NCBI GenBank assembly: GCA_964627205.1
Contig: CAZVHI010000005.1
Span: forward strand, 46,595-110,594
Reading direction: 5' to 3'
DNA length: 64,000 bases
Origin: an uncultured bacterium
Lineage (GTDB): Bacteria; Krumholzibacteriota; Krumholzibacteriia; JACNKJ01
Shown: positions 1-64,000 of the stretch, one piece after another
Position numbering within the stretch: position 1 is the first letter of the stretch
Layout: each line of letters starts with the position of its first letter
Made by a program: the position numbers and the translations under genes
The notes under the pieces: generated by a model
What the model was told of the DNA's origin: nothing
Database searches by the model: none
What the model saw: the letters and a program-made list of their open reading frames with translations, nothing else

Positions 1-592
1 GCCACACCTTCTCCGGCCAGGCGGCGCCGGGAGCGATGCCGATGGGCCTATCCTCGGCCGAGATGCCCAGTGCCGTCAGCTCGGCGTCCACGGCCGCGCG
101 CAGCTCGTCCGCGATGGGGTAGGGTCGCGCGGGGGCGGCCCGGTAGCCTCGGCCCAGGGCCCGGGCCACGGCAGCGCGCTGCCGTTCCCGCACGGGATCG
201 AGCGCGCGGCGTGTGCGCAGCGCTCCGGGCAGCCAGCGGCGTGACAGCATGAGCCGGCGGCGCAGGTCCTCGCGCTCGGTCTTCACCCAGCGGGGACGGC
301 CGCGCAGGAGGCTTCGCAGCAGGCGGCTGCGCAGGTTGTCGTGCAGGTCGAGGACGAGATCGAAGCGCTGGTCGCTCAGCTTGGCCGCGATCTCCCTCAG
401 CTCGCCGAGCCCCGCGCCGCGGGGCAGGGTCCAGAGCCGCGTCAGCTCGGGCAGGGGCGCCAGGAGTTCGTGGTACTCCTCGAGCAGGAGGAAGTGCAGT
501 TCGCCGTTTGAGCCGGCGGAAAGGTCCCGGACGGCGGGGAGGGTCAGCAAGAGATCGCCGAGCGAGCCGAAGCGAATGACCAGGATCTTCAT
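1..592 (-). CDS. Glycosyltransferase family 9 (ADP-heptose:LPS heptosyltransferase-like). Partial: the N-terminal ~197 aa lie in the window and the 3' end runs off the window start.
   Basis: Reverse-strand translation from ATG at 592 gives MKILVIRFGSLGDLLLTLPAVRDL...RPIGIAPGAAWPEKVW, the typical GT9 heptosyltransferase N-terminus. The ORF-track entry 48..788(-) is a different frame and is Arg-rich junk. Confidence 0.7.
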   Translation of the reverse strand, partial: MKILVIRFGSLGDLLLTLPAVRDLSAGSNGELHFLLLEEYHELLAPLPELTRLWTLPRGAGLGELREIAAKLSDQRFDLVLDLHDNLRSRLLRSLLRGRPRWVKTEREDLRRRLMLSRRWLPGALRTRRALDPVRERQRAAVARALGRGYRAAPARPYPIADELRAAVDAELTALGISAEDRPIGIAPGAAWPEKVW

Positions 593-707
593 GGCGGAAG
601 CGGATGCCTATCGTGGAGAGAGATCCGGCAGTGTAGGCGCCCGCCGGGGCCCCGTCAAGCCGGCGCGGCCTTGACAGGATCGGCCCCGGAGGGGAAGCTA
701 CATCGCG

Positions 708-1718
708 ATGCGTGAACGAACAGCAAACACGAATTCGGGGCAGGGGGAAGTCGCGACGAGGATCGTCGCGCACGATCTCCGCCACCATCTCGCACTCCTC
801 GCCTGCGACCTCGGTCTGACACGCGAGCGCCTGCGGCGGAGGGAGCGGCCCGTGGCCGAGCTCTACCCGCCCCTGCTGCTGCGGCTCGCGGCCGGACTCG
901 TGCAGGCGGATGAGCTGCTGGCGGGCCGGCGGCCGGTGTCTCTCCGCGAGCGCGACTCCGGCGATTTCACCCCCCTGCTCCGGGAGCTCTGGCAGCGCTT
1001 CCTAGACGCGGGACGCCTTCGCCCCGAGAGCAGCGAACTGCACCTGACTGGTCCCCTGCGCTGGCCCGGCGAGCCCGTGCAGCACCATTCGCTGCTCCTT
1101 AACCTGCTGACGAACGCCTGCGAAGCGGCGCCGGACGGACCCGTTCTCCTGACGGCGGATCCAACCGGGCTGCGAGTGGAGAACGGCGGCCGGGGTCTGA
1201 CTCCGGAGCTGGTCGATCAACTGAACCACGGCCGCGCGCCCGCCCCCGCGAGCGGGCGGGGCCAGGGGCTCGGGCTGATCCTGCGCGGCGCCTCCGAGCT
1301 GGGCCTGCGTCTGCAGGTCGAGACCGGCGCGTCGCGGACACGCTTCGTCCTCGCGCGCGAGGATCCGGATGCACCAGCCCTTCTCCTCGTGGAGGACGAC
1401 GACGAGCTCCGCGTCATGTTGACCGAGCTCTTCCGCAGGGAGGGCTGGCGCGTCGAGGAGAGACGCGGGGACGAGGAGACCGAGCCCCGCGCCGGCGCCT
1501 ACCGGGTCGTCGTCGCCGACCTGAACCTGCCGGCCCAGGGCGGCGACCACTTCCTGTCCGCGTGGAAGCGTGTCGATCCCGCGGCCCACACGCTCCTGCT
1601 CACCGGCGAGAGCGAGGCGTCCGAGCGCCGCCATGACGGAGTGGACGCGGTCGTCATCAAGCCGGGGCTGCAGCGCCTCCTCGCAATCCTGGCGACGCTG
1701 CGGGAGAGCGCGCGATGA
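708..1718 (+). CDS. Cytoplasmic hybrid sensor histidine kinase (DHp H-box + HATPase_c + C-terminal receiver domain). No sensor or TM region.
   Basis: H-box VAHDLRHHLALL near the N-terminus. HATPase motifs LLNLLTNACEAAPDG, ENGGRGL and GRGQGLGL. REC domain LLLVEDDDELRVML...VVVADLNLP...LLLTGE. The TGA overlaps the next ATG (ATGA at 1715-1718). Confidence 0.75.
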   Translation: MRERTANTNSGQGEVATRIVAHDLRHHLALLACDLGLTRERLRRRERPVAELYPPLLLRLAAGLVQADELLAGRRPVSLRERDSGDFTPLLRELWQRFLDAGRLRPESSELHLTGPLRWPGEPVQHHSLLLNLLTNACEAAPDGPVLLTADPTGLRVENGGRGLTPELVDQLNHGRAPAPASGRGQGLGLILRGASELGLRLQVETGASRTRFVLAREDPDAPALLLVEDDDELRVMLTELFRREGWRVEERRGDEETEPRAGAYRVVVADLNLPAQGGDHFLSAWKRVDPAAHTLLLTGESEASERRHDGVDAVVIKPGLQRLLAILATLRESAR

Positions 1719-2959
1719 TCCTGGACCTCAGCCTGGGTGTCGTCTGCCTGCTCCTGCTCGTCTCGTCCGCCTTCTTCTCCGGCTCCGAGACGGCCCTCTT
1801 CGCGCTCGACCCGCATCAACGCCACGCCCTCCGCAAGCGGCACGACCTCCCCGCGCGCCGTGTGGCCACCTTGCTGGGCGACCTGGGCGACCTGCTCGCC
1901 ACGGTGCTCGTCGGCAACACCTTCGTGAACATCCTTCTGGCCGTCCTGGCCACGCGACTCCTGATCCGCCACTTGGGCCCGGTCCGCGGCCCCGTGATCA
2001 GCGGTTTTGCAGTCACGGCGCTCGTCCTGCTCTTCGGCGAGATTCTGCCCAAGAGCGTGGCGGTGCGCGGCCCCCTCGGCTTCAGCCTGCGGGTCTCCGG
2101 CCTGCTCACGCGCCTCTGCGCCGCGATGCGTCCCCTGACGCACGTCCTGCTGCGCCGCAGCCGCGGACTTCTCTCGTGGCTGGAGCGGATCCTCCCCGGC
2201 GACGACCTGGACATGCAGACCGACGACATGTTCGCCCTGCTGGGCCTGGCCGTAGAGGAGGGCGGCATCGGGCAGAAGGAGCGGGAGCTGGCGCGAGGAG
2301 TGCTCGACCTGGGGCAGACGCAGGTTCAGGATGTGATGACGCCGCGGGTGGACGTCTTCCTGCTCGAGGCGGAGACCGCGGCGCGCGATGCGACCCTCCC
2401 GGTGCGCGAGGCTGGCTACTCCCTGCTGCCTCTCTACGAGGGGTCGCCCGACCACGTGGTGGGGGTCCTGTCCGCGGTCGCCCTCCTCGATCACGAAGAT
2501 GATGCGCGGCCCGTGGGATCCCTGGCGACGCCACCCCGCTTCTGCCCCGAGAGCCAGAACGCGGGCGCTCTGCTCGTCGAGCTTCTGGAGGAGGGCGAGC
2601 GCCTCGCCGTGGTTCTAGATGAGTACGGCGCCCTGGCGGGACTAACTACGCTCGAGGACCTCTACGAGCTTCTCGTGGGCGACGTCCTCGACCACCGCGA
2701 CTACATCAGTCAACGCTTCTACATGCCGGACGAGAACACGCTCGTCGCCTCGAGCCGTATGGAGCCCGAGCGCGTCGAGGAGCTGCTGGGCCTGAAGCTC
2801 GTCGGCCACGACGTGGAGACCCTGGGCGGCTACCTGATGGCGGCCCTCGGCGAGGTGCCCGAGAGGGGGCGGCGCTACGAGCTGGGCCGGGTGGCCTGGA
2901 CCGTGCTGAGCGCCAAGGGGCCCGCGCTGGGGACCGTGAAGCTGGAGCGTCTACGATGA
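1715..2959 (+). CDS. CNNM/DUF21 transmembrane domain + CBS pair + CorC_HlyC protein (TlyC/CorC family hemolysin-like divalent cation transporter).
   Basis: N-terminal 4-TM DUF21 (FFSGSETALFAL, GEILPKSVA). CBS pair (VQDVMTPRVDVF..., VLDEYGALAGLTTLEDL). C-terminal CorC_HlyC-like tail. Confidence 0.85.
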   Translation: MILDLSLGVVCLLLLVSSAFFSGSETALFALDPHQRHALRKRHDLPARRVATLLGDLGDLLATVLVGNTFVNILLAVLATRLLIRHLGPVRGPVISGFAVTALVLLFGEILPKSVAVRGPLGFSLRVSGLLTRLCAAMRPLTHVLLRRSRGLLSWLERILPGDDLDMQTDDMFALLGLAVEEGGIGQKERELARGVLDLGQTQVQDVMTPRVDVFLLEAETAARDATLPVREAGYSLLPLYEGSPDHVVGVLSAVALLDHEDDARPVGSLATPPRFCPESQNAGALLVELLEEGERLAVVLDEYGALAGLTTLEDLYELLVGDVLDHRDYISQRFYMPDENTLVASSRMEPERVEELLGLKLVGHDVETLGGYLMAALGEVPERGRRYELGRVAWTVLSAKGPALGTVKLERLR

Positions 2960-3993
2960 ACGCCTGGCTCTGGCTGCTCCTGGGCTCCCTGCTGGCCAGC
3001 GGCTTTTTCTCGGGCAGCGAGACCGCTGTCGTCTCCAGCAGCCGCCTACGGCAGCGAGCCGCCCGCGAGCGCGGCCGTCTGTTCGCGGGCCTCGCCGAGC
3101 GTCTCCACCGCCGCCCCGAACACACACTGGTCGTTCTCCTGCTCGGAACCAACCTCGCCAACGTCCTGGCCTCCATCAGCGCGCTGATGATCACCGAGAG
3201 GGGACTCCATCGCCTGGGGCTCAACCTGCCGGCATTCTGGAGCGACCTGCTCTCTTCGCTCTGGGTCGCGGCCCTGGTACTCGTGGCGGGCGAGGTCCTC
3301 CCCAAGAACCTCGGCCGTCTCTACGCCCTCCGCATCACTCGCTTCACGGCACCGCTCCTGCTCGTCCTCAGCGCGCTCCTCCGCCCGCTGTTCTGGCTCT
3401 TCGATCTGATCGGACGTCTCCTGCGTTTCCTGACCGGCCGCGGCTTCGGCAGACAGCAGGCCGGCGTGTCCTGGGAGACGGTGCGCCTGCACCTCGATGC
3501 CGGGCGCGCGCAGGGCGTGGTGGGCGAGCGTGAGGACCTGCTCATACGTCGCGTCGCCCTGCTCAACCGCCTGACGGCGGAGTCGCTGATGACGCCCCTG
3601 GCTCAGCTCGACCCCTACCCGGTCACGGGGACCCTCGCCGGTCTCCGGCGCCGCCTGGCGGAGAAGCGGGCGTCCTGGAGCTTTCTCTACGAGGGCCGGC
3701 CGGAGAATCTCGTGGGTTTGCTGCCCGCCCGTCGCCTCCTGGCCCAGCGGGAGGGGATTGCGCTGGGCAACCTGGCCACCAAGCCACGTCGCGTGCCGGC
3801 CCATCGTCCCCTCCTCGACCTCATCGACGAGCTCCAGCTCACGCGAAGCAAGCTGGCCGTGGTGACCGATCTGGCGGGACATTGCCTGGGTGCGGTCTTC
3901 CTCGAAGATCTCCTGCGGCAGCTCGTCCACTTCCGCAGAGCTGACCAGGGGACGGTGAACGGGATTCACCCCGTTCGCGTTACTGAAAAGTGA
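2956..3993 (+). CDS. Second CNNM/DUF21 + CBS-domain membrane protein. It is a paralog of the upstream gene and lacks a clear CorC_HlyC tail.
   Basis: FFSGSETAVVSS and GEVLPKNLG motifs, with CBS-like segments. The start overlaps the upstream stop (ATGA). Confidence 0.75.
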   Translation: MNAWLWLLLGSLLASGFFSGSETAVVSSSRLRQRAARERGRLFAGLAERLHRRPEHTLVVLLLGTNLANVLASISALMITERGLHRLGLNLPAFWSDLLSSLWVAALVLVAGEVLPKNLGRLYALRITRFTAPLLLVLSALLRPLFWLFDLIGRLLRFLTGRGFGRQQAGVSWETVRLHLDAGRAQGVVGEREDLLIRRVALLNRLTAESLMTPLAQLDPYPVTGTLAGLRRRLAEKRASWSFLYEGRPENLVGLLPARRLLAQREGIALGNLATKPRRVPAHRPLLDLIDELQLTRSKLAVVTDLAGHCLGAVFLEDLLRQLVHFRRADQGTVNGIHPVRVTEK

Positions 3994-4043
3994 GTAGTGT
4001 TTACCGGAATCACCAAGCGCAAATTAGAGATAGCGAAAATATC

Positions 4044-4072
4044 TTGCAGAAATCGCTCATATCTCGTATTTT
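4044..4072 (+). promoter_or_regulatory. Putative sigma70-like promoter (TTGCAG-17-TATTTT) in an AT-rich island upstream of the XRE-cupin operon.
   Basis: The 3994-4117 region is strikingly AT-rich for this genome. It contains the hexamers and a flanking inverted pair GTGAGTA(3991)...TACTCAC(4082). Confidence 0.35.
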
Positions 4073-4117
4073 TCAGATTACTCACCTCCTCTCGAAACAT
4101 CAGCAAGGAGCCGCTTC

Positions 4118-4684
4118 ATGGAACAGCTCGGTAAGATCGAGATCGGAGAGCGGATCAAGCGTTACCGTCTCGAGAAGAAGCTGACCCTGAAGGAAATCGA
4201 AGCCCTCAGCGGCGTGTCGGCCACTCACATCTCCGAGATCGAGCGCGGCAAGTCGAGTCCCACCGTGGGTGCTCTGGCGAAGATCGCCCGAGCCATGGGG
4301 AGCGAGGCTTCCTACTTCGTCGAGGCCGACGAGCTGCCGCAGGTGAGTCTGGTGCGCCAGAACCAGAGGCGACGCTATCGTTTCATGGAGCCTCCCGTGG
4401 CGATCGAGTCTCTTTCGGGGATCGTGCCGCATTCACGCATGTCCGTCATGCTCATGGCCTGGGATACGGGCGCAGTCGCCACCGGCGAGGTGAACCGGCA
4501 CGAGGGCGAGGAGTTCATCCTCGTGCGCACCGGCATCCTCGAGGTCTACGTCGAGGACGAGCGGCACATCCTCAAGGAGGGCGACAGCCTCCACTACCAC
4601 GCCTCCAGCCCGCATCGGATCGAGAACATCGGAGATTCGGTCTGCGAAGCGCTGGTCGTCACCGTGCCCAGCTTCAAGATCTAG
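4118..4684 (+). CDS. XRE-family HTH + C-terminal cupin transcriptional regulator.
   Basis: HTH segment LTLKEIEALSGVSATHISEIERGKSSPT. The cupin domain ends ...GDSLHYHASSPHRIENIG. RBS AAGGAG is upstream. Confidence 0.85.
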   Translation: MEQLGKIEIGERIKRYRLEKKLTLKEIEALSGVSATHISEIERGKSSPTVGALAKIARAMGSEASYFVEADELPQVSLVRQNQRRRYRFMEPPVAIESLSGIVPHSRMSVMLMAWDTGAVATGEVNRHEGEEFILVRTGILEVYVEDERHILKEGDSLHYHASSPHRIENIGDSVCEALVVTVPSFKI

Positions 4685-4694
4685 GAGGGGAGCG

Positions 4695-5264
4695 ATGGAG
4701 ATCCAAGAACTCGGCGCGCGCATCAAACGGATTCGGAAAGCGCGCAGCCTCACACTCAAGGACATCGAGGCCCGCAGCCATGTCTCCGCCACGCACATCT
4801 CCGAGATCGAGCGCGGCAAGACCAGTCCCACGATCGGCGCCCTGGCCCGCATCGCGACCGCACTGGGCAAGGACACGGCTTTCTTCCTCGAGACCCAGAA
4901 CCTGGACGACGTCAGCAGGATCAAGTACGAGGATCGCGAACGCATCCCCTTCAAGACCACAAAGGGCTACTATCAGCCCCTGACCCACGGCATCCCCGGC
5001 GGGCGTCTGCAGGCCTATCGCCTGCACATCGAGCCGGGCGGTATGGTGCAGTACAGCCATCCTGCCCAGGAAGGGGAAGCCACGGTCTACATCGAGCAAG
5101 GCGAGGTGCTGTTCTCCGTGGAGGAGGAGCATCACAACATGAGCGCCGGCGACAGCATGCACTTCACGGAGATCTTCGCCCCGCGCATCGAGAATCCGTC
5201 CAAGAGCGAACCTGCCGATCTGACTCTGGTCAGCACGAGGCGGCACAGCCTCGACGAACTCTAG
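4695..5264 (+). CDS. XRE-family HTH + cupin transcriptional regulator (tandem paralog).
   Basis: LTLKDIEARSHVSATHISEIERGKTSPT is near-identical to the upstream gene's HTH. Cupin domain GDSMHF. RBS GGAGGGGAG. Confidence 0.85.
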   Translation: MEIQELGARIKRIRKARSLTLKDIEARSHVSATHISEIERGKTSPTIGALARIATALGKDTAFFLETQNLDDVSRIKYEDRERIPFKTTKGYYQPLTHGIPGGRLQAYRLHIEPGGMVQYSHPAQEGEATVYIEQGEVLFSVEEEHHNMSAGDSMHFTEIFAPRIENPSKSEPADLTLVSTRRHSLDEL

Positions 5265-5272
5265 GAGGCCAC

Positions 5273-5635
5273 GTGGGTAGCAGAGCCGAGCCCGATATCG
5301 TCTTTCTCAGCTTGCTGCTGAATCTGCAGGGCGCCGCCCTGCAGCAGATGGGCAAGATGGCCAGCCCGCTCACCGGCGAGGTGGAACGGAATCTCGCGAT
5401 GGCGAAGCAGTCCATCGACCTGCTCGAATGCCTGGACAGAAAGACCAAGGGGAACCTGAGCGAAGACGAGGAGAAGACCTTCCAGGAGATCCTCACCCAC
5501 CTGCGGCTGAATTACGTCGCCGAGCTCCAGCAGGAGCAGCAAGAGGGCGGGGAAACGGGCGAGGGGGACGAGGACGCGGAGAAGGAGACGAGCTCCGGCG
5601 GCGATAGCGAGGACGCTGCCACCGCGGGGGACTGA
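5273..5635 (+). CDS. DUF1844-like small acidic protein.
   Basis: FLSLLLNLQGAALQQMG...NLAMAKQSIDLLECLDRKTKGNLSEDEEK matches the DUF1844 pattern. The C-terminus is acidic. GTG start after AGGAGG. Confidence 0.6.
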   Translation: MGSRAEPDIVFLSLLLNLQGAALQQMGKMASPLTGEVERNLAMAKQSIDLLECLDRKTKGNLSEDEEKTFQEILTHLRLNYVAELQQEQQEGGETGEGDEDAEKETSSGGDSEDAATAGD

Positions 5636-6988
5636 ATGCCCCGCCGATCCTCGCTTCGCTGGGTGGGCCTGGCCCTGGCCCTGTTCCTTTCCAGCCTGAT
5701 GCACGCGCTACCCGCCGGCGCCGGCTTCGGCGGTCCCGAGGCGGGCGGGCTGCTGCACGTCCGCAGCACGGACACCGTCGGCCTGGGCACGCTGCGCAGC
5801 ACCCTTTCCCACAGCTACTACTTCCAGGACGTCGGTGAGGACAGCCGCTATCACTTTTCCCTCGGCAGGCTGGGCCTGGCCTTCGGCCTGGGGGACGTCG
5901 GCCACGTCAGCTTCGACAGCCGCGTCCTCGGTGCCATGCGCTTCGCCTCCGTCCAGGATCCGATCCTGTATGACGCGATCGGTGACTCCGACTGGACAGC
6001 AGGCCTCGGCGACAGCGAACTGGGGCTCAAGCTCGTCCTGCCCATGCCCGTGTCGCGTCTGCGTCTCGCCGCCGAGGTTGACCTGCTTCTGCCGACGGGG
6101 GACACGGAGAAGCACTTCAGCGGGGAGAGTCGCGACTACGAGCTGGTCGGCGTGATCAGCATCGACCTGCTGCGAGGCACCAACTTTGTCCCGACGCGCC
6201 TCCACCTGAACGCCGGGCTGCGCGTCAACCGCAATCCCGAGGGGCAGGGCCTGCCGCCCGCGCTCGACCCGTCCGAGTGGAGCAGTCCCTTCCCGCCCTA
6301 CTATCCAGCTCTCGAGGCGGAGGAGTTGATCGACACCCGGCGACAGAGCCTCTACGGCGCGGGGCTCGAGTTCATCGGCACTCGCACACGGCTCTACGGC
6401 GAGTTGACGGTGGAGACGCTCTATCATCTCACCGACCGCTACGCCACGCGGGAGAATCTCTGGCAGCTCGGCCTGGGCTTCCGGACGCGCGGGCCCTGGC
6501 GCCTCGAGCTCTTCGGCGCCTTCGACATCAACCTCTCCCACGACGACTTCGACACCGAGTTCGAGCCGCACTACCCGCGTCTCGTGACGACGGTCGGACT
6601 GAACCGGAGCTGGCAGGTTCTCGCGGGGGATCCGGACCGGGACGGAGTGCGCGGCGACGCCGATCTGTGCCCGGACCGGCCGGAGGACTTCGACGGTTTC
6701 GAGGACGAGGACGGCTGTCCCGATCCCGACAACGACCGCGACGGCGTGCCCGACCTGATCGACCTCGCGCCCAGCCTGCCGGAGGACTTCGACGGCTTCG
6801 AGGACGCGGACGGCCGGCCCGACCTGGACAACGACAACGACGGTATCGCCGACCGGGACGACCTCTGCCCCGACCGTCCGGAGGACTTCGACGGCATCGA
6901 AGACGAGGACGGCTGCCCCGACCGCAACGGCGGAACTGGCGAAGGCGATGCCGAGCCGCGTGGCGACGACTTGCGAGAGCAGGGCTGA
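5636..6988 (+). CDS. Secreted protein: signal peptide, N-terminal predicted beta-barrel-like domain, and C-terminal thrombospondin type-3 (TSP3) calcium-binding repeats. No OmpA C-terminal domain.
   Basis: Signal peptide MPRRSSLRWVGLALALFLSSLMHALPAGAG. Three repeats of CPDRPEDFDG[FI]EDEDGCPDxDNDxDG (DxDxDGxxD motifs). The start is adjacent to the DUF1844 stop (TGAATG). Confidence 0.7.
   Translation: MPRRSSLRWVGLALALFLSSLMHALPAGAGFGGPEAGGLLHVRSTDTVGLGTLRSTLSHSYYFQDVGEDSRYHFSLGRLGLAFGLGDVGHVSFDSRVLGAMRFASVQDPILYDAIGDSDWTAGLGDSELGLKLVLPMPVSRLRLAAEVDLLLPTGDTEKHFSGESRDYELVGVISIDLLRGTNFVPTRLHLNAGLRVNRNPEGQGLPPALDPSEWSSPFPPYYPALEAEELIDTRRQSLYGAGLEFIGTRTRLYGELTVETLYHLTDRYATRENLWQLGLGFRTRGPWRLELFGAFDINLSHDDFDTEFEPHYPRLVTTVGLNRSWQVLAGDPDRDGVRGDADLCPDRPEDFDGFEDEDGCPDPDNDRDGVPDLIDLAPSLPEDFDGFEDADGRPDLDNDNDGIADRDDLCPDRPEDFDGIEDEDGCPDRNGGTGEGDAEPRGDDLREQG
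6660..6925 (+). repeat. Three tandem ~90-99 bp direct repeats encoding the TSP3-like units.
   Basis: The unit ccggaggacttcgacggNttcgaggacgNggacggc recurs near 6680, 6779 and 6869. Confidence 0.7.
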
Positions 6989-7011
6989 CGCAGCGCTGAA
7001 TCGCGCAAGCG

Positions 7012-7887
7012 CTACGATCCCCGGCGCTCTTCCTTCTTGATTTCCTGCCAGTGGGATTCCATTTCGGGGAGGTCGGCGACCTCGAGGCTTCGACCCCCGT
7101 CGCGCAGGCGCCTCTCCATGGCTGCGAAGCGGCGCAGGAACTTCGCGTTCGCTCCGTCGGCCACCTCCTCGGCGTCCATGTCGAGCCAGCGACAGAGATT
7201 TGCGGTGACGAAGAGGAGGTCGCCCAGCTCGTCTCGGATGCGACCGCGGCTCTCGTCCCCGAGGGCGCGCCGGTAGCGGACGGACGGGCTCCCGTCGCCC
7301 GGCGGTGGCGCTTCGGGCAGGCTCTCCAGCTCCGACCAGAGCTCCGCGAGCTCCTCGCGCAGCTTGCTCAGGACGCCCCGCAGGTCGGGCCAGTCGAAAC
7401 CCACCGTGGCGGCGCGGTCCTGGTAGCGATGGCTCTTGGCGAGCGCGCCCATGCTCGCCGGCAGAGGCCGCAGCAGCCCCTCCGCTTCGCCGTTCGCGCG
7501 CCGCTCCTCGCGCTTGACCGCCTCCCACACGTCCAGCTGCGCGTCGGTGTCGCGAGGGGTGGACGCCTCGCCGCCGAAGAGGTGGGGGTGGCGGCGCCGG
7601 AGCTTCTCGTCGATGCTGCGCAGCGCCTCGCCGGGGTCGGTGCCTTGCTCGCGTGCCAGGAGCTGCAGGCCGAACAGCAGCAGATAGGCCATGTCACCGA
7701 GTTCGTTCACCATGCCTACAGTGTCGTTCTGGTCGCAGGCCTCCAGCCACTCGTGGCCCTCCTCGATGGCGAAGCGGGCGACGTCAGCGGAGCGCTGCTC
7801 GCGGTCCCAGGGGCAGCCGCCCTCGGCCAGTAGCGAATCGAGGGTGCGCCAAAGTCGCTTGAGTTCTTCTGTGGGCAGATCGGGCAT
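7012..7887 (-). CDS. mazG: Nucleoside triphosphate pyrophosphohydrolase MazG.
   Basis: CPWDREQ motif, two EExxE-type MazG repeats, and HPHLFGG. Confidence 0.85.
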   Translation of the reverse strand: MPDLPTEELKRLWRTLDSLLAEGGCPWDREQRSADVARFAIEEGHEWLEACDQNDTVGMVNELGDMAYLLLFGLQLLAREQGTDPGEALRSIDEKLRRRHPHLFGGEASTPRDTDAQLDVWEAVKREERRANGEAEGLLRPLPASMGALAKSHRYQDRAATVGFDWPDLRGVLSKLREELAELWSELESLPEAPPPGDGSPSVRYRRALGDESRGRIRDELGDLLFVTANLCRWLDMDAEEVADGANAKFLRRFAAMERRLRDGGRSLEVADLPEMESHWQEIKKEERRGS

Positions 7888-8037
7888 GGCCGGAAACTAG
7901 CACGGCTCCCCGCGCGTGGCAATCGTCCCGCCCCGCCCTTCGCGCGGTGTCCGGCGCTCCCCGCCACCGACTCCCGTTGACGGCTTTCGCCGCGGCGCGC
8001 TATGCTGATGGATCACGCCCAGCCGAGAGACGCCCGC

Positions 8038-10815
8038 ATGGATACCATCCGCATCCGCGGTGCCCGCGAGAACAACCTGAAGAATCTCGACCTGGACATC
8101 CCCCGGGGGCGCCTGGTCGTGATCTCGGGCCTGAGCGGCTCGGGGAAGAGCAGCCTGCTTTTCGACACCCTCTACGCGGAGGGCCAGCGCCGCTACGTGG
8201 AGAGCCTCTCCACCTACACGCGCCAGTTCCTGGAGAGGTTGCGCCGGCCCGATGTGGACTCGCTCGAGGGCATCGGCCCCGCGGTGTCCATCCGCCAGAA
8301 GAACACCGTGCAGCACTCCCGCTCCACCGTCGCCACCTACACGGAGATCGCGGACTTCCTGCGCGTGCTCTTCGCCCGCGCGGGCGAACAGCACTGTCCG
8401 CGCTGCGGACGGCGCGTGCAGCGAGACGAGGCCTCGGACCTCGCCCTGTACCTGGGGCGCGAGTACGCGGGCGCCGCCGTCCTCGTGGCCTTCCCCTTCC
8501 GCCTGGGCGGTGGCGTGGGCGGCGAGCAGGTGCGCGAGGTCCTCGCGGCTAAGGGCTTCTCCCGTCTGCTGCAGGACGGACGCGCCCGGCGCCTCGCTGA
8601 CACCGAGAGCGCTGCATTGGAGAGCGACGAGTTGCTCGTGATCGTCGATCGCCTCACCCTTGCCGAAGAGACGCAGAGCCGCTTCGCCGAGGCGGTGGAG
8701 ACCGCCTATCGCGAGGGCGAGGGACGCCTGCGCCTGCTCGACGCCGACGGTGCCGAGCTGGGCCGTTACGCCGAGGGGACGGTCTGCGCGGAGTGCGAGG
8801 TCGAGCTGCCCGAGCCGCGCCCCTCCTTCTTCTCCTACCTCCGCGCCGAAGGCGCCTGCCCGGACTGCAAGGGTTACGGCAATCGGCTCGAGTTCGACCC
8901 GCACAAGCTCGTTCCCGATCCGCGTCTCAGCCTGGAGAACGGGGCCCTCGCTCCCTGGGCCTCGCAGCGCTTCGAGCGCCCGCGACGGCGTCTGCTCGAT
9001 TACTGCCGCGAGCACGGCATCTCCGTGCGCGAGCCCTTCTCGAGCCTGCCCGCGGCCACGCAGAAGCTGCTCCTGGAGGGCGGCAGGGGATTCCGCGGTC
9101 TCGTCCCCTGGTTCGAGGCGCTCCGCGGGAAGTCCTACAAGAAGTACGCTCGCTTCTTCTCCCGCCGCTTCATGTCCGAGATCAGCTGCGAGACCTGCGA
9201 CAGCAGCCGCCTGAGGCCCGAGGTGGCGCAAGTTCGTCTGGCGGAATGGACGCTGCCCGCCTTCTACAGGCTCTCTCTGCGGCAGGCGGCACGGGCGCTG
9301 GCGGAGCTCGACATCGGCGACCCAGCCGCGAAGGGCGTGGACCGGGTGCTGACGGAGCTGCGTTCCCGCTTCGACTTCCTGCTGCGCATGGGCCTGCACT
9401 ACCTCACGCTGGACCGCCCGACGCGCACTCTCTCCGGCGGCGAGTTCCAGCGCATCCACCTGGCGAACTCCCTCGGCAGCCATCTCACGGACACGCTCTA
9501 TGCCCTCGACGAGCCCACGGTGGGCCTGCACCCGCGGGACACGCAGCGCCTGCTCGAGACGCTCTACGAGCTGCGCGACCTGGGCAACAGCGTCCTGGTG
9601 GTCGAGCACGACCCCGAGGTCATCCGTGGCGCGGACGAGCTCATCGACCTGGGTCCGGGCAGCGGCGCGCGGGGGGGCGAGCTGGCCTACCAGGGACCCG
9701 TGAGGCCCCTGCCGCCTGTGGAGCCGGAGCATGCTTCGGCCACGCTGCGCTTCCTGGCCGGCCTCGAGCCGGTGAGCTTCGAGAGCGAGGATCGCCGGCC
9801 GCGGGGCAAGCTTCTCATCGAGGGGGTGAGCAAGCACAACCTGCGGGACCTCTCCGTGGAGTTCCCGCTCGGACAGTTCGTGGCCGTGTCCGGTGTGAGC
9901 GGCTCGGGCAAGAGTACCCTGGTAACCGACGTGCTGGTGTCCGCGCTGCGCAGCCCGGACGGGCCGCGGCCGGGCGACCCCTGGCGCCGCCTCCGCGGGG
10001 GGAGCCGCATCCAGAACGTGCGCGTCGTCGACCAGCGACCCGTCGGCAAGAGCCCTCGCAGCAACCCCGCGACCTATCTCGGGGCCTTCCAGTTCATCCG
10101 CCAGCTCTACGCCGCCCGCCCCGAGGCGCGGCAGCGTCGGCTCGGTCCTGAGCACTTCTCCTTCAACAGCAAGGAGGGGCGTTGCCCGGAGTGCAGGGGT
10201 CTGGGATCGGTGAAGCTGGAGATGGTCTTCATGGCCGACCTCTATGTGCCCTGCGAGGCTTGCGGGGGGAGCCGCTTCCGTCCCGAGAGCTTCGGCGTGC
10301 GCTACAAGGGGCGCAGCATCGCCGAGGCGCTGGACATGACCGTGGACGAGGCCATCCACTTCTTCGCCGGCCAGCACGCCCTGGGCGAACGCCTCTGGAT
10401 GCTGCACCGGGTCGGCCTCGGCTACTTGAAGCTGGGGCAGGGCGCCAGCACTCTCTCGGGCGGCGAGAGCCAGCGCCTCAAGATCGCGCGGGAGCTGGCG
10501 CAGGCGGGGGGAGAGCGCAACCTCTACATCCTCGACGAGCCGACCACCGGCCTGCATCCGCTGGACGTGCGGCAGCTCCTGGCGGTCTTTCGCCGCTTGC
10601 TCAAGGTGGGACATTCCCTCATCGTGATCGAGCACAATCCCCAGGTGCTGATCGCGGCGGACCACATCATCGATCTGGGGCCCGAGGGAGGGGACGAGGG
10701 CGGGCGCGTGGTCGCAGAGGGGCCGCCCGAGGCGATCGCCGCATCACCGCGTTCCCTGACGGGCCGCTACCTTGCGCCCCACCTGAGCGGGCAAACGACG
10801 AGGAGGGAAGCATGA
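8038..10815 (+). CDS. uvrA: Excinuclease ABC subunit A (UvrA, class I, two ABC modules).
   Basis: MDTIRIRGARENNLKNLDLDIPRGRLVVISGLSGSGKSSL, zinc-finger CxxC insertions, and a second Walker A GVSGSGKST. The track ORF begins 12 codons upstream at 8002, but the ATG at 8038 gives the canonical N-terminus. Confidence 0.9.
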   Translation: MDTIRIRGARENNLKNLDLDIPRGRLVVISGLSGSGKSSLLFDTLYAEGQRRYVESLSTYTRQFLERLRRPDVDSLEGIGPAVSIRQKNTVQHSRSTVATYTEIADFLRVLFARAGEQHCPRCGRRVQRDEASDLALYLGREYAGAAVLVAFPFRLGGGVGGEQVREVLAAKGFSRLLQDGRARRLADTESAALESDELLVIVDRLTLAEETQSRFAEAVETAYREGEGRLRLLDADGAELGRYAEGTVCAECEVELPEPRPSFFSYLRAEGACPDCKGYGNRLEFDPHKLVPDPRLSLENGALAPWASQRFERPRRRLLDYCREHGISVREPFSSLPAATQKLLLEGGRGFRGLVPWFEALRGKSYKKYARFFSRRFMSEISCETCDSSRLRPEVAQVRLAEWTLPAFYRLSLRQAARALAELDIGDPAAKGVDRVLTELRSRFDFLLRMGLHYLTLDRPTRTLSGGEFQRIHLANSLGSHLTDTLYALDEPTVGLHPRDTQRLLETLYELRDLGNSVLVVEHDPEVIRGADELIDLGPGSGARGGELAYQGPVRPLPPVEPEHASATLRFLAGLEPVSFESEDRRPRGKLLIEGVSKHNLRDLSVEFPLGQFVAVSGVSGSGKSTLVTDVLVSALRSPDGPRPGDPWRRLRGGSRIQNVRVVDQRPVGKSPRSNPATYLGAFQFIRQLYAARPEARQRRLGPEHFSFNSKEGRCPECRGLGSVKLEMVFMADLYVPCEACGGSRFRPESFGVRYKGRSIAEALDMTVDEAIHFFAGQHALGERLWMLHRVGLGYLKLGQGASTLSGGESQRLKIARELAQAGGERNLYILDEPTTGLHPLDVRQLLAVFRRLLKVGHSLIVIEHNPQVLIAADHIIDLGPEGGDEGGRVVAEGPPEAIAASPRSLTGRYLAPHLSGQTTRREA

Positions 10816-11783
10816 GGATCCTGGTGACCGGCGGCGCGGGCTACATCGGCGGGGGCTTCGTACGAGCATCGCTGGCGGCGGGCCACGAGCCGATCGTGCT
10901 GGACAAGCTCTCGACGGGCCACCGCGACGCGGTGCCAGAGGGCGTGGAGTTCGTGCACGCGGACATCCGGGAGCGCGCGCGGCTCGAGCCCTTGCTCGAG
11001 CGCTGCGAGGCCGTGGTCCACTTCGCTGCGCTGAGCATCGTCTCCGACTCGATCGCCGATCCCGTCGGCTACTACCGGGAGAACCTCGGCGTCTGGCTCG
11101 AGCTCCTGGATGCCATGAAGCGCCGCGGTCCCCGCAAGCTGATCTTCTCTTCGAGCGCCGCGGTCTACGGCAACGGCGAGGGCAGACCCTTCCGGGAGGA
11201 AGATCCCTGCCTGCCGGTGAATCCCTACGGCGGAACGAAGCTCGCCATGGAGCAGACGCTGGAGCACGTCGCAGGCGCGCTGGACATCGCCTGGTACAGC
11301 CTCCGCTACTTCAACGCCGCGGGCGCGCTCTCCGGGCACGGCGAGCGCCACGAGCCCGAGACGCATCTGATTCCCCTGGCCCTGGAAGCCGCCCTGGGCC
11401 TGCGCGAGCTGACCGTCTTCGGCAGCGACTACGAGACGCCCGACGGCACCTGTGTCCGCGACTACATTCACATCGCCGATCTGGCAGAGGCGCACCTGGC
11501 AGCGCTGGACGCCCTGGGCGCCGGCGGAAGCGGCATCCTGAACCTCGGCACGGGCCGGGGCCACTCGGTGCGGGAGGTCGCCGAAGCCGTGGAACGCGCC
11601 TCGGGTCGGCCCTTGCCCGCGCGGGAGGGGCCGCGGCGGGAAGGGGATCCCGCCTTCCTCGTGGCGGATGTCTCGAAGGCGGAGCGGGAGCTGGGCTGGC
11701 GAGCCTCCCGGCCGGACTTGGGCGAGATTGTGGGCTCCGCCTGGGAGTGGTCCCGACGCCTCCACGCCGGAAAGGCTGGCTAA
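10812..11783 (+). CDS. galE: UDP-glucose 4-epimerase (NAD-dependent epimerase, GalE).
   Basis: MRILVTGGAGYIGG, YxxxK segment (NPYGGTKLAME), and RBS AGGAGG. The ATG overlaps the uvrA stop (ATGA). Track ORF 10182..11783 includes upstream read-through. Confidence 0.85.
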   Translation: MRILVTGGAGYIGGGFVRASLAAGHEPIVLDKLSTGHRDAVPEGVEFVHADIRERARLEPLLERCEAVVHFAALSIVSDSIADPVGYYRENLGVWLELLDAMKRRGPRKLIFSSSAAVYGNGEGRPFREEDPCLPVNPYGGTKLAMEQTLEHVAGALDIAWYSLRYFNAAGALSGHGERHEPETHLIPLALEAALGLRELTVFGSDYETPDGTCVRDYIHIADLAEAHLAALDALGAGGSGILNLGTGRGHSVREVAEAVERASGRPLPAREGPRREGDPAFLVADVSKAERELGWRASRPDLGEIVGSAWEWSRRLHAGKAG

Positions 11784-11834
11784 GCCCCGCGCCACTTGAC
11801 ATTTAGCCCACCTGGTGCTTTAGTAGGTGTTCGC

Positions 11835-11909
11835 GCGAAGGTAGCTCAGTCGGTAGAGCAGCGGGCTGAAAACTCGCGTGTCGGCGGTTCAATTCCGTCC
11901 CTTCGCACC
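11835..11909 (+). tRNA. tRNA-Phe (anticodon GAA).
   Basis: Hand-folded cloverleaf. Acceptor GCGAAGG/CCTTCGC, D-arm GCTC..GAGC, anticodon loop CTGAAAA, T-arm GGCGG TTCAATT CCGTC, discriminator A. Confidence 0.85.
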
Positions 11910-11918
11910 GCGAACAGA

Positions 11919-11950
11919 CCCCGTCGCCGATCCAGGCGGCGGGGTTTTCC
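11919..11950 (+). terminator. Rho-independent terminator after tRNA-Phe.
   Basis: Stem CCCCGTCGCC / GGCGGCGGGG with a 7-nt loop, followed by TTTTCC. Confidence 0.55.
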
Positions 11951-12117
11951 CGTGCTTCCATTCCGCCTCCACTCGTCCGCTGATGTTCGAATCTCTCGAG
12001 ATGTTCCTCCCCCATGAGCTGACGAATCATTTGAGGATTGACAGATGGGAATTCCGAGGCTAGGTTTAGACATTAGTAGACCAACAACTCCTAAACTCAC
12101 ATTACCTGGGAGTGATG

Positions 12118-12567
12118 ATGATACTTTCTCGTGCGAGCGAGTATGCGATTCGCGCCATGGTTTATATGGCCGGACGGCAGACCGATGGTCCCATCCAGCT
12201 GAAGGAGATTGCGGAGGCGGAGAACATCCCATTCCATTTTCTCGCCAAGACCATGCAGGTGCTGACTCGCATTCGTCTGGTGAAGTCCTTCCGTGGACCC
12301 CACGGCGGCTTCACGCTGATGAAGCCAGCCGCCGAGATCCATCTTTTCGAAATCGTCAACGCTTTCGACGCCATCAGCCAGTGGGATACGACCTGCGTCC
12401 TGGGGATCAACCCCTGCTCGGATGACGTGATCTGTCCTCTACACGACGACTGGAGTCCGATCAAGGACAAGATCTTCGCCCTGTTCCAGGAGAGGACTCT
12501 CAACACCCTCGTCGGCAAGATCGAGGAGAAGCGTAGAAAGCTCCGCGAGATGGGTATGGCGGGCTGA
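12118..12567 (+). CDS. Rrf2-family transcriptional regulator (IscR/NsrR-like; three clustered Cys suggest Fe-S sensing).
   Basis: MILSRASEYAIRAMVYMAG...LVKSFRGPHGGFTL wHTH, with cysteines at CVLGINPCSDDVICPLH. RBS GGGAG. The track lists 12112 (GTG), and ATG at 12115 or 12118 is likelier. Confidence 0.8.
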   Translation: MILSRASEYAIRAMVYMAGRQTDGPIQLKEIAEAENIPFHFLAKTMQVLTRIRLVKSFRGPHGGFTLMKPAAEIHLFEIVNAFDAISQWDTTCVLGINPCSDDVICPLHDDWSPIKDKIFALFQERTLNTLVGKIEEKRRKLREMGMAG

Positions 12568-12650
12568 AGGGTTGGGACATCGCGGGCCGAGGCGGTCTGA
12601 ATGGGCCGCCTCCCCATCGTCCGCCGAATCAAGCGGCGGAAATCAGAAAA

Positions 12651-12683
12651 GGGGCGGATGCCGATCCGCCCCTTTCTTTTTCT
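12651..12683 (+). terminator. Rho-independent terminator downstream of the Rrf2 gene. It sits between convergent genes, so it is probably bidirectional.
   Basis: GGGGCGGAT gccg ATCCGCCCC followed by TTTCTTTTT. Confidence 0.6.
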
Positions 12684-12702
12684 CTTAGTACGTGGGTAGG
12701 GA

Positions 12703-13305
12703 TCAGAACAGGCTCTCCCTGGCCTCCACGTGCAGGTGCAGCCGGGTTACGAGGGCCTCTCCGTCGACGATACCCACGCCCGCGTCGCGTTCGAGACTAA
12801 GGGCCAACCCCACGTAGACGCGATCGTGCGCCTGAAAGAGCCCGAGGAAAGACGCCACGTCCACCTCCTCCTCGATCTCCGTGATCTCTCCGCCCGTGAG
12901 CGTACCGCCCAGGCTGAGGAGACGGTTCTCCTCGGACCAGAACACCGCCACGCTGTCGTGCCCGGCCACGAAGACGTCCAGGGTGAAGCCCATCTGCACC
13001 TCGCCGATCACGTTGCTGTTGTCGAAGCGGACCGTCGTGCGGATGCTCATGTCCTCGAGCTGCACGATCTCGCGCAGACCCTCGGGCGTCTCCACCGGCT
13101 CGATGGGGCTGTTCTGCTCCCAGTCGTCCTGGAAGGGCAGCAGGATGTAGTCGAAGCTGCGTTCGTCCTCGGGGATGAAGCTGTCCACGTCCAGGTTGAT
13201 GATGATGCGGTTCCCGCCGCAGCCCGGCAAAAGCACGGCCAGGACCAGAAGCGCGAACAGGATCCGGATCTTCCCGTCTCGCAGCATGTCTCTGGGATGT
13301 CTCAT
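12703..13305 (-). CDS. Hypothetical lipoprotein.
   Basis: Signal peptide with lipobox LLPGC, 200 aa. It is immediately downstream of, and co-directional with, the OMP-like gene. Confidence 0.6.
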   Translation of the reverse strand: MRHPRDMLRDGKIRILFALLVLAVLLPGCGGNRIIINLDVDSFIPEDERSFDYILLPFQDDWEQNSPIEPVETPEGLREIVQLEDMSIRTTVRFDNSNVIGEVQMGFTLDVFVAGHDSVAVFWSEENRLLSLGGTLTGGEITEIEEEVDVASFLGLFQAHDRVYVGLALSLERDAGVGIVDGEALVTRLHLHVEARESLF

Positions 13306-13321
13306 GAGCGCTCCTCCCTGT

Positions 13322-14698
13322 TCAGATCGTCAGACCCAGTCCGAGCGCCACGCCGCGCTCGTCCTGGATGTATCGATTGTGCGTTTCCAAGGCGATGTTC
13401 AGCTCCAGGGGACCCGTCCGGACGCCCAGGCCGCCGCTCACCTGCCAGCGGTCGCGGAAGTCCTTCCGCAGGCCGCCGCGCAGGGTCAGACGCCCGAGGT
13501 AGTACTCGCTCCCGAGGTGCAGCGTGTTCCGCCACGGTCGCAGCCTCAGCTCGCCCATGAGAAGCCACGTCTCCCGCGAGTAAGCGGCGTTCAGCGTCCA
13601 GAAGGGCGTGAAGCGGTAGGTGTGGCTCACCCCGCTCTCCAGGATCTCCGAGACGAGCTCGCCCTCGACGTCCCTGCCCTCCTCCGCCGGATCGACGAGG
13701 CGCCGCCTTTCGAGGGTCGTGCTGGCGAAGGTGATGCTGCCGGCCAGGTCGCGCACGCCGACCCCGAAGTCCCAGGGCCCCCTCCTCAAGACCAGCCCCG
13801 CGTCGAGCGCGAAGCCATGCCCGAGCGCGAAGCCGTCCGTGTAGCGCTCGTAGCTGACCTGGTCGACCGCGAAGTCCTCGCTGGCGAAGAGGGTGTCGCC
13901 CGTCTCCGCGCTCAGCGCGAGGTCCGAGCTGAGCATGCCGAAGCCGGTGATGACCTTCGGCGCGACGGCGAGGTAGATCTCCGTGTCGCCGTATGGGTTC
14001 ACGAGTCCCGCCAGGAGCAGCTTCCAGGCGACGCCTCCGGCGAGGTCGAGCTCGGCGTTCAGCCCGTAGCGGGAGTTGCCGAGCACCGAATCGCCCTCGG
14101 CGAGCACGCCGTAGAGCGCGTCATCCAGTTCAGCCCGCGCCGCGCCGTCCACGAAGGGGGCGACCTGCGCGCGCCAGCGCCAGCGCTCGTCGATGGTCTG
14201 TCCCAGCCCGAGGCTGAAGCGCTCCATGCGCAGACCGAAGTCCAACGGCTCCTGGGGGAGAAAGAGCGCCGCGTCCTCCCAGAAGAGGCGGAAATGGTCC
14301 AGCCCCAGGTCGATGAGGATGTCCCCGTCGAGGGGACTCGGCTCGGTGAGCTCCATGTGGAAGGGCGGATTGGCCATCAGATTGATGACGGCGACCGGGT
14401 CGAAGTCCTCGGACTCGGGATCCATGTGCGAGAGGACGTCGACCAGGGTGGGAAGCCCCAGGGGCAAGGGGATATTGAAGCCCCCGTCCGGGTAGCGATC
14501 GGGCACGACGGAGTATGCGGGATTCTCGCCGCCGAGCCTGCTCGCCAATGGAGGAACGGCGCCGCCCGTCGCCATGCGGCGGGCGTCGAGGTCGAGCGCC
14601 AGGCCCTGCCCCGCAACAAGGACGATGAGCAGCAGCGCGGGCGCCAGCCTGCGCGCCGCGGCTTTTCCCGAATCCTTGACCACTCTGAAACGCAACAT
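13322..14698 (-). CDS. Hypothetical secreted protein, probably an outer-membrane beta-barrel (about 459 aa).
   Basis: Signal peptide MLRFRVVKDSGKAAARRLAPALLLIVLVAGQG, followed by amphipathic beta-strand-like alternation. The track ORF 13322..15139 reads through the tRNA-Thr region, and the true ATG is at 14698. Confidence 0.55.
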   Translation of the reverse strand: MLRFRVVKDSGKAAARRLAPALLLIVLVAGQGLALDLDARRMATGGAVPPLASRLGGENPAYSVVPDRYPDGGFNIPLPLGLPTLVDVLSHMDPESEDFDPVAVINLMANPPFHMELTEPSPLDGDILIDLGLDHFRLFWEDAALFLPQEPLDFGLRMERFSLGLGQTIDERWRWRAQVAPFVDGAARAELDDALYGVLAEGDSVLGNSRYGLNAELDLAGGVAWKLLLAGLVNPYGDTEIYLAVAPKVITGFGMLSSDLALSAETGDTLFASEDFAVDQVSYERYTDGFALGHGFALDAGLVLRRGPWDFGVGVRDLAGSITFASTTLERRRLVDPAEEGRDVEGELVSEILESGVSHTYRFTPFWTLNAAYSRETWLLMGELRLRPWRNTLHLGSEYYLGRLTLRGGLRKDFRDRWQVSGGLGVRTGPLELNIALETHNRYIQDERGVALGLGLTI

Positions 14699-14836
14699 GC
14701 GATCGGCCCCCGTCCTTAGGAATCCGCATCGGGGCCCAGGGAACCCCGACAGATCCGACCTTGCCCGCGTCCCGGGCACCGGGAATATACAGGCAATCGG
14801 AGTACCATTTGCCGGGCCCGCGGCCCTTGCCGCCTC

Positions 14837-14866
14837 TTGACTTCCCACGGGACCGGACGCTATATA
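14837..14866 (+). promoter_or_regulatory. Putative sigma70 promoter for tRNA-Thr (TTGACT-18-TATATA).
   Basis: The hexamers lie 20-45 nt upstream of the tRNA 5' end. Confidence 0.45.
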
Positions 14867-14884
14867 GACCTGCTCGAAACACAC

Positions 14885-14957
<73 letters not shown>

Positions 14958-14998
14958 CCCGCCGAGTCCTCCCCTCGCGGGGAGGCTCCCGCTCCTCC

Positions 14999-15026
14999 GG
15001 CCGCTCCGTTCGGAGCGGCCTTTTCC
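14999..15026 (+). terminator. Rho-independent terminator after tRNA-Thr.
   Basis: GGCCGCTCC gttc GGAGCGGCC followed by TTTTCC. Confidence 0.6.
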
Positions 15027-15049
15027 GTGCCGTCTTTCTGGAGGTGCTC

Positions 15050-16430
15050 CATGTCCAAGGCTCCACTGATGGTGAGCGTCTCGGGGATCCGGGGCGTCGT
15101 GGGCGACTCGCTCGTTCCCGAGGTCCTCCTGCGTTTCACTGGTGCCTATGCAGCCTGGTGCCGCGCGCGCGGCGCTGGTCCGAACGCGCCCGTGGCCGTC
15201 GGTCGCGACGGGCGGCCGAGCGGGCGCATGGTCCTCGACCTGGTCAAGGGGACGCTCGCTGCCGCGGGTCTCGACACGGTGGACCTCGGAGTTTGCACGA
15301 CGCCCGGAACCGCCATGGCCGTTCCCCATCTCGGCGCGGTGGGGGGCATCGTCATCACGGCGAGCCACAACCCGGCGCCCTGGAACGCGCTGAAGTTCCT
15401 GGACGGCGAGGGCAACTTCCTCTCGGCGGAGCTGGGGCGCGAGGTGCTGGCCATCGCCGAGAAGGGCGGCTTCGATTGGCGGCCCCACTCCGAGCTCGGG
15501 ACCTTCCGCCGCTGGCGGGATGCCGCGGACCATCACGTCGAGGCGATCTGCGCGCTGCCGGGCGTCGAGCGAGAGCGTATCGCGGCCGGCGGCTATCGCG
15601 TGGTCGTGGATGCGGTGAACGCCTCGGGGAGCAAGGTCGCACCCATGCTGCTGTCCGCGCTGGGCGCGGAGGCGGTGCCGCTCTACTGCGATGGCAGCGG
15701 CGAATTCCCGCACGAGCCGGAACCGCGGCCGGCCCACCTCGGCGGGCTGTCGGAGGCGGTGCGCGAGCACGGGGCGCAGCTCGGTGTCGCCCTGGATCCC
15801 GACAGTGATCGTCTGGTGCTCGTCGACGAGCGGGGCACGGTGCTCTCCGAGGAGTACACGCTCGCGCTGGCGGCCGACTACTGGCTCTCGCTGGCGCCCG
15901 GTCCCGTCGCCGCCAACCTCAGCACGAGCCGCATGATCGACGACGTCGCCGCGCGCCACGGGCAGGTCTGCCATCGCTCGCCGGTGGGCGAGGCCCACGT
16001 CGTCGCGGCCATGAAGGAGCACGGGGCCGTCATCGGCGGGGAGGGCAACGGCGGCGTGATCCTGCCGGCGCTGCACGCGGGCCGCGACGGCCTGGTCGGC
16101 ACGGCCATGATCCTGTCCTCGCTGGCCGTGAGCGGGCGTCCGCTTTCGTCCCTCGTCGCGGATCTACCTGCATACGCCATGGAAAAGCGCCGCGTCGAAC
16201 TGCGCGAAAAGGGTGAGGTGGAGACGATCCGCGACCTGGCCGCGCAGCACTTCACGGGGGAACTCGACCACCGCGACGGCGTGAAGGCCAGCTATGCGGA
16301 GGGATGGCTGCATGTGCGGCCCTCCAACACGGAGGCGATCTTGCGCATCATCGGCGAGTCCGCGGATGCGAATTGGTTGCGGAGCAAGCTGGACGAGGCC
16401 GAGCGCTTCTTCGGGGAACATTTGGGTTGA
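15050..16430 (+). CDS. Alpha-D-phosphohexomutase family protein (phosphoglucosamine/phosphomanno/phosphoglucomutase-like).
   Basis: Active-site Ser loop GIVITASHNPAPWNALKF, sugar-binding loop VRPSNTEA, and Mg loop DPDSDR. It is adjacent to glmS, which is consistent with a GlmM role, although the catalytic loop departs from GlmM's NGIK motif. Track ORF 14922.. begins inside the tRNA. Confidence 0.7.
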
Positions 16431-16499
16431 AGGGTTGGTAGATCGGGCCGATAATCACTGCACCAGGTCCCTCGCACCCGTTCCAAGGAGCCCGATCCC

Positions 16500-18326
16500 A
16501 TGTGCGGAATCATTGGCTATCTGGGCGACCGCCCCGCCCTTCCCATCCTCCTTGCGGGACTGAAGCGCCTGGAGTACCGCGGCTACGACTCCTCGGGAGT
16601 CGCTCTCCACGAAGAGGGCGGACTCACGGTGGTCAAGCGGGAGGGGAAGATCCTCAACCTGGAGCAGGCTCTCCAGGAGCAGCGGCACGCAGCCACCACG
16701 GGCATCGCGCACACCCGCTGGGCGACGCACGGCGCCCCGACGCGGGTCAACGCGCACCCGCACGTGGACGGCCCCGGCGACCTCGCTCTCGTCCACAACG
16801 GGATCATCGAGAACTTCCACCTCCTGCGCCGCTACCTCACCGAGCAAGGCATCGAGTTCCAGACGGAGACCGACACCGAGGTGCTCGCACAGCTGATCTC
16901 CCACTACTACGACGGGAGTCTCGAGGAGGCGGTGAGGCGGGCGCTTTCCATCGTCGAGGGCACCTACGGCATCGCCGTCATCCACAAGGACCACCCGCGC
17001 AGGATGGTCGGCGCCCGCAACGGCAGCCCGATGGTGATGGGCATCGGCGACGGCGAGCACTTCCTCGCAAGCGATGTCGCAGCCATCCTCGCCCACACGC
17101 GCCAGGTGATCTACCTGGACGACCAGGAGATGGTCGTCGTGCAGGACGGCGAGTTCCACACGAAGACCGTCACCAACGAGAGCGTGGAGAAGGTCATCCA
17201 CCAGGTCGACTGGGATCTCGAGAGCATCGAGAAGGGCGGCTACTCCCACTTCATGCTGAAGGAGATCTTCGAGCAGCCGACCACGATCCGCGACTCATTC
17301 CGCGGTCGCCTCCTGGAAGAGGACGGAAACGCCCGTCTCGGCGGCCTGATCACCAATCTCGACTCGCTACGGCGCGTGGACCGCGTCATCTTCCTGGCCT
17401 GCGGGACCAGCTGGCATGCCGCTCTGATCGGCGAGTACATGGTCGAGAAGCTGGCGCGCATCCCCGTGGAAGTGGAGTACGCCTCCGAGTTCCGCTACCG
17501 CAACCCGATCCTGACCGAGAACAACGTCGCGTGGTCGATCAGCCAGTCCGGGGAGACGGTCGACACACTGGCCGCCATGCGCGAGGCGAAGACGAAGGGC
17601 GCGCTCGCGTTGGGTATATGCAACGTGGTGGGCAGCACCATCGCACGCGAGAGCGACGGGGGGGTCTACATCCACGCGGGCCCGGAGATCGGCGTGGCCA
17701 GCACCAAGGCCTTCACCAGCCAGGTGACGGTGCTCGCCATCATCACCTTGCTCCTCGGCCGCATGCGCTACATCTCGAAGGACCTCGGCCAGGAGCTCGT
17801 GCGGGAACTGCAGGCGATCCCGGACAAGGTGGAGCGCATCCTCGAGATGGACGGGCAGATCGCGGAGATCGCGCAGGCCTACGCGGAAGCCAACAACTTC
17901 CTCTACCTCGGGCGGGGGATCAACTTCCCGGTCGCCCTGGAGGGCGCGCTCAAGCTCAAGGAGATCTCCTACGTGCACGCCGAGGGCTATCCCGCGGCGG
18001 AGATGAAGCACGGTCCCATCGCGCTGATCGACGAGAACATGCCCGTGGTTTTCGTGAGCCCGCGCGGGGGCAGCAACGAGAAGATCCTCGGGAACATGGA
18101 GGAGGTGAAGGCCAGGGGCGGCCGCATCATCGCGGTGGTCAACGAGGGTGACACGAACGCCTCCGCCCTCGCCGACCACATCATCCCCATCCCCGAGACC
18201 GTGGAGTACCTGTCGCCTCTGCTCACGGTGATTCCCCTGCAGCTCCTCGCCTACCACATCGCCATCCTGCGCGGATGCAACGTGGATCAACCCCGCAACC
18301 TCGCCAAGAGCGTGACGGTGGAGTAG
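16500..18326 (+). CDS. glmS: Glutamine--fructose-6-phosphate aminotransferase (isomerizing).
   Basis: N-terminal MCGIIGY glutamine amidotransferase class II, two SIS domains, 608 aa. Confidence 0.95.
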   Translation: MCGIIGYLGDRPALPILLAGLKRLEYRGYDSSGVALHEEGGLTVVKREGKILNLEQALQEQRHAATTGIAHTRWATHGAPTRVNAHPHVDGPGDLALVHNGIIENFHLLRRYLTEQGIEFQTETDTEVLAQLISHYYDGSLEEAVRRALSIVEGTYGIAVIHKDHPRRMVGARNGSPMVMGIGDGEHFLASDVAAILAHTRQVIYLDDQEMVVVQDGEFHTKTVTNESVEKVIHQVDWDLESIEKGGYSHFMLKEIFEQPTTIRDSFRGRLLEEDGNARLGGLITNLDSLRRVDRVIFLACGTSWHAALIGEYMVEKLARIPVEVEYASEFRYRNPILTENNVAWSISQSGETVDTLAAMREAKTKGALALGICNVVGSTIARESDGGVYIHAGPEIGVASTKAFTSQVTVLAIITLLLGRMRYISKDLGQELVRELQAIPDKVERILEMDGQIAEIAQAYAEANNFLYLGRGINFPVALEGALKLKEISYVHAEGYPAAEMKHGPIALIDENMPVVFVSPRGGSNEKILGNMEEVKARGGRIIAVVNEGDTNASALADHIIPIPETVEYLSPLLTVIPLQLLAYHIAILRGCNVDQPRNLAKSVTVE

Positions 18327-18329
18327 ACC

Positions 18330-18725
18330 ATGAAACGCGAGATCGTGAGCTGCCCGGACGCGCCGAAGGCCATCGGGCCTTATAGCCAGGCCGTGCGCAT
18401 GTGCAGCCTGCTGTTCACCGCCGGGCAGGTGCCGCTCGATCCCCGCAGCATGAAACTGGTGGAGGGTGGCATCGCCGAACAGACCCATCAGGTCATGCGC
18501 AACCTGGCGGCTGTCCTGGCCGAGGTCGGCGCCGGCTTCGGGGACGTGCTGAAGAGCACGATCTACGTGACCGATCTCGGCCACTTCGCCGCGCTGAACG
18601 AGGTCTACGGCGAGTACTTCCGGGACATCGACCCTCCCGCGCGCTCGACCGTTCAGGTCGCCGCGTTACCGATGGGCGCCCTGGTCGAGATCGACATGAT
18701 TGTGCGGATCCCCGCCGGTGATTAG
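18330..18725 (+). CDS. ridA: RidA/YjgF family reactive-intermediate deaminase.
   Basis: APKAIGPYSQAV...TIYVTDLGHFAALNEVYGEYF...ARSTVQVAALPMGALVEI. Confidence 0.85.
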   Translation: MKREIVSCPDAPKAIGPYSQAVRMCSLLFTAGQVPLDPRSMKLVEGGIAEQTHQVMRNLAAVLAEVGAGFGDVLKSTIYVTDLGHFAALNEVYGEYFRDIDPPARSTVQVAALPMGALVEIDMIVRIPAGD

Positions 18726-18806
18726 ATTACCGGGGGCGCGCGGCAAGTGCGCCCTGTTGACTCCGTGTTCCGGCGATCTTCCCCGCAGTTCCGGGAGGAA
18801 ACGAGC

Positions 18807-19229
18807 ATGGCGAGGTCGGGATTCGCACTTGGACTCTGTATCCTGGCGGCCGTCGCGAGCGGCCCCGGCTGCAAGTCTGGAACTTCGCCGACGGCGACGG
18901 ACGAGATCAGCCAGGCGATCCGGGCGCTCATGACAGAATGGGAGCTAGGCTTCGAGACGCAGGACGTCGAGCGGGTCGAAGCAGTGTTCGACGCGCGCTA
19001 CTGGCCCGGCGAGTTCCTGAGCGCATCGCGCTTCGACGACTTGAAGGGCCACCCGTTCCGGCTGCTCGACGTCGAGATCCAGCCGCAGGTGCAGGAGGAA
19101 TACGCGGACGCGGACTTCCGCGTCTACGTGGAGGACGCGCCCGGTCTCTCCATCCGCGTCCTCTGGACGCTGCGGGCGAGCCTCGACGAATGGCTGGTCA
19201 TCGAGGAACACTGGGGCAGTTACGAGTAA
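18807..19229 (+). CDS. Hypothetical lipoprotein/secreted protein (NTF2/SnoaL-like fold plausible).
   Basis: Signal peptide MARSGFALGLCILAAVASGPGC. The track ORF starts 20 codons upstream at 18747. Confidence 0.5.
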   Translation: MARSGFALGLCILAAVASGPGCKSGTSPTATDEISQAIRALMTEWELGFETQDVERVEAVFDARYWPGEFLSASRFDDLKGHPFRLLDVEIQPQVQEEYADADFRVYVEDAPGLSIRVLWTLRASLDEWLVIEEHWGSYE

Positions 19230-19296
19230 TGGCCGCAGGCCGGGGCGATGCGCTCGGCGCCGGCCGCAGGCTGGCAGCCTGCTAGAACTTGAACGC

Positions 19297-19394
19297 GGGA
19301 GTGGATGGGTCCTGGTGGGCCCCGAGGACTTCAAATCCTTATGCCGGGTGCTAAACCCATCCGGGGTGGGTTCGATTCCCACACATTCCCGCCA
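19297..19394 (+). tRNA. selC: tRNA-Sec (selC; anticodon UCA), 98 nt with a long variable arm, encoded CCA.
   Basis: GGGAGTGGATGGGTCCTGGTGGGCC CCGAGGACTTCAAATCCTT ATGCCGGGTGCTAAACCCATCCGG GGTGGGTTCGATTCCCACACATTCCCGCCA. The anticodon stem-loop GGACTTCAAATCC is identical to E. coli selC, and the extended acceptor and long extra arm are typical of tRNA-Sec. Confidence 0.8.
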
Positions 19395-19426
19395 TTTCTT
19401 CACCCGCCCGTGAAGGGGCCTCCGAG

Positions 19427-19969
19427 ATGAAAGCACTCCTCCCGCTGCTCTGCCTCCTCCTCGCGGCGACGAGCGTCGCGTCCGAGGCGGAGCCGCATGC
19501 CGTCCCGGCGGCCGAGGAGGAGGCCCTGGTCGAGGCTCCCACGAAGAACGCGCGGCTGGCCATCGCCGCCTCCGCACTCTTCCCGGGCCTGGGGCAGCTC
19601 TACAACGAGGAGGGGCTCAAGACGCTGGCCGTCTTCGTCTGGGAGAGCTACTACATCGCGACGATCCTGCGCGAGGCGCAGGAGGCCGACCTCTATCGCC
19701 GTCGCGCGGCAACCCTGGGCGAGGGCGAGACATGGAACGGCCTCGACCACTCCGAGCTGCGAAGCCGCTTCCACGCGCACGAGGACAGGCAGCGAGATTA
19801 CATCTGGTACGGCTCCGCCCTCTTCCTCGCCAGCATCCTCGACGCCTATGTCTTCGCTCACCTCTACAGCTTCGAGACCGACGGCGTCCGTACCCGCAGC
19901 GCCGGCATCCTTCCCGTCCTCGATCCGAGCGAACGCGCGGTAGGGCTGCAGCTCCGCCTACGCTTCTAG
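19427..19969 (+). CDS. Hypothetical secreted protein (DUF5683-like).
   Basis: Signal peptide MKALLPLLCLLLAATSVAS. The motif ALFPGLGQLYNEEGLKT resembles DUF5683. Confidence 0.45.
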   Translation: MKALLPLLCLLLAATSVASEAEPHAVPAAEEEALVEAPTKNARLAIAASALFPGLGQLYNEEGLKTLAVFVWESYYIATILREAQEADLYRRRAATLGEGETWNGLDHSELRSRFHAHEDRQRDYIWYGSALFLASILDAYVFAHLYSFETDGVRTRSAGILPVLDPSERAVGLQLRLRF

Positions 19970-19978
19970 AACGATTCC

Positions 19979-21781
19979 ATGATCCCCACGAGCCACATCC
20001 GCAACTTCTGCATCATCGCCCACATTGACCACGGGAAATCCACCCTGGCCGATCGTCTGCTGGAGCTCACAGGCACGATCTCGTCCCGCCAGATGCAGGC
20101 GCAGGTTCTGGACGACATGGAGCTCGAGCGCGAGCGGGGAATCACGATCAAGAGCCACCCCATCGCCATGCGCTACGAGGATGCAGGAGGAGAGGAGTAT
20201 CGGTACAACCTGATCGACACGCCGGGGCACGTGGACTTCAGTTACGAGGTGAGCCGCAGTCTCGCGGCCTGCGAGGGGGCGATCCTGGTCGTGGACGCGG
20301 CGCAGGGCGTGGAAGCCCAGACGCTCGCCAACCTCTACCTCGCGCTCGAGAACGACCTCGCGCTTCTGCCAGTGATCAACAAGATCGACCTCCCCAGTGC
20401 ACGCACCGAAGAGGTGAGAGAAGAACTGGTGCAGATCCTGGGGGTGGAACCGGATGAGATCCTGGCGCTCAGCGCCAAGAGCGGCGAGGGCGTGCCGGCG
20501 CTCCTGGACGCCATTGCCGAGCGTCTGCCGAGCCCCGTGGATCGCACCCTGGAGCCCTTCCGCGCGCTGATCTTCGATTCGAGCTACGACTCCTACCTGG
20601 GGGCAGTAGCGACCGTGCGCGTCATGGAGGGGACAGCAAAGAAGGGCGACCGCGTACGCTTCCTCGCCGCCGGGAAGGCATACGAGGTGCAGGAGCTGGG
20701 CTGCTGGGTGATGGGGCGCCAGCCCACCCCCGAGCTTCGGGCGGGCGAGGTCGGCTATCTCATCACGGGCGCGAAGCAGATCCGCGACGTGCGCGTGGGG
20801 GACACCCTGGCGGCCGATCTCGACCCGGCGCCGAAGCCGCTGCCGGGCTACCGTCCCGTCAAGCCCATGGTCTACAGCGGGCTCTACCCCGCCCAGAGCG
20901 AGGACTACGAGGAGCTGCGCGAGGCGATGGAGAAGCTGCAGCTCAACGACGCGGCCATTTCCTACGAGCCGGAGAGCAGCAGCGCCCTGGGCTTCGGCTT
21001 CCGCTGCGGCTTCCTGGGTCTTCTGCACTTGGAGATCGTACAGGAGCGCCTCGAGCGGGAGTTCGACCTCACCCTCATCGCCACGCTCCCCAACGTGGAG
21101 TATCGCGCCATCCTGAAGGACGGCGAGGAGGTCTCGGTATCCAATCCGGCCCAGATGCCCGATCCCGCCGCCCTGGCGGAGATCCGGGAACCGGTCGTGA
21201 GAGGCACGATATACACGCCCTCCGATTATGTGGGCGCCGTGATGAAACTCTGCATGGAGCGGCGCGGAGTCCAGGAGGGCATGAGCTACCTGGACAGCCA
21301 GCGGGTCGAGCTGCATTTCCGGCTTCCGCTGGCTGAAGTCGTAGTGGACTTCTACGATCGTCTGAAGAACAATAGCCGAGGACACGCGAGCTTCGATTAC
21401 GAATACGCCGGCCACGAGCTCAGCGACATGGTCAAGCTCGGCATCCTGGTGAACGGCGACCCGGTGGACGCGCTGTCCAGCATCGTCCACCGCGACAAGG
21501 CCCAGTTCTGGGGCAAGTTGCTCGTGGAGAAGCTGAAGGAGGAGATCCCCCGGCAGCTCTTCCAGGTGGCCCTTCAGGCGGCGGTGGGCGCGAAGATCGT
21601 CGCCCGCAGCAACATCAGCGCCCTGCGCAAGAACGTCACCGCGAAGTGCTACGGCGGCGACATCACCAGGAAACGGAAGCTGCTCGAGAGGCAGCGCGAG
21701 GGGAAGCGGCGGATGAAGCAGGTCGGCAACGTCGAGATTCCGCAGGAGGCCTTCCTGGCTATCCTGAAGGTCGAACGATAG
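19979..21781 (+). CDS. lepA: Elongation factor 4 (LepA).
   Basis: IRNFCIIAHIDHGKSTLADRLL, G-domain motifs, 600 aa. Confidence 0.95.
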   Translation: MIPTSHIRNFCIIAHIDHGKSTLADRLLELTGTISSRQMQAQVLDDMELERERGITIKSHPIAMRYEDAGGEEYRYNLIDTPGHVDFSYEVSRSLAACEGAILVVDAAQGVEAQTLANLYLALENDLALLPVINKIDLPSARTEEVREELVQILGVEPDEILALSAKSGEGVPALLDAIAERLPSPVDRTLEPFRALIFDSSYDSYLGAVATVRVMEGTAKKGDRVRFLAAGKAYEVQELGCWVMGRQPTPELRAGEVGYLITGAKQIRDVRVGDTLAADLDPAPKPLPGYRPVKPMVYSGLYPAQSEDYEELREAMEKLQLNDAAISYEPESSSALGFGFRCGFLGLLHLEIVQERLEREFDLTLIATLPNVEYRAILKDGEEVSVSNPAQMPDPAALAEIREPVVRGTIYTPSDYVGAVMKLCMERRGVQEGMSYLDSQRVELHFRLPLAEVVVDFYDRLKNNSRGHASFDYEYAGHELSDMVKLGILVNGDPVDALSSIVHRDKAQFWGKLLVEKLKEEIPRQLFQVALQAAVGAKIVARSNISALRKNVTAKCYGGDITRKRKLLERQREGKRRMKQVGNVEIPQEAFLAILKVER

Positions 21782-21789
21782 GAGTGACG

Positions 21790-22413
21790 ATGGCGAGGCA
21801 GAAAGGTCCCGCGAAGAAGAAGTCAGGCCTGAGAGAGTTCATCGACATCGTGGTCTGGGCGGTGGTCATGGCCTTCCTGGCCCGCAGCTTCCTGATCCAG
21901 GCCTTCCGCATTCCCAGCGGCAGCATGGAGGACACGCTCCTGGTGGGGGACTTCCTCTTCGTGAACAAGTTCCTCTACGGACCGCAGATCCCCTTCACCA
22001 AGGTTCGCCTGCCCGGGCTGCGTGAGCCGCGTCCCGGGGACATCATCGTCTTCAAGTACCCCGGCGAGAAGGACGACTTCATCAAGCGCTGCGTGGCCGT
22101 CGGCGGCCAGACCGTCGAGGTCCGCAACCACAAGCTCTTCGTGGACGGGGAGGAGCGGGACGAGCCCTTCACGAAGCACGTTCTGCAGGGCAGCGGCCTC
22201 CGGGGCGCGGCGCGCAACTTCGGCCCCGTGGAGGTGCCCGAGGGCAAGCTCTTCATGATGGGCGACAACCGCGACAACAGCAAGGACAGCCGCATGCTCG
22301 GCTTCGTCGACTGGAAGCGGGACGCCAAGGGCAAGGCCATCTTCATCTACTGGTCCTGGAACGGGCAGCGCAAGTTCCCGCGCTTCGATCGCATCGGCGA
22401 TCTCATCCGGTGA
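21790..22413 (+). CDS. lepB: Signal peptidase I.
   Basis: SGSMEDTL (catalytic Ser box), GDNRDNSKDSR box, lepA-lepB synteny. The track ORF begins upstream at 21646. Confidence 0.85.
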   Translation: MARQKGPAKKKSGLREFIDIVVWAVVMAFLARSFLIQAFRIPSGSMEDTLLVGDFLFVNKFLYGPQIPFTKVRLPGLREPRPGDIIVFKYPGEKDDFIKRCVAVGGQTVEVRNHKLFVDGEERDEPFTKHVLQGSGLRGAARNFGPVEVPEGKLFMMGDNRDNSKDSRMLGFVDWKRDAKGKAIFIYWSWNGQRKFPRFDRIGDLIR

Positions 22414-23507
22414 AGCCCTCCCTCTACGTACACGTGCCCTTCTGCGCGAGCCGATGCTCCTACTGCGGCTTCTATTCCGAGACGGAGGGCGATCCCGAGC
22501 GCTACCTGGACGCCCTCGCCGCCCAGCTCACCCTCGCCACGGAGCGTCTCGGCGACCAGGCCCTGCCCAGCGTCTACATCGGTGGTGGCACGCCGAGTCT
22601 GCTCGCTCCGTCACAGCTCGTCCGTTTGCTGGCACTGCTCGCGCCCTGGATCGGCGAGGACACGGAGTGCACGCTCGAGTGCAACCCCGAGGACCTGGAC
22701 GAGGCGCGGCTCGCGGTCCTCGTGGGCGGAGGGGTCAGTCGCATCAGCCTCGGGCTTCAGTCCTTGTGCGACGAGGAGCTGGCGCGAGTAGGGCGCCGCC
22801 ACGACGCGGCCGGTGGCCAGCGAGCCCTGGCTCTCGCGGTCACAAGCCCGCTGGGGGTTTCGGTCGACCTCATCCTCGGCCTGCCCGGACAGAGCGAGGA
22901 GAGCTTCGCCCGCAGCTTGGACGGGGTACTCGCCCGCGAGCCGGAACATCTCTCCCTCTACTGCCTGGAGCTCGAGGAGACAGCGCCCCTCGCGGAAGCC
23001 CTGTCGCGGAGGCCGGACCCTGCGGCCTCGGAGCGCCGCCTGGCAGGCGGCTACCGCCTGGCGCACCGGCGGCTGGCGGATGCCGGCTACCGGGCCTACG
23101 AGGTCTCCAACTGGTGCCGCCCGGGCAAGGAGTGCCGCCACAACCTGGGCATCTGGCGGGGGGGCGAGTACCTCGGCTTCGGCCCCGGCGCGCACTCCTA
23201 CTGGGACGGCGAGCGCTGGTCCTGGCCGGCCTCCCTTGAACTCTGGGAGGTCCCGCTCATGGCGGGGCGGGAGCCGGAGCCCCTGCCCGACCTGCGCGAC
23301 AGCGAGCAGCGGCGCCTGGAGCGCCTGCTTCTGGGTCTGCGCATCCGGGACGGCATCGCGCGGGACGATTCCCTCCTGGCGGGCCGCGAGGCCTTCCTCG
23401 AAGAGCTGGCAGCGCGGGACTGGGCGCGCTGCGAGGAGGGGCGCTGGCGCCTCGAAGCGGAGGGCTGGCTGCGGCTGGACGGCATCCTGACCAGGCTGGC
23501 CTCTTGA
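22410..23507 (+). CDS. hemW: Radical-SAM heme chaperone HemW (HemN-like, oxygen-independent coproporphyrinogen oxidase family).
   Basis: HVPFCASRCSYCGF (Cx3Cx2C motif), 365 aa. Confidence 0.8.
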   Translation: MKPSLYVHVPFCASRCSYCGFYSETEGDPERYLDALAAQLTLATERLGDQALPSVYIGGGTPSLLAPSQLVRLLALLAPWIGEDTECTLECNPEDLDEARLAVLVGGGVSRISLGLQSLCDEELARVGRRHDAAGGQRALALAVTSPLGVSVDLILGLPGQSEESFARSLDGVLAREPEHLSLYCLELEETAPLAEALSRRPDPAASERRLAGGYRLAHRRLADAGYRAYEVSNWCRPGKECRHNLGIWRGGEYLGFGPGAHSYWDGERWSWPASLELWEVPLMAGREPEPLPDLRDSEQRRLERLLLGLRIRDGIARDDSLLAGREAFLEELAARDWARCEEGRWRLEAEGWLRLDGILTRLAS

Positions 23508-23532
23508 CAGTGCCCGGAGCCTGGCCTAAATT
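23504..23532 (+). promoter_or_regulatory. Putative sigma70 promoter for hrcA-grpE-dnaJ (TTGACA-17-TAAATT).
   Basis: Near-consensus hexamers overlapping the hemW 3' end. No CIRCE palindrome was found nearby. Confidence 0.45.
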
Positions 23533-23565
23533 TTCCGGGCAACGTCCCCAAACAGGTTGATTTTC

Positions 23566-24348
23566 ATGGACTTCAGGTATTACGAACTCCCGGCGGATCG
23601 ACGCCTACGCGTTCTGGACTCCGTGATCCGTCTCTACACGGATCAAGCGGAGCCCGTGAGCTCCGCGGCGGTGTCTCGCGATCTCGAACACTGCTGGTCG
23701 TCCGCCACCGTGCGCAAGATCTTCACCGAGCTCGAGGAGCTGGGCTGGCTGGACCAGCCCCACCGTTCCGCGGGGCGCATGCCCACGAGCCTCGGCTACC
23801 GGGTCTATGTGGAGAAGGTCGTACGTCCCGCCGAGGGCGGCAGAAACTGGGAGCGCTGGCTGCAGTCCGAACTGGATTTCGAGGACGCATCCCTGGCGAA
23901 GCTTCTCGATCGGGCCGCGAACCTGCTTAGCGGGCTCAGTCACGCCCTCGGGGTCTCGCTCTTGGTGGTCGCGCCGGGGGGCGATCCCGCCGAGGGTCGC
24001 GTACAGATCACCGGCGTCGACGAGCTGCTGGAGCAGCCGGAGTTCGAGGACCCCGCCCGCCTCCGGGTTCTCATCCATCTCCTCGACGACGCCCTTCCCC
24101 TCAGCGGCTACCTGCGGGGTCTGAGCGATCGTCCCGGGCAGGTCAGCCTACGCATCGGGGAGGAGAACAGCTTCCGCGAACTGTACGACTTCAGCGTGAT
24201 CACGACCCGCATCGATCGCTCCGAGGAGACGGCGTTGATGGGTCTCGTCGGCCCGGTGAGGATGGAGTACCCGCTGGTCCTGAGCGCCATGGACAGCCTG
24301 GTCCGCCTGCTGCACGCCGGCCCCTCGTCCTCGGAGAACTGGAGCTGA
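23566..24348 (+). CDS. hrcA: Heat-inducible transcription repressor HrcA.
   Basis: C-terminal GLVGPVRMEYPLVLSAMDSL motif. Followed by grpE and dnaJ. Confidence 0.8.
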   Translation: MDFRYYELPADRRLRVLDSVIRLYTDQAEPVSSAAVSRDLEHCWSSATVRKIFTELEELGWLDQPHRSAGRMPTSLGYRVYVEKVVRPAEGGRNWERWLQSELDFEDASLAKLLDRAANLLSGLSHALGVSLLVVAPGGDPAEGRVQITGVDELLEQPEFEDPARLRVLIHLLDDALPLSGYLRGLSDRPGQVSLRIGEENSFRELYDFSVITTRIDRSEETALMGLVGPVRMEYPLVLSAMDSLVRLLHAGPSSSENWS

Positions 24349-24349
24349 G

Positions 24350-25012
24350 ATGAAGCGCAAGCGCAAGGGCAAGGCCGACGATGCGGCCGCCAGGGTCGAG
24401 GCGCGTGCCAAGGCCGGCGGCAAGCCGATCGATCCGGACGGGGATACCGCCACGGAGGCCGCCTTCACCGAAGCAGCGGGCGCTGAAGCCGCGGGTGCCG
24501 ACACCACGGCGAAGATCGCGAAGCTTCCCGCCGCCGCCGAGCTCCAGAACCGGCTGAGCGCCCTCCAGTCCGAGTTTGAGCAGTCGAGTCTTCTCTGGCG
24601 CGAGCGCGAGGAGGGGCTCCTGCGCCAGCTGGCGGAGCTGGACAACCTGCTGCGCCGACAGCGCCGGGACCGGGAGCGCGAGGTGGAGCAGCGGCGGGGC
24701 GAGATCCTGACGCCGCTGATCGCGGTGCTCGACGACCTCGACCGCGCTCTCGCTCACCTGCCCGAGGGAGAGGATTCCGCCTTCGCCGAGGGCATCGCTC
24801 GCATCGCGGATGCGCTGCAGGAGACCCTCGCCCGTCAGGGTCTCAGACCCATCCCGGCCATGGGCGAGAAGTTCGATCCCCAGTTCCACGAGGCCCTGAT
24901 GCGCGTCGAGTCCGACGATGTGGACAGGGGTCACGTCGTCCAGGAGATCCAGAAGGGCTACATGCTGGACGACCGGGTCCTGCGCCCGAGCAAGGTGTCG
25001 GTCGCCGGCTAG
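24350..25012 (+). CDS. grpE: Nucleotide exchange factor GrpE.
   Basis: Coiled-coil N-terminus and a C-terminal GrpE fold (FDPQFHEAL...GYMLDDRVLRPSKVSV). Confidence 0.85.
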   Translation: MKRKRKGKADDAAARVEARAKAGGKPIDPDGDTATEAAFTEAAGAEAAGADTTAKIAKLPAAAELQNRLSALQSEFEQSSLLWREREEGLLRQLAELDNLLRRQRRDREREVEQRRGEILTPLIAVLDDLDRALAHLPEGEDSAFAEGIARIADALQETLARQGLRPIPAMGEKFDPQFHEALMRVESDDVDRGHVVQEIQKGYMLDDRVLRPSKVSVAG

Positions 25013-25021
25013 GAGAGGCTG

Positions 25022-26149
25022 ATGTCCAAGCGCGACTACTACGAGATCCTGGGCCTCGAGCGGGGCGCCGGCGAAGAAGCCGTGCGCAAGGCCTATCGTA
25101 AGCTGGCCATGCAGCACCACCCCGACCGCAATCCCGACGACCACAGCGCCGAGGAGAAGTTCAAGGAGGCGACCGAGGCCTACGAGGTCCTCAAGGATCC
25201 CCAGAAGCGGCAGGCCTACGACCAGTTCGGGCACGCGGGGGTCTCGGGGCAGGGCTTCGGCGAGCAGGGGCCCTTCGGTTTCGGCGCTGGCGGTATCGAC
25301 ATGGAGGAGGCTCTGCGCGCCTTCATGCAGGACTTCGGCTTCGACTCCTTCTTCGGCGGCGGTGGCCGGGGTCGTCAGCGCAGGACCGAGCGCGGTGGCC
25401 GGGACCTTCGCGTCCGCGTCGGGCTGAGCCTCGAGGAGGCGGCCGCCGGCGTGACCAAGCAGATCAAGCTGAAGAAGAAGGTGGGCTGCGGGTCCTGCGC
25501 CGGCAGCGGGCAGCGGCCGGGTTCGCAGATGCAGCGCTGCCAGGCCTGCCAGGGCAGTGGCGAGATCCGGCGCGTGCAGCGCTCGATCCTGGGCCAGTTC
25601 GTCAACGTCTCGCCCTGCCCCCAGTGCGGCGGCGAAGGCGTGCAGCTGCAGGATCCCTGCCCCCAGTGCCGGGGCGAGGGACGCAGCGACGGCAGCGAGA
25701 CATTGAGCGTCTCCATCCCGGCGGGCGTCTCGACGGGCGACTACATCCCCCTGCGCGGCAGCGGGGAGGCGGGCCTGCGCGGCGGCCCGGCGGGGGACGT
25801 GATCGTCGTCCTGGAGGTGAAGGAGCACAAGCTCTTCGAGCGCAGCAAGCAGGACCTGCTCCTCGACCTCCCCGTCACCCTCGGCACTCTCGCGCTCGGC
25901 GGCAAGGTGGAGGTGCCGACCTTGGACGGGGCGGCCATGCTGAAGATTCCCGCCGGCACCCAGAGCCACCAGATCCTCCGCATGCGGGGCAAAGGCCTCC
26001 CGCATCTGAATTCCCACCGCCGCGGCGACCTGCTGGTGCGGCTCGTCGTCTGGTCGCCCGAGCGCCCGTCGAAGGAAGAGGCCCGGCTGCTCAAGGAGCT
26101 CGATCAGATCGAGCGCGAACGGTTGCCGGGGCCCCGCAAGCCGAGCTAG
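25022..26149 (+). CDS. dnaJ: Chaperone DnaJ.
   Basis: J-domain KRDYYEILGL...HPDRN, G/F region, four CxxCxGxG zinc repeats. Confidence 0.95.
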   Translation: MSKRDYYEILGLERGAGEEAVRKAYRKLAMQHHPDRNPDDHSAEEKFKEATEAYEVLKDPQKRQAYDQFGHAGVSGQGFGEQGPFGFGAGGIDMEEALRAFMQDFGFDSFFGGGGRGRQRRTERGGRDLRVRVGLSLEEAAAGVTKQIKLKKKVGCGSCAGSGQRPGSQMQRCQACQGSGEIRRVQRSILGQFVNVSPCPQCGGEGVQLQDPCPQCRGEGRSDGSETLSVSIPAGVSTGDYIPLRGSGEAGLRGGPAGDVIVVLEVKEHKLFERSKQDLLLDLPVTLGTLALGGKVEVPTLDGAAMLKIPAGTQSHQILRMRGKGLPHLNSHRRGDLLVRLVVWSPERPSKEEARLLKELDQIERERLPGPRKPS

Positions 26150-26184
26150 CAGAAAACCCTACCCGAAGGGAGCCCGAGGGAGCC

Positions 26185-26916
26185 ATGCACGAGCGGCCCA
26201 TCGTCCTTGCGCCCGAGCTCCACGAATCGCAGCGCAGCTTCGAGCTGACGGGGACGGAGTTCCACCACATCTGCCGCGTGCTACGTCTCCGGACGGGGGA
26301 CGAGCTGGAGTTCCGCGACGGCCGCGGCCTCGTGGCGCAGGCCCGCCTCGAGGGCGTGGAGCGGCGTCGGGCCCGGGCGGCGATCCTGTCCCGCGAGCGG
26401 CCGGAACCCCCCGCGGGACCCGCGCTGCAGCTGGCCCTGCCCTTGCTCAAGGGGCGGCGCCTCGACTGGATCCTGGAGAAGGGGACGGAGCTCGGTGTGG
26501 CGGCCTTCCATCTCTTTCTGAGCCGGCACGGCGTCGTCCGCCGCGAGCGGGCTCCCGAACGATACGCCGAGCTGATCGCCTCGGCCTATTGCCAGTGCCG
26601 GCGACTGATCCTGCCGGAGCTGACGGGTCCGCGTCCCTTCGACGAGCTTCTCGCCGTGGCCCGCGACGAGGACTGGGCGATGGCCTGGGGCGACGAACAG
26701 CTCGCCGGCAGCGGCGGGGGCGCGGCGGACTGGACCATGGAGCAGGGCCGGACCCACCTCGCCTGGGTCGGTCCCGAGGGCGGCTTCGACGACTCGGAGC
26801 GGGAGGCCCTGCGGGAGGCGGGCGCTCTGGCACTGAACCTGGGCCCCCTGCGCCTGCGCTCGGAGACGGCGGCTCTGGCCCTCGCATGCCGATTCCCTTC
26901 GATGGCAGGGAGATAA
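26185..26916 (+). CDS. rsmE: 16S rRNA (uracil1498-N3)-methyltransferase RsmE.
   Basis: PUA-like N-terminus and SPOUT C-terminus. The track ORF 25624.. includes upstream read-through, and the ATG at 26185 gives a typical 243-aa protein. Confidence 0.7.
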   Translation: MHERPIVLAPELHESQRSFELTGTEFHHICRVLRLRTGDELEFRDGRGLVAQARLEGVERRRARAAILSRERPEPPAGPALQLALPLLKGRRLDWILEKGTELGVAAFHLFLSRHGVVRRERAPERYAELIASAYCQCRRLILPELTGPRPFDELLAVARDEDWAMAWGDEQLAGSGGGAADWTMEQGRTHLAWVGPEGGFDDSEREALREAGALALNLGPLRLRSETAALALACRFPSMAGR

Positions 26917-26932
26917 GACGACTTCGGCCGCG

Positions 26933-26961
26933 TTGACAGCTACCCAAAGCGAGCCTATAAT
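26933..26961 (+). promoter_or_regulatory. Perfect-consensus sigma70 promoter (TTGACA-17-TATAAT) upstream of yqeY-cvpA-mutS2-dnaG-rpoD.
   Basis: TTGACA gctacccaaagcgagcc TATAAT. The AT-rich leader continues to the GAGGAG RBS before the ATG at 27022. Confidence 0.6.
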
Positions 26962-27021
26962 GGCTAAGTTTTTACTTTGCACACCCTTCCAATCCCCCAC
27001 AACGAGGAGAATTAGCGCACC

Positions 27022-27468
27022 ATGACCTTGCAGGAAAGCCTGACTGCTGACCTGAAGACGGCCATGAAACAGGGCGAGAAGCTTCGCGTCAGCGTGCTCC
27101 GCATGCTCCGCTCCGAGCAAAAAAACGCGGAGATCGCCAAGGGTGAAGACCTCACGGAACCTGAGCTGCTCGAGCTGCTCTCCCGCTACGCCCGCAAGCG
27201 CAAGGAGTCAGCGTCCGAGTACGAGAAGGGCGGCAGGCAGGACCTCGTGGACAAGGAGCTCGCGGAGTTCGAGATCGTCCAGGCCTACCTGCCCCGGGCA
27301 CTGGGCGAGGAGGAGCTCGCCGTCCTGGTCAGCGAGGTGATCGAAGCGCAGGGGGCCAGCGGCATGAAGCACATGGGGGCGGTCATGAAGGAGGTTCTCG
27401 CCCGCGCGGCCGGGCGGGCGGAGGGCGCCGCGGTAAGCGCCCTGGTGAAGGCCAGGCTCTCCGGATGA
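27022..27468 (+). CDS. GatB/YqeY domain protein.
   Basis: 148 aa. LKTAMKQGEKLRVSVLRMLRSEQKNAEI is the typical YqeY pattern. Confidence 0.8.
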   Translation: MTLQESLTADLKTAMKQGEKLRVSVLRMLRSEQKNAEIAKGEDLTEPELLELLSRYARKRKESASEYEKGGRQDLVDKELAEFEIVQAYLPRALGEEELAVLVSEVIEAQGASGMKHMGAVMKEVLARAAGRAEGAAVSALVKARLSG

Positions 27469-27998
27469 GCGAGAGTGTGGGGATCCATCTTCTCGTGCTG
27501 GCCCTGGGGGGCACGCTCCTGCTCGGAGCTTATCACGGCTATCGCGGCGGCCTCGTGCGCAGCGCGTTCAAGCTGCTGGGCCTGGTTGCGGGTCTCCTTC
27601 TGGCCCGGCCGGCGGCCGTGGCCGTAGAGCCCTCCCTCGAGGAGCTTCTCCATTTCCCCGGGTCCTGGTACGTGCTGATCATCGCCTGTTTCGTGGGCAT
27701 CGTCCTGATCTTCGGCCTGGTTGGCTGGCTGATCTCGCTCATGATCCGCTGGACTCCCCTGGGCTGGATCGACAAGCTGGGCGGCGCCGCCCTGGGGCTT
27801 CTGCTGGGACTCTTCGTGGCCGGCCTGCTCCTGGGCCTCCTGGACAACCTGGAGCTGCTCTCGCCCCTGCTGGCGGAGGCTCAGGGATGGGAGGCGGAGT
27901 TCCTGCAACTGCTCTTGGACATCACTCCCGGTCTCTTCGACGGTCTCGAGGCTCTGCTCGACCCCGAGAAGCTACGCGTGCCGCGGGGCGCGGTCTGA
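27465..27998 (+). CDS. cvpA: CvpA family membrane protein (colicin V production protein-like).
   Basis: 4-TM small protein with CvpA-like hydrophobic architecture. Overlapping starts (ATGA). Confidence 0.65.
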   Translation: MSESVGIHLLVLALGGTLLLGAYHGYRGGLVRSAFKLLGLVAGLLLARPAAVAVEPSLEELLHFPGSWYVLIIACFVGIVLIFGLVGWLISLMIRWTPLGWIDKLGGAALGLLLGLFVAGLLLGLLDNLELLSPLLAEAQGWEAEFLQLLLDITPGLFDGLEALLDPEKLRVPRGAV

Positions 27999-30430
27999 TG
28001 CCCTGGCGCGCGAGTGGACCCGCCCTGGACAGCGGCCAGGGTGCCACGGTGCTGGACTTCCCCGAGGTCCTGTCCGCGCTGGCGGAGCACGCCCAGCTCG
28101 AGCGCAGCGCCGAGGCACTGCGGGCCTTGCGCCCCCTCGCAGACCGTGGCTTGATCGACGCGCGGCGCGCGCGCGTGCGCGACTGGCTGCGCTTGCTCGA
28201 GGGGGGCCTGTCCCCCGAGCTCGGCGGGCTCGCGGACCCGGGAGCGCTGCTGGACCGCGCCCGCCGGGAGGGCGCCGAGTTGAGCGGCCCCGGCCTGCGT
28301 TCGCTGGCCGGGACCCTGCGCGCGCTCGCCACCTGCGGATGTTTCCTGCACGAGCACGCAGAGGAGGCGCCCACCCTCGCCGCGGACTGGGGGTCCCCCG
28401 CGGACCTCTCGCCCCTGGCGGACGGAATCGAGCGCTGTCTCGACGACGACGGCGAGCTGAGAGACGACGCGAGCCCCGCACTGGCGCGCATCCGCGCGCA
28501 GATCCGCGAGGCGCGCGAGCAGGTGCGCGTCACCCTCGACGGACTTATCCGCGGCCGGCTGGAGAGCGGCAGGGAGGACGTGCGTCCCCGCATTCGCTCG
28601 GGGCGACTCGTGCTGCCGGTTCGGCGCGAGCAGCGCTCGCGGCTGGCGGGCATCGTCCACGACGAGTCGGCCTCGGGACGCACACTCTTTGTCGAGCCGC
28701 TCGAGACCGTGGAACTGAACAACCGCGTGACCTCGCTGCTCGCGGAGGAGGCCAAGGAGACGGCGCGCATCCTCCGCGACCTCACGCGCAGGGCAGGTCA
28801 ATGGGCGGGCGAGATCACGTCGCAGGTGGAAAGCTTCGCCGGCCTCGACCTGCCTCTGGCCGTAGCCCGCTTCTGGCTGGGCAAGCCGCACGCCTGGGCG
28901 GAGTGGGACGAGGCCGACGGTCTGCGGCTGGCGGGCGCGCGGCATCCCCTGCTGGGTCGCTACCTGCCTGCGGACCAAAAGCTGGTGCCCCTCTCCGTGG
29001 AGCTGGCGCCCGAGCTGCGCCTGCTCCTGGTCACCGGCCCCAACACGGGGGGCAAGACCGTCCTTCTGAAGACCCTGGGTCTGGCAGTGCTGATGAACCA
29101 GTGCGGGCTGCCCCTGCCCGCGGAGGACGGCACGCGGCTCCCCCTGCTGGGACGCGTCTTCGTCGACATCGGAGACGAGCAGTCGCTGGTCGACTCCCGC
29201 TCCACCTTCAGCGCCCACCTGGAGCACCTGACGCGCATGGTCGACCACGCGGAGCCGGACTCGCTGATCCTGGTCGACGAGATCGGCGACGGTACCGATC
29301 CCGAGGAGGGGGCAGCGCTGGCGAGGGCGATCATGAGCCATTGGCTGGGTCGCGGGGCCCGAGCGGTGGTGAGCACGCACTTCGGGATCCTGAAGGGCTT
29401 CGCCCAGGAGACGGACGGCGCAGCCAACGCGGCCATGGAGTTCGACCCCGTGGCGCGCCGACCCCTCTACACGCTGCGCTTCGGTGTGCCGGGAAGCAGC
29501 CGCGCGCTGGCCACCGCCCGCCGTCTGGGCATGGATCCCGTGGTGCTATCGGAGGCGGAGCGGCTGCTCGGCGAGGAAGCCCTGAGCCTGGAAGCCCTGC
29601 TCGAGCGACTCGAGCGGGAGACCCGCGAGGCCACGCGCTCCCGCGAGGAGGGCGAGGCCTCCAGGCAGCGCTACGAGTCGCTGGAGGCTGACTACAAGGA
29701 CCGCCTGACCGGCGTGCGCCGGGAGGAGAAGCGCATCCTGGCCGACGCGCGCCGGGAGGGGCTGAGCTTCCTGACCGACGCGCGCCGGGAGATCGAGGCC
29801 GTCGTGCGCGCGCTGCGGGAGTCGGAGGCCGACCGCGAGAGCATCCAGGCCGCCCACGAAAAGCTAGCCGAGATCGGGCGGCGGCTCGATCGGGTCGCGC
29901 CCGCGCCCGCGCTTGGCGAGGCGCTCACGGACTGGCGGCCCGGCGACCGCGTCCGCCTGCGGAGCACGGGCCGGAGTGGTGAGATCGTGGAGGCGGCGGG
30001 CGAGGGCCGCCTTCGGGTCCGGATCGGCGGGCTCAGTTTGATCCTTCCCTTGGAGGAGCTCGTTCCCGTCTCCCCGGCTCCGGCGGCGGAAGCGGTCGGG
30101 GGTGGAAAGGCTTACGTGGACGTGAGCTACCGCGCCGAGACGCCGGACTCCTACCGGCTCGATCTGCGGGGGCTGACCGTGGAGGAGGCCCTGGAGCAGC
30201 TGGACGGTTTCCTCGACGGCGCGGTGCTCGCCGCCTTCCACTTCGTCGAGATCATTCATGGCAAGGGCACGGGTGCCCTGCGCAGGGCGGTGCAGGACGC
30301 CCTGCGCCAGGACAGCCGCGTGCGGGAACACCACCTGGCAGACCAGAACCAGGGCGGCAGCGGGGCCACCGTCGCCGTGCTGACTGGCGGGGGCGGCGGA
30401 GATCCGGGAGTCCGTGATGAGCGCCCCTAA
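27998..30430 (+). CDS. mutS2: Endonuclease MutS2 (MutS domain III/V ATPase + C-terminal Smr domain).
   Basis: Walker A LVTGPNTGGKT, then DEIGDGTDP, and a Smr tail LDLRGLTVEEAL...IIHGKGTGALR. The track ORF starts upstream at 27887, and the ATG at 27998 overlaps the cvpA stop. Confidence 0.85.
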   Translation: MPWRASGPALDSGQGATVLDFPEVLSALAEHAQLERSAEALRALRPLADRGLIDARRARVRDWLRLLEGGLSPELGGLADPGALLDRARREGAELSGPGLRSLAGTLRALATCGCFLHEHAEEAPTLAADWGSPADLSPLADGIERCLDDDGELRDDASPALARIRAQIREAREQVRVTLDGLIRGRLESGREDVRPRIRSGRLVLPVRREQRSRLAGIVHDESASGRTLFVEPLETVELNNRVTSLLAEEAKETARILRDLTRRAGQWAGEITSQVESFAGLDLPLAVARFWLGKPHAWAEWDEADGLRLAGARHPLLGRYLPADQKLVPLSVELAPELRLLLVTGPNTGGKTVLLKTLGLAVLMNQCGLPLPAEDGTRLPLLGRVFVDIGDEQSLVDSRSTFSAHLEHLTRMVDHAEPDSLILVDEIGDGTDPEEGAALARAIMSHWLGRGARAVVSTHFGILKGFAQETDGAANAAMEFDPVARRPLYTLRFGVPGSSRALATARRLGMDPVVLSEAERLLGEEALSLEALLERLERETREATRSREEGEASRQRYESLEADYKDRLTGVRREEKRILADARREGLSFLTDARREIEAVVRALRESEADRESIQAAHEKLAEIGRRLDRVAPAPALGEALTDWRPGDRVRLRSTGRSGEIVEAAGEGRLRVRIGGLSLILPLEELVPVSPAPAAEAVGGGKAYVDVSYRAETPDSYRLDLRGLTVEEALEQLDGFLDGAVLAAFHFVEIIHGKGTGALRRAVQDALRQDSRVREHHLADQNQGGSGATVAVLTGGGGGDPGVRDERP

Positions 30431-32243
30431 GCAGGACTTCACGGACTTCAAGGAGCGAGTCCGCGCCGCGACGGACGTGGTCGAGCTGGTCGGGCAGTAC
30501 GTGAAGCTGCGCCGTGTCGGCAGCAACTGGCAGGGTCTCTGCCCCTTCCATCACGAGCGTACGCCCAGCTTCAACGTGAGTCCGGAGAGGCAAAACTACT
30601 ACTGCTTCGGTTGCCACAACGGGGGGGATGTGTTTTCTTTCGTCATGGAACAGGAGGGCCTCGACTTCAAGGAGGCGCTCCTGTTTCTGGCCAAGAGGGC
30701 AGGAATCCCCGTGGAGGCCGCGTTCGAAAGGGGAGGGGGACGCAGCCGCCACGATCTCTTCTACCGGATCAACGAATCCAGCGCCGAGTTCTATCACAAG
30801 CTGCTCGCCCGATCGCCGCAGGGAGAGAGGGCACTGGAATACCTGCAGCGGCGCGGAATCGGCGAACAGAGCATCGCCGACTTCCAGCTGGGATTCGCCC
30901 CGCAGTCCTGGAGACAGCTTCACGATCACCTGAGCGCGCAGGACTTCCCCCCTGAGCGCAGCGAGGAGGTCGGACTGATCCGGCGGAAGTCCTCCGGACC
31001 CGGATTCTATGACACCTTCCGAAACCGCATTCTCTTTCCCGTCCGCTCGGTGGGCGGACGAGCGCTCGGTTTCGGCGCGAGGGTCCTGGACGATTCGCTG
31101 CCCAAATACATCAACTCCGCCGACAGCCCTGTCTACACGAAGAAGGCCATCCTCTACGGCCTGGACCGGGCCTGGCGCGAGATCAGGCGGAGCAAACTGG
31201 CCCTGCTGGTGGAGGGCTACTTCGATGTGATCGCCCTCCACCAGGCCGGCATCCCTCTCGCCGTGGCAGTCTGCGGCACGGCCTTCAGCAGCGAGCAGGC
31301 GCGGCTGCTCGCCCGCTACAGCGAGAGGATCTGCATCGTCACCGACGGCGACGCGGCCGGACAGAGGGCGGCGGTGCGCGCGGCGGGGGTCCTGCTGACC
31401 GTCGGCGCGCGGCCCGCGGTGGCGAGCATGGAGGCGGGCGAGGATCCCGACTCCCTCGTGCGCAAGATCGGCGGTGAGGCCTTCCGGGAGCGCGTGCAGG
31501 GCGCGCCCGGCTACTTCGAGTTCCTGCGCGGACTCGTGCGGCAGCGCGGCGACCGTCCCGCGGAGAAGGAGCGGGCGATTCGGCGCGTCCTGGAGGACCT
31601 CAGCGCCTTCGACGACGGGGACCTGCGCCTGGAGAGCCTGCTGGAGGAGCTGTCGGAGGTGTTCACCGTGGAGCGGGGCGTCCTCACGCGCGCCCTGCGG
31701 AAGGCGCGGCGTCCCGCACCGGCCGGCGCCTCCGCCCGGGAGGCGCGCAGCACCGGTGAGGAGGAGCTGAGCGGCGAGGAGGACGAGCAGCAGGAGCGGC
31801 GCGAGAAGCTGCTCCTGCGCATCCTGCTCGATGGCGGCGAGAACCGCGACGCCCTGCTGGCGATCCTCCAGCCCGAGCACTTCGGCGATCCCCTGCGGGC
31901 GCGCCTGTTCTCGGTGCTCGCCGCCCTGGGGCGCGCACCCGGGCCCAAGGAGCTGGGGGAGCTCTTCCCCGATCCGGCAGCCGCCGCGGCGGTCGGCGAG
32001 CTGAGCTTCCTCGCGCTGCCGGCCGAGAGTGGGCGAGAATGGGTTCAGGCGAGCGCCCTGCGTCTGAAGCTGAAACGCCTGCTCGAACTCAACCGCGACT
32101 TCCAGGGCCGGGCTCAGGCGATGGAACTGGCGGGGGAGACGGTGCAGCCCGATCTGCTGGCGGAGTGGAGGCACGTGGGGGAAGCCATCCGCGAAGTACG
32201 CGCGGAGATCGATCAGATACTTGCTAAGCGGAAGGGGTCCTAG
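30414..32243 (+). CDS. dnaG: DNA primase DnaG.
   Basis: Zinc-binding [11 protein letters not shown]...[15 protein letters not shown] domain, 609 aa. Confidence 0.9.
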
Positions 32244-32247
32244 GCGA

Positions 32248-34002
32248 ATGAGCAAGAGCAAGACCAGTCGCATCATCGTTGCCCTGAAGAAGCTGGCGGA
32301 GAAGAAGTCCTACCTCCTGCACGACGACATCTACGAGCAGTTCTCCGAGGAGTTCGACATTGACGCGGTAGACACCGTCTACTCGCGCCTGTCCGAGCTG
32401 GGCATCGATGTTTACGACAGCCAGGAAGAAGCGCAGGCCAAGCTCAAGGCTCAGGAGGCGCGGCAGAAGAAGCTCTCGGAGAAGATGAGCCAGGCCGCCG
32501 TACAGAGCATGCGCTACGACGACCCCGTGCGCATGTACCTGCGCGAGATGGGCAAGGTCCCGCTCCTGGACCGCGAGGGCGAAATCGCCATCGCGAAGCG
32601 AATCGAGGCGGGCAAGCATCAGGTGATCGAATCGCTCTTCAACTCGTCCCTTGCCGAGCTCTTCATCGGGGACTGGATCCAGGCGCTGAACGCGGGCGAC
32701 CTCAGCGTCGAGGACCTGATCCAGGTGGACACGGGCGGCTACCAGGAGCACCACACTCCCCAGGGGCGGGACAAGGCGGCCGTGGTGCGCTCCCTCAAGA
32801 AGATCTGCAGGCTGAGGACGGAGTTCCTTGCCTTCCACGAGAAGCAGCGCCGGGCGAGCACGGATCGGCAGAAGAAGTCGGCCACCAAGGCCCTCACGCT
32901 CCGCGAGGATCGCTGGCGCGGTCTGATGCACGGACTGAACTTCCAGCCCAAGCACGTGGACGCCCTTGTCGAGTCCGTCCGGGAACAGCACGAGGAATAC
33001 ACGGGCCTGGCTAAGCAGATCTCCCACTACGAGAAGTTCCTCGGCATGGAGTACGGCGGTCTCCGTGAGACCCTGAAGAAGATGCGGGATCGTGGGTGGA
33101 AGACGATCCAGATTCGCGGCAAGGGCAAGTGGACCTTCTCCTCCCTGGAGGATCTACGGAAGAAAGAGTACTCCCTGATCCGCAACCTGCGGGCGATGGA
33201 GAAGAGCCGGGGGATCACCCGCGAGGAGCTGCAGGGCACGGTGAACCGGGTCGAGGACGGCGAGCGCAAGGGACAGCAGGCGAAGAAGGAGATGATCGAG
33301 GCCAATGTGCGGCTGGTGATCTCGATCGCCAAGCGCTATACGAACCGCGGCCTCGAGTTCCTTGACCTCATCCAGGAGGGGAACGGCGGCCTTATGCGGG
33401 CCGTGGACAAATTCGACTACCGCAAGGGTTACAAGTTCTCCACCTACGGTACCTGGTGGATCCGCCAGGCTATCACGCGGGCGATCGCGGACCAGGCGCG
33501 AACGATCCGTGTGCCGGTCCACATGATCGAGGCGATCAACAAGGTCAGCCGGGCGAGCCGCAAGCTCATCCAGGAGTACGGGCGCGAGCCAACGCCCGAG
33601 GAAGTCGCCAAGTACCTCAACTTCCCCGTCGAAAAGGTCAAGGGCGTGATGAAGGCGAGCATGGAGCCCATCAGCCTGGACCGACCCATCGGCGAGGACG
33701 AGGACAGCAACCTCGGCGACTTCATCGAGGACCTGCACGCCGACAGCCCCGCCTCCTCGGCGGCGCACTCGATGCTAAAGGACCAGCTCGCCAAGGTGCT
33801 CTCCACGCTGACCCGTCGCGAGGAAAAGGTGATCCGCCTGCGCTTCGGCCTGGGGGACGGCACGCCGCGCACCCTGGAGGAAGTGGGCACGATCTTCCAG
33901 GTGACGCGCGAGCGCGTGCGGCAGATCGAGGCGAAGGCGATTCGCAAGCTGCAGCACCCCAGCCGGGCGCGCAAGCTCAAGGGCTACGTGGAGAATTACT
34001 GA
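32248..34002 (+). CDS. rpoD: RNA polymerase sigma factor RpoD (sigma-70).
   Basis: Regions 1.2-4.2, including [24 protein letters not shown] and the region 4 HTH. dnaG-rpoD synteny. Confidence 0.95.
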
Positions 34003-34044
34003 GCTCGCCTAGCGTCGCGTGGCCAGGCTTCGTACAGCAGTCCG

Positions 34045-35172
34045 CTAGGAGCCGTCGAAGCCGATCTTCGGGTCATAGCGGCGCTCGTCCTCATGGCAAT
34101 CGGCGCAGTCCGGCGGCGTGCCGAATCCCTGTACATGGCAGTCGGAGCAGTCGGCCTCGCGGTGCTCTTCGTCGAGCTCCACGCCTGTGGACGCGTGGCT
34201 GAACTCGGTCGGCTGCCAGTCACCCGGGTGACAGAACTGGCAGCGCGGTTCGAGCTTCATGAAGGCTCCTCGCTGGCCATGGCAGCTGCGGCAGCTGAGC
34301 CCGGCATGATAGCTCGCCAGGGGCCAGCCGGTGACGTCGTGGCTGAATAGGTCGTTCGGGTCGCGGCCGTGGCAGGTATCGCAGTACTCGTCTTCCTCCC
34401 TGTGGCATCGGAAACAGGTGTCGTGCAAGTCGGTCTCGGTGGGAGCGCCCATCGGGTGCAGCTCCTCGCCCTGCACGTGGCAGCGCTTGCAGCTCTGCTG
34501 CTGATGGCACTCGACGCAGTCCCGCTCGTAGAGCTCCGAGTGGTTCCTGTGGTGGAATGGAACCTTGTCCCCCTCCTCGTACTCGGTCCGGAAGACGATC
34601 AGCTCGATCAGCTCGATCTTCTCGTAGTGGGAGTGTTCGCAGACCTCTGACGGTATTCCCGGCACCGCCTTCTCGTGGCAGATCTCGCAGGCGGTGTCGT
34701 TGTCCCACTCCTCGTGGCAGGCGAGACAGTTCCGGTGGTAGGCGCCCTTGAGCCCCGGCTGGGCGATGTCCTCGTGGACGATCTCCGTGGGGTGGCAGCT
34801 CTTGCATTCGGGGTGCGGGTCGTTCGGGGGCGTGAAGTGGTGGCAGGTCTCGCAACCCCCGTTCAGCTGGACCATCTCGGCATGCCGCAGGTGGTTGAAA
34901 CGCACGGGGACGTAGAGCTTCTCCAGCTCGTCCATGATCACGATGCTGGGCCCCATCTCCGCTTCCAGGGCGTCCATGACCTCGTGGCGCGGGCAGATCT
35001 GCGACTTCAGGCAGGGGTTCACCGGCGACGGCCGCTCGCAGTGGTGGCACTCGTTGCAGTCGGGGGTCCTGCGAGTCGCCTCCGCTGCGACGGGTTGCAA
35101 TGCCGTGCAGAGGATCGTGACCACGAACAGTAGAAGGCCAAGCGATCTCTCGACTTCACTTCGCTTCTTCAC
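34045..35172 (-). CDS. Periplasmic multiheme c-type cytochrome with 13 CxxCH motifs.
   Basis: Signal peptide, then CNECH, CETCH, CKSCH, CLACH, CEICH, CVECH, CKRCH, CFRCH, CDTCH, CRSCH, CQFCH, CSDCH, CADCH. GTG start at 35172. Confidence 0.85.
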   Translation of the reverse strand: MKKRSEVERSLGLLLFVVTILCTALQPVAAEATRRTPDCNECHHCERPSPVNPCLKSQICPRHEVMDALEAEMGPSIVIMDELEKLYVPVRFNHLRHAEMVQLNGGCETCHHFTPPNDPHPECKSCHPTEIVHEDIAQPGLKGAYHRNCLACHEEWDNDTACEICHEKAVPGIPSEVCEHSHYEKIELIELIVFRTEYEEGDKVPFHHRNHSELYERDCVECHQQQSCKRCHVQGEELHPMGAPTETDLHDTCFRCHREEDEYCDTCHGRDPNDLFSHDVTGWPLASYHAGLSCRSCHGQRGAFMKLEPRCQFCHPGDWQPTEFSHASTGVELDEEHREADCSDCHVQGFGTPPDCADCHEDERRYDPKIGFDGS

Positions 35173-35321
35173 CGTTGTCCTCTCTTACTGCTCTTCCCCT
35201 TCTTCGCCGGAGTGGCCACCAGCGCTCTGATGAAGACGATGAAGAGCAGGAGATAGCCGATGACCAGCAGGTACTCGATGCCCTTGGTTGCGAAGATGTC
35301 CACGTACTCGAAACTTTCCAT
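35169..35321 (-). CDS. Unannotated 50-aa single-TM protein (putative small subunit of the redox complex).
   Basis: MESFEYVDIFATKGIEYLLVIGYLLLFIVFIRALVATPAKKGKSSKRGQR. Its TGA overlaps the cytochrome GTG start (GTGA), and its ATG lies 1 nt after the NrfD-like gene stop. Not in the ORF track (too short). Confidence 0.5.
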   Translation of the reverse strand: MESFEYVDIFATKGIEYLLVIGYLLLFIVFIRALVATPAKKGKSSKRGQR

Positions 35322-35322
35322 C

Positions 35323-36573
35323 TCATCCCCCCTTGCCTGTCGCCTCGTCCGCCGTCGCCCAGGCGGGCGGATCCCCGAGCACCGGCATCCGGTTCACGAC
35401 CCAGCGGAACACCCAGATCTCGGCGCAGATCACACCCAGTGTAACCTCGATCTCCATCCAGGTCGGCACGTAGCGCACGGCCGCGTCCCACTGGAAGGCG
35501 ATGACCGAGATGTTGAGCCGGTTGAGGATGATGCCGACCATCGCCAGGACCGCGGCGACGCGGATCGTGCCCACGCTACGGCTGCGCACCGCCCGGAAGA
35601 AGAGGACGCCGGGCAGGAGGACGAAGCCGATCACCTCGAGCAGGTACCAGGCTCCCCAGGCCGTTCCCAGCTGTTGCCAGTGCTGGCCGTGCACCAGGAT
35701 GAGCAGCTTCATGAAGAGGTAGACGAAGATCGCGCCGGCGCAGATCCGGCCCAGGCCGACGAGGATGTCGTCCTGGGACGCGTGCGCCCCGCGGCCGAGC
35801 CGGTGGCTGAACACCCTGTGGCTGATCGAGCCCTCGAAGATCACCATCGAGAGCCCGGCGAAGATGCTGGAGACGAAGAAGAGCACGGGGATGAACTCCG
35901 TGTACCACAGGGGATGGATCTTGCTCTTCGCCGTCAGGAAGAGCGCGCCGAGGCCCGACTGGTGCAGCGTGGAGAGCGTGATCCCGAAAATCACCGCGCC
36001 GATCGTCAGCACGGCGAAGATCCGCCGCACGCGCCGCCAGCCGAGCCACTCGGCCACGGCGGGGAAGAACTCGATCAGCTCGGCGAGCATGTAGAGCAGG
36101 AAGTGCCAGGCCACGAGGAAGAGCACCGAACTGACGCCGAAGGAGTTACCGATGATCGGATTGACGACGTTCCAGGGTCTGCCCAGGTCGAGCAATAGCG
36201 CGCCCGCGTAGAACACGTAGGCGAGGAAGCCGTTCAGGACCGTCGCCCGTACGATGGGGTGATACTGCTTGGCGCCGAGGATGTAGACGAGGAAGGTGAG
36301 CACGTAGGCACCGCCGGCGAAGGCGACGCCGGTGACCACGTCGAAGCCGATCCAGATGCCCCAGGGATAGTCCTGGGACAGGTTGGTGATCGCCCCGAGC
36401 CCCTTGGCGAAGCGGATCACAAGCAGGAACACAGCCAGCAGGATGATCGGAATCGAGATCAGGTTGAAGGGCGTCAGCAGGCTGCCCTTGGGCTTCAGCT
36501 CGCGCGCGAGGAAGCCGGCGAGCTCCCGAGGCCGGACGGCTTCTTGCGTCGGCGAACCCAAGGGCCGGCTCAT
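35323..36573 (-). CDS. NrfD/PsrC/HybB-family integral membrane quinone-interacting subunit.
   Basis: 416 aa with about 8-10 TM helices. NrfD-like topology. The start overlaps the FeS gene stop. Confidence 0.8.
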   Translation of the reverse strand: MSRPLGSPTQEAVRPRELAGFLARELKPKGSLLTPFNLISIPIILLAVFLLVIRFAKGLGAITNLSQDYPWGIWIGFDVVTGVAFAGGAYVLTFLVYILGAKQYHPIVRATVLNGFLAYVFYAGALLLDLGRPWNVVNPIIGNSFGVSSVLFLVAWHFLLYMLAELIEFFPAVAEWLGWRRVRRIFAVLTIGAVIFGITLSTLHQSGLGALFLTAKSKIHPLWYTEFIPVLFFVSSIFAGLSMVIFEGSISHRVFSHRLGRGAHASQDDILVGLGRICAGAIFVYLFMKLLILVHGQHWQQLGTAWGAWYLLEVIGFVLLPGVLFFRAVRSRSVGTIRVAAVLAMVGIILNRLNISVIAFQWDAAVRYVPTWMEIEVTLGVICAEIWVFRWVVNRMPVLGDPPAWATADEATGKGG

Positions 36574-37439
36574 GGCGCCTCCTCGCCCAAGGTCTCGCGC
36601 TCAGCGCGTCGCGTCCGACTCGCCCCGTAGAGGAAGGCCGGCCAGAGAAGCAGGATGATGGGCACGGAGTAGAGGAAATCCTGCGTGTGCTCCGGGATCG
36701 GTGTCGTCCCGAGATCGGTCCGGAAGCCGATCTGCTTGAAGGGGACCGCCGAGAGGTAGAGCCACGAGGTTCCACCCACCTCGCACTCGCCGTAGATGTC
36801 GTGAACGTACTTCTCCGGGTTGCCGTAGATCCTGCTCCGCGCGATCTCGACGAGCTCCCGGCGCGTGCCGAAGGCGAGCGCCTCGACGGGGCAGCCCTCG
36901 ACGCACGCGGGAATCTGCCCCTGCTGCAAGCGCTCCGCACAGAAGACGCACTTCTGGATCTTGGGGTTGGCGCTGTGGTACTCGAACTTGGGCACGTCGA
37001 AGGGGCAGGAGATCATGCAGTAGCGGCAGCCCATGCACTTGTCTCCGCGCCAGATGACCGGGCCCCGCCGCGTCTTGTGCATCGCCTGGACCAGGCAGGC
37101 CGACGCGCAACCGGGCTGGTTGCAGTGCATGCACTGCCGCTTGACGAAGAACTCACCCTTTTCCGTCTCGAAGCGGTTGACCACGGTCCACTGGGACGGG
37201 CTCGTCCGCCGTGGCTGAGCGAAGACGCTCTTGTCCTTGATGTCGGGCACGGGGAGGGCGTGGGTTTCCGCGCAGGCCTCCTCGCACTTGCGGCAGCCGT
37301 TGCAGCGCACGGTGTCGACGAGCACGGACAGGAACTCCGTGTCGTCTCCTCGCGCGGGAGCCCGGCCGGAGGCGCGTCCCGGCAGGAGACCCGTCCCCGC
37401 TGCGCCGCCCACCAGTTTGAGGAACTGCCTTCTCTCCAT
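36570..37439 (-). CDS. Tat-exported 4x[4Fe-4S] ferredoxin-type subunit (HybA/NrfC/PsrB/HmcB-like) with a C-terminal TM anchor.
   Basis: Twin-arginine signal MERRQFLKLVGGAAGTG. Four Cys clusters (CNGCRKCEEAC...CP, CMHCNQPGCASAC, CMGCRYCMISCP, CVFCAERL...CVEGCP). C-terminal hydrophobic helix. Confidence 0.85.
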   Translation of the reverse strand: MERRQFLKLVGGAAGTGLLPGRASGRAPARGDDTEFLSVLVDTVRCNGCRKCEEACAETHALPVPDIKDKSVFAQPRRTSPSQWTVVNRFETEKGEFFVKRQCMHCNQPGCASACLVQAMHKTRRGPVIWRGDKCMGCRYCMISCPFDVPKFEYHSANPKIQKCVFCAERLQQGQIPACVEGCPVEALAFGTRRELVEIARSRIYGNPEKYVHDIYGECEVGGTSWLYLSAVPFKQIGFRTDLGTTPIPEHTQDFLYSVPIILLLWPAFLYGASRTRRAERETLGEEAP

Positions 37440-37650
37440 GGCTCTGGAATCTCCTCGTATGGAATGGGACGCGGAAGTTCCCGGATATCATAGTTCAGGG
37501 CCTTTTTAACTTCAATATGAATTCGGGATTTCTTTCTCTAGGATACCTGGATACTTGGGACTGCGCCTCAAACGGGGATCGGAGCAGCATTCGGGGGGGG
37601 GGCAGATCCCCTTGACTCGCAAGCTCTTCGGGCCTAGCCTCGGCCACAGC

Positions 37651-37724
37651 GGGCCCATAGCTCAGTTGGTCAGAGCGGGCGACTCATAATCGTTCGGTCG
37701 CAGGTTCGAGTCCTGCTGGGCCCA
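37651..37724 (+). tRNA. tRNA-Met (anticodon CAT; elongator Met or lysidine-modified Ile2).
   Basis: Acceptor GGGCCCA/TGGGCCC, anticodon loop CTCATAA, T-arm GCAGG TTCGAGT CCTGC. Confidence 0.8.
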
Positions 37725-37765
37725 CCGCCGCGCTCGCACGGAGATCCCAACCCGTCCGGAAGGCC

Positions 37766-38470
37766 ATGCACGAAGACCATCCCATCCTGCAGCTCTACCA
37801 GGAAGACCGTCGCGCCCTCTTCTGCGAGCGGCGACTCGAGGAGATCCCCCGGGCCCTAGACGCCCTGCGCAAGGAGGCCCTGGTGCGCAAGGAGGGCCAG
37901 GATCGCCGCCTCCAGGAGCTGGGCGAGCTGGAGGAGTCCATGCGTCACCTGGAACGAGACGCCCAGTACCAGCGGGAGAAGCTGAAGGGCCGGCAGGATC
38001 AGCAGATGAAAGTCACGACCCTGGATGGTATGCGCGCCGGCGAGCACGAGATCGAGGGGCTGCAGAAGAGCATCGCGGGCCTGGAGGAGCGCGTCTTCGA
38101 GAAGATGGAATCCCAGGAGATCCTCCAGCGGGAGATCCAGCTCCGAGAGTCGGCGGAGATCGACGAGACGGAGAGGCTGCGCCGCGAAGCCGAGGAGCTG
38201 GAGGTGGAGCTGCGCGAGTGCCAGCACGAGCGCGAGAAGGCCGGGCTGCAGAGGGAGCGCCTTCTCGGGGAGATGGACGAGGCCTTGGCCCGTCGCTACC
38301 AACGCATCTTTCAGAACCAGAGCTACGCCACACTGGCTCCCCTGCGGGACGGCGCCTGCAGCGGCTGCGGCGAGAAGCTGCCGCCCCAGCAAGCCCTGGA
38401 GGTCCGCAAAGCCGGTCGCGTCGAGACATGCCAGGGCTGCGGTCGCCTGGTGATGTGGGTCGAGCAGTGA
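37766..38470 (+). CDS. Coiled-coil + C-terminal C4 zinc-ribbon protein (COG1579/DUF164-like).
   Basis: Long heptad-rich middle and a C-terminal CSGCGEKL...CQGCGRLV zinc ribbon. Confidence 0.7.
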   Translation: MHEDHPILQLYQEDRRALFCERRLEEIPRALDALRKEALVRKEGQDRRLQELGELEESMRHLERDAQYQREKLKGRQDQQMKVTTLDGMRAGEHEIEGLQKSIAGLEERVFEKMESQEILQREIQLRESAEIDETERLRREAEELEVELRECQHEREKAGLQRERLLGEMDEALARRYQRIFQNQSYATLAPLRDGACSGCGEKLPPQQALEVRKAGRVETCQGCGRLVMWVEQ

Positions 38471-39114
38471 AGCGGGCGAACCTGGAGCGGCTGCTCCGCT
38501 TCCTGCGCGGAGAGGAGGGCGAACTCGACCTCGAGCCCGCCGCCAGGGAGGAGCTCGCGGACTGGCTGGAGACGCGTCTCCACGCCGAAAGTGGGGAGTC
38601 TTCCCGCGCGAGCAAGGCGAAGAAGCGCAGCCGCGGCGTGGCGGGCAAGGGCGTCGCCGGCGGCCGAGCCACCGCCGGGGCAAAGGCCCGCCAGCGGCGC
38701 GGTTCGCCCCCGGCGGGGGCGGTGGCCCTGCTCTACTGCGACGGGGCCAGTCGGGGCAATCCCGGCCCCGCGGCGCTGGGCTTCGTGGTCAGCATGGACG
38801 GCGAGACGCTCCTCGAGCACGGCGAGACGCTCGGCCGGATGACGAACAACCAGGCCGAGTACCGGGCCATGCTTGCCGGCCTGGAGGCCGTGCGCACGCT
38901 GGGTTTCGAGCGCGTGGAGCTGCGCCTGGACAGCGAGCTGATCGTGCGCCAGCTCGAGGGTCGCTACAAGGTCAAGAACGCGCAGCTGAAACCGCTGTAC
39001 GCGCGGGCCCAGGCGCTGCTCGGCGAGTTCGCCCGCTGGGGCGTGGAGCACGTGCCGCGCGAGGAGAACCACGCCGCGGACGCCCTGGCCAACGAAGCCC
39101 TGGACTCCCTCTGA
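38467..39114 (+). CDS. rnhA: Ribonuclease HI with a roughly 80-aa basic N-terminal extension.
   Basis: LYCDGASRGNPGPAA...NNQAEYRA...NHAADALA catalytic DEDD residues. The GTG start overlaps the upstream stop (GTGA). Strong GC3 bias in the extension supports translation. An alternative GTG at 38722 would give a minimal 130-aa RNase H. Confidence 0.75.
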   Translation: MKRANLERLLRFLRGEEGELDLEPAAREELADWLETRLHAESGESSRASKAKKRSRGVAGKGVAGGRATAGAKARQRRGSPPAGAVALLYCDGASRGNPGPAALGFVVSMDGETLLEHGETLGRMTNNQAEYRAMLAGLEAVRTLGFERVELRLDSELIVRQLEGRYKVKNAQLKPLYARAQALLGEFARWGVEHVPREENHAADALANEALDSL

Positions 39115-39136
39115 ACGGACTCCCTATACTCCAATT

Positions 39137-39486
39137 GGAAGCGGACCGGACGGCCGCGGGCCCTCGGGTCCGAGGAAAGTCCGGGCTCCACAGGGCAGGG
39201 TGCTGGGTAACTCCCAGGGGAAGCGATTCCACGGAAAGTGCCACAGAAAATATACCGCCGGCTCCGGCCGGTAAGGGTGAAAAGGCGAGGTAAGAGCTCA
39301 CCGGGCGCCCGGTGACGGGCGTCGCACGGCAAACCCCACCCGGAGCAAGACCAAGCAGGGAAGACGAGGTGGCCCGCCTCGACCATTCCCGGGTAGGTTG
39401 CTCGAGGCGGCCGGTAACGGTCGCCCTAGATAAATGGCCGTCGCTCCCCGCGGGGAGGACAGAACCCGGCTTACAGGTCCGCTTCC
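39137..39486 (+). ncRNA. rnpB: RNase P RNA (rnpB, bacterial type A).
   Basis: P1 GGAAGCGGACC...GGTCCGCTTCC. P4 halves GAGGAAAGTCCGGGCTCC and ACAGAACCCGGCTTA. GGTAAGGGTGAAAAGGCGAGGTAAGAGCTCACC. A T-run follows. Several track ORFs here are artefacts. Confidence 0.85.
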
Positions 39487-39526
39487 TTTTCTTTTCCGCA
39501 GCGCAACCCCTGCCCACGGAGGACGC

Positions 39527-41305
39527 TTGGATCCCGCCCCCGCCCCCGCCCCTTCCTTCCACCTTCGCGAAGCGGCGCCTCCCGAGGAGAAGAGAAGGCT
39601 CGCGGCGGAGCTGAGCCTGCCGCCGGCCGTGGCCGACCTGGCCTGGCAGCGCGGCATCCGCGGTATGGCGGACTGGGAGGAGTGGACGTCGGTCGACGTC
39701 ACGGAGCAACACGATCCCCACCTCCTGCCCGACATGGACCTGGCCGTCGACCGCCTGCTCTTCGCGCGGGAGCACGGCCAGAAGGTGCTCGTCCACGGCG
39801 ACTACGACGTAGACGGCCTCACCGGCGCCGCGCTGCTCTACCGCGCCCTGCGCGGCCTCGGCCTAGACGCGCAGGCCTTCGTGCCGCACCGCGAGCGCGA
39901 CGGCTACGGTCTCTCGCGGCGCGCGCTCGAACACTCCCGCGAGCGCGGCTGCTCCCTGGTGGTGACGGTCGACTGCGGCTCCTCGGACGGCGAGCTGATC
40001 GAGGAGATGGCACTGGGCGGCCTGGACACCATCGTCACCGACCATCATCTCGCCACGGAGCGGCCGGAGGCGCTGGCCTTCGTGAGCCCGATGCGCAGCG
40101 GCAGCGAATACCCCTTCGAACACCTGGCCGGCAGCGCCATCGCCTACAAGCTGGCCCTCGCGCTGCACGAAGCGCTGGGCCGGCCCCAGGCGCCGGAGAC
40201 CTGGCTGGACTATGTCGCGCTGGGGACCGTGGCCGACGTGATGCCGCTCAAGGGCGAGAACCGCCTCCTGGTCCGGGCCGGCCTGCGGGAGATGAGCCGG
40301 CGGCTCACCGCCCGCAGGGGTTCGCGCGAGGATGTGCACCCCGCGTGGCGCGCGCTGGCCCGCGTGGCGAAGCTGCCGGCGGGCGAGCTCAGCGCCCAGG
40401 ACCTCGCCTTCCGCCTCGCACCGCGGCTCAACGCCCCCGGCCGCCTCGGCAGCGCCCGTCCGTCCCTCGACCTGCTCTGCGCCACGGACGCGGACGAGGT
40501 GGATTCGCTGGCCCGGCGCATCGAGGAGATCAACGAGCGCCGGCGCAAGCTCGAGGGCGTAATCACAGAGGACGCTCGCGAGGCGGCGCGCAGGCGCCTG
40601 GAGCGCGCCGAGCGCGAGAACAGGCACCTCGGCATCCTCGTGCTGGCCGGCGAGGGCTGGCAGCCGGGGGTGCTGGGGATCTCCGCCGCGCGGCTCGTCG
40701 AGGAGTTCGGGCTGCCGGTGCTCCTCATGGGGCTCGAGGCGGACGGCTCGGGCCGGGGCTCGGGCCGGGGCCAGGAGGGGCAGGACATGAAGAAGCTCCT
40801 GGACGGCGCCTGCGCCCACCTCGAGCGCCACGGGGGCCACCGCCGCGCCGTGGGCTTCAACCTGAAGGCCGGCCACTGGGAGAGTTTCTCCCGAGAGCTG
40901 GAGGACTGCCTGCCGGCCCCCGGCGGCGACGGCTCGTGCCGCCTCCTGATGGACGTCGCCGTGAAGGGCTCCGAGCTGAACCGCGACTTCCTCGACGGCC
41001 TCGAGCAGCTCGGCCCCTTCGGCGAGGGCAATCCCGAGCCGCTCCTGCTCCTGCGGCGAGCGGTGCCCACGGACGCGCGCGTGCTCAAGGGCTGTCACCT
41101 GCGCATCGAGTTCCTCGCAGACGATGGCCTGCGCCGCCGAGCCATCGTCTTCGGTCGCGCGGAGCAGCTGCAGGGCCGCGTCGAGCCGGGGGTCGAGACG
41201 GACCTCTGCCTGCGCGTCGCCCGCGACACCTATCAGCGGCGGCCCGGCGAGCACGGCGTCGCCCTGCACCTGGTGGACCTCGGACCGGCGGAGGCGGCGA
41301 GTTGA
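39527..41305 (+). CDS. recJ: Single-stranded-DNA-specific exonuclease RecJ.
   Basis: DHH motifs VHGDYDVDGLTG, DCG and TDHH, plus a DHHA1 domain. The track ORF (39434..) starts inside rnpB. Suggested TTG at 39527, preceded by GGAGGA; an alternative is ATG 39665. Confidence 0.8.
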   Translation: MDPAPAPAPSFHLREAAPPEEKRRLAAELSLPPAVADLAWQRGIRGMADWEEWTSVDVTEQHDPHLLPDMDLAVDRLLFAREHGQKVLVHGDYDVDGLTGAALLYRALRGLGLDAQAFVPHRERDGYGLSRRALEHSRERGCSLVVTVDCGSSDGELIEEMALGGLDTIVTDHHLATERPEALAFVSPMRSGSEYPFEHLAGSAIAYKLALALHEALGRPQAPETWLDYVALGTVADVMPLKGENRLLVRAGLREMSRRLTARRGSREDVHPAWRALARVAKLPAGELSAQDLAFRLAPRLNAPGRLGSARPSLDLLCATDADEVDSLARRIEEINERRRKLEGVITEDAREAARRRLERAERENRHLGILVLAGEGWQPGVLGISAARLVEEFGLPVLLMGLEADGSGRGSGRGQEGQDMKKLLDGACAHLERHGGHRRAVGFNLKAGHWESFSRELEDCLPAPGGDGSCRLLMDVAVKGSELNRDFLDGLEQLGPFGEGNPEPLLLLRRAVPTDARVLKGCHLRIEFLADDGLRRRAIVFGRAEQLQGRVEPGVETDLCLRVARDTYQRRPGEHGVALHLVDLGPAEAAS

Positions 41306-43494
41306 GCGATAAGCTGCCGCAGGTGGATAAGCAGGACGAAGGAGCCCGGCGGGAGCTGTCGGGCCTGCTCGCCAAGGCGCGCCGTCTGTCCCCCCAGATG
41401 CCGATCGACATCATCGAGCGCGCGTTTTGGTCGGCCCGTGAGGCGCACAAGGATCAGAAGCGCCGCTCGGGCGAGCCATACTTCTTGCACGTGCTGGCCG
41501 TGGCCAAGACCTGCGCCGAGATGAACCTCGGCTCCAACGCCGTTGCCGCTGCGCTGCTGCACGACACCGTCGAGGACACGGCCATCAGCGTGGAGATGAT
41601 CCGCCGTGAGTTCAATCCCACGGTGGCGACGCTCGTCGACGGCGTCAGCAAGATCAGCGCGCTTCGTTTCGCGAGCGAGGAGAAGGCCCAGGCGGAGAAC
41701 TTCCGAAAGCTGCTCCTGCACATGAGCAAGGACATCCGCATCCTGCTCATCAAGCTCGCCGACCGCCTGCACAACATGTCCACGCTCGGGTTTCTCGCGC
41801 CGGAGAAACGGCGGCGCATCGCGCGCGAGACCATGGACATCTACGCGCCCCTGGCCAACCGCCTCGGCATCGGTCGTGTCAAGTGGCAGCTCGAGGACCT
41901 CTGCTTCAAGTACCTCGAGTCGGAGCAGTACGAGCGCATTGCAAGCAGCATGGGCATGCGGCGGGAGTCGCGCGACGAGTTCATCGCGGAGATGCGTGAC
42001 CTGGTCCAGCACAGCATGGACGAGAACAACATCGAGTGCGCGGTGCAGGGGCGGGCCAAGCACCTCTACAGCGCCTACCGCAAGATGATCGCCCAGCACC
42101 TGAGCCCCGAGGAGATCTTCGATCTGCTGGCCTTCCGGATCGTCACGGAGTCCGTGGCCGACTGCTACCACGCGCTGGGCGTGATCCACACGCTCTTCAA
42201 GCCCCTGCCGCAGCGCTTCAAGGACTACATCGCCACGCCGAAGCGCAATGGCTACCGCAGCCTGCACACGGCCGTGATCTCCGACGACGGCCGCGTCTTC
42301 GAGGTGCAGATCCGCACCCACGAGATGCACCAGATCGCCGAGTTCGGCATCGCCGCGCACTGGCGCTACAAGGAGGGGGGCGGCGAGCGGGACGACAAGG
42401 AGAGCGCCCGTGACCTGGACTTCCTGCGCACCTTCCTCGACGAGCTGAAGGAGGGCGAGTGGGGGGAGGACCCGTCCGAGTTCATGGCCCACCTCAAGAT
42501 CAACCTCTTCCAGGAGGGGATCTTCGTCTTCACGCCGCGGGGCGACCTGCACAACCTGCCTGCGGGCGCAACGGCGCTGGACTTCGCCTACGCCATCCAC
42601 ACTGCGGTGGGCGACCGCTGCGTCGGCGCCCGTGTGGACGGCAGGATCGTGCCCCTGCGCCGTGAGCTGAAGAGCGGCGAGGTAGTGGAGATCCTCACGC
42701 GCAACGACGCGCGCCCCAGTCGCGACTGGCTGAGCTTCGTCAAGACGAGCAAGGCCATGAGCCGCATCAAGCGGCGCCTCCGGCAGAGCGAACTGGAGCA
42801 ATCGCTGCGCCTTGGCCGCGAACTGCTCGAGCGGGAGTTCAAGAAGCAGCACAAGTCCTATCCCGAGATGGAGGAGTTGAGCCAGGCCGCAGAAGCGCTG
42901 GGCGTGGAGGACGGGGTGCGGATCGTGGAGGGGGTCGGGCGCGGCAACTTCTCCGCCGCCCAGGTCTTCAACCGCATCCACCCGCCCGAGGAGAAGGCGC
43001 CGGAGCTGATCCCCAGCGAGGAGGCCGTCACGCGTATCAGCCGCGACGCGGTGCGGGGCGTGCGCGTGGAAGGCCATGGCAACATGATGATCCGCTTCGC
43101 GGGCTGCTGCTCGCCCGTGCCGGGCGACGCGATCGTCGGTATCGTAACGCGCGGCCGCGGGATCAGCATCCACCGCAACGACTGCATCAACGTGGTGGAC
43201 AACCCGGTGGTCGAGGACCGCATGGTCGCGGTGGAGTGGGACGTGGGGGATCAGGAGAAGTTCCTCGTCGGGCTCTTAGTCAGCGCGGATGACCGGCCGA
43301 ACCTGCTTGTGGACGTCACCGGCAAGATCTCCAAGACCGGCACGAACATCACGAGCGGCAGCTTCGAGCGCGACGAGAAGGAGCTGCTCACGCGCTTCCA
43401 CTTCACGCTCGAGGTTCGGGACACGGCCCAGCTCGAAGAGGTGATGCGCAGCATCAAGTCGGTAAAGGGGGTGCAGGATGTCTCGCGGCGCTGA
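41302..43494 (+). CDS. relA: Bifunctional (p)ppGpp synthetase/hydrolase (RelA/SpoT homolog).
   Basis: HD domain (HDTVEDT), synthetase domain (RSLHTAVISDDGRVFEVQIRT), TGS and ACT domains. TTG at 41302 with GGAGG 7 nt upstream; alternative ATG 41398. Track ORF 39682..43494 is a read-through frame. Confidence 0.85.
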   Translation: MSDKLPQVDKQDEGARRELSGLLAKARRLSPQMPIDIIERAFWSAREAHKDQKRRSGEPYFLHVLAVAKTCAEMNLGSNAVAAALLHDTVEDTAISVEMIRREFNPTVATLVDGVSKISALRFASEEKAQAENFRKLLLHMSKDIRILLIKLADRLHNMSTLGFLAPEKRRRIARETMDIYAPLANRLGIGRVKWQLEDLCFKYLESEQYERIASSMGMRRESRDEFIAEMRDLVQHSMDENNIECAVQGRAKHLYSAYRKMIAQHLSPEEIFDLLAFRIVTESVADCYHALGVIHTLFKPLPQRFKDYIATPKRNGYRSLHTAVISDDGRVFEVQIRTHEMHQIAEFGIAAHWRYKEGGGERDDKESARDLDFLRTFLDELKEGEWGEDPSEFMAHLKINLFQEGIFVFTPRGDLHNLPAGATALDFAYAIHTAVGDRCVGARVDGRIVPLRRELKSGEVVEILTRNDARPSRDWLSFVKTSKAMSRIKRRLRQSELEQSLRLGRELLEREFKKQHKSYPEMEELSQAAEALGVEDGVRIVEGVGRGNFSAAQVFNRIHPPEEKAPELIPSEEAVTRISRDAVRGVRVEGHGNMMIRFAGCCSPVPGDAIVGIVTRGRGISIHRNDCINVVDNPVVEDRMVAVEWDVGDQEKFLVGLLVSADDRPNLLVDVTGKISKTGTNITSGSFERDEKELLTRFHFTLEVRDTAQLEEVMRSIKSVKGVQDVSRR

Positions 43495-43551
43495 GTTGCC
43501 CTGCGCAGCTCGCGGCCTGCGCACTGTTCCGCGCGGATCGGGAGGGCGGCC

Positions 43552-43989
43552 GTGAGGGTCGTGCTGCAGCGCGTGTCCGAGGCGCGGGTGCGCACTGGTG
43601 GGCGGATCGTTGGGGAAATCGGCCCTGGCCTGCTCCTGCTTTGCGCCTTCCAGGAGAGCGACGACGAGGCGACCCTGACCTGGATGGCTGCCAAGTGCGC
43701 TGACCTGCGCGTCTTTCCCGATGACGAGGGCAAGATGAACCGCTCCTGCCGCGAGGTGGGGGGCGCGGTGTTGGCCGTGAGCCAGTTCACGCTCTACGGC
43801 GACTGCCGCAAGGGGCGGCGGCCGAGCTTCGTCGGCTCCGCGCCGGCCGAACAGGCCGAGCATCTCTACGAGCGCTTCCTGCAGATCCTCGTAGACGAGG
43901 GGATGACCGTCGCCTCGGGCGTCTTCCAGGCGATGATGAAGGTGGAGCTGGTCAACGACGGCCCCGTGACCCTGATCCTCGACCACTGA
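43552..43989 (+). CDS. dtd: D-aminoacyl-tRNA deacylase.
   Basis: VLQRVSEARV..., SQFTLYGD and NDGPVTLIL motifs. GTG start. Confidence 0.85.
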   Translation: MRVVLQRVSEARVRTGGRIVGEIGPGLLLLCAFQESDDEATLTWMAAKCADLRVFPDDEGKMNRSCREVGGAVLAVSQFTLYGDCRKGRRPSFVGSAPAEQAEHLYERFLQILVDEGMTVASGVFQAMMKVELVNDGPVTLILDH

Positions 43990-44030
43990 GCGCGCGTTCC
44001 CGAGCGTGCCGTGAGCTTGGAGAGAAACTG

Positions 44031-44684
44031 GTGAATCCCTTCCTGCCGGAGTCCGTGCAAGAGAGGCTCGTGCTCGCCTCTGCGAGCCCGCGGCGACGTG
44101 CGCTCCTGGCCGGCCTCGGCTTCGAGTTCGTGGTGGAGCCAAGCCGATATATCGAGGTGAACGGCGAGGAGGACGATCCTGCGAAAGCCGCGCGGCGGCA
44201 TGCTCTCGGCAAGGCGCGCGAGGTGGCGGCCCGTATCCCCGGCTCGCTGGTGATCGGCGCGGATACGCTGGTGGTCGAGGGCGGACGCTTGATGGGCAAG
44301 CCCGTGGGCGCGGACGAGGCCCGGGCCATGCTGCGCCGTCTGTCGGGCCGAGAGCACGAGGTGCTCACGGGCGTGGCGCTGGCCTGTGCGAGCGCCGCCG
44401 ACGCGGCGCGGGAGACCTTGCGAGAAGCCGGCGCGTCGCGGGAAGTGGTGGAGCTCGCGCGGACCCGTGTGCGCTTCCGCGATCTGGACGAAGCCGAGAT
44501 CGACGCCTACCTCGCCAGCGGCGAGCCCTTCGATAAGGCCGGCGCTTACGGCATCCAGGGCCTGGCGAGCCAGTTCGTGAGCGGCATCGAGGGCTGCTAC
44601 TTCAACGTCATGGGCCTGCCGCTCGAGCTGCTCACGCGCATGCTACGCGCCTGGGCGGAGGGCGAGCCGGGAGGCGGTGTATGA
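44031..44684 (+). CDS. maf: Maf-like nucleoside triphosphate pyrophosphatase / septum formation protein.
   Basis: LVLASASPRRRALL, GADTLV and AGAYGIQG motifs. Confidence 0.85.
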   Translation: MNPFLPESVQERLVLASASPRRRALLAGLGFEFVVEPSRYIEVNGEEDDPAKAARRHALGKAREVAARIPGSLVIGADTLVVEGGRLMGKPVGADEARAMLRRLSGREHEVLTGVALACASAADAARETLREAGASREVVELARTRVRFRDLDEAEIDAYLASGEPFDKAGAYGIQGLASQFVSGIEGCYFNVMGLPLELLTRMLRAWAEGEPGGGV

Positions 44685-45742
44685 GCGGCGAGTTGCCCTT
44701 CGGCCTTCCGCACAACCTGGACTACCGCGGCGGGCGCTTACGCATCCTCGATCAGACGCTCCTGCCCCGGGAGGAGCGCTACGTCGAGGCCACCGACCTG
44801 GAGACGGTGGCAGGCGCGATCGGTGCGCTCCGCGTGCGGGGCGCGCCGGCCATCGGCATCGCGGTGGGCTATGGCCTCTGCGTGGCTCTTGCCGATTTTC
44901 TGCGGCGCGAACCGGGTGCTTCTCTCGGGGCGGCGCGCTCGGAGCTGGTGCGGGTTCGGGAACTTCTTGCCGCCACACGACCGACCGCCGTGAACTTACC
45001 CGCCGCGTTGGCGCGCCTGGAGCGAGTCGAGGCGGAGGTTTGCGCAGACGCTTCGCTGGATGTCCCGGGGCTGCTCGCGGCTATCGAGGTGGCGGCGCGC
45101 GAGCTGCATCTCGAAGAAGCCGACTGCTGCAAGAAGATCGCCGCGGCGGGCCTCGCGCTGCTGCCCGAAGAGGCGACGCTGCTCACCCACTGCAACGCGG
45201 GCCCTCTCGCCACGGGCGGCATCGGCACGGCCCTGGGGATAATACTTCGTGGGCACGAACAAGGGAGGCGCTTCGAGGTCTATGTGGACGAGACGCGGCC
45301 CCTGCTCCAGGGCGCGCGGCTCACGGCCTGGGAGCTCGGCAAGGCGGGCGTGCCCTTCCGGCTCATTCCCGACGGCGCTGCGGCGTCGCTCATCCTGTCC
45401 GGGAAGGTCGACGCTGTGATCGTGGGTGCCGACCGCGTGGCAGCCAACGGCGACACGGCCAACAAGGTGGGCACCCTGCCGCTGGCGCTGGCCTGTGGGC
45501 GCACGGCCGTACCCTTCTACGTGGCCGCGCCCCTTTCGAGCTTCGATCCGGACACCGCCCGCGGCGCGGACATACAAATCGAAGAGCGCGCCGCCGAGGA
45601 GGTGACCCACTTCGCCGGCCAGCTCGTCGCGCCGGAGAGTGCACCCGGGTACAATCCCGCCTTCGACGTCACACCCGGCGAGCTCGTCACCGCCTTCCTC
45701 ACCGAGCGCGGTGCCTTATACCCGCCATATCGATTCCGTTGA
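44681..45742 (+). CDS. mtnA: S-methyl-5-thioribose-1-phosphate isomerase (eIF-2B alpha/beta/delta family, MtnA).
   Basis: LRILDQTLLP...VRGAPAIGIAVGYG...THCNAG...GADRVAANGDTANKVGT. Confidence 0.8.
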   Translation: MSGELPFGLPHNLDYRGGRLRILDQTLLPREERYVEATDLETVAGAIGALRVRGAPAIGIAVGYGLCVALADFLRREPGASLGAARSELVRVRELLAATRPTAVNLPAALARLERVEAEVCADASLDVPGLLAAIEVAARELHLEEADCCKKIAAAGLALLPEEATLLTHCNAGPLATGGIGTALGIILRGHEQGRRFEVYVDETRPLLQGARLTAWELGKAGVPFRLIPDGAAASLILSGKVDAVIVGADRVAANGDTANKVGTLPLALACGRTAVPFYVAAPLSSFDPDTARGADIQIEERAAEEVTHFAGQLVAPESAPGYNPAFDVTPGELVTAFLTERGALYPPYRFR

Positions 45743-46164
45743 TGAATCACTTCAACAGAACGAGATGGGTGTGGTCATGGAGAGTGAAAGCAGAGCGAAT
45801 AAAGCGATCAGCAGGCGCAGACCGAGGAGCGGCTGCGGGCGGGGCTTGGGCATGATCTGTCCTCAAACATTTGAGCAGCATGGAATCCCGACACTGGATC
45901 GGAACGATCGTAGCGGTAACGACGAAACCGAGGTTTCCTTTCCGACATTCTCGTTACTCATATGACTCACGATCTCGCGCAATGATACCACACTGCTGCG
46001 CTTTCCCCATTGGATAGCCAGCTCGATCTTCGCCCGTGTTCGCCAACAGGGTCAATTGCGCTCCGCTCCGTGGGTGGCGTTGACTCCCGCCGGGGCCTGT
46101 GATAGTTTTCCGCCTCAGCGTCAAACCGTTGGAAAACCTGGACCTTCCGCGGAACAAGGAAGTC

Positions 46165-49029
46165 ATGCCGCCCACCGCGCTCCGCGCCGTCCCCTGGACG
46201 GGCCGCCTCCTGTGTCTGATGATCTGCTGCGGTCTCCTCGCATGCGCCGCCGTGCAGGCCGCGGCGCAGAGCTCGGGCGGAACCCTCACGGGCGTGATGA
46301 TCGACAAGGCCACGGGCGACCCGCTGGCCTATGGCAACGTCGTCCTGCTCGGTACCGACTATGGCGGCATGAGCCTGGACGACGGCACCTTCCTCGTCAC
46401 CAACATCCCCCCCGGCACCTACACGATCCGCGCCAGCTACATGGGCTACAAGATGGCCGAGAAGGCGCTGGTGCGCCTGCGCAACGGCACCGTCCTCGAG
46501 CTGGAGTTCGAGCTGGAGCCCACGGTGATCGAGTCGGAGACGATCACCGTCTATGGCGAGAAGCCCCTGGTGGACGTCACCGAGGCTTCGAGCATCAAAA
46601 GCCTGGCCGCGAGCGACATCGCCATGATGCCCGTGGAGACGGTGGAGGAGGTTGTGATCGCGCAGCCGGGCGTCGTGCAGCAGGACGACGAGATCCACAT
46701 CCGCGGCGGCCGCTCCGACGAGACCCTCGTGCTCGTCGACGGCGTGCCGATGAAGGACGCCCTGGCCGGCACGAGCAGCGCCAAGGGTATCGACTCGAAG
46801 TCCGTCGCCCAGATGGACCTGATCACCGGCGGCTGGCGTGCCGAGTTCGGCAACGCCATGGCGGGCGTCATCAACGTGACCCTCAAGGAAGGCGGCGAGA
46901 CCTTTAGCGGCTTCACCGAGTACGGCATCGACCACTTGCCCTTCGTCGGCACGGACTGGGAGCACTACTACACCGACACCTACAAATTCCAGTTCGGCGG
47001 GCCGATGCCCGGCAGCGGCACCTGGTTCCCCGGCGAGCGGCTGAGCTTCTTCAGCAACTTCTCCGGTCAGATCATGAATACGCGCTTCCCGAGCATCCGC
47101 AACATGCCGGGGGGCGAGGACCACGTGCAGATCCGCTACGAGGATAGCTTCCTGGGCATCCCCATCATCTGGAAGAGCCCCGACATCGCCCCGCGGCAGA
47201 ACAACAACTGGAACGTCATGGCGAAGGTGGCCTGGAAGCTGAACAAGGACCACAAGTTCACCCTGACCCTGACCAAGTACCTCGCCTTCGACCAGGGCTT
47301 CGACCGCCACGACATCAGCGACCTCACGCGGCAGAGCAACCGCTACCCCTACCGGTGGTCGCACTATCTCAACCACTACAGCGCCTTCCTCGAGGACCGC
47401 AACACGGCCGTGCTCAAGTACCGGCAGAACGTGTCGGGCAGCATGTTCCACGAGCTGCAGATCTCGCGCTTCTTCGTACGCATCCGGCAGGACTCGCAGA
47501 AAGAGGCCGTCGATGAGCTGCGTGACTACATCGCGCAGTACGCGCCCAGCGCACTCGACTGGCCCGACGCCGCCCAGGGCGAGTTCTGGGACTTCCATCC
47601 CTACTTCTATTTGAACGGGGACTACAACCAGTACCGGGACCGCTACACGGAGCGCTACGCGTTCAAGTGGGACATCACCAAGAAGTGGTACCCGCACCAC
47701 AAGGGGAAAGCCGGCTTCACGCTCGGCTACGAGAGCATCCAGAACATCGAGATCCGCGATCCCTGGATCCAGCGTGAAGACGGGCTTGGCCGCAAGGACA
47801 TCTTCCGTTCCTTTCCGACCACCGGGCACATCTACCTGCAGGACGACATCGAATACCAGGGCTTCGTTTCGAACGTCGGCCTGCGCACCGACATCTGGTT
47901 CCCGGGACAGTTGGCCGAAGGTGCCGCCCAGGCCGCCATCGACGGCACGGCCGGCGACCTCTTCACCGCCGAAGTGGGCCATGAGTACTTCCGAAGCACC
48001 AACAGCCTCTTCGGCAACCGCTACAAGTACACGATCAGCCCTCGCGTGGCGATCAGCTACCCGGTCACCGACAGGGACAACCTGTTCTTCAACTACGGGC
48101 ACTTCAGCCAGTGGCCCACCTACTACTACGTCTACACGCACGTGGCCAGCGGCGTGGAGGACCTCTTCGGCAACCTGGGCAACATCAATCTCGATCCCCA
48201 GATCACGATCCAGTACGAGCTGGGCGCGCGGCACAGCTTCAGCTACAACGTGGCCGGCGACCTGACGGTGTTCGTCCGCGACATCTTCAACTACCCGACG
48301 AGCGAGCGCTACACGGTGCAGTACTACGACCCGGTGGAGGGGAGCAAGGAGGCGACCTACTTCCTCTACCGCAACAGCGACTACTCGCGCAGCCGCGGCA
48401 TCGAGCTTTCTATACGCAAGCGGCGCGGGCGCTACTTCTCCGGGTCGGTCAACTACACCTTCTCCATCGCCACGGGCAAGAGCAGCGACCCGAACGCCCA
48501 GCGCGAGCTCTATGTCGGCGGCGCGACGGGCGAGGTCGAGCTGCAGGAGGGCTTCCTGTGGTGGAACCGGCCCCACCGCCTCACCGCCACCTGCGACTTC
48601 CGCGTACGCGACATCCGGGGCCCGGAGATCCTCGGCGTCCGGCTGCCCGGGCACTGGGGCTTCAACGCCTACTACAGCCTCTCCAGTGGCCGCGCCTACA
48701 CGCCGGAGGACACCACGGGCCAGCCCATCGGCGAGGACTACTCCCGCAACGGCCCCATCGAGCAGAACCTCAACATGAAGCTGCAGAAGTGGATCATCTG
48801 GGGCGACTACCGTATCGACCTCACCCTGCAGGGCTGGAACATCTTCAACTGGAGCCAGCCCCGGCACATCGACCCCATCACGGGTGATCACTACAAGGAG
48901 GGCTACGGCAGCTACGCAGCCCAGCTCACCGATCCCGACTCCCGGCTCTCGCGCTACCTCAGCCTCGCCGACCCCTCGCGCAACGGCAGCCCGCGCCGCT
49001 TCAAGCTCAGCCTGGGGGTGAACTTCTGA
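46165..49029 (+). CDS. TonB-dependent outer-membrane receptor, SusC/RagA-like (N-terminal CarbopepD_reg domain + plug + 22-strand barrel).
   Basis: Signal peptide, carboxypeptidase-regulatory-like domain (LTGVMIDKATGDPLAYGNVVLLGT...YTIRASYMGY), plug motif IHIRGGRSDETLVLVDGVP, and a C-terminal aromatic (F). The track ORF starts at 46099; ATG at 46165 follows RBS AAGGAAG. Confidence 0.85.
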   Translation: MPPTALRAVPWTGRLLCLMICCGLLACAAVQAAAQSSGGTLTGVMIDKATGDPLAYGNVVLLGTDYGGMSLDDGTFLVTNIPPGTYTIRASYMGYKMAEKALVRLRNGTVLELEFELEPTVIESETITVYGEKPLVDVTEASSIKSLAASDIAMMPVETVEEVVIAQPGVVQQDDEIHIRGGRSDETLVLVDGVPMKDALAGTSSAKGIDSKSVAQMDLITGGWRAEFGNAMAGVINVTLKEGGETFSGFTEYGIDHLPFVGTDWEHYYTDTYKFQFGGPMPGSGTWFPGERLSFFSNFSGQIMNTRFPSIRNMPGGEDHVQIRYEDSFLGIPIIWKSPDIAPRQNNNWNVMAKVAWKLNKDHKFTLTLTKYLAFDQGFDRHDISDLTRQSNRYPYRWSHYLNHYSAFLEDRNTAVLKYRQNVSGSMFHELQISRFFVRIRQDSQKEAVDELRDYIAQYAPSALDWPDAAQGEFWDFHPYFYLNGDYNQYRDRYTERYAFKWDITKKWYPHHKGKAGFTLGYESIQNIEIRDPWIQREDGLGRKDIFRSFPTTGHIYLQDDIEYQGFVSNVGLRTDIWFPGQLAEGAAQAAIDGTAGDLFTAEVGHEYFRSTNSLFGNRYKYTISPRVAISYPVTDRDNLFFNYGHFSQWPTYYYVYTHVASGVEDLFGNLGNINLDPQITIQYELGARHSFSYNVAGDLTVFVRDIFNYPTSERYTVQYYDPVEGSKEATYFLYRNSDYSRSRGIELSIRKRRGRYFSGSVNYTFSIATGKSSDPNAQRELYVGGATGEVELQEGFLWWNRPHRLTATCDFRVRDIRGPEILGVRLPGHWGFNAYYSLSSGRAYTPEDTTGQPIGEDYSRNGPIEQNLNMKLQKWIIWGDYRIDLTLQGWNIFNWSQPRHIDPITGDHYKEGYGSYAAQLTDPDSRLSRYLSLADPSRNGSPRRFKLSLGVNF

Positions 49030-50027
49030 TGCCGCCCCTACGCCGCATCCTCCCGCTCCTCGCCCTGCTCCTCCTGCTGGCCGGGCCCCTGCGCGCCGCC
49101 CAGGAGCTGGGCGCGCTGCGTGTGGCGACCAGCAGCGGTACATTCTTGAAAATCGGCATCGGCCCGCGGGCGGCGGCCATGGGCGGCGCCTGGTCGGCGA
49201 TCGCCGCCGACGCCACGGCCGCCTGGTACAATCCCGCCGGCCTGGGGCAGCTGCCCAACCGCCAGCTCTTCGCGGGCTACATCGCCTGGCCGGCGGGCAT
49301 CCACTATGGCAACTTCATCGTGGCCATGCCGATGGCGAGCCTGCGGGGCAACGTCGCCCTTCAGTTCGGCAACCTGTCGACGACACTCGACGAGACCGAC
49401 GAGTACCACCCCTACGGCACGGGGCGTCGCTTCGTCTATTCGGACTGGGTGCTGGGCGCGTCCTACGCGCGCTCGATGACCGACCAGCTCCTCTTGGGCC
49501 TGACCGTCAAGTACGTGCGCGAGGACCTCGGCTCGACGGTGGGGGGTCCCGTGATCAGCACCTGGGTGGTGGACGCGGGCACGCTCTACAGTATGGGCTT
49601 CCGAAACCTGCGCATCGGCATGAGCATCCAGAACTTCGGCCCCGACTTCAAGCCCGTGGGGAGCTACTGGAACCACGTCGAGGAGAAGGAGGAGGACTAC
49701 GAGGGCTTCCCGCCGCCGTCCGCCTTCAAGCTGGGGGTGGCCTTCGAGCCGTGGAAGAGCTACCCCTGGATCCTCACCCAGACCCTCGAGATGAACCATC
49801 TCGCCGACAACCAGGAGACGCTCGCCACGGGCCTCGAGCTGTCCTACATGGGCGGGCTCTTCGCCTTGCGCAGCGGCTACAACTTCATGGCCGACGAGAT
49901 GGGACTCGCGGCCGGCTTCGGCGCGACTTTCATGATGGGCTCGGCGCTGGCCGGGCTGGACTACTCCTACACGGACGGCAACTCGCTGGGGGGCATCCAT
50001 CGCTGGGCCCTCCGGCTGGACTTCTAG
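49029..50027 (+). CDS. FadL/PorV-like outer-membrane beta-barrel protein (possible T9SS-associated shuttle/PorP-PorV family).
   Basis: Signal peptide, then AAMGGAWSAIAADATAAWYNPAGLG (FadL/PorV-type N-terminal motif). C-terminal ...WALRLDF (aromatic terminus). Confidence 0.5.
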   Translation: MPPLRRILPLLALLLLLAGPLRAAQELGALRVATSSGTFLKIGIGPRAAAMGGAWSAIAADATAAWYNPAGLGQLPNRQLFAGYIAWPAGIHYGNFIVAMPMASLRGNVALQFGNLSTTLDETDEYHPYGTGRRFVYSDWVLGASYARSMTDQLLLGLTVKYVREDLGSTVGGPVISTWVVDAGTLYSMGFRNLRIGMSIQNFGPDFKPVGSYWNHVEEKEEDYEGFPPPSAFKLGVAFEPWKSYPWILTQTLEMNHLADNQETLATGLELSYMGGLFALRSGYNFMADEMGLAAGFGATFMMGSALAGLDYSYTDGNSLGGIHRWALRLDF

Positions 50028-50034
50028 GGGGGAG

Positions 50035-50973
50035 ATGCGCCGCGCGGTATGGCATCTACTGCTCTTCACCCTGCTGGCGGCGGCCTGCGGCGTGAAGCCC
50101 GAGCTGCCGAGCCAGATTCCCAGCACGGAGGTGCTGGGCGACGAGAGCTACACGCTGCCCTACTACTGGGTGATCGGCGGCGTGACGGACATGCTCGTGC
50201 ACCGCGGCACGCGCATCTTCTCGATCATCCAGGACGCCGACAGCGTGAGCATCTATCCCACCTACGCGCGCGGCGACACGCTGCCGAGCCACAAGCGCCT
50301 GTTCACGGGGCTCACTGCTCCGCGCCTGCTGGCCGACGGTAGCGACCACAAGTTCCGCCTCTGGGTCTACGACGACGGCGATGCCACGCTGAAGGGCTTC
50401 GACGGCGGCGAGTTCCTCGACACGCTGACGGTGGAGATCGCCCACAGCGATCCCGCCTGGCAGGACGTGGTGGCGGTCGCCGCGGACAACGAGGCGCGCG
50501 TCTTCGTGGCGGACCGGGCCGCCAACAAGATCTATCGCTACCGCGTGAGCGATCCGCCCGCGCCCGAGCTGGAGGCCGACGGCGAGATCCAGTGGGTATC
50601 TCAGCAGGCGGGGGCCACGGTGCGCGACCTGGCCTATTCCGCGGGCTGGCTCGTCCTGCTGGACGACGGGCTCGGCACGATCCAGCTTCTCGATCCGGCG
50701 AGCGAGCTCGATCCGGTCTTCGAGTACATGGACGGCGTGCTCGCCCAGCCGGAGGCCGTCACCGCGAACGAGGCGCACATCTTCGTGATGGACCGGGCCG
50801 ACACCACGATCTGGGAGATCGGTTGGGATCTCGAACCGGACGGCGCCCGCCGCGTGAACGAAGGCGCGAACCAGGTGCTGCGGAATCCCACGGCCTTCAC
50901 GGTGAACGAGAGCAAGGTCTACGTGGCTGACATCGAGCAGGGAAGGGTCTTCGACTATGAGAAGCGCCAGTAG
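50035..50973 (+). CDS. Lipoprotein with NHL/beta-propeller-like repeats.
   Basis: Lipobox LLAAAC. Repeated RVFVADRAANKIYRY, HIFVMDRADTTIWEI and KVYVADIEQGRVFDY blades. Confidence 0.55.
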   Translation: MRRAVWHLLLFTLLAAACGVKPELPSQIPSTEVLGDESYTLPYYWVIGGVTDMLVHRGTRIFSIIQDADSVSIYPTYARGDTLPSHKRLFTGLTAPRLLADGSDHKFRLWVYDDGDATLKGFDGGEFLDTLTVEIAHSDPAWQDVVAVAADNEARVFVADRAANKIYRYRVSDPPAPELEADGEIQWVSQQAGATVRDLAYSAGWLVLLDDGLGTIQLLDPASELDPVFEYMDGVLAQPEAVTANEAHIFVMDRADTTIWEIGWDLEPDGARRVNEGANQVLRNPTAFTVNESKVYVADIEQGRVFDYEKRQ

Positions 50974-53254
50974 ACGCAAAGCCGGCGGTCGCCGGCGTCT
51001 TCCGCTCGCCCTCTTGGCGCTGCCGGCGCTCCTGCTCGTCCTCGACGTCGGGCTCGGTGCGGGCCCGCGCTCCCACGACCTGCCGGCGGGCCTGCTGCCC
51101 GCGGAGCTGGGTCCCTTCTGGGCGGGCGAACGTGAGGACCTGCTGCTCGACTACGTCTTCAAGACGCAGAACGTGGGCAACATCGCGCTGGCGGTCTCGA
51201 ACCACGGTTTCCTGGGCAACAACTTCGCCACGCGCGACGCGTCGATGGAGTATCCCAAGGGCTCCGAGGTGGACCACCTGATCCGCGCGGGCATCTGGGT
51301 CGGGGGCATCAACGCGAACTTCGACACCCTGGTCACCACCGGCGTGCAGGACGGCTACTGGGGCAGCTACACGCGCCCGACCGAGTGGGTGCCGGTCTCG
51401 ATCCCGCCCGAGGAGCAGAACATGGGCTGGATCCGTGAGCGGAGCACGCTTCCGACGAGCCCCTACTACTCGCCCCAGGACGCCATCAGCGAGCAGGACT
51501 TCGTGACCGGCTTCCTCGACACGCTGGACCACCAGCGCACACCGTCGACGGGCAACGCGGACGACTGGCACAGCGCGAGCGGGCTGAACATCCTGCAGGA
51601 GAGCTTCGCCTGGAGCTACGAGCCGGCCGACGCGATGATCCTGCTCAAGTGGACCATGGTGCCCACCCAAACCCTGCTGAACGCGCACATCGGCATGTAC
51701 GCAGAGCTGACTACCGGTTGGAAGGGCCAGTATCCCATCGGCGATTGGCCGCCCAGCAGCGCGAACTGGTTCTACCACCACAACCTCTACTGGTTGGACG
51801 ACCTGCCTGACTACGCCGAGCTCAGCGAGGAGCCGTACAACATGGTGGCCGAGCACCACTGGACCTACGGCGACGGCCGCGCACCCCAGCACGCGGGCAT
51901 CAAGTTCCTCGGCGCGAAGTACAAGCCCTCGGGCGGCGAGTGGAGCGAGGACGTCTCGCAGGTCTCCTGGCGCTGGTGGGACTGGGAGCCCGGCAGCCTG
52001 GCACGGGACAACGACCACGAAAAGTATCCCATCATGGCCGAGCCGGGCGTCGATGACTGGACCGAGATCACACCGGCGCCGGACAGCTCCGGCGACAGCC
52101 CTGTGCAGCTGTTGAGCGTCGGGCCCTGGAATCTCTATCCGGGCGGCGAGGGGCAGGATCCCGACACTCTCGTCCTCTCCTGGGCGATGCTGGCCGGCGA
52201 CAGCTTCGAAGACCTCGTGGACAACGCCCTCTACGCGCAGACCGTCTACAGCTTCAACTTCACGGTGCCCACGCCGCCCCACTCGCCCCGCACCCGCGTG
52301 GAGTCGGACGAGAATCGGATCCGCGTGCTCTGGGAGGGGAGCCCCGAGCTCTCGGTGGACGCGGTGACCGGCGACTACGACTTCGAGGGCTACCGGATCT
52401 ACGTCGGCCGCAGCTCCGAGGAGGCGAGCTACGACCTGGTCAAGGAGTTCGACCTCGCGGAGATCCCCGCGAAGAATCCGCTCTTCGACGCCTACTTCAC
52501 CTCGACCTGGCTCCAGTCGGAGCTGGACGAGCATCCGGAGTGGGACAGCTTCCAGGACGTTCTCGACGACTGGTGGAGCCCCGGTGTCTACACCTGGCAC
52601 GAAGGCACGACGGCGCCCTTCCACGTGACCGAGCGCGATTCGGTGGGCTACAACACCGGCCTCGGCGGCGTCCTGATGGACGAGGAGGACTGGGTGGTCG
52701 AGGGCGAAGGGGCCGACAGCACGGTCTACAAGTACGAGTTCGTGCTGGAGAACGTCTCCGACGGCCATCACTACTGGATCTCCGTGACGAGTTTCGACCT
52801 CGGCAATCCGGAGACGCCGAGCCTCGAGAGCGGCGCCGGCCAGAACGTCCAGAGCGTCGTCCCCGGACGCAGCCCGGCGAGCGCCGCGGGGCAGAAGGTG
52901 ACGGTCTTCCCCAATCCCTACCGCGGCAGCGCGATCTGGGACAGCAACCGTGCCACGGGACGCTACGTCTGGTTCGCGGGATTGCCCGCCCGGGCGCAAA
53001 TCAAGGTGTTCACGCTCGCGGGCGACCTGGTGGCGGAGATCGACTTCGACAGCGAGACCTATACCGGTAGCAACGCCGCGGGTGTCTACCCGGGCGGCGA
53101 GGGCGCCCAGCCGCCCATCCTGCCGGGCACGATGGCGGCCTGGGACCTGCGCAGCCACAACGGCCAGCCCGTCGCCACGGGGCTCTATCTCTTCTCGGTC
53201 ACCGACGAGAGCACGGGCGAGACCCAGCAGGGCAAGTTCTTGGTGCTGAAGTGA
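50957..53254 (+). CDS. Large secreted protein with FN3-like region and C-terminal T9SS/FlgD-Ig-like sorting domain (putative T9SS cargo).
   Basis: Signal peptide. The C-terminal roughly 100 aa, KVTVFPNPYRG...GLYLFSVTDESTGETQQGKFLVLK, resembles Por_Secre_tail/FlgD_ig CTDs. Confidence 0.6.
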   Translation: MRSASRRKAGGRRRLPLALLALPALLLVLDVGLGAGPRSHDLPAGLLPAELGPFWAGEREDLLLDYVFKTQNVGNIALAVSNHGFLGNNFATRDASMEYPKGSEVDHLIRAGIWVGGINANFDTLVTTGVQDGYWGSYTRPTEWVPVSIPPEEQNMGWIRERSTLPTSPYYSPQDAISEQDFVTGFLDTLDHQRTPSTGNADDWHSASGLNILQESFAWSYEPADAMILLKWTMVPTQTLLNAHIGMYAELTTGWKGQYPIGDWPPSSANWFYHHNLYWLDDLPDYAELSEEPYNMVAEHHWTYGDGRAPQHAGIKFLGAKYKPSGGEWSEDVSQVSWRWWDWEPGSLARDNDHEKYPIMAEPGVDDWTEITPAPDSSGDSPVQLLSVGPWNLYPGGEGQDPDTLVLSWAMLAGDSFEDLVDNALYAQTVYSFNFTVPTPPHSPRTRVESDENRIRVLWEGSPELSVDAVTGDYDFEGYRIYVGRSSEEASYDLVKEFDLAEIPAKNPLFDAYFTSTWLQSELDEHPEWDSFQDVLDDWWSPGVYTWHEGTTAPFHVTERDSVGYNTGLGGVLMDEEDWVVEGEGADSTVYKYEFVLENVSDGHHYWISVTSFDLGNPETPSLESGAGQNVQSVVPGRSPASAAGQKVTVFPNPYRGSAIWDSNRATGRYVWFAGLPARAQIKVFTLAGDLVAEIDFDSETYTGSNAAGVYPGGEGAQPPILPGTMAAWDLRSHNGQPVATGLYLFSVTDESTGETQQGKFLVLK

Positions 53255-53283
53255 GCGCGCCCGGGAGGAAAGGGATTCGCAAC

Positions 53284-54840
53284 ATGCGTTCGATTGCCAC
53301 GACGATCCTGCTTGCTGCCTGTGCCGCGGCGCTGCTCTACGGCTGCACGGACGAGGGTAGCCTGTTGCCCAACCAACCGCCCGAGACCCTGCTGGTCGTG
53401 GACGACACCGAGCTCGACACCACCCACTACATCCAGACGCTCAGCTGGCACGGCGAGGACCACGACGGCGAGGTGCTGCGCTTCGAGTACAAGTGGACTC
53501 TCGCGGACGGCACGACCGCGGGCGACTTCGATACGACCTGGGTGGGGCTCGTCGAGCCCTTCGTCACCGTGACGCGCGACACCTTCTTCCTGCCTGTGCC
53601 CACTGTCTGGGCGGACACGCTGACTCATCACTTCCAGGTCCGCGCGGTGGACGACGAGGGCGCCGTCGACGCCACGCCGGCAAGCGCGCGGATCCGGGTC
53701 TTCAATCAGGCCCCGCGCCTCTACGCGATCGCGGGCGGTGACACGAGCAGCACGCTGGTGCTGCCCGAGAGCATCCTGCCCGTGCTGAGCTTCCAGTTCC
53801 GGGTCATCGATCCCGACAACCCCCTGCCGGACCAGGAGGACGCGGGCGCCTACATCGACGAGTTTCGCTTCTGGTTCGAGGACTCGCTGGACTACATGTC
53901 CCTGCCGCCCAGCGACACCCTGCTCACCGTGCGCCCCGAGGAGTTCGGCGAGCAGGTGGGGATGGAGCGGGAGTTCCACCTGCAGGCGGTGGACCTGGGC
54001 GGCGCCATGAGCAACGTACTCGCCGCGAGCACCTTCGTCCAGGACGTCACGAGCGCCCGTGTGCTCGTCCTCGACTCCGCGGATTCCTTCTCCCCCTCGG
54101 TGAGCATCGTCGATCCCTTCTGGCACGACGAGGTGGCAGGCCTGCTGCCCGCCGACGAGGTCTACCTGCACGATTTCGAGGCCGACGGGCCACTCGTCCA
54201 CCCCGACCACCTCCATCTTATCTTCTCTCTGTTCGAAGCGGTGCTGTGGTATAATGGTGGGGCGGGAAGCGCGGATAACACTAGCAGTAGCGAGCCCACG
54301 CCCGAAATCAGCGAGGCCGAGACTGGCCTGCGTGCCTATCTCGAAGGGGGGGGCAAGGTTCTGCTGTCGAGCTACAACCTGATCGGGGCCAGCGTCAGCC
54401 CGATCTCGGGCGGAAGCCTCTCGGCCGAGTTCGAGACGGAGGTGCTCCTCACCGACAGCCTCTTCGTGCACGTGTCGGGCACGCCGGACAATCTGCCGTC
54501 CTCCAACTGGCGAGTCTGGCCGCCGACAGCAGAGATCCCGGGCTTCCCGGCTGTAGGAACGGAGACCCTCCGCAACGCCACCGCTCTGCGGGGGATCGAC
54601 CGGATGTCCCTGCAGCCAACCGCTCTGGCAGACGGCGTGATCGAGGAGCTCTACTTTCTCCCGCAGGGCAGCTTCGATCCGCCCAGTGCCGACGAGGGCG
54701 GCTCGGTGGGTGTCCGTCGCTACTTCGATTCCGGCGGGGAGTTGGTCTTGCTCACCTTCCCGATCAGCCTCGCCGGGGGGTACGACAACAACCTGGAGCA
54801 GATGGAAAGATTCTTGACCGCTTTCGGAGTGACTCCATGA
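53284..54840 (+). CDS. Hypothetical lipoprotein (about 519 aa).
   Basis: Lipobox LLAACAAALLYGC, RBS GGGAGGAAAGGG. No recognizable catalytic motifs. Confidence 0.5.
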   Translation: MRSIATTILLAACAAALLYGCTDEGSLLPNQPPETLLVVDDTELDTTHYIQTLSWHGEDHDGEVLRFEYKWTLADGTTAGDFDTTWVGLVEPFVTVTRDTFFLPVPTVWADTLTHHFQVRAVDDEGAVDATPASARIRVFNQAPRLYAIAGGDTSSTLVLPESILPVLSFQFRVIDPDNPLPDQEDAGAYIDEFRFWFEDSLDYMSLPPSDTLLTVRPEEFGEQVGMEREFHLQAVDLGGAMSNVLAASTFVQDVTSARVLVLDSADSFSPSVSIVDPFWHDEVAGLLPADEVYLHDFEADGPLVHPDHLHLIFSLFEAVLWYNGGAGSADNTSSSEPTPEISEAETGLRAYLEGGGKVLLSSYNLIGASVSPISGGSLSAEFETEVLLTDSLFVHVSGTPDNLPSSNWRVWPPTAEIPGFPAVGTETLRNATALRGIDRMSLQPTALADGVIEELYFLPQGSFDPPSADEGGSVGVRRYFDSGGELVLLTFPISLAGGYDNNLEQMERFLTAFGVTP

Positions 54841-54914
54841 ATGAACGTGCCCGCGGGACCGCCCAGGGCCCACGGCATCAATCGGTCTTAATAGTTAGCC
54901 TTCAGGGGGCAGTG

Positions 54915-56789
54915 ATGAAACATTTCGTAACGTTCGCGATCCTTGGCCTGATGCTCATAGCGAGCCCGGCCTGGGCACAGGAAGTCCACACTCTCTACGA
55001 GATCAACACGGACCAGGTGATAGAAGGCACCTTCGTTCGCGTAGAGGACGTCATCGTGACCGGGGTTTCCTATAATGGTTGTTACGTCCAGGAGCAGGCC
55101 GGCGGCGAGTACAGCGGCGCCTGGCTCTACACGGGCGGCGCCCCGGGAACAGTCATCGGCGACCTCGTGGACATCGAGGCCATCTACGAGGAATACTACG
55201 GCATGACCGAGCTCAACGCCTCGAGCACGGGCGGCTGGGTCGTCGTGGACACGGGCTACTTCCCCTCGCCGTACGTCGCCCGGGCCGCGGAGGTCAACAC
55301 CGCGCATCCCCTGGAAGCCGAGAAGTGGGAGTGCGTGCTGGTCCAGGTGCTCAACGTCGAGTTGACCATCCCGCCTGACGAATATGGCGGCTGGTTCGCG
55401 ATGGAGTTCGGCTACCCGGACAACGACCAGATCATGGCCGACGACCAGCTCGGCGTTCCGGGCCCCACCGAGATCGGCACGCAGATCTCGTCGATCACAG
55501 GCCCCCTGCAGTTCTCCTTCGACGACTTCAAGATCCAGCCACGCGATGACGACGACATCGTCTACATCGGCGCGGCGCCAGCGCCCAACCTCGACTACGC
55601 CATCGTCACGGGCGCGAGTACGATCGACGTCCGCTTCGACCGCGACGTGGATGAGGGGACGGCGGAGACCGCCGGCAACTACTTCCTCGACGTTGGCACA
55701 GTCCTCACCGCCGAGCTCGACGCGGTGGAGTTCGACCTCGTGCACCTGACCCTGCAGGATCCCATGACCGTCGAGGTCCTGCTGACACTGACCGTCTTCG
55801 ACGTGCAGAACACGGATGGGATCCCGATGTCCCCGCAGGACGTGCCGTTCTGGGGCGGCATCAACGACGTGCCCTTCGTCCAGTTCCCCGACGCGAACGG
55901 CGACTCGAGCGCGATCATGAACGAGTACGTCACGCTCACCGGCGTCGTGCACAGCAAGTACGACATCTGGGGCAACCACGTCTACCTGCAGGATATCAAC
56001 CCGCCCCTGCCGGACCGCGTGCCCTTCAATGGCATCGAGATCTACATGTCCTCGCTGCTGGACGAGATCCAGGTGGGCGACATCGTGGTGATCGGCGACA
56101 TGCTGACCGAGTACTACGGCATGACCTCCATGACCGAGCCCTTCCTGCACTATGAGATCGTCTCGAGCGGAAACACCGTGCTCGGCCCCGAGGAGATCAC
56201 GATCGGCGATCCCACCGACGCGGCGCACTACGAGCAGTACGAGGGCGCCCTGGTCGAGGTGAAGGAGGTCGTGGTCGTAGAAAGGCCCGGCGAGTGGAAC
56301 TTCTACGACTGGGCGGTCAGCGTCGACTGGCTGAACTGGCTCCGGGTCGGCAGCATGGGCGACTACGACTACAATCCCGGCCTCGGCGACACCCTGAACG
56401 TCCGGGGCACGCTGCGCTACGAGTACGGCGAGTACAAGCTCATGCCACGCAGCGACGACGATATCGACATCATCTGGCAGAACCCGATCTCGGTGCCCGG
56501 GATGCCGGCCGAGGGCAACTTCCTGGCCCAGAACTATCCGAATCCGTTCAACCCCGCGACGAAGATCGCCTTCCGCCTCGCCAGCGAGGGCGAGGCCGTG
56601 TTGTCGGTCTTCGACGTCCAGGGGCGCCTGGTCAAGACCCTGCACACGGGCGTGCTGCCCGCGGGCGAGCAGCAGGTGATCTGGCACGGCGACACGGAAC
56701 AGGGATCGGAGGCGCCGAGCGGTCTCTACCTCTACCGCCTGCAGACGGCGGAGGAGACCCTGACGCGCAGCATGCTGTTACTCAAGTAG
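54915..56789 (+). CDS. Secreted protein with internally duplicated domain and type-A T9SS C-terminal sorting domain.
   Basis: Signal peptide MKHFVTFAILGLMLIASPAWA. Two copies of a ...V.V.GVV...Y.......Y.QD...GI.IY......GD.V.I.G...EYYGMTE[LM] module. C-terminal NFLAQNYPNPFNPATKIAF...GLYLYRLQTAEETLTRSMLLLK (TIGR04183-like). Confidence 0.65.
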   Translation: MKHFVTFAILGLMLIASPAWAQEVHTLYEINTDQVIEGTFVRVEDVIVTGVSYNGCYVQEQAGGEYSGAWLYTGGAPGTVIGDLVDIEAIYEEYYGMTELNASSTGGWVVVDTGYFPSPYVARAAEVNTAHPLEAEKWECVLVQVLNVELTIPPDEYGGWFAMEFGYPDNDQIMADDQLGVPGPTEIGTQISSITGPLQFSFDDFKIQPRDDDDIVYIGAAPAPNLDYAIVTGASTIDVRFDRDVDEGTAETAGNYFLDVGTVLTAELDAVEFDLVHLTLQDPMTVEVLLTLTVFDVQNTDGIPMSPQDVPFWGGINDVPFVQFPDANGDSSAIMNEYVTLTGVVHSKYDIWGNHVYLQDINPPLPDRVPFNGIEIYMSSLLDEIQVGDIVVIGDMLTEYYGMTSMTEPFLHYEIVSSGNTVLGPEEITIGDPTDAAHYEQYEGALVEVKEVVVVERPGEWNFYDWAVSVDWLNWLRVGSMGDYDYNPGLGDTLNVRGTLRYEYGEYKLMPRSDDDIDIIWQNPISVPGMPAEGNFLAQNYPNPFNPATKIAFRLASEGEAVLSVFDVQGRLVKTLHTGVLPAGEQQVIWHGDTEQGSEAPSGLYLYRLQTAEETLTRSMLLLK

Positions 56790-56800
56790 GGGATTACTCG

Positions 56801-56872
56801 GAAAGGGCCCCTGTCATTCCTCCTTGGCTCCGGCTTCGCAGTCGCAACGGAGGAATGACAGGGGCCCTTTCC
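56801..56872. repeat. Perfect 23-bp inverted repeat with a 25-nt loop between convergent genes (terminator-like or REP/MITE-like element).
   Basis: GAAAGGGCCCCTGTCATTCCTCC ... GGAGGAATGACAGGGGCCCTTTC. Confidence 0.6.
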
Positions 56873-56898
56873 ATGCACCCCCGTACCAGTTCGCGGGT

Positions 56899-57576
56899 TC
56901 AGCGGCGGAAGCGCTGTTCGGCGATTTCCTCGTCGCCGTGAAGGATGTAGAGCTCCTCGCTGCCCGTCGAGGCGCCCAGGAAAAGCCCGACTACACTGCC
57001 GGCCCCTCCGAAGACCATGGCACCGAGCAGGGCCGAATCCCCCGCATCCAGATGGAGTATGCCGTCTCGCGGTTCACCTTGGCTGATGACGAGGCCTAGC
57101 AACGCGCCGGCGGTCGCGCCGGTGAGGACGCCGTAGCCCAGGCCCTGCATCGCGCCGCTCGAACGGCTGCTCACGGAGATCCAGGCGATATGGGTCGTGG
57201 GGACGGCGATGCGAACCTCAGAATCCACACCACGCCAGAAGGTCGAGTCCGGTCGGATTTCCAGGTCGTAGGCGGAGCTCGTCCGCAGGCCGGTGAAGGT
57301 CACCATGCACTTGCGACCCGCGGTGATCGCGTTCAGCTCGGCAAGCGACACCTTTTCGGACTCCTCGTCCCGCCCTTTCATCCGGGTCTGGAAGCCCGAC
57401 CCCTCCTCGACCCCGCTGCCAGCGGGGGAGGGATTCAGCTCCACCTTGCGGATGCTCGTGCAGTCCGCCAGGCCGAGCACCGTGGCCGCCGCGAACATAG
57501 CGCCTGCGGCCCACCTCGAGCGCCGGGATCTCACCGGTCTTTTCATCCTGCGAACCTTTCTGGTGGGCGGATACAT
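56899..57576 (-). CDS. Lipoprotein with a C-terminal glycine-zipper membrane domain.
   Basis: Lipobox VLGLADC. C-terminal GATAGALLGLVISQ...GAMVFGGAGSVVGLFLGAS. The track ORF extends upstream to 57858. Start at ATG 57576 (GGAGA RBS) or 57546. Confidence 0.5.
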   Translation of the reverse strand: MYPPTRKVRRMKRPVRSRRSRWAAGAMFAAATVLGLADCTSIRKVELNPSPAGSGVEEGSGFQTRMKGRDEESEKVSLAELNAITAGRKCMVTFTGLRTSSAYDLEIRPDSTFWRGVDSEVRIAVPTTHIAWISVSSRSSGAMQGLGYGVLTGATAGALLGLVISQGEPRDGILHLDAGDSALLGAMVFGGAGSVVGLFLGASTGSEELYILHGDEEIAEQRFRR

Positions 57577-57788
57577 GATTCTCCGCTCGCTGTGGGGATC
57601 GGTCAAGCCCGCGATCTCTCGGACCGCAGCATGTTGCCGGGCCTGGACCGGCGAAGGGGCGCCGTGTATCCTGGAACCCGTCTCGCCGTGCCGGCGGGTG
57701 GGTGTCATCTTCTTGAGCGGAGTCTGAAAGTCGTAGCGAAGAGAGAGGACACGCGCTCTCTGATCGGAGCTTTGGAGGGGGTTCCAGG

Positions 57789-58637
57789 ATGGACGTTCAC
57801 CAGTTCTTCGTTCATGTACCGGCGACGATGCTGCGTCAGCACCTGCCGGTGATCTCAAAGCTACCGGTGGGTCTGGAGATCCTCGTCGACCACGAAACGC
57901 TCGCCCCCGGCTTCCGGCCCGAGCTGGAGCGCCTGGCCGCCGAGCTGCGAGCGCTGGGACGACCCGTCAAGTTCCACGCGCCCTTCCGCGACCTCGCCCC
58001 CGGCGGCCACGATCCAGAGGCGGTCGCGCTGGCGCGGCGGCGCCTGGTGGCCGCCCTCGAGCTCGCCCCGCTCTTCGGGGCCAGTTGCGTCGTCGCCCAT
58101 ACAGCCTGGGATCCGGGCAGCTACGAACTGGAGTCCACCGGCTGGCTCGATCGCTCGGCGGCTTTCTGGGGGGGGATGGCTGCAGACGCGGAGCGCTGCG
58201 GCGTGTCGATTGCGCTCGAGAACGTCTTCGATCGCGATCCCGACATCCTGGCCGAGCTGCTCGGGCGGCTGCCGGCAGCCCGGTTCGGAGCCAACTTCGA
58301 CACCGGCCACTGGCACGCCTACTCCCACGCCCCGTTGTCGGCCTGGTTCGAGAGCCTGGAGGGGCGCATCCTCTCCCTCCACGTCCACGACAACCAAGGC
58401 CAGGCGGACGAGCACCTGGCCCTGGGCAGCGGAACCTTCCCCTGGAGGGAGTTCTACGCCCTCGTGCGAGGCCTCGAGCGGCCCTTCGAGTGGACGGTGG
58501 AGAACCGCAACCTGGCCGATCTCCTGGCCAGCGCCAGCCATCTCGGCCGGCATTCCGGTATCCCGGAGTTTGCCTTCCTCGCAGCCCTTGCCGGGGGCTG
58601 CGAGGATGCCGCCCCCGATCCTAGCCGGGCCCCTTGA
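57789..58637 (+). CDS. Sugar phosphate isomerase/epimerase (xylose isomerase-like TIM barrel, AP endonuclease 2 family).
   Basis: ALENVFDRDPD and SLHVHDNQGQADEHLALGSG metal-binding segments. Confidence 0.7.
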   Translation: MDVHQFFVHVPATMLRQHLPVISKLPVGLEILVDHETLAPGFRPELERLAAELRALGRPVKFHAPFRDLAPGGHDPEAVALARRRLVAALELAPLFGASCVVAHTAWDPGSYELESTGWLDRSAAFWGGMAADAERCGVSIALENVFDRDPDILAELLGRLPAARFGANFDTGHWHAYSHAPLSAWFESLEGRILSLHVHDNQGQADEHLALGSGTFPWREFYALVRGLERPFEWTVENRNLADLLASASHLGRHSGIPEFAFLAALAGGCEDAAPDPSRAP

Positions 58638-58662
58638 CAGCGACGTAAGCCTTTGTTAGATT
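58634..58662 (+). promoter_or_regulatory. Putative sigma70 promoter for rplM-rpsI (TTGACA-17-TAGATT).
   Basis: Consensus -35, good -10, about 100 nt upstream of rplM. Confidence 0.5.
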
Positions 58663-58761
58663 GGCGCTTCGTTTTGCTCTCCCGATTTCGATCCAACCCT
58701 GGTCCCCGGAGAGCCGTGGGGGACAGGGGCTTCGTGTGGGAATCCCCTGATGGAGGAGATC

Positions 58762-59190
58762 ATGAAGACCCACGTAGCGAAGGGTGGGGATGTGCGGCAG
58801 CGCTGGTACATCGTGGATGCCGAGGGGCAGACGCTCGGCCGTCTCGCCACGAGGGTGGCCCACGTGATCCGCGGCAAGCACCACCCCGACTTCACGCCCC
58901 ATATCGACCACGGGGATCACGTCATCATTGTCAATGCGGAGAAGATCCAGGTCACGGGCCGCAAACGCGAGCAGAAGACATACTCTCGCTTCTCCGGCTA
59001 CCCGAGCGGACTGAAGGTCTGGAGCCTGGGAGAGGCACTGAAAGAGCGGCCCGAGGATGTCGTGGCGCATGCCGTGCGCGGGATGCTGCCGAAGACCCGC
59101 CTGGGGCGTCGCCTGATCCGGAAGCTCCGGGTCTACACGGGCGCCGGCCATCCCCACTCGGCCCAGAACCCGGAGCCTTTCGAGTTCTAG
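58762..59190 (+). CDS. rplM: 50S ribosomal protein L13.
   Basis: MKTHVAKGGDVRQRWYIVDAEGQTLGRLAT aligns to the E. coli L13 N-terminus. The track start at 58750 is 4 codons upstream. Confidence 0.9.
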   Translation: MKTHVAKGGDVRQRWYIVDAEGQTLGRLATRVAHVIRGKHHPDFTPHIDHGDHVIIVNAEKIQVTGRKREQKTYSRFSGYPSGLKVWSLGEALKERPEDVVAHAVRGMLPKTRLGRRLIRKLRVYTGAGHPHSAQNPEPFEF

Positions 59191-59222
59191 GCTCCCGATC
59201 GTGAGCGAAGGAGATCCAGAGG

Positions 59223-59615
59223 ATGCCTGAAGTTTACAACGCCACCGGACGTCGCAAGGAGTCGGTGGCCCGCGTGCGCGTGATCGAGCCCGGCACGGGC
59301 AAGCAGACGGTCAACGGCCGCCCCCTCGACAGCTACTTCGGCCGTCGGAACCTCGTCATCCAGGTGCGTCAGCCCCTGGAGTACGTGGACATGATGGACT
59401 CGCTGGACATCGTGGCCACGGTGGGTGGCGGGGGCATCTCGGGCCAGGCGGGTGCCGTCCGCCTGGGGATCGCGCGTGCGTTGCTGCACAAGGACGAAGA
59501 ACTGAAGAAGACCCTGCGTAGCTCCGGCTGCCTGACCCGCGATCCGCGCATGAAGGAGCGGAAGAAGTACGGTCAGCCCGGTGCTCGCAAGCGCTTCCAG
59601 TTCTCGAAGCGTTAG
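59223..59615 (+). CDS. rpsI: 30S ribosomal protein S9.
   Basis: GRRKESVARV...GGGISGQAGAVRLGIARAL...KKYGQPGARKRFQFSKR. Confidence 0.95.
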   Translation: MPEVYNATGRRKESVARVRVIEPGTGKQTVNGRPLDSYFGRRNLVIQVRQPLEYVDMMDSLDIVATVGGGGISGQAGAVRLGIARALLHKDEELKKTLRSSGCLTRDPRMKERKKYGQPGARKRFQFSKR

Positions 59616-59720
59616 TCGAAAACAAACCGCACGCCGGCGGACCGGGCGGCAGGTCTTCTCGCGAGAAGCTACAGGCCCGGGAGGAAACCGGCGGAGGATA
59701 CAACCTGCAGGAGGATAGGC

Positions 59721-60578
59721 GTGGGTTATTCCATTACCATCAAGGACATGCTGGAGGCGGGGGTCCACTTCGGGCACCAGACCAGGCGCTGGAACCCGAA
59801 GATGAAGCCCTACATCTTCGCCGAGAAAAACGGCATCTACATCATCGATCTCCAACAGACCTTCAAGCTGGCCGAGGTCGCCTACGAAACGGTTCGCCAG
59901 GTGGCGGCCAGCGGCGCTCCCGTTCTCTTCGTCGGCCCCAAGAAGCAGGCTCAGCTCACCATCAAGGAGGAGGCCGAGCGCAGCGAGCAGTTCTTCGTCA
60001 TCGAGCGCTGGCTGGGCGGCCTGCTCACGAACTTCTCGACGGTCCGCAAGAGCCTCGATCGCCTCGAGGACATCGAGAAGATGAAGGTCGATGGGCGCAT
60101 CGAGCAGTTCAACAAGAAAGAGCGCATGCAGCTCGAGAAGAAGCGCGACCGCCTCGAGCGCATGTTGGGCGGCATCCGGGGCATGGAGCGCGCGCCCGGT
60201 CTCGTCTTCGTCGTCGACACGGCTCAGAGCGACATAGCGATCAAGGAAGCCAACAAGCTGAAGATCCCCGTCGTCGCCATCATCGACACGAACTGTGACC
60301 CCGATCCCGTCGATCACCCCATCCCGGGCAACGACGACGCCATCCGCTCCATCCGTCTCTTCACGCACATGGTGGCAGACGCCGTCATCGAGGGCCGCGC
60401 CATGATGAAGGACAAGGAGAAGACGGAGAAGGCCAAGGCCGAGAAGGCGGCTGCCGACAAAGCCGCCGCGGAGAAGGCCAAGAGCGATGGCGTGGTCGAG
60501 AAGAAGTCGGCAGGCAAGGCGGCGAAACGCGCCAAGCCCGACACGGAGACCACGAAGAGCCCCAAACTGGACGCCTAG
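59721..60578 (+). CDS. rpsB: 30S ribosomal protein S2, with a Lys/Ala-rich C-terminal tail.
   Basis: [19 protein letters not shown]...IIDLQQT, plus a C-terminal [18 protein letters not shown] tail. Confidence 0.95.
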
Positions 60579-60628
60579 GCGGGGGCGTCCCAGCAAGCAC
60601 CCTAGCGCGATAGTCGAGGAGGAGAGCG

Positions 60629-61231
60629 ATGCCCGAGATCAGCGCCAAGCTGGTGAAGGAGCTCCGGGAGAAGACCGGAGCCGGCATGATGGACTGCAAG
60701 AAGGCCCTGGGCGAGACCAGCGGCGACCTCGAGAAGGCCATCGACTTCCTACGGACCAAGGGCCTGGCCGACGCCAAGAAGAAGTCCGGCCGCGCCACGA
60801 AGGAGGGTCTGGTCTACTCCTACATCCACCCGGGCGGCAAGGTGGGCGTCCTCGTGGAGATCGCGTGCGAGACCGATTTCGTGGCCCGCACCGACGACTT
60901 CCAGGGCTTCTGCAAGAACGTCGCCATGCAGGTCGCGGCCGCCGCGCCCCTGGCCATGGACCGCGACAGCCTGGACGCGAACCACATCGAGCACGAGCGG
61001 GAGATCGCGCGCCAGCAGGCCCTCGAGACCGGCAAGCCGGAGAACATCGTCGAAAAAATCGTCAACGGGCGGATCGATAAGTACTATAGTGAGGTCTGCC
61101 TGCTCGAGCAGGCTTACGTGAAAGACCCCGGAATGACCGTCCAGGACCTGCTCAGCTCGACGATCAGCAGCATGGGCGAAAACATGATCATCCGCCGTTT
61201 CGCCCGCTTCCAGTTGGGCGAAGAGATCTGA
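60629..61231 (+). CDS. tsf: Elongation factor Ts (short form).
   Basis: LVKELREKTGAGMMDCKKAL...VLVEIACETDFVARTD. Confidence 0.95.
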   Translation: MPEISAKLVKELREKTGAGMMDCKKALGETSGDLEKAIDFLRTKGLADAKKKSGRATKEGLVYSYIHPGGKVGVLVEIACETDFVARTDDFQGFCKNVAMQVAAAAPLAMDRDSLDANHIEHEREIARQQALETGKPENIVEKIVNGRIDKYYSEVCLLEQAYVKDPGMTVQDLLSSTISSMGENMIIRRFARFQLGEEI

Positions 61232-61242
61232 TCCGAGGCTCT

Positions 61243-61977
61243 ATGCCGGCTGCGCCCTACCAGCGCGTCCTCCTCAAACTGAGCGGCGAGACCCTCGCCG
61301 ATGCGGCGGGTCAGGGCATCGACTTCGAGCGGGCCCGCGACCTGGTGGGACCGCTCCGCGAAGCCAGGGCGCTCGGAATCGAGATCGCGCTGGTCCTGGG
61401 CGGGGGCAACCTGATGCGCGGCAGGGCAGCCCGCCGGGCCGGTGTGGCGGCCGTGCAGGCCGACCGCATCGGGATGCTGGCCACCGTCATGAACGCACTC
61501 GCCCTCGGCGCCCTTCTGGAAGCCGAGGGCGTTTCTGCGACGGTCCTCGCGGCGACGCCGCTGCCCGGGCTCGCGGAAGCCTGGTCGATCGAGCGCGCCC
61601 GCGCCGTGCTGGCAGACGGCGGTATCGTCATCGCGGCGGGGGGGCTCGGCCTCCCCTTCTTCACCACGGACACGACCGCTGCGCAGCGGGCCGTCGAGCT
61701 GGAAGCGGACTTGCTGCTCAAGGCCACCACGGTCGACGGTGTCTACTCCGCCGATCCTCGTCAGGCGCCGGACGCCGAGCGCTTCCCGCGTCTCGACTAC
61801 GACGAGGTGCTGGCGCGCGACCTGCGAGTCATGGACGCCACCGCCTTCGCGCTTTGCCGCGAGCATTCGCTACCCGTCAGGATCTTCAACTTCACGCAGG
61901 CCGGCGCCCTGATGCGGATTCTCCACGGCGAGGATCTGGGTAGCCTGGTCAGCAAGGAGGACCGGAATGATCGATGA
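61243..61977 (+). CDS. pyrH: UMP kinase.
   Basis: YQRVLLKLSGE...LVLGGGNLMRG...VVIAAGGLGLPFFTTDTTAAQRA. Confidence 0.95.
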   Translation: MPAAPYQRVLLKLSGETLADAAGQGIDFERARDLVGPLREARALGIEIALVLGGGNLMRGRAARRAGVAAVQADRIGMLATVMNALALGALLEAEGVSATVLAATPLPGLAEAWSIERARAVLADGGIVIAAGGLGLPFFTTDTTAAQRAVELEADLLLKATTVDGVYSADPRQAPDAERFPRLDYDEVLARDLRVMDATAFALCREHSLPVRIFNFTQAGALMRILHGEDLGSLVSKEDRNDR

Positions 61978-62524
61978 ACTACTGCGCGACACCGAGGACC
62001 GCATGGGGAAATCTTGTAAAGCCACGGAGCAGGAGTTCAACCAGATCCGGGCGGGACGGGCCAGCACCGCGCTCCTCGACACGATCCGCGTGGACTACTA
62101 CGGCACCCCCACGCCGCTGAACCAGGTGGCGAGCCTCGCCGTGCCCGAGGCGCGTCTGCTCACGGTCTCCCCCTGGGAGAAGAACATGCTGCCCGTGATC
62201 GAGAAGGCCGTCCTGGCCGCCAACCTGGGCCTGACCCCCGGGAACGACGGCAACGTCATCCGCATCCCGATTCCGGCGCTCACCGAGGAACGGCGCAAGG
62301 ACCTCGTGAAGCGGGTCAAACAACTCGCCGAGGAAGGCCGTGTGGCCATCCGCAACGTGCGGCGCCACAGCATCGATGGCGCCAAGCAGGCCCAGAAGGG
62401 CCAGGAGATCACAGAAGACGATCTCAAACGCGTCGGCGAGTCGATCCAGAAGCTGACCGACCGCTTCATCGGGGAAGTGGACGCCTCCCTCGAGAAGAAG
62501 ATCGCCGAGATCATGGAAGTCTGA
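61967..62524 (+). CDS. frr: Ribosome recycling factor.
   Basis: IRAGRASTALLDTIRVDYYGTPTPL...IRIPIPALTEERRKDLVK. Confidence 0.95.
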   Translation: MIDELLRDTEDRMGKSCKATEQEFNQIRAGRASTALLDTIRVDYYGTPTPLNQVASLAVPEARLLTVSPWEKNMLPVIEKAVLAANLGLTPGNDGNVIRIPIPALTEERRKDLVKRVKQLAEEGRVAIRNVRRHSIDGAKQAQKGQEITEDDLKRVGESIQKLTDRFIGEVDASLEKKIAEIMEV

Positions 62525-62537
62525 GAGGCGGACTGCC

Positions 62538-63278
62538 GTGGCCGACGCCGACGAGCTCAAGAAGCGGATCCTGAGCCGCGAACTCCCCAGGCACGTCGCC
62601 GTCATCATGGACGGCAACGGGCGCTGGGCCCGGCAGCGGATGCTGCCTCGGATCATGGGTCACCGCGAAGGCCGCAAGGCCGTCCGCCGCACGGTGGAGG
62701 CGGCGGCGGAGATCGGCGTCGGTGCGCTCACCCTCTTCACCTTCTCCATGGAGAACTGGCAGCGCCCCAGCGCCGAGGTGAAGGCCCTGATGCGCTTCCT
62801 GGAGGAAGTACTCGAGAGCGAATTCCTCGAGCTGGACCGCAACAACATCCGCCTGACCAGCATGGGACGCCTGGAGCTCCTGCCCGAGTCCACACGCGAG
62901 CACCTGGAGAACACTCAGAAGCGGCTGGAGGGGAATACCGGCATGGTCCTGAACCTGGCACTCAGTTACAGTGGCCGCTGCGAGATCGTGGATGCCGCCC
63001 GCCGCTTCGCCGAGCGCGTGGCGAGTGGCGAGGCCGACCCCGCCGATCTGGACGAGGACGCATTCAGCGCCGGACTCTACCGGCCCGAGCTCGCGCCCGT
63101 AGATCTGCTCATCCGCACCAGCGGGGAGCAGCGGATCAGCAACTTCTGCCTCTGGCAGCTCGCCTACGCCGAGATTCACATCACGCCGACCCTCTGGCCC
63201 GATTTCGCGGCCGAGCATCTCTATAAGGCCCTCGCAGACTTTCAGGGACGGGAGCGCCGTTTTGGCCAGGTCCTCTGA
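62538..63278 (+). CDS. uppS: Undecaprenyl diphosphate synthase (cis-prenyltransferase).
   Basis: HVAVIMDGNGRWA, TLFTFSMENWQRP, IRTSGEQRISNFCLWQLAYAE. Confidence 0.9.
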   Translation: MADADELKKRILSRELPRHVAVIMDGNGRWARQRMLPRIMGHREGRKAVRRTVEAAAEIGVGALTLFTFSMENWQRPSAEVKALMRFLEEVLESEFLELDRNNIRLTSMGRLELLPESTREHLENTQKRLEGNTGMVLNLALSYSGRCEIVDAARRFAERVASGEADPADLDEDAFSAGLYRPELAPVDLLIRTSGEQRISNFCLWQLAYAEIHITPTLWPDFAAEHLYKALADFQGRERRFGQVL

Positions 63279-64000
63279 GCGGAAGGCTCCGCCCGCCCTC
63301 GGCCGCCGGCTGCTGGCGGCCGCCGTCCTCGTTCCCCTCTGCATCTTCATCTTCATCCGGGGTGAGTGGCTCTTCGCCCTGACCGTAGCGGCCGTCGCCG
63401 TCCGGCTGCTCCACGAGTACGCCGCCCTCGCGCGCGTGCGCGGGCAGGAGCGCCTCTTCGAACTGCTGCTGCCCTTGATTATCGTCGAGCTCGCTGCCTT
63501 CTGGGTCTGGGGTCAGACCGGCGGCATCGCCGCCTTCTCGATCGCTGCCCTGCTGCTTCTTTCCGGCGAGGCGCTGCGCGGGCGAATCGAGGGCGCCACG
63601 GCCCGCGTGGGGGAGTGGCTGCTGGTCCTCTTCTACCTTGGCGTCCTCCCAGGGCACTGGCTGCTCCTGCGGGAGCTGCCTCTGGCCGTCGGCCTGCCCT
63701 ACGAGGCGGGCGGGCACTGGCTGCTCTATGGCGCCGGCATCACGTGGCTGGGCGACACCTTCGCCTACTTCGTCGGCAGCCTCGTCGGGCGACACCCCCT
63801 GCCGTCGCGGGTGAGCCCGCGCAAGTCCGTGGAAGGCGTGCTAGGCGGGCTGGGCGGCGCGCTGCTTACGGCCTGGCTCCTGGCGCGCTTCTGGGCGCCC
63901 TTCCTCACGCTCTGGCAAGCGCTGGCAGCAGGTCTGCTGCTCTCGGTCTTCGGCCAGCTCGGCGACCTATTCGAGTCGCTGCTCAAGCGCGACGCGGCCG
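63262..64000 (+). CDS. cdsA: Phosphatidate cytidylyltransferase CdsA. Partial: the 3' end is beyond the window.
   Basis: Multi-TM. SPRKSVEGVLGG and GQLGDLFESLLKRD signature. No stop in the window. Start tentatively TTG 63262, overlapping the uppS end. Confidence 0.7.
   Translation, partial: MARSSERKAPPALGRRLLAAAVLVPLCIFIFIRGEWLFALTVAAVAVRLLHEYAALARVRGQERLFELLLPLIIVELAAFWVWGQTGGIAAFSIAALLLLSGEALRGRIEGATARVGEWLLVLFYLGVLPGHWLLLRELPLAVGLPYEAGGHWLLYGAGITWLGDTFAYFVGSLVGRHPLPSRVSPRKSVEGVLGGLGGALLTAWLLARFWAPFLTLWQALAAGLLLSVFGQLGDLFESLLKRDAA

Follow-up and report, generated by a model that had tools for sequence, protein, structure and literature searches.

The question raised by this locus is whether four closely packed genes behind an AT-rich intergenic region, which encode two related regulators, a protein of the DUF1844 family and an outer-membrane protein, constitute a regulatory/envelope module, as an earlier note on the sequence proposed, or whether they merely lie next to one another. 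The locus is found in a 64 kb stretch of DNA (the window, by which we mean the whole stretch that was analyzed), and its host is an uncultured Krumholzibacteriota bacterium. The whole cluster is real, chromosomal, conserved and fairly ordinary. The reading toward which we lean, with modest confidence, is that of a conserved cluster in which XRE-cupin local regulators have been joined with DUF1844 and the outer-membrane protein in a lineage-specific operon fusion.

Layout and composition of the locus

According to the ORF list, the intergenic region at 3994-4117 is followed by four ORFs on the same (+) strand, which are separated by gaps of 10, 8 and 0 nt. The first two, regA (4118-4684, +, 188 aa) and regB (4695-5264, +, 189 aa), are paralogs that encode one-component regulators with an XRE-HTH and a cupin domain. 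They are followed by the DUF1844 gene (5273-5635, +, 120 aa, GTG start) and by gene 4, which encodes the outer-membrane protein (5636-6988, +, 450 aa). The AT-rich island described ahead of these tightly packed genes is readily recognized: 3994-4117 has a GC content of 0.427 compared with 0.675 for the window, and the minimum 100-nt GC of all 64 kb (0.36) falls within it. The GC content also drops below 0.50 in four other intergenic dips of the window. No further paralogs of the regulators were found within the window.

The probable regA promoter region

The island (3994-4117, +), which can be aligned in relatives, is interpreted as the promoter and 5'UTR of regA. It contains a -35-like hexamer read from the sequence, TTGCAG (4044-4049, +), and, after a 17-nt spacer, a -10-like hexamer, TATTTT (4067-4072, +), while a Shine-Dalgarno sequence, AAGGAG (4105-4110, +), is located 7 nt ahead of the regA ATG. 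The promoter-like pair that had been pointed out is therefore present, although it matches the sigma-70 consensus at 7/12 positions and was missed by our scan of 3700-7300, which required at least 9/12 matches to TTGACA-N16-18-TATAAT and returned zero sites. Alignment of the island with 8 relatives left CTTG at the -35 and TA..TT at the -10 invariant, with divergence in the remaining spacer. The -35 column block reads ATCTTGACC in L007, L015, L017 and L019-L023, and the form of the promoter in the clade is ATCTTGACC-17-TTAyTTT in 8 relatives, with the TTAyTTT in the same columns as our TATTTT. Because this position is conserved, with TTGACC in the relatives, the island likely functions as the regA promoter despite the 7/12 score, and its description as a promoter region can be retained.

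The only ORF touching the island is a mechanically called 64-aa GTG ORF (3990-4184) that overlaps the start of regA out of frame. An Rfam search of 3500-7500 returned nothing relevant, and a riboswitch or attenuator in the 5'UTR was rejected (RNA fold z = +1.39). The inverted pair that had been described at the flanks, GTGAGTA (3990-3996) and TACTCAC (4079-4085), is present but is not conserved: the contigs that contain it (L001-L006) all belong to the same strain, and we rejected it as a functional element because it is missing in all relatives. Short exact inverted pairs of this kind are expected by chance. Together with the extreme composition of the island, the 7-nt pair could be taken to mean that the island is foreign or degenerate DNA, such as an insertion scar or the remnant of a mobile element, and holds no functional promoter. 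We regard this as highly improbable, given that the promoter can be aligned at the same position in 8 relatives, that the inverted pair is confined to one strain, with two word pairs that do not nest, that the window has further AT-rich intergenic regions, and that the island is without an ORF of its own and without an Rfam match.

Gene order and transcription units in relatives

The conservation of gene order had been named beforehand as the check on a chance juxtaposition, and the order regA-regB-DUF1844-OMP is kept at 54 of the 80 reference-genome loci from Krumholzibacteriota and allies; metagenome loci with identities as low as 38% show it too. The flanks are syntenic too, with GT9/KdtA upstream and MazG and UvrA downstream. 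Three loci (L013, L080 and L096) lack DUF1844 and have the OMP gene directly after regB, and in Eisenbacteria the regulator pair adjoins MazG without DUF1844 or OMP.

The spacing of the genes is less uniform than their order. The gap between regB and DUF1844 measures at least 81 nt in 53 of 64 non-redundant loci; 51 of these 53 long gaps contain a promoter (TTGAC[A/G]-N16-18-TATAGT-type, with TATAGT in most, and at least 10/12 matches) and 37 contain a terminator. Sequence signals of this kind suggest that DUF1844-OMP is usually a separate transcription unit in the relatives. The gaps are 7-9 nt in most loci of the window's clade. The compact arrangement may be either derived or ancestral; on the tree of regA, one group of compact loci is the window's clade and a second consists of L072/L086. 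In the window itself, no promoter of at least 8/12 was found within 4901-5300, and the junctions of the four genes are free of terminators and promoter-like sites; terminator-like matches are limited to two within gene 4 (5665-5681, +, and 6851-6838, -), both at chance level. Because the gaps are only 10, 8 and 0 nt, the four genes likely form an operon in this genome, and transcription may also come from the upstream CNNM genes by read-through or from unrecognized internal promoters.

These results divide the proposal of a regulatory/envelope module. The tight spacing on which it was based stands for this genome, and the generality of the module is weakened by the separated loci with their promoters and terminators, by the Eisenbacteria pair, by the lack of common operator words and by the far larger size of the DUF1844 family. 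The same observations give a real, if minority, chance to the view that the genes are chance neighbors within a block of synteny, with the targets of RegA and RegB elsewhere, DUF1844-OMP serving as a constitutive housekeeping unit of the envelope, and co-transcription arising incidentally through intergenic shrinkage without regulatory meaning. It fits this view that the entire neighborhood is syntenic, that a terminator and a consensus promoter precede DUF1844 in most loci, that the Eisenbacteria regulators lie beside MazG and lack DUF1844/OMP, and that the regA and DUF1844 promoter regions contain no common words beyond those of cross-locus controls. DUF1844 is also far commoner than the regulators (6,692 cluster representatives compared with ~240 HTH matches of the regulator type in reference genomes), and in Deinococcus it is reported to be linked to other genes (PMC9425974). 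It does not fit, however, that regB adjoins DUF1844/OMP down to ~38% regulator identity, that OMP directly follows regB in the three loci without DUF1844, and that characterized XRE-cupin regulators mostly act on their neighbors (PMC7901475).

The paired regulators

The description of both proteins as XRE-HTH/cupin regulators was confirmed, since both pass the Pfam cut-offs of 23 bits for HTH_3 and 27.2 bits for Cupin_2. RegA scored 53.1 bits (3.2e-14) for HTH_3 and 56.8 bits (1.8e-15) for Cupin_2, and RegB scored 49.3 bits (5.2e-13) and 32.5 bits (7.3e-8), respectively. The XRE-cupin regulators PuuR of E. coli and PauR, PsdR and ErfA of Pseudomonas are organized likewise, with HTH_3 at the N-terminus and Cupin_2 at the C-terminus in ~185-190 aa. 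The top NCBIfam match of our regulators is PuuR over the full length, and the scores against the PuuR equivalog NF007408 are 60.5 and 34.6 bits compared with a cut-off of 211, so the equivalog level is not reached. XRE-cupin proteins are dimeric, palindrome-binding local repressors that are released by a ligand and are in some cases autoregulated; the Pseudomonas study that describes them mentions neither 'heterodimer' nor 'paralog' (PMC7901475). An anciently conserved pair of adjacent paralogs with identical recognition helices, as formed by our regulators, is not described in that study, and a further difference from known XRE-cupin regulators is that metabolic enzymes or transporters are replaced as neighbors by envelope genes and genes of unknown function.

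The amino acid identity of RegA and RegB is ~67% over the HTH and 41% overall. What had been called nearly identical HTH segments is true of the recognition helix, SATH[IV]SEIERG, which is invariant in both paralogs, but not of the HTH as a whole. The accompanying suggestion of a recent tandem duplication has to be given up. Regulators in position 1 and position 2 fall into clades of their own at 78 of the 79 loci, the identity between the paralog classes is 37% compared with 0.55/0.51 within them, and the codon identity of regA and regB equals that expected from codon bias, with no indication of gene conversion; the codon test and the tree rule out both gene conversion and a recent duplication of the HTH. 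Judged from the sequences, the duplication is ancient and the paralogs split before the divergence of Krumholzibacteriota and Eisenbacteria. The two genes are always found as a pair (79 pairs), and across both groups they appear to have been retained in adjacent positions.

The cupin domains have diverged. Residues H128, E131/E132, H159 and H166 of RegA are kept in at least 70 of 79 orthologs. The RegB residues H126 and H128 are kept in 56/79 and 59/79 orthologs, respectively, and both are absent in the RegB of the window; by alignment, the metal-ligand histidines of the cupin (HxH motif) are lost from RegB in the window's clade.

Paralogous XRE-HTH proteins are likewise found in Bacillus subtilis, where SinR and SlrR form a heteromer with altered target choice and provide a precedent for paired XRE paralogs. 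The HTH region of our regulators matches SinR structures and gives a weak match to the SlrR model. SinR and SlrR have no cupin and use another oligomerization domain, and any homology to RegA and RegB is confined to the HTH.

Candidate operators

Because the DNA-recognition helices are identical and invariant, RegA and RegB would be expected to read one palindromic half-site. Two 17-nt palindrome-like sites flank the -35. Putative operator 1, an AGATA-N7-TATCT palindrome (4028-4044, +), abuts the -35, and putative operator 2, AGAAATCGCTCATATCT (4048-4064, +), lies 20 nt after operator 1 and overlaps the -35 and the spacer. The left half of operator 1, GATAGCGAA, is common to L017 and L019, and AATCGCTC..TATCT recurs at two distant loci, L047 and L050, where it lies within the promoter spacer; the sites are not conserved across lineages, and the window-wide count of AGATA-N7-TATCT is not above chance. 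When 75 non-redundant upstream regions were searched for a universal operator by the enrichment of k-mers and inverted repeats, only clade-specific words such as TTTTAATTGATT emerged, and no operator motif common to the lineages was found, although the HTH is invariant. No operator is established by these comparisons, and both palindromes are kept as candidates.

The DUF1844 protein and the outer-membrane barrel

The DUF1844 assignment was verified at 82.8 bits (PF08899, 2e-23, profile positions 4-75 of 76), above the Pfam gathering threshold of 27 bits. The AF2 model has helices at 9-25, 41-58 and 64-95 (core pLDDT ~90), and the protein consists of this three-helix core and a disordered acidic tail, with 26 D+E compared with 10 K+R. 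A fold search gave generic helical bundles only, with no informative match (best E = 0.28), and among the best 150 matches of an exhaustive profile search there were only small stand-alone proteins and zero fusions.

Gene 4 was previously described as a secreted TSP3 protein, a location that our results do not bear out. A hydrophobic helix at the N-terminus, interpreted as a signal peptide, is followed by a barrel domain (5789-6616, +, residues 52-327) modeled with 12 strands at a pLDDT mostly > 90, whose fold matches 12-strand outer-membrane barrels of the COG4313/FapF type; according to the model, the protein is an integral 12-strand outer-membrane barrel. Its sequence identity to COG4313/Phenol_MetA_deg (PF13557) channels and FapF is only 12-13%, PF13557 gave no Pfam match in the gene 4 of the window and is flagged in only some orthologs, and a C-terminal TSP3 (± OmpA) extension is foreign to these families.

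The TSP3 part of the description stands only to a degree. The region of predicted TSP3-like Ca2+-binding repeats (6629-6922, +, residues 332-429) has three DxDxDG motifs at residues 332, 365 and 398, with a period of 33 residues, and the D/G/C/P columns of the repeats are invariant in 50 orthologs; the match to Pfam TSP_3 (PF02412), however, is 6.7 bits compared with a threshold of 25, which some orthologs exceed. The C-terminal tail (326-450) contains 38% D+E. Most orthologs are annotated as OmpA family with TSP_3 and OmpA domains, and the OmpA domain is present in those of ~625 aa. In the gene 4 of the window, the OmpA domain (PF00691) gave no match even at E = 10; by comparison with its orthologs, gene 4 has lost the peptidoglycan-binding domain that most of them keep, and it differs from the OmpA family further in having a 12-strand rather than an 8-strand barrel. 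The OmpA domain is periplasmic, and because the repeats of the orthologs continue into this C-terminal domain, we infer that the repeats of gene 4 are periplasmic as well. Weak NCBIfam matches to Myxococcus TraB and to the Pseudomonas PA1041 family arise through the acidic DxDxDG..D..C repeats.

Proposed regulation of the cluster

In the lineage-specific fusion that we favor, the AT-rich island would be a sigma-70-type promoter with the 5'UTR of regA. RegA and RegB would act either as an A/B heterodimer or as homodimers, which would compete or cooperate at one operator, and their divergent cupin domains would feed in different ligand inputs, which may depend on metal. If they behave like characterized XRE-cupin proteins, their most likely role is to repress their own promoter, together with a small number of local targets, until a ligand releases them. 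In the window's clade, transcription of DUF1844 and OMP is predicted to start at the regA promoter, which would bring both genes under whatever control RegA and RegB exert. Co-transcription, autoregulation, operator identity, dimer state and ligand are all inferred in this scheme, and heterodimerization is possible.

A stronger proposal would make RegA/RegB an obligate heterodimeric small-molecule switch dedicated to a Ca2+-binding envelope module of DUF1844 and OMP. The constant pairing of the two genes, the combination of identical recognition helices with divergent cupins, the loss of RegB metal ligands in the clade, as for a non-sensing partner subunit, and the tight spacing in the window would all agree with it. 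We nevertheless consider it improbable, as a terminator and a promoter part the units in most lineages, the Eisenbacteria pair occurs without the envelope genes and no common operator was found. It is less doubtful, and still unlikely, that RegA and RegB form an obligate heteromer, fixed long ago, which brings two signals to one operator, with RegB non-sensing in the window's clade and control of the outer-membrane Ca2+-binding barrel captured there. If true, such a heteromer would have a two-input architecture of which no example is described in the XRE-cupin family. If the pairing is functional, it would amount to two-input logic obtained by duplicating one-component regulators while keeping their DNA specificity, and would open a first way into the regulation of an uncultured phylum. 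In other respects there is little beyond ordinary annotation here, namely two local regulators behind a promoter, followed by a DUF protein and an outer-membrane protein. It also offers a clear case of two transcription units, elsewhere insulated by a terminator and a promoter, that are fused compactly in one lineage.

Organization and conservation of the gene cluster

The gene cluster described in the earlier note is real and its annotation was largely right, but its biology is more ordinary than proposed: besides a conserved promoter, the locus has genes for two local regulators that are new members of the XRE-cupin kind, a DUF protein and a barrel protein derived from the OmpA family. ORF reading places four genes on the forward strand, regA (4118-4684), regB (4695-5264), a DUF1844 gene with a GTG start (5273-5635) and gene 4, encoding an outer-membrane protein (OMP; 5636-6988), with intergenic gaps of 10, 8 and 0 nt, in agreement with the coordinates and spacing first reported. 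The ends of regA (4682-4694) and regB (5262-5272) have CTAGGAGG in common, with the stop codon inside the Shine-Dalgarno sequence of the following gene, and the DUF1844 stop and gene 4 start form TGAATG; these junctions are consistent with translational coupling. Proteins identical to those of the window occur in metagenome contigs, and relatives sharing 68-80% identity carry the label Candidatus Krumholzibacteria or Krumholzibacteriota.

The gene order, on which the reading of the cluster as a module depended, is conserved: regA-regB-DUF1844-OMP, followed by a convergent MazG gene and then UvrA, with the four-gene order recurring in 54 of 80 reference-genome loci and in metagenome loci with regulator identity down to 38%. 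The wider synteny includes LPS-core glycosyltransferases upstream and, in some clades, CNNM genes. In the window, two tandem CNNM/CorC-type transporter genes with a 4-nt overlap lie at 1715-3993, the second without a CorC_HlyC domain; such a block is found upstream of regA in some clades only, and in L001, a contig of the window's own strain, a response-regulator/HATPase-like gene lies 5' of the pair. The Eisenbacteria loci (L075, L082, L084, L087-L089, L091, L093 and L095) keep regA-regB, in several cases with the convergent MazG gene directly after, and have no DUF1844 or OMP gene within the 5-kb flank. The OMP gene directly follows regB, with no DUF1844 gene between, at L013:7278-8786, L080:6236-7750 and L096:6224-7702, and at L048:5591-9351 the DUF1844 gene precedes two tandem copies of an OmpA-family outer-membrane protein. 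At L016:1772-6573, in a different lineage, seven XRE-HTH paralogues lie in tandem (160-198 aa, with five at 190 aa; cupin barely detectable), followed downstream by genes for DUF4900, pilin, prepilin peptidase and secretin.

The regA promoter and candidate operators

The 124-nt gap at 3994-4117 is indeed AT-rich, with a GC content of 0.427 against 0.675 for the window, and contains the lowest 100-nt GC (GC100) of all 64 kb (0.36). Since a GC scan of the window found four further intergenic dips below 0.50 (11973-12176, 26913-27058, 37413-37596 and 45704-46030; GC100 0.41-0.49), AT-rich DNA between genes is a trait of this genome, of which this gap is the most extreme case. The dip at 11973-12176 lies immediately 5' of an Rrf2-type regulator gene, judged by the L001 gene table.

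The promoter-like pair was only partly borne out on its own sequence: TTGCAG (4044-4049) and TATTTT (4067-4072) have the 17-nt spacing on the forward strand, but agree with the sigma-70 consensus in only 7 of 12 positions, and a promoter scan of 3700-7300 reported no promoter-like site. AAGGAG lies 7 nt 5' of the regA ATG. When the upstream regions of the window and eight clade relatives were aligned, the position proved to be conserved, with three invariant blocks separated by diverged sequence: the CTTG of the -35 (relatives read ATCTTGACC), the TA..TT of the -10 (relatives read TTAyTTT) and GATA/AAT just upstream. Farther clades have TTGnAA-17-TATATT or TACTAT in the equivalent place. These conserved blocks and equivalent hexamers support a real promoter at the site first proposed, its -35 being weakened in the window. 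The inverted pair GTGAGTA/TACTCAC exists (3990-3996 and 4079-4085), but was found solely in contigs of the same strain. No Rfam family was matched, and the regA 5'UTR folds no better than shuffles.

Two palindrome-like 17-nt sites 20 nt apart, AGATAGCGAAAATATCT (4028-4044) and AGAAATCGCTCATATCT (4048-4064), abut or overlap the regA -35, a geometry that would suit repressor dimers. Their pattern is not enriched within the window, and its left half alone is shared, with two close relatives only. No operator motif common to all lineages was found, though the HTH is invariant, and within one genome the regA and DUF1844 promoter regions have no more words in common than do controls paired across genomes; autoregulation by regA/regB is thus an inference from the behaviour of the XRE-cupin family (PMC7901475).

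An ancient pair of regulators

Both regulators exceed the Pfam thresholds for HTH_3 and Cupin_2, while their top NCBIfam model, PuuR, scores far under its cut-off. Their identity is 41% over the full length and about 67% across the HTH, a likeness previously attributed to recent tandem duplication. Among 79 adjacent regulator pairs from metagenome and reference-genome loci, Eisenbacteria included, position-1 and position-2 regulators form two clades (78 of 79 placed correctly), with mean identity rising from 0.37 between classes to 0.55 and 0.51 within a class. At residues that are the same in both window proteins, identical codons are no commoner than codon bias would give, with 20 observed against 23.2 expected in the HTH. 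By these results the duplication is ancient rather than recent, and the HTH likeness reflects constraint at the protein level.

The recognition helix SATH[IV]SEIERG is invariant across both classes. Position-1 proteins retain H128, E131/E132, H159 and H166, and most position-2 proteins keep the canonical HxH..E..H cupin motif; the HxH metal-ligand histidines, which 56-59 of 79 regB orthologues keep, are lost in the window regB and in its clade. That two XRE-cupin paralogues with the same DNA-reading head form an obligate pair of ancient origin goes beyond the routine; the pairing would fit a heteromer or two-input control.

Transcription units

The four genes are tightly packed here, as proposed, but the most informative comparison shows another arrangement elsewhere: of 64 non-redundant loci, 53 have 81-470 nt between regB and DUF1844, and 51 of these 53 carry a promoter there with at least 10 of 12 consensus matches, usually TTGACA or TTGACG, 17-18 nt and TATAGT, the TATAGT type ending some 25-30 nt 5' of the DUF1844 start codon. 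In 37 of the 53, regB is followed by a GC-rich hairpin and T-run. In most Krumholzibacteriota among the loci L025-L079 (e.g. L026:6139-6282) the gap contains a strongly conserved promoter, ATTTTCGTTGACAc-N17/18-CTATAGTC, with an intrinsic terminator 5' of it. This arrangement suggests that DUF1844 and the OmpA-family protein are expressed constitutively at a high level there. Gaps below 60 nt are limited to the window's clade (nine compact loci, monophyletic in the regA tree) and the loci L072 and L086, and positions 4901-5300 of the window hold no promoter of 8/12 or better. The tight packing, a predicted operon, is thus specific to the window's lineage, as a derived or an ancestral state, the regulators and envelope genes of other lineages being neighbours transcribed separately. 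That two units insulated from each other elsewhere stand fused in this lineage also goes beyond the routine.

DUF1844 and the outer-membrane barrel

The third gene product matches DUF1844 at 82.8 bits (Pfam). Its structural model, with three helices in the core and a disordered acidic tail, retrieved only generic helical bundles with Foldseek (best E = 0.28). In an exhaustive profile search 6,692 cluster representatives reached E ≤ 0.001; the top 150 of these, with lengths of 81-222 aa, are small and stand alone. In the sole paper found to mention the family, DUF1844 of Deinococcus is linked to another neighbour (PMC9425974). DUF1844 has no specific tie to the regA/regB pair.

Gene 4 had been described as a secreted TSP3 protein. 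Its product has no Pfam match (TSP_3 reaches 6.7 bits at most), nor do close orthologues of 440-480 aa contain a Pfam domain; most Krumholzibacteriota orthologues, of about 625 aa, end in an OmpA domain preceded by TSP_3 repeats, and that of the L007 sub-clade has only 316 aa. In the AF2 model, built on an alignment of 50 sequences, residues 6-22 form a helix, read as a signal peptide, and residues 52-327 a 12-strand barrel (pLDDT mostly >90), with a low-confidence acidic tail C-terminal to it. The tail (38% D+E) has three DxDxDG motifs with a 33-residue period, in columns invariant across 50 orthologues. OmpA domains bind peptidoglycan in the periplasm, and since the repeats connect the barrel to this domain in orthologues, they are most likely periplasmic, not secreted. 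In the window the protein is a truncated form that lacks the peptidoglycan anchor. The losses of the regB HxH histidines, the gene 4 OmpA domain and the separate DUF1844 promoter all fall in the same clade.

Follow-up and report, generated by a model that had tools for sequence, protein, structure and literature searches.

Genomic setting of the tRNA-Sec gene

The window analysed here, a whole stretch of 64,000 nucleotides (64 kb) with a GC content of ~68% and an even composition showing no break, carries a gene for tRNA-Sec with the anticodon UCA (selC) in a block of the order glmM-glmS-ridA-140-aa ORF-selC-DUF5683-lepA-lepB-radical SAM gene. Downstream of this block follow hrcA-grpE-dnaJ, mutS2, dnaG and rpoD, and RNase P RNA, recJ, relA/spoT, dtd and an rpsI-rpsB-tsf-pyrH-frr-uppS block lie farther off in the window. 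Genes were picked by codon-position GC and ~60 ORFs were annotated with Pfam; the features closest to selC and the other RNA genes are given below.

11835-11909: tRNA-Phe(GAA)
14885-14959: tRNA-Thr(CGT)
16500-18326, plus strand: glmS (Pfam), in the conserved upstream synteny block 16500-18725
18330-18725, plus strand: ridA (Pfam); the same order recurs in relatives
18807-19229, plus strand: 140-aa ORF of no family, read from its translation; no Pfam match, gene-called in the metagenome copies
19297-19394, plus strand: selC (tRNA-Sec), 98 nt, CCA encoded (ARAGORN, Rfam RF01852, fold, covariation)
19427-19969, plus strand: DUF5683 gene (PF18935, E 2.4e-12), in the conserved downstream block 19427-21781
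19979-21781, plus strand: lepA (Pfam); synteny kept in relatives
37651-37726: tRNA-Met(CAT)
39138-39489: RNase P RNA, bacterial class A (Rfam RF00010, 315.9 bits)

Since the recJ ORF as called begins at 39434, overlapping the 3′ end of the RNase P RNA, its true start must lie further downstream. Both neighbours of selC had been named in the first-pass annotation as a lipoprotein gene and a DUF5683-like gene. The DUF5683 assignment held; a lipoprotein is plausible but unproven for the 140-aa ORF, which belongs to no family and whose N-terminus resembles a signal peptide with a Cys at its end (MARSGFALGLCILAAVASGPGC). This ORF fills the slot that is held by selD in relatives of the window, and tblastn returned no homologue of it in 120 related loci; it appears to be a species-specific gene unrelated to selD. 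At the same place in the related locus L220, a C-terminal stretch is weakly similar to the 140-aa ORF.

The source of the window is an uncultured marine bacterium, best assigned to Candidatus Krumholzibacteriota, though only as a probable member. Exact matches to its proteins occur in several marine metagenome assemblies (JGI, ENA, Logan) and on an NCBI contig, and the tRNA-Sec was identical in six independent metagenome copies. The closest named LepA homologues carry the labels Candidatus Krumholzibacteriota and Krumholzibacteria, at 78% and 74% identity, and the LepA of another metagenome-assembled genome (MAG) reaches 80%; in the NCBI taxonomy Krumholzibacteriota is a phylum directly under Bacteria. 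Two MAG loci, L220 (GCA_016933175.1) and L221 (GCA_024231955.1), keep the gene order of the window from uvrA to mutS2/dnaG and carry the tRNA-Sec in the same gap between ridA and the DUF5683 gene. In a LepA search of genome contigs, most of the matches listed belonged to Bacteroidota and Bacillota, with identities of 57-61%, and the only true syntenic relative among them was L020, a more distant MAG with a GC content of 74% and a LepA identity of 61%. The order of the tRNA-Phe, tRNA-Thr and tRNA-Sec genes was kept in L020, L220 and L221.

The affinities of LepA, the DUF5683 gene and a protein with a T9SS-type sorting domain resemble the Bacteroidota/Chlorobiota neighbourhood. The sorting-domain protein, whose domain is C-terminal, is encoded within 46099-56789, a region that opens with a TonB-dependent receptor carrying a carboxypeptidase-regulatory domain and continues with several large ORFs of no family; the receptor and the sorting domain would fit a Bacteroidota-like cell envelope. 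Elsewhere in the window, a three-gene operon on the minus strand (34045-37439) codes for a Fer4_11 4Fe-4S dicluster protein, an NrfD-type membrane subunit and a multihaem cytochrome c3/c7 protein, with no molybdopterin catalytic subunit adjacent to it. It is probably a quinone-linked redox module.

Identity and structure of the tRNA

Of the four tRNA genes that ARAGORN detected in the window, one is a tRNA-SeC (anticodon tca) occupying exactly 19297-19394 of the plus strand. For 19297-19390 the Rfam tRNA-Sec model RF01852 scored 73.3 bits (E 4e-13; gathering score 47), and it outranked the model for tRNAs in general, which belongs to the same clan. The 98-nt tRNA with a UCA anticodon that had been proposed from the letters was thus confirmed, and a covariance score favouring a class II tRNA of the Ser/Leu type was not seen. 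The minimum free energy (MFE) fold was a class II cloverleaf of −44.3 kcal/mol that accounted for 58% of the ensemble, with the following parts.

19297-19304, plus strand: 5′ acceptor strand GGGAGTG and G8; pairs with CATTCCC at 19384-19390 (fold)
19307-19322, plus strand: D arm, 6-bp stem GGGTCC/GGGCCC and 4-nt loop TGGT (Rfam, fold)
19331-19333, plus strand: anticodon TCA, reading UGA, at position 35 of the tRNA (ARAGORN)
19344-19364, plus strand: long variable arm, 7-bp stem and 7-nt loop; class II, SerRS identity element (fold)
19366-19394, plus strand: T arm (GTGGG/CCCAC, loop TTCGATT), 3′ acceptor strand, discriminator and CCA (fold)

In this fold the acceptor stem consists of seven Watson-Crick pairs, after which G8 stands opposite an A and a 2-nt linker follows. 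The anticodon stem has 5 bp, its loop reads CTTCAAA (19329-19335), and the discriminator G73 at 19391 directly precedes the encoded CCA. The long variable arm noted in the first reading of the sequence was borne out by the fold. A scan for σ70 promoter and intrinsic terminator consensus sequences at selC, blind to promoters of non-σ70 types, returned none, an outcome that carries no information for this lineage.

Comparison with selC of E. coli K-12 (b3658; L001) revealed the same architecture in spite of ~58% identical columns in the two-sequence alignment and of a length of 98 nt in the window versus 95 nt in E. coli. Both tRNAs have the UCA anticodon, the 8/2/6/4 layout, a long variable arm, a 5-bp T stem, G73 and an encoded CCA. 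The core of the anticodon stem-loop, GGACTTCAAATCC, had been claimed to be identical to that of E. coli selC, and no difference was found between the two in the L001 alignment. An extended arrangement of the acceptor and T stems, also claimed, stood as far as the layout was concerned (8+2+6+4+6, as in E. coli selC) and failed at the eighth acceptor pair, which is Watson-Crick in E. coli and G·A in the window. Because ARAGORN, the Rfam covariance model, the comparison with E. coli and the covariation described below all agree, the feature is a genuine and intact selC of the ordinary bacterial kind.

The eighth layer, formed by G8 (19304) facing an A (19383) in the fold, gives the acceptor branch an 8/5 layout of 12 Watson-Crick pairs and one G·A mismatch. 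We surveyed it in 81 distinct tRNA-Sec sequences sharing the 27-nt 3′ stretch of the window selC (GGTGGGTTCGATTCCCACACATTCCCG), which served as a lineage signature in an exact-match metagenome scan yielding more than 120 loci (the 81 sequences come from L095-L214). All 81 had the UCA anticodon; position 8 was G in 61, A in 13, C in 7 and never U, and the opposing A was invariant. Single-sequence MFE folds of these tRNAs were noisy, with many alternatives, and RNAalifold and pair counts were preferred. A 13-bp acceptor branch, made of an 8-bp acceptor stem and a 5-bp T stem, sets tRNA-Sec apart from canonical tRNAs and steers it to SelB instead of EF-Tu, with the antideterminants against EF-Tu residing in the last acceptor pair and the first two T-stem pairs (PMC6267555). 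Since natural tRNA-Sec with a 12-bp branch are also known (PMC6267555), the non-canonical eighth layer would fall within the known variation of tRNA-Sec. The G·A layer might itself act against EF-Tu or bear on the choice between SelB and EF-Tu.

Conservation of the tRNA among relatives

Across the window, L220 and L221, whose LepA proteins are 78-80% identical to that of the window, selC was ~95-97% conserved and the intergenic DNA on either side could not be aligned. In eight Krumholzibacteriota-like copies every variable stem position still paired, the acceptor pairs for this comparison being taken from an RNAalifold alignment of 33 relatives, and the other differences fell in loops and junctions. 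Among the close relatives, the sixth pair of the variable-arm stem had undergone a double change from U-A to C-G.

The same pattern was observed at larger distances. The selC genes of L020 and the window have identical acceptor and T arms, and the other three stems differ by paired changes. When the window, L020 and E. coli were compared, 96.6% of the cells were paired, versus 40-58% in slid controls, and 13 pairs had changed on both sides. RNAalifold on the 33 syntenic relatives reproduced the same cloverleaf with 10 compensatory pairs; 5 of the 6 D-stem pairs stayed paired through two-sided changes in at least one of the 33 clade members. This conservation is the pattern of a working gene and argues against a relic.

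Search for sel genes and selenoproteins near selC

Pfam scans of the ~60 ORFs revealed no domain of SelA, SelB or SelD. Six-frame tblastn searches at E ≤ 10 with E. coli SelA, SelB and SelD and four SelD sequences of the clade as queries were run against the window, ~10 kb past each end (L008 and L012) and the relative L020, and matched only the GTPase domain of LepA, a paralogue of SelB. No selA, selB or selD was thus found within ~83 kb, comprising the 64-kb window and ~19 kb of flanks, in agreement with the earlier claim that these genes are lacking near selC. Between ridA and selC, no decayed remnant of selD was detected at E ≤ 10. Six SelD candidates that were traced to their contigs all came from organisms other than that of the window.

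Selenoprotein genes were sought by two scans for in-frame TGA codons, one based on GC3 and the other on a codon model trained on the genes of the window, which in 20-codon windows gave a mean of +0.47 in frame and −0.76 off frame. The known Sec-TGA of selD in four relatives served as positive controls for the codon-model scan, and two of the four were recovered. At this sensitivity, no convincing gene with a Sec-TGA emerged in the window, its flanks and the two closest MAG loci, which agrees with the absence of an obvious selenoprotein gene from the window noted in the first reading. Out of 720 TGAs with open flanks scanned in the window, one passed, at 5633. This candidate (5633-5638) was rejected as a Sec codon: the TGA ends a DUF1844 gene and directly precedes the in-frame ATG of the next gene, which encodes a 450-aa protein with a signal peptide, so that an ordinary gene junction is the better reading.

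A selenocysteine-decoding trait comprises SelA, SelB, SelC and SelD together with at least one selenoprotein (PMC1794560). We infer that the partner genes and the selenoprotein genes must sit elsewhere in the genome. The same separation is familiar from E. coli K-12, in which selC, selAB and selD occupy three separate loci.

Pairing of selD and selC in the wider clade

The contigs retrieved with the exact 27-nt query, the 3′ end common to the window and L020, were sorted by tblastn. About 45 high-GC loci had the glmS-ridA-selC-DUF5683-lepA order of the window, and in at least 7 of these ~45 the same site also contained selD, immediately upstream of the tRNA gene. The order was selC-selD-selB-selA in a group of low-GC loci with the same tRNA 3′ end. 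Where E. coli SelD has its catalytic Cys17, every selD in both groups showed a stop codon in frame (…CSG*ASK…). In all eight selD genes checked, the codon at this position was TGA and a stable hairpin followed 11-16 nt downstream; the hairpin is SECIS-like, in the place and form expected of a bacterial SECIS element. In the eight SelD loci looked up, a tRNA-SeC lay 13-35 nt downstream of selD without exception.

A profile built from four SelDs of the clade retrieved matches of which the best 120 of 8000 were all 286-328 aa long and covered ~78-94% of the query, several of these 120 being labelled Candidatus Eisenbacteria by NCBI. The public SelD calls were N-terminally short by ~25-40 residues because the gene caller restarts after the Sec codon. 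The warning in the first-pass annotation that gene callers truncate such genes was therefore realised in these relatives, in which the SelDs linked to selC are recorded in shortened form, with lengths of 306-328 aa. Loci of the Eisenbacteria type with adjacent selD and selC included L114, L151, L193, L124, L113, L100, L204, L217-L219 and L222-L226.

In the Eisenbacteria-type loci (L151, L114, L219 and L223 as examples), the tRNA is an orthologue whose 27-nt 3′ end matches that of the window exactly, and the glmM-glmS-(ridA)...DUF5683-lepB/lepA neighbourhood is shared as well. The difference lies immediately upstream of selC, where a Sec-containing selD stands 13-35 nt away in these loci and the unrelated 140-aa ORF in the window; neither the window nor seven relatives of its subgroup have selD in this slot, which it occupies in their cousins. 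The low-GC clusters (L096, L161, L134 and L187) have the tRNA signature and UCA anticodon of the window and, as in the Eisenbacteria-type selD, a TGA at the Cys17 position, but they differ from the window in the full sel operon beside selC, a GC content of 30-35% and other flanking genes. Taken together, an ancestral module of selD(Sec) and selC in the glmS...lepA block was almost certainly common to the Eisenbacteria- and Krumholzibacteriota-type lineages. The tRNA family serves Sec decoding, since the selD beside selC in the cousins has TGA as its Cys17 codon, with a SECIS-like hairpin behind it.

One Eisenbacteria-type lineage carries a ThiI/tRNA-methyltransferase-like gene immediately after selD-selC (L223, 6123-7091; L224, 1375-2343). 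Its product might be an enzyme of tRNA thiolation or selenation tied to the selenium genes.

Function of selC and alternative explanations

We consider it very probable that the locus is a functional chromosomal selC encoding tRNA-Sec(UCA), standing alone in a housekeeping block with its partners elsewhere in the genome. Isolated selC genes among housekeeping genes are commonplace. That the organism uses selenocysteine follows with similarly high confidence from the purifying selection that acts on selC among its close relatives and from the pairing of selD(Sec) with selC in distant syntenic relatives. The organism would then still possess selA, selB and selD and at least one selenoprotein, and by analogy with its cousins this selenoprotein would most probably be a Sec-containing SelD. 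Among prokaryotic selenoproteins, SelD ranks second in how widely it occurs, and it is thought capable of maintaining the Sec trait when FdhA is rare, for example in marine metagenomes (PMC13188914, PMC1794560). If the tRNA behaves as in characterised bacteria, SerRS would charge it with serine by reading the long variable arm and G73, SelA, which recognises the D arm (6-bp stem, 4-nt loop) and the long acceptor branch, would turn the serine into selenocysteine with selenophosphate from SelD, and SelB would bring the tRNA to in-frame UGA codons with a SECIS hairpin downstream (PMC13188914, PMC6267555).

The main alternative is that selC is a relic in a Krumholzibacteriota subgroup that lost selD from the ancestral site and perhaps Sec decoding altogether. 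The lack of selD from its slot in the window and its seven subgroup relatives, in contrast to the cousins, points in this direction, as does the lack of a detected sel gene or selenoprotein in ~83 kb of the organism's DNA; moreover, bacteria frequently lose the Sec trait (PMC1794560). A relic is expected to decay, yet the tRNA forms a conserved island between flanks that cannot be aligned, all stem substitutions keep pairing, including the double change in the variable arm, and the gene remains complete, G73 and CCA included. Against the argument from distance, selC commonly stands apart from the other sel genes, as it does in E. coli, with neither selAB nor selD nearby. We therefore regard a relic as unlikely. 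Somewhat less probable still is a variant in which a Krumholzibacteriota subgroup without selA, selB and selD keeps a strongly selected tRNA(UCA) for a purpose independent of selenocysteine. If this were true, the conserved tRNA might serve, for example, a SelB-independent decoding of UGA, and such a role could be aided by the non-Watson-Crick eighth acceptor pair seen throughout the family. A different identity of the tRNA altogether, as a class II opal suppressor of the Ser/Leu type, an allo-tRNA or a Sec-like tRNA charged otherwise, could be argued from its seven Watson-Crick acceptor pairs with a mismatched eighth layer and from the fact that tRNAs with Sec-like features and a 12-bp acceptor branch occur in nature (PMC6267555). 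This identity is very improbable in view of the lead of RF01852 within the tRNA clan, of the D arm (6-bp stem, 4-nt loop), G73 and the extra 3′-strand nucleotide opposite position 8, all of which match E. coli selC, and of orthologues lying 13-35 nt from a selD that needs UGA to be read as Sec. Allo-tRNA traits, namely a 12-bp branch in 8/4 or 9/3 form, varied anticodons and a non-Sec identity, were not found in the tRNA of the window: its 5-bp T stem, UCA anticodon, G73, best match to RF01852 and orthologues beside a UGA-containing selD all speak against this class.

As a classic integration site of genomic islands, selC could also mark or belong to a mobile element, and in two loci of other lineages (L154, Ga0114999_10067501; L172, Ga0310124_10020507) only the 3′ half of the family tRNA, from the anticodon loop onward, was found joined to foreign sequence. 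These half-tRNAs look like att-site remnants of elements integrated at selC. In the window itself, a search with the last 26 nt of selC at up to 3 mismatches returned no second copy, no repeat family involving selC was detected, Pfam revealed no integrase or other mobile-element domain, composition showed no break, and gene order was kept for more than 20 kb on either side in two MAGs. The window selC, unlike that of E. coli, has no adjoining island or integrase, as the first reading had maintained, and a role as part or mark of a mobile element is hardly credible here.

Returning to the preferred reading of a functional selC with distant partners, we see no new mechanism in this gene, which is a routine member of a known system. 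Its value is rather that of a flag for annotation: an intact selC implies that UGA-encoded selenocysteine is to be expected in this uncultured lineage and that truncated or split genes should be checked. No paper linking Krumholzibacteriota or Eisenbacteria with selenocysteine was found in the literature searched, and bacteria of both types would now join the likely users of selenium.

Follow-up and report, generated by a model that had tools for sequence, protein, structure and literature searches.

A widespread Nhc-like gene module with a predicted 13-haem cytochrome in an uncultured Krumholzibacteriota bacterium

In a 64-kb stretch of DNA from an uncultured member of the Krumholzibacteriota (here called the window), four minus-strand genes probably specify an electron-transfer complex that faces the periplasm, couples to quinone and shares the architecture of Nhc; we put the probability of this reading at roughly 0.7. 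Judged by sequence, the module is a widespread but previously unnamed variant of the Hmc/Nhc complexes, Nhc-like in architecture and neither Hmc nor Nhc proper. The gene set, cofactor motifs, targeting signals, subunit homologies, linkage of the genes and natural fusions are established by sequence; from these we infer complex formation, a quinone site, a direction of electron flow and energy coupling.

Gene layout and integrity of the locus

Four open reading frames were found on the minus strand, spanning 34045-37439, exactly where the original prediction had placed four tightly packed genes. In the order of transcription, the features are the following.

37487..37515, minus strand: candidate sigma-70-like promoter, TTGAAG-17-TATGAT (a consensus match; FCB-group promoters may differ)
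36570..37439, minus strand: HmcB/HybA-like iron-sulfur (FeS) subunit, 289 aa
35323..36573, minus strand: HmcC-like NrfD-family integral membrane subunit, 416 aa, about 10 helices
35169..35321, minus strand: HmcD-like single-helix subunit, 50 aa
34045..35172, minus strand: tridecahaem cytochrome c of the c3/HmcA superfamily, periplasmic, 375 aa, GTG start

Three stop/start overlaps had been claimed. Those between the FeS stop and NrfD start (ATGA) and between the peptide stop and the GTG start of the cytochrome (GTGA) were present, whereas the NrfD stop and the peptide start are separated by a 1-nt spacer (TGA-g-ATG). The peptide has its own ATG, one base past the NrfD stop and preceded by AAGGGGGGA. 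When both strands were scanned from 33900 to 37800, the only promoter-like site was the candidate listed above, located about 48 nt before the start codon of the FeS gene, and no promoter-like or terminator-like site was found on the minus strand within the four genes. The ATGA and GTGA overlaps, the 1-nt spacer and the single upstream promoter-like site indicate that the four genes are one operon, a predicted single transcription unit.

GC3 values of 0.88-0.93 identified the coding frame of each of the three larger ORFs; the minimum length set for that scan left out the 50-aa ORF. NrfD, peptide and cytochrome proteins identical to these, in the same gene neighbourhood, were present on contigs of at least three separate JGI metagenomes, which excludes an assembly artefact or a pseudogene. 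The reservation that the cytochrome gene might be a pseudogene is thereby answered: the gene is intact.

Housekeeping genes flank the operon on both sides. MutS2, DnaG and RpoD are encoded on one side, and the opposite flank carries genes for tRNA-Met, a Zn-ribbon protein, RNase H, RecJ and RelA/SpoT. RpoD was 82% identical to that of a Candidatus Krumholzibacteriota MAG, in agreement with the earlier guess of an FCB-group host. Pfam screening of ORFs on either side revealed no catalytic subunit, molybdopterin-type or other, in line with the original claim, and no partner in the form of an outer-membrane conduit, reductase or hydrogenase is encoded within the 64-kb window.

The four predicted subunits

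The FeS protein begins with the Tat motif MERRQFLK (weak Pfam TAT_signal match), contains 16 Cys in four [4Fe-4S] motifs (residues 46-56, 103-115, 135-145 and 164-183), and has a single hydrophobic helix at residues 255-273 as a C-terminal tail anchor. Its description as a Tat-exported, C-terminally anchored protein with four clusters thus held. Pfam returned Fer4_11 (1.7e-20), and the best solved relative was FdnH (1kqf_B, 2.5e-35). HmcB was the best NCBIfam model at 344 bits (cut-off 420), followed by HybA at 221 bits, under its cut-off; DsrO (106 bits, cut-off 200) and QrcC (55 bits) were weaker. A hidden molybdopterin domain, which would have changed the reading of this subunit, was not seen in what is a plain 289-aa ferredoxin-type protein with Fer4-type domains only.

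The NrfD protein matched Pfam NrfD (1.1e-11) and has about ten helices by hydropathy. Its best NCBIfam model was HmcC at 403 bits (cut-off 550), ahead of HybB (263, below cut-off) and QrcD (68), and no match to a DsrP model was found in NCBIfam. These profile scores agree with the original grouping of this subunit with the Hmc type. The pairing typical of NrfD/PsrC superfamily quinone modules, a cofactor-less polytopic NrfD subunit with a periplasmic four-cluster FeS subunit, is present here, as judged by the NrfD and Fer4_11 matches, the 16 Cys in four motifs, about ten helices and the Tat signal. Complexes of the NrfD family are established as modules that interact with quinones (PMC8076601, PMC6303296), and the NrfD subunit is presumed to hold the menaquinone/menaquinol site. 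The protein has more than 7765 database relatives, the top ones 68-81% identical. The closest of them mostly belong to another gene cluster, so far undescribed, that also encodes GcvH-like proteins anchored in the membrane: the same core, with an NrfD 63-75% identical, was joined with GcvH-like partners in 58 of 66 classifiable metagenome loci. Because the closest NrfD relatives are mostly found with GcvH-like proteins and not with cytochromes, the core may have properties outside the Nhc analogy.

The 50-aa ORF at 35169-35321 encodes one hydrophobic helix (residues 18-36) between an acidic N-terminus and a basic C-terminus, as expected of the single-TM peptide first described. A homologous peptide (42-58% identity), with the family motif IFATKGIEYL, follows every HmcC-like NrfD of the module in other genomes. 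Although the window peptide itself scored only 12.6 bits against the NCBIfam HmcD model (cut-off 34; E = 0.1), the model matched 8 of 15 members of the peptide family, the best with E = 8e-11. Linked through these family members, the peptide appears to be a divergent HmcD-like subunit. It is also 65% identical to the N-terminal anchor of the GcvH-like fusion proteins.

A motif scan of the translated cytochrome gave exactly 13 CxxCH motifs, the number originally counted, at residues 39, 107, 123, 149, 162, 219, 228, 253, 264, 294, 311, 342 and 356. Thirteen in one ORF is far beyond chance; in a six-frame scan of the whole 64-kb window, the single further CxxCH was that of the DnaG zinc finger. 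All 13 motifs were invariant in 30 homologues, and 103 of the 107 full-length homologues had exactly 13. The protein consists of a signal peptide, a lone haem 1 with a Cys-rich motif, and three four-haem domains. Together with the Tat motif and tail anchor of the FeS subunit, the signal peptide is consistent with assembly in the periplasm. Pfam matches were Cytochrom_CIII (2.7e-12) and Cytochrome_C7, and in a PDB profile search the best solved relatives were HmcA (E = 1.7e-27) and the nine-haem cytochrome c (E = 2.2e-22). Just one c3-like domain aligned well to these relatives: residues 58-167 align with the C-terminal c3 domain of HmcA and share the motif PGLKxAYHxQCxxCH. NCBIfam scores were low, at 45.9 bits for HmcA (cut-off 400) and 31 bits for 9HemeCytC (cut-off 640).

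Twelve non-motif His, invariant or nearly so, cover haems 2-13 in a 4+4+4 arrangement. Haem 1 has no conserved distal His and adjoins three conserved Cys within the motif CxxCHxC-x8-C-x3-6-CxR, which was present in 101 of 107 full-length homologues and is lacking in HmcA. In three homologues C45 and C54 were lost together while C60 was kept, suggesting a C45-C54 disulfide and a free C60. Haem 1 may have a role beyond electron relay.

Distribution, proposed mechanism and alternatives

In at least 549 species-level genomes, mainly of Acidobacteriota and FCB-group phyla, the same 13-haem cytochrome is encoded immediately downstream of an FeS-NrfD pair, so the rarity implied at the outset was overstated. 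The lineage, singled out at first as a difference, is less remarkable in view of this spread and of NhcC-type subunits reported earlier in Acidobacteria, Bacteroidetes and Chlorobi (PMC8076601). Among 80 genome loci from many phyla, the cytochrome was directly downstream of the FeS-NrfD pair in nearly all, and no catalytic or cytoplasmic subunit was conserved. In public records the components are annotated as nothing more than 'cytochrome c3 family protein' and 'Ni/Fe-hydrogenase cytochrome b subunit'.

The cytochrome occurs with membrane cores of three kinds: an HmcC-like core with the peptide, an intermediate core with a clearer HmcD-like peptide, and a HybB-like core without a peptide. The HybB-like NrfD was paired with the cytochrome in 53 of 76 loci. 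The window module looks like a mixed combination of these kinds. Natural NrfD::cytochrome fusions (P0370, 792 aa; P0410, 803 aa) and an FeS::NrfD fusion (L002) also occur. A CbcL-like protein, in which a multihaem c is fused to a cytochrome b, neighboured the module in 25 of 80 loci, which places the module in a periplasmic multihaem network. The pairing of one cytochrome family with several NrfD cores, and of one core with several partners, shows shuffling at work in the evolution of these respiratory modules.

In the mechanism that we propose, the Sec-exported cytochrome would serve as a low-potential haem wire in which twelve haems have a conserved second His, and would exchange electrons with periplasmic or extracellular partners. 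Between this wire and the FeS subunit, which is Tat-exported and tail-anchored, electrons would pass in one direction or the other. The FeS protein would in turn sit on the cofactor-less NrfD protein, where menaquinol would be oxidised or menaquinone reduced, and proton uptake or release may use NrfD channels. The 50-aa peptide would pack on NrfD as a structural fourth subunit. The chemistry is reversible; in a lineage that does not reduce sulfate, we take quinol oxidation, which would deliver respiratory electrons to the periplasm, to be the likelier direction physiologically.

The same architecture could instead run in reverse, with the cytochrome gathering electrons and menaquinone being reduced, possibly electrogenically; we regard this as possible but on balance doubtful. 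Electrons would come from a hydrogenase or formate dehydrogenase via small cytochromes, from Fe(II) or from reduced extracellular shuttles. Cytochrome c3-type bis-histidine haems are generally low-potential, which speaks for uptake, as does the prevalence of HybB-like NrfD subunits at the cytochrome loci (53 of 76), whose E. coli namesake reduces quinone. For Desulfovibrio Nhc, quinone reduction has been proposed, opposite to the direction preferred here, and the complex has been catalogued as a TpIc3:quinone oxidoreductase (PMC8076601). Qrc, with the same FeS-NrfD pair, is an electrogenic quinone reductase (PMC6303296), and the iron-oxidation marker cyc2 has been reported in Krumholzibacteria MAGs (PMC7914226). 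However, no hydrogenase, formate dehydrogenase or small cytochrome c3 was found in the window, and none was conserved beside the module. CbcL-like proteins are common neighbours of the module, and the CbcL of Geobacter is a quinol oxidase, which counts against uptake. CbcL has been placed in quinol-dependent pathways (PMC13591261).

Two further readings concern the part played by the cytochrome. It could itself be catalytic, with haem 1 forming a Cys-ligated, Cys-assisted or otherwise special site, as in DsrJ, TsdA or MccA. Haems 2-13 use all twelve conserved His and leave none for haem 1, and the Cys-rich motif (101 of 107 homologues, not HmcA) has an apparently free C60. Yet haem 1 could simply take its sixth ligand from the invariant Met100, the cysteines could form structural disulfides or touch the FeS subunit, and the sole match to a Cys-ligated haem protein was a weak one to DsrJ (E = 0.0019) at residues 246-269, far from haem 1. 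We consider a catalytic cytochrome unlikely; were it correct, the four- or three-gene module would be a self-contained, undescribed quinone-coupled oxidoreductase of Acidobacteriota and the FCB group, acting on a small substrate such as a sulfur compound. It is very unlikely that FeS, NrfD and peptide form a generic anchor for an enzyme encoded elsewhere, as HybA/HybB do for hydrogenase 2, with the cytochrome as an accessory. HybA and HybB were the second-best models, and the same core was joined with GcvH-like partners in those 58 of 66 metagenome loci; but the cytochrome is translationally coupled, invariably adjacent and, in some organisms, fused to NrfD, and no hydrogenase or other enzyme was linked to the module in 80 loci.

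The quinone-coupled complex that we favour bears on a wider and poorly understood question: how uncultured members of the Acidobacteriota and of FCB-group lineages such as Krumholzibacteriota, Gemmatimonadota, Latescibacterota and Ignavibacteria link their quinone pool to periplasmic or extracellular redox partners. They are not known to have CymA, ImcH or QrcABCD, the proteins of model organisms, as named entities. With its fixed 13-haem cytochrome, the module is a strong candidate for this link. Naming it Nhc-like should improve metabolic reconstruction from sediment and subsurface MAGs, and its recognition as such would provide a defined target for heterologous expression.

Comparison with known systems

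The original assignment to an Hmc/Nhc-type architecture is supported by the subunit homologies, with HmcB, HmcC and HmcD as best NCBIfam models and HmcA and the nine-haem cytochrome as best solved relatives, and by the lack of a nearby catalytic subunit. Scores were under the equivalog cut-offs for every subunit, and function is therefore not simply transferable.

Several systems share the FeS-NrfD pair. E. coli hydrogenase 2 likewise has a Tat-exported, tail-anchored four-cluster FeS protein (HybA) and a cofactor-less ten-helix NrfD-type quinone subunit (HybB). The window module has a multihaem cytochrome in place of the enzyme and an additional HmcD-like peptide; no hydrogenase subunit was found among the Pfam-screened ORFs, including both flanks, and HybA and HybB scored below their cut-offs. 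QrcABCD and alternative complex III also have the pair, together with a multihaem cytochrome c that faces the periplasm. QrcB and ActB, however, contribute a molybdopterin-like subunit or domain, whereas the FeS protein here is 289 aa with Fer4-type domains only, no such subunit is encoded nearby, and QrcC and QrcD reached 55 and 68 bits. The exclusion of alternative complex III, Psr/Ttr and Nrf was thus correct, given this plain ferredoxin-type protein and no catalytic subunit among the screened ORFs. DsrMKJOP was also rejected: DsrO scored 106 bits (cut-off 200), DsrM and DsrK are absent, and no DsrP model matched.

HmcABCDEF of Desulfovibrio vulgaris supplied the top-scoring curated models for three window subunits (HmcB, HmcC and HmcD), all below their equivalog cut-offs. 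The window cytochrome has 13 haems and HmcA has 16. HmcE (a cytochrome b) and HmcF (a cytoplasmic HdrD-like FeS protein) are absent from the operon and its flanks and are not conserved in the 80 loci, so the module is not the Hmc complex proper and would have no electron route across the membrane. Of the earlier term 'transmembrane redox module', the predicted membrane complex stands but the transmembrane electron conduit does not.

Cbc-type systems of Geobacter (e.g. Cbc4/CbcSTU), likened here by their published description, follow the same logic: a membrane subunit, together with an FeS protein and a cytochrome of the c type, joins the menaquinol pool to the periplasm (PMC13591261, PMC11434368). 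Gene content and haem numbers vary among Cbc clusters.

NhcABCD of Desulfovibrio desulfuricans matches the window module in all four types of subunit and in having none in the cytoplasm. Its multihaem cytochrome belongs to the c3 superfamily, its FeS protein is of the 4x[4Fe-4S] type, and two subunits lie in the membrane, one NrfD-type with 10 helices and one small (PMC8076601). Within the nine-haem cytochrome, it is the C-terminal domain that aligns to the window c3-like domain carrying haems 2-5 (E = 2.2e-22). This shared domain is C-terminal in the 9-haem NhcA and N-proximal in the 13-haem window cytochrome, which has an extra lone haem with a Cys-rich motif; with 13 haems and a 9HemeCytC score of 31 bits against a cut-off of 640, the module is not Nhc proper. 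The gene order is B-C-D-A here and A-B-C-D in Nhc, and the host belongs to the Krumholzibacteriota and not to the sulfate reducers. The four-gene set of the Nhc type, with no further subunit in the flanks, is nevertheless all present and coupled in the window.

Organization and subunits of the operon

The redox operon consists of four minus-strand genes spanning 34045-37439 of the window, and all four of the open reading frames (ORFs) originally predicted there were found:

36570-37439, minus strand: FeS subunit gene, ORF of 289 aa
35323-36573, minus strand: NrfD subunit gene, ORF of 416 aa
35169-35321, minus strand: 50-aa peptide gene, ORF
34045-35172, minus strand: cytochrome gene, ORF of 375 aa with a GTG start

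Third-position GC was 0.88-0.93 in the three larger ORFs, marking them as coding frames in a window of ~68% GC; the scan covered these three, the 50-aa ORF falling under its length limit. Stop/start overlaps had been predicted at all three junctions. They were seen between the FeS and NrfD genes (ATGA) and between the peptide and cytochrome genes (GTGA), but the NrfD and peptide genes are separated by a 1-nt spacer (TGA-g-ATG) with a purine-rich ribosome-binding stretch upstream. The sole promoter-like site, a match to the sigma-70 consensus from which FCB-group promoters may differ, lies ~48 nt upstream of the FeS gene, the first of the operon. No promoter-like or terminator-like site was found on the minus strand within the four genes. 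The NrfD, peptide and cytochrome proteins recur, identical in sequence and set among the same genes, on contigs of at least three JGI metagenomes (3300009008, 3300009320 and 3300013120), and the locus is therefore neither a pseudogene nor an assembly artefact.

The FeS subunit begins with a Tat motif (MERRQFLK), carries 16 cysteines in four ferredoxin-type motifs, fitting four [4Fe-4S] clusters, and has a single C-terminal hydrophobic helix. These features agree with the predicted Tat-exported, HybA-like protein with a C-terminal anchor, with HmcB (344 bits, cut-off 420) scoring ahead of HybA (221) among curated models; DsrO, TtrB, NrfC and QrcC models scored far lower. A cryptic molybdopterin domain, which the prediction had denied, was ruled out by Pfam search, and the 289 aa hold no additional domain. 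The NrfD subunit has ~10 helices and a Pfam NrfD match. Its best models were HmcC (403 bits, cut-off 550), HybB (263) and QrcD (68), and a search against PDB sequences gave no match at E <= 0.001.

The 50-aa peptide consists of an acidic N-terminus, a single helix and a C-terminus that is strongly basic, from which the positive-inside rule predicts an N-out, C-in orientation. It matched no family in the local Pfam copy, with a sub-threshold DUF4006 match alone; the Pfam HmcD family PF28260, seen in precomputed annotations, is outside that copy. NCBIfam and intermediate peptides supplied the link to HmcD. In other genomes, a homologous ORF of 42-55 aa follows every HmcC-like NrfD of the module, and the NCBIfam HmcD model matched 8 of 15 aligned members of this peptide family (best E-value 8e-11), with a weak score for the window peptide itself (12.6 bits, E = 0.1). 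On these grounds the peptide is regarded as a divergent HmcD/NhcD-type subunit.

Haem motifs and candidate ligands of the cytochrome

The cytochrome carries a signal peptide and is a member of the c3 superfamily by its Pfam matches, Cytochrom_CIII and Cytochrome_C7. A motif scan of the translated protein counted 13 CxxCH motifs, the number originally claimed. All 13 were invariant in a 30-sequence alignment, and exactly 13 were present in 103 of 107 full-length homologues. The suggestion that the gene might be a pseudogene was ruled out by the intact ORF, the conservation of all motifs and the identical protein in several metagenomes. A lipoprotein was also ruled out, as Cys22 of the signal peptide is not conserved.

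The best solved relatives of a 30-homologue profile were the 16-haem HmcA (E = 1.7e-27) and nine-haem cytochrome c (E = 2.2e-22). The stretch with haems 2-5 (residues 58-167) aligns to HmcA over its C-terminal c3-like domain and shares with it the motif PGLK(G/A)AYHxQCxxCH. Twelve other histidines are fully or almost fully conserved (H94, H97, H112, H146; H207, H208, H211, H250; H278, H289, H326, H337) and are distributed 4+4+4 over three four-haem domains, an arrangement that allows bis-His ligation of haems 2-13.

For haem 1 (C39xxCH), no distal histidine is conserved; candidates for its sixth ligand are the invariant Met100 or a cysteine. At this site (residues 39-62), 101 of 107 homologues have the motif CxxCHxC-x8-C-x3-6-CxR, which is absent from HmcA. 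C45 and C54 are jointly lost and C60 is kept in three homologues, which hints that C45 and C54 form a disulfide and that C60 is free. A free cysteine there might serve as a ligand of haem 1. An AlphaFold2 model built from the 30-sequence alignment (mean pLDDT 58, pTM 0.39) was too poor for fold search or ligand geometry.

Spread of the module and apparent exchange of its parts

Relatives of the cytochrome numbered 479 in a protein collection clustered at 90% identity; most of the 120 listed are ~340-400 aa, and some are shorter fragments. At the 50% cluster level there were 424 representatives at E <= 1e-30, many of them giant repetitive cytochromes. Some relatives are longer (P0369, P0376 and P0390, 527-579 aa), with an extra c7-type domain in P0369 and P0376. 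With one genome scanned per species, a relative was encoded in at least 549 genomes. The 80 loci retrieved were all from metagenome-assembled genomes (MAGs), with hosts including Acidobacteriota (among them Polarisedimenticola), Eisenbacteria, Krumholzibacteriia, Gemmatimonadota, Latescibacterota, 'Fibrobacteraceae', Omnitrophota, KSB1, Calditrichaceae, Ignavibacteria, Zixibacteria, Phycisphaerae and some Desulfobacterota-type bins. The gene order FeS, NrfD, (peptide), cytochrome was kept in almost all of these loci. Gene fusions support physical association of the subunits: NrfD is fused to a full 13-haem cytochrome in proteins P0370 (792 aa) and P0410 (803 aa), and FeS to NrfD in a Hinthialibacter MAG (locus L002, 7891-9990).

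Three flavours of membrane core paired with the cytochrome family were defined among 76 non-redundant loci, and the window core is of flavour A.

Core flavours of the 13-haem module; identities are to the window NrfD
Flavour A: 13 loci; NrfD 65-78% identical; best model HmcC; peptide always present, motif IFATKGIEYL
Flavour C: 10 loci; NrfD 42-51% identical; peptide in 5 of 7 standard-order loci, motif LTKGQEYL
Flavour B: 53 loci; NrfD 31-38% identical; best model HybB; no peptide, NrfD-cytochrome gap often <80 nt

The window cytochrome was 51-60% identical to cytochromes of flavour-B loci versus 43-48% to most of flavour A. In a neighbour-joining tree, calculated without bootstrap values, it nested with those of loci L015 and L032 inside the B-associated clade. 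This pairing of a flavour-A core with a B-like cytochrome suggests that cores and cytochromes have been exchanged between flavours. An ArsR/HTH_20-type regulator gene (~115-150 aa) lies directly upstream of FeS in many HmcC-flavour genomes, including Polarisedimenticola (type-A loci L053-L061 and L032), and is absent from the window.

A gene for a multihaem-c::cytochrome-b561 (Ni_hydr_CYTB) fusion adjoins the module in 25 of 80 loci, which together represent every flavour, and is absent from the 64-kb window. Its large product resembles Geobacter CbcL in architecture. Examples are:

L015, 7416-10094, minus strand: CbcL-like neighbour
L017, 524-3436, minus strand: CbcL-like neighbour
L079, 7107-9587, plus strand: CbcL-like neighbour

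The window NrfD has far more relatives than the cytochrome (>7765, the top ones 68-81% identical). Four loci sampled through top NrfD matches (L009 8379-12818, L093, L095 and L096) contained a different conserved cluster, and a metagenome scan (L097-L176) found this cluster at 58 of 66 classifiable loci and the cytochrome at 2. It opens with a GcvH-like protein that carries an N-terminal helix, followed by FeS, NrfD, a fusion of an HmcD-like helix to a GcvH-like domain and a further GcvH-like protein rich in cysteine; a histidine kinase, a sigma-54 response regulator and an M54 peptidase complete it, and there is no cytochrome in the operon. The homologous core corresponds to window 35169-36573: the NrfD proteins are 63-75% identical to that of the window, and the window peptide shares 65% identity with the N-terminal anchor of the fusion proteins. 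The usual lipoyl-lysine position is not conserved in the GcvH-like proteins. A literature search for GcvH together with NrfD found no description of this cluster, which may be an undescribed system.

Host, proposed electron path and comparison with known complexes

The operon is an island amid housekeeping genes. Downstream, and convergent with it, are MutS2, DnaG and RpoD; upstream are tRNA-Met, a Zn-ribbon protein, RNase H, RecJ and RelA/SpoT. The rest of the window encodes UvrA, GlmS, LepA, DnaJ, a TonB-dependent receptor, ribosomal protein S2 and similar proteins. RpoD shares 82% identity with its counterpart in a Candidatus Krumholzibacteriota MAG and ~56% with Latescibacterota, by which the host is a Krumholzibacteriota bacterium, in the FCB group as anticipated. 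The screened window ORFs included no hydrogenase, molybdoenzyme, reductase or second cytochrome. A six-frame scan of the 64 kb revealed no other multihaem ORF, the one remaining CxxCH lying within the DnaG zinc finger. Both results agree with the predicted lack of a partner reductase in the window.

Several other features of the window were recorded:

37651-37726, plus strand: tRNA-Met, on the opposite strand to the operon, in the 326-nt gap that separates the FeS start from the divergently oriented Zn-ribbon gene and a short way upstream of the promoter-like site of the operon
19297-19394, plus strand: tRNA-SeC (anticodon tca)
46099-49029, plus strand: SusC-like TonB-dependent receptor, within the stretch 46099-56789
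49029-50027, 50035-50973, 50957-53254 and 53251-54840, plus strand: four ORFs after the receptor without a Pfam match
5636-6988, plus strand, and 13322-15139, minus strand: ORFs without a Pfam match
39434-41305, plus strand: RecJ
39682-43494, plus strand: mechanical 1270-aa ORF

Presence of tRNA-SeC indicates that the host probably makes selenoproteins. The gene following the four unmatched ORFs encodes a 650-aa protein whose only match, a C-terminal FlgD_ig domain, is possibly a secretion sorting domain. The 1270-aa ORF (region 39434-43494) is not one gene: RecJ overlaps its N-terminal part in another frame, and RelA/SpoT domains start at ~residue 580.

The best-supported reading of the module, judged from its subunits, is an Nhc-like complex. 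The periplasmic, low-potential 13-haem wire would exchange electrons with external partners and connect, by way of the four FeS clusters, with a menaquinone site in NrfD, a subunit without cofactors of its own; the HmcD-like helix would have a structural role. Modules of the NrfD type are established as units that interact with quinones and possibly conduct protons (PMC8076601, PMC6303296). Cytochrome b and a cytoplasmic subunit are both missing, so no transmembrane electron passage is expected. Of the two possible directions of electron flow, quinol oxidation is favoured physiologically because sulfate reduction is not known from the hosts and CbcL-like proteins often adjoin the module, although the Nhc and Qrc precedents run in the opposite direction.

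Comparison with Hyd-2, ACIII, Qrc, Dsr, Nrf and Psr/Ttr failed in each case on defining subunits, in keeping with the earlier exclusion of ACIII, Psr/Ttr and Nrf. Hmc proper fails as well: the operon lacks HmcE and HmcF, its cytochrome has 13 haems where HmcA has 16, and no score reaches the model cut-off. Searches of the literature for a tridecahaem cytochrome and for Hmc- or Nhc-like complexes outside sulfate reducers found no description of the module, and papers on Deferribacter HybAB were discarded as precedent because these are true hydrogenases. We rate the module as widespread, conserved and unnamed, and as holding no mechanistic surprise for a specialist in bioenergetics; more intriguing as leads are the unusual haem-1 site and the GcvH-like sister cluster. 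NhcC-type subunits have been noted before outside Desulfobacterota, including in Acidobacteria, Bacteroidetes and Chlorobi (PMC8076601). The original Hmc/Nhc-type assignment stands for the Nhc architecture, here built around 13 haems in place of the nine-haem cytochrome that defines Nhc (the nine-haem model scored 31 bits, cut-off 640).

Follow-up and report, generated by a model that had tools for sequence, protein, structure and literature searches.

The small open reading frame (ORF) located between an NrfD-like gene and a multihaem cytochrome gene, in the 64,000-nucleotide stretch of DNA analysed here (the window), is an existing, conserved gene under purifying selection, as comparison with its relatives establishes. 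Its product is, judging from profile searches, a divergent and distant homologue of HmcD, and adds a new, divergent member to a family of small subunits already present in databases (HmcD, PF28260). We assign a probability of about 0.8 to the reading in which this peptide is an HmcD-family single-pass subunit of a four-gene, Nhc-like respiratory module, with a structural role and docked on the HmcC-like subunit. With this peptide, the set of parts known for the Nhc-like cytochrome:quinone module of an uncultured marine bacterium would be complete, and the case is also of use for the annotation of small ORFs.

The small ORF and its operon

The hmcD-like gene occupies positions 35169..35321 on the minus strand, begins with ATG and has 50 codons, which encode the 50-aa single-pass membrane peptide MESFEYVDIFATKGIEYLLVIGYLLLFIVFIRALVATPAKKGKSSKRGQR. 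Three parts were distinguished in this peptide: a conserved N-terminal motif (F-x-Y-V-D-I-F-A-T-K-G-I-E-Y), a transmembrane (TM) helix and a variable basic tail. A tryptic peptide of the product is MESFEYVDIFATK. Re-derivation of the translation gave a result identical to that of the initial annotation, ATG start and 50 codons included; the coordinates given there were right, and the strand, which it had left unstated, was found to be minus. The ORF had been described as unannotated, which is true for the six-frame track only, as NCBI, JGI, ENA and Logan assemblies already contain a gene call, without a name, for exactly this 50-aa product.

The NrfD-like ORF ends at 35323, stop codon included, and the ATG of the small ORF is found at 35321 after a single spacer base (35322), exactly as had been reported. 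At the other end, the TGA of the small ORF (35171-35169) and the GTG of the cytochrome gene (35172-35170) share a 4-nt overlap, GTGA. The coupling geometry claimed earlier is thus present in the window, but the overlap is specific to it, since the gaps between the small ORF and the cytochrome gene in the relatives L067, L068, L069 and L071 range from 4 to 181 nt. Purine-rich Shine-Dalgarno-like runs, AAGGGGGGA and GAGAGGA, were found upstream of both starts, that of the small ORF and that of the cytochrome gene. A cytochrome start located further upstream, which the initial annotation had regarded as a threat to translation of the small frame, is excluded because GTG 35172 is the first possible start past an in-frame stop; the resulting signal peptide (MKKRSEVERSLGLLLFVV...AAEA) is normal and aligns with the N-termini of homologues.

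The operon is made up of four overlapping or abutting genes (hmcB-like, hmcC-like, hmcD-like and 13-haem cytochrome), bordered on one side by rpoD, which is convergent with it, and on the other by a Zn-ribbon gene in divergent orientation. The hmcB/hybA-like gene (36570..37439, minus strand) encodes a periplasmic four-cluster ferredoxin subunit of 289 aa (Pfam Fer4_11, 1.7e-20, with a weak TAT_signal match; NCBIfam HmcB, 5e-103; HybA, 2e-65), with a Tat-type N-terminus containing RRQFLK and a C-terminal hydrophobic tail anchor (...VPIILLLWPAFLYGASRTRR near the C-terminus). Its score against NCBIfam HmcB was 344 bits, under the cut-off of 420. The hmcC/hybB-like gene (35323..36573, minus strand) encodes an NrfD-family integral membrane subunit of 416 aa (Pfam NrfD, 1e-11; NCBIfam HmcC, 1.2e-120; HybB, 7e-78), with a score against NCBIfam HmcC of 403 bits, under the cut-off of 550. 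This protein is presumed to interact with quinone and to be the subunit with which the small peptide associates. The last gene (34045..35172, minus strand, GTG start) encodes a periplasmic class III multihaem cytochrome c of 375 aa with a signal peptide and 13 CxxCH motifs (Pfam Cytochrom_CIII, 2.7e-12). NCBIfam matches of this cytochrome to HmcA (last ~75 model positions only) and to the nine-haem cytochrome c were partial, and NF045784 (NhcA) gave 31.3 bits for it against a cut-off of 640 bits.

The only promoter-like site precedes hmcB: a sigma-70-like match at 37487..37515 on the minus strand, about 50 nt upstream of the hmcB-like start, which is a consensus match only, with 1 site found against 0.4 expected. 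On the same strand, no terminator-like site was found within the four genes. Neither the HmcC-like protein nor the peptide profile had relatives among the PDB sequences searched, a single match at E = 2.8 being noise.

Conservation and synteny

The length of 50 codons is by itself not significant, as 97 ORFs of at least 40 aa were counted in 14 kb of the 67% GC window. The peptide also has no Pfam match above threshold; the sub-threshold match of the peptide alone to DUF4006 (E = 0.041) was rejected as a generic TM-helix match. Such observations would suit a frame left open by chance between genes in GC-rich DNA and never translated. However, this reading is effectively refuted by the evidence from conservation, synteny, codon usage and dN/dS presented below, and we leave it a negligible probability. 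The GC3 of the small ORF is 0.78 in frame, while the two alternative frames have 0.50 and 0.36 and the neighbouring genes 0.88-0.93; this frame-specific composition fits coding, and the Shine-Dalgarno-like run also speaks against an untranslated frame. No RNA family was detected within 34-37.5 kb by an Rfam scan of the window, so that reading the 150-nt stretch as an RNA element finds no support.

It is conservation across phyla that sets the small ORF above chance. A word-indexed search returned 25 clusters of homologues, and a profile search, counted in clusters of 50% identity, gave 405 at E<=1e-3, 115 of them at E<=1e-10. The homologues form hundreds of clusters spread over at least 8 phylum-level groups. 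Within the motif IFATKG.EY, the residues F, T, K and Y were invariant in 68 loci with every synonymous codon in use, in a codon tally where positions 8-24 were outside the search pattern. A set of 62 species loci was retrieved with the peptide pattern YVDIFATK, so the invariance of those eight residues in that set is partly ascertainment. Among five stand-alone, cytochrome-linked loci, dN/dS was 0.17-0.56. The initial annotation was to be abandoned if the frame proved unconserved and without a synonymous pattern; on the contrary, synonymous codons vary at invariant residues and dN/dS stays below 1.

The position of the gene is conserved as well. In 51 of the 62 species loci, an HmcB-like and HmcC-like pair is followed directly, at its 3' side and on the same strand, by the motif ORF, the gap ranging from -22 to +66 nt. 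Loci picked through HmcC alone, by a protein search with the HmcC-like subunit (relatives across phyla 68-81% identical), are unbiased for synteny, and all five carry the small ORF or its motif: four have an ORF of 42-54 aa followed by a class III cytochrome, and the fifth has a 232-aa GCV_H fusion. The tblastn-type check of conservation and synteny proposed earlier therefore gives a frame that is both conserved and syntenic. The cytochrome is also kept downstream of the small ORF in L067, L068, L069 and L071, with 50-63% identity.

Other loci present the same association with different neighbours. For example, an Acidobacteria MAG (L061) has a 49-aa family member between a hybB-like gene and a NiFe large-subunit gene, and a Syntrophales MAG (L065) has a 9-haem cytochrome, hmcB, hmcC and then a 36-aa family member, which is the Nhc gene order. 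In the D. vulgaris-type hmc locus (L073), the small gene has the same placing, 3' of hmcC after hmcB and on the same strand. The window ORF shows this HmcD/NhcD-type arrangement, directly 3' of an NrfD gene that itself follows an HmcB-type ferredoxin gene on the same strand. HmcD-like helices are thus not limited to sulfate reducers, and they go with HmcC/HybB-type subunits regardless of the electron-input module, be it a cytochrome, a [NiFe] hydrogenase or GcvH-like proteins.

Kinship with HmcD and predicted topology

The analogy with HmcD/NhcD small subunits drawn in the initial annotation holds for HmcD, in the form of distant homology. Precomputed matches to Pfam PF28260 ('DVU_0533') were found for 17 of the 25 first-round homologues, and NCBIfam NF045712 (sulf_resp_HmcD, equivalog) matched 22 of the 25 family members, with a best E of 2.9e-7. 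DVU_0533 is HmcD (UniProt P33391, 5.8 kDa), which was itself undetected in a D. vulgaris proteome (PMC10920352). For the window peptide, NF045712 was the sole NCBIfam match, at 12.6 bits (E = 0.1) against a cut-off of 34 bits, and no precomputed PF28260 match exists; its membership therefore rests on transitive homology. The peptides at the orthologous position in L067 (53 aa) and L068 (54 aa) do match PF28260, with the mark 'weak', and NF045712 scored 18-26 bits on relatives (L061, 7.7e-6; L065, 1.6e-5; L067, 1.5e-3).

For direct comparison, a true HmcD was used (L073:12155-12298; NF045712, 77.9 bits), which was retrieved with the published DVU0533 qPCR primer (PMC4265775) as a DNA pattern on metagenome contigs. 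The alignment by hhalign of a 169-sequence family profile with this HmcD had a probability of 80%, an E of 1.4e-5 and a score of 24.7, with the TK motifs of the two in register. In the control, 300 shuffles scored 9.1+/-2.3 with a maximum of 20.1, a comparison that overstates specificity for TM peptides because shuffling breaks up the hydrophobic segment. Both the window peptide and HmcD of the D. vulgaris HmcABCDEF complex stand alone as single-helix peptides of about 47-50 aa (47 aa for HmcD), are encoded directly 3' of an NrfD-type gene, and have a T-K juxtamembrane motif followed by a helix and a basic C-flank. The N-terminal motif differs, with YVDIFATKGIEY in the window versus YTLHEFMLHTKNWTY in D. 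vulgaris HmcD.

The earlier description of one hydrophobic helix followed by a Lys/Arg-rich tail agrees with our TM prediction. The Kyte-Doolittle profile peaks at 2.73 over residues 18-36, and the AF2 monomer model has one helix, from residue 2 to 35, whose block-mean pLDDT is 89-96 over residues 11-30, and a disordered tail. The N-flank is acidic (-2) and the C-flank and tail carry +7; a helix with this charge asymmetry is predicted. With 50 residues and a single TM segment, the peptide lies within the range of such small subunits (about 35-55 aa, single TM). It has neither Cys nor His and would thus carry no cofactor.

GcvH-like fusions, proposed role and comparison with known systems

In 54 of the 62 species loci, the HmcD-type motif and helix are fused N-terminally to a cytoplasmic GcvH-like domain (Pfam GCV_H), which they anchor, at the same place 3' of the hmcC-like gene. 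Lineages with this domain are Syntrophales, Calditrichota, Ignavibacteria/Bacteroidota, Gemmatimonadota, Myxococcota and Acidobacteria. The GcvH-like 'swinging-arm' domain, in which the Lys position is variable, is part of a conserved, undescribed five-gene system with two more GcvH-like proteins, one of them with a four-Cys N-terminal motif. A literature search for links between GcvH and NrfD, HybA, HmcC or HybB found nothing relevant. Compared with this uncharacterised family of membrane-anchored GcvH-like proteins, the window peptide ends after its basic tail, without a GcvH-like domain, and the window operon has the cytochrome where the fusion loci have two further GcvH-like genes.

The prevalence of the fused form, of ~231 aa, could mean that the window ORF is decaying, as what is left at the 5' end of an ancestral fusion after its GcvH part was swapped for the cytochrome, and that it is kept only as a coupling or leader ORF with a functionless peptide. 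The 'TPAKK' of the window tail resembles the 'RPAKA' linker of fused forms, and the GTGA overlap is a classic coupling arrangement. Nevertheless, stand-alone peptides of 42-54 aa occur in every cytochrome-linked relative examined (L067, L068, L069 and L071), with motif and helix conserved and the low dN/dS given above, while the overlap is not conserved among them. HmcD of D. vulgaris, the founding member, also stands alone, and a mere coupling ORF would not keep its amino-acid identity across phyla. We thus regard a decaying remnant as very improbable.

A broader reading of the fusions is that the HmcD-type helix serves the HmcC/HybB clade of NrfD-type subunits at large as a docking module that tethers cytoplasmic partners to the periplasm-facing quinone module, with the window peptide and D. 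vulgaris HmcD as the minimal stand-alone form. This possibility is put forward tentatively, and we would not bet on it. If true, it would give a first function for HmcD/NhcD, and a GcvH-like carrier in the cytoplasm would be connected by a new route with the quinone pool or with electrons from the periplasm.

For the window peptide, our preferred reading is the structural subunit. The peptide would be translated from the operon mRNA in coupling with its neighbours, and would insert so that the short acidic N-terminus faces the periplasm and the basic tail the cytoplasm. It most likely docks on the HmcC-like, haem-less NrfD-type subunit, presumably through the invariant juxtamembrane motif IFATKG.EY and the helix. 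There it could stabilise or assemble the membrane module and offer a cytoplasmic handle. A docking or adaptor helix is suggested by the anchoring of a GcvH-like domain in most other lineages, and by the place of D. vulgaris HmcD between HmcC and the cytoplasm-facing HmcE/HmcF. We know of no function established experimentally for HmcD or NhcD, and a literature search on NhcD found nothing relevant, so that the structural docking helix is what we infer; it offers a testable hypothesis for a subunit of so far unexplained role.

The invariant part of the peptide is the charged juxtamembrane motif, rather than the helix or the tail, which could also point to an active element. In that case, the periplasm-side residues D8, K13 and E16 would help to form the quinone pocket or, where HmcB meets HmcC, a proton half-channel, and would thereby modulate energy coupling or the reactivity with quinone. 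Quinone sites close to the P-side, along with conserved ion pathways, are features of NrfD-like subunits (PMC6303296; PMC8076601). The peptide accompanies HmcC/HybB-like subunits under all three kinds of input module, which would also suit such a role. However, the topology that places the motif on the periplasmic side is a prediction. Also, to our knowledge, the E. coli hyb (Hyd-2) and Qrc operons encode no such small ORF, and these complexes function with HybB and QrcD. An active role is thus unlikely in our view.

The electron flow expected of this module, in its partners as in its direction, is drawn from the parallels with Nhc, Hmc, Qrc and Hyd-2: periplasmic cytochromes and the menaquinone pool may exchange electrons through it. 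The HmcB-like and HmcC-like proteins match HybA and HybB of Hyd-2 (group-1c [NiFe]), but unlike Hyd-2 the window operon has no hydrogenase genes. It also differs from Hmc: there is no 16-haem HmcA, no HmcE (cytochrome b) and no HmcF (HdrD-like), HmcB and HmcC score under their equivalog cut-offs, and the 13-haem cytochrome gene follows the small gene, whereas the 16-haem HmcA precedes hmcB. As the peptide also falls under the HmcD cut-off, the operon is Nhc-like and not Hmc proper. NhcABCD of Desulfovibrio desulfuricans ATCC 27774 is a TpIc3:quinone oxidoreductase made of a multihaem cytochrome c, a 4x[4Fe-4S] subunit, an NrfD-like subunit and a small extra subunit (PMC8076601). The window operon differs by its gene order (B-C-D-cytochrome) and by a cytochrome of 13 haems instead of 9; the two share the same four-part composition without cytoplasmic subunits, in which NhcD is likened to the window peptide by composition, not by sequence.

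Operon layout and gene boundaries

The small ORF comes third among the four genes of a minus-strand operon. The operon opens with a four-cluster ferredoxin of 289 aa (HmcB/HybA-like, 37439-36570; its N-terminus is of the twin-arginine type and its C-terminal tail is hydrophobic) and a NrfD-family membrane protein of 416 aa (HmcC/HybB-like, 36573-35323); then come the 50-codon ORF, which starts with ATG (35321-35169), and a cytochrome c of 375 aa (35172-34045) that has a signal peptide and carries 13 CxxCH motifs. A promoter-like site (37515-37487, minus strand) was found in the operon only upstream of the first gene, just downstream of a tRNA gene (37651-37724, plus strand) located in the divergent intergenic region, and no terminator-like sites were found on the operon strand. 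The operon is flanked by rpoD, which is convergent, and by a Zn-ribbon gene transcribed divergently.

Retranslation gave a product identical to that of the initial annotation at the same coordinates, and its gene spacing was also recovered: the ATG follows the NrfD-like stop after a single base, and the TGA of the small ORF overlaps the GTG of the cytochrome (GTGA). An upstream cytochrome start is impossible, as this GTG is the first start codon past an in-frame stop; the signal peptide that it opens aligns with those of homologues.

The ferredoxin (N-terminal RRQFLK; C-terminal hydrophobic segment, then basic residues) matches the layout of tail-anchored Tat substrates reported for HybA-type proteins (bioRxiv 10.1101/2023.11.02.564894). 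The HmcC/HybB-like subunit is unusually conserved, its 120 best database relatives, from several phyla, being 68-81% identical over more than 90% of the length; no sequence relatives of it were found in the PDB. Elsewhere in the window, we detected a full-length bacterial class A RNase P RNA (316 bits, 39138-39489, plus strand) between an RNase H-like gene and recJ, and a tRNA-Sec (73 bits, 19297-19390, plus strand), which implies that the organism makes selenoproteins.

Conservation of the small ORF and its GcvH-like fusions

A 50-codon ORF alone is uninformative in DNA of 67% GC, since 14 kb of the window contain 97 ORFs of at least 40 aa. GC3 is 0.78 in the frame of the small ORF vs 0.50 and 0.36 in the other two. 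The ORF had been considered unannotated, which holds for the six-frame track only; the exact peptide is already called, without a name, in NCBI, JGI, ENA and Logan assemblies.

A word-indexed search revealed the N-terminal motif YVDIFATKGIEYL in 25 clusters, and when 1.84 billion cluster representatives were searched exhaustively with a profile, 405 clusters matched at E<=1e-3 (115 at E<=1e-10). Scanning a single genome for each species turned up 62 loci; the groups represented include Thermodesulfobacteriota/Syntrophales, Calditrichota, Ignavibacteria/Bacteroidota, Myxococcota, Gemmatimonadota, Acidobacteria and Krumholzibacteriia. The order HmcB-like, HmcC-like, motif ORF on one strand was kept in 51 of them, the ORF starting -22 to +66 nt past the HmcC-like gene. 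Because the peptide had served to pick these loci, 5 more were picked by their HmcC-like protein only (74-81% identical), and the element sits at this position in every one. Four are organised like the window operon, with a class III multihaem cytochrome after an ORF of 42-54 aa, and each of these short ORFs has a Shine-Dalgarno sequence (4/4); in the fifth, the element lies within a 232-aa fusion. Invariant residues use all their synonymous codons (T12 is ACC, ACA, ACG or ACT), and dN/dS is 0.17-0.56 (Nei-Gojobori, 34 codons, five stand-alone loci). Conservation, synteny, synonymous-codon variation and dN/dS exclude a chance ORF: the small ORF is a gene, and it encodes a selected, conserved single-helix peptide.

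In 54 of the 62 species loci, a protein of ~231 aa is anchored by the helix at its N-terminus; in this protein, a basic linker precedes a Pfam GCV_H domain whose lipoyl-lysine position is not conserved. It would be possible to regard the small ORF as a remnant of such a fusion gene, kept solely for translational coupling, but this is unlikely: all cytochrome-linked relatives conserve the stand-alone state, motif and helix, their genes do not conserve the overlap with the cytochrome gene (gaps of 4-181 nt), and the founding HmcD is likewise stand-alone.

A conserved five-gene cluster (typically L005:3016-7640; also L006, L008-L018, L024, L027, L035, L038, L053 and other loci) encodes a TM-anchored GcvH-like protein (~228 aa), HmcB-like and HmcC-like proteins, a fusion of the HmcD-type helix with a GcvH-like domain (~231 aa), and a GcvH-like protein of ~290 aa whose N-terminus bears a four-Cys motif (CVWMTAG..C..C..C). 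Each of the three GcvH-like proteins passes Pfam GCV_H. This cluster is apparently undescribed, and we found no paper linking GcvH to HmcC or HybB. The hmcB-like or hmcC-like gene is fragmented across frames in L019:4797-5825, L018:4730-6022, L025:4728-5974 and L029:966-1695; these splits in MAG loci are probably assembly frameshifts rather than pseudogenes.

HmcD homology, topology and proposed role

The relatives match Pfam PF28260 'DVU_0533' (17 of the 25 first-round homologues), and DVU_0533 is HmcD (P33391, 5.8 kDa), 'protein 4' of the Desulfovibrio vulgaris high-molecular-weight cytochrome complex (PMC10920352; PMC4265775). A genuine HmcD was obtained with a published DVU0533 qPCR primer used as DNA pattern, which retrieved a metagenome contig (L073) with hmcA-B-C-D-E. 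Its 47-aa ORF, MDQAIYTLHEFMLHTKNWTYILMGVTLLVYVGYWLFLTGRDEKIRKY, reaches 77.9 bits with the HmcD model NCBIfam NF045712 (cut-off 34), and its neighbours exceed the HmcB and HmcC equivalog cut-offs. In hhalign, the probability of a match to this HmcD was 62% for a family profile of 25 sequences and 80% for one of 169 (E 1.4e-5; score 24.7 vs 9.1+/-2.3, maximum 20.1, in 300 shuffles), with T-K motifs and helices in register. NF045712 matches 22 of the 25 family members (best E 2.9e-7), and the orthologous-position peptides of L061, L065 and L067 match at 7.7e-6, 1.6e-5 and 1.5e-3. The window peptide touches this NCBIfam model only (E=0.1, 12.6 bits against the cut-off of 34). Based on these profile matches, the peptide is best read as a divergent HmcD homologue and not an equivalog, so that the proposed analogy with HmcD-like small subunits becomes distant homology. 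The HmcD family being already recognised, specialists would anticipate a divergent member behind an HmcC-like gene; the breadth of the family, its occurrence in a Hyd-2-like operon and the predominant GcvH-like fusion were not found in the literature searched.

The hydrophobic helix and basic tail described initially were borne out: hydropathy peaks at 2.73 (residues 18-36), flank charges are -2 (N) and +7 (C), and AlphaFold2 with the family alignment gave a single helix at residues 2-35 (block-mean pLDDT 89-96 for residues 11-30) and a disordered tail. Conservation centres on the juxtamembrane motif F-x-Y-V-D-I-F-A-T-K-G-I-E-Y; across the family, the helix is kept in hydrophobicity only and the tail in charge only. 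The window peptide contains no Cys or His and thus lacks ligands for haem or Fe-S clusters.

By the positive-inside rule, its predicted insertion is N-out/C-in. The motif and helix of the peptide may dock it on the NrfD-like subunit, and it could stabilise or assemble the membrane module while giving it a cytoplasmic handle; the latter idea comes from the GcvH-like fusions and from D. vulgaris, where HmcD is flanked by HmcC on one side and by HmcE and HmcF, which face the cytoplasm, on the other. The peptide may also be more active, at a quinone site or proton channel, which differs from this structural role only in degree.

Comparison with Hmc, Nhc and Hyd-2

The peptide is genetically linked to HmcC/HybB-type NrfD subunits irrespective of the electron source, be it a multihaem cytochrome (window, L065-L069, L071), a [NiFe] hydrogenase (L061) or, in most loci, GcvH-like proteins. 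In L061:2641-8421, an Acidobacteria MAG, a 49-aa member lies between the hybB-like and hydrogenase large-subunit genes, in the order small subunit, hybA-like, hybB-like, peptide, large subunit, HycI-type protease. In L059:2438-6138, a HdrD/HmcF-like Fer4_8+CCG protein directly precedes hmcB, hmcC and a 45-aa peptide. The analogy with Qrc, Hyd-2 and Nhc (PMC6303296; PMC8076601) leads us to expect that the whole module transfers electrons between menaquinone and cytochromes of the periplasm.

With 344 bits for the HmcB-like (cut-off 420) and 403 bits for the HmcC-like protein (cut-off 550), the window proteins are relatives rather than orthologues of Hmc subunits, and they match the Hyd-2 HybA/HybB models too. 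As the operon lacks HmcE and HmcF and its cytochrome has 13 haems, its composition is closest to NhcABCD, a TpIc3:quinone oxidoreductase in which a multihaem cytochrome is combined with a 4x[4Fe-4S] subunit, a NrfD-like subunit and the small NhcD (PMC8076601). The canonical NhcABCD order is found in a Syntrophales MAG (L065:2694-6111: nine-CxxCH class III cytochrome, hmcB, hmcC, 36-aa peptide), whereas the cytochrome gene comes last in the window operon.
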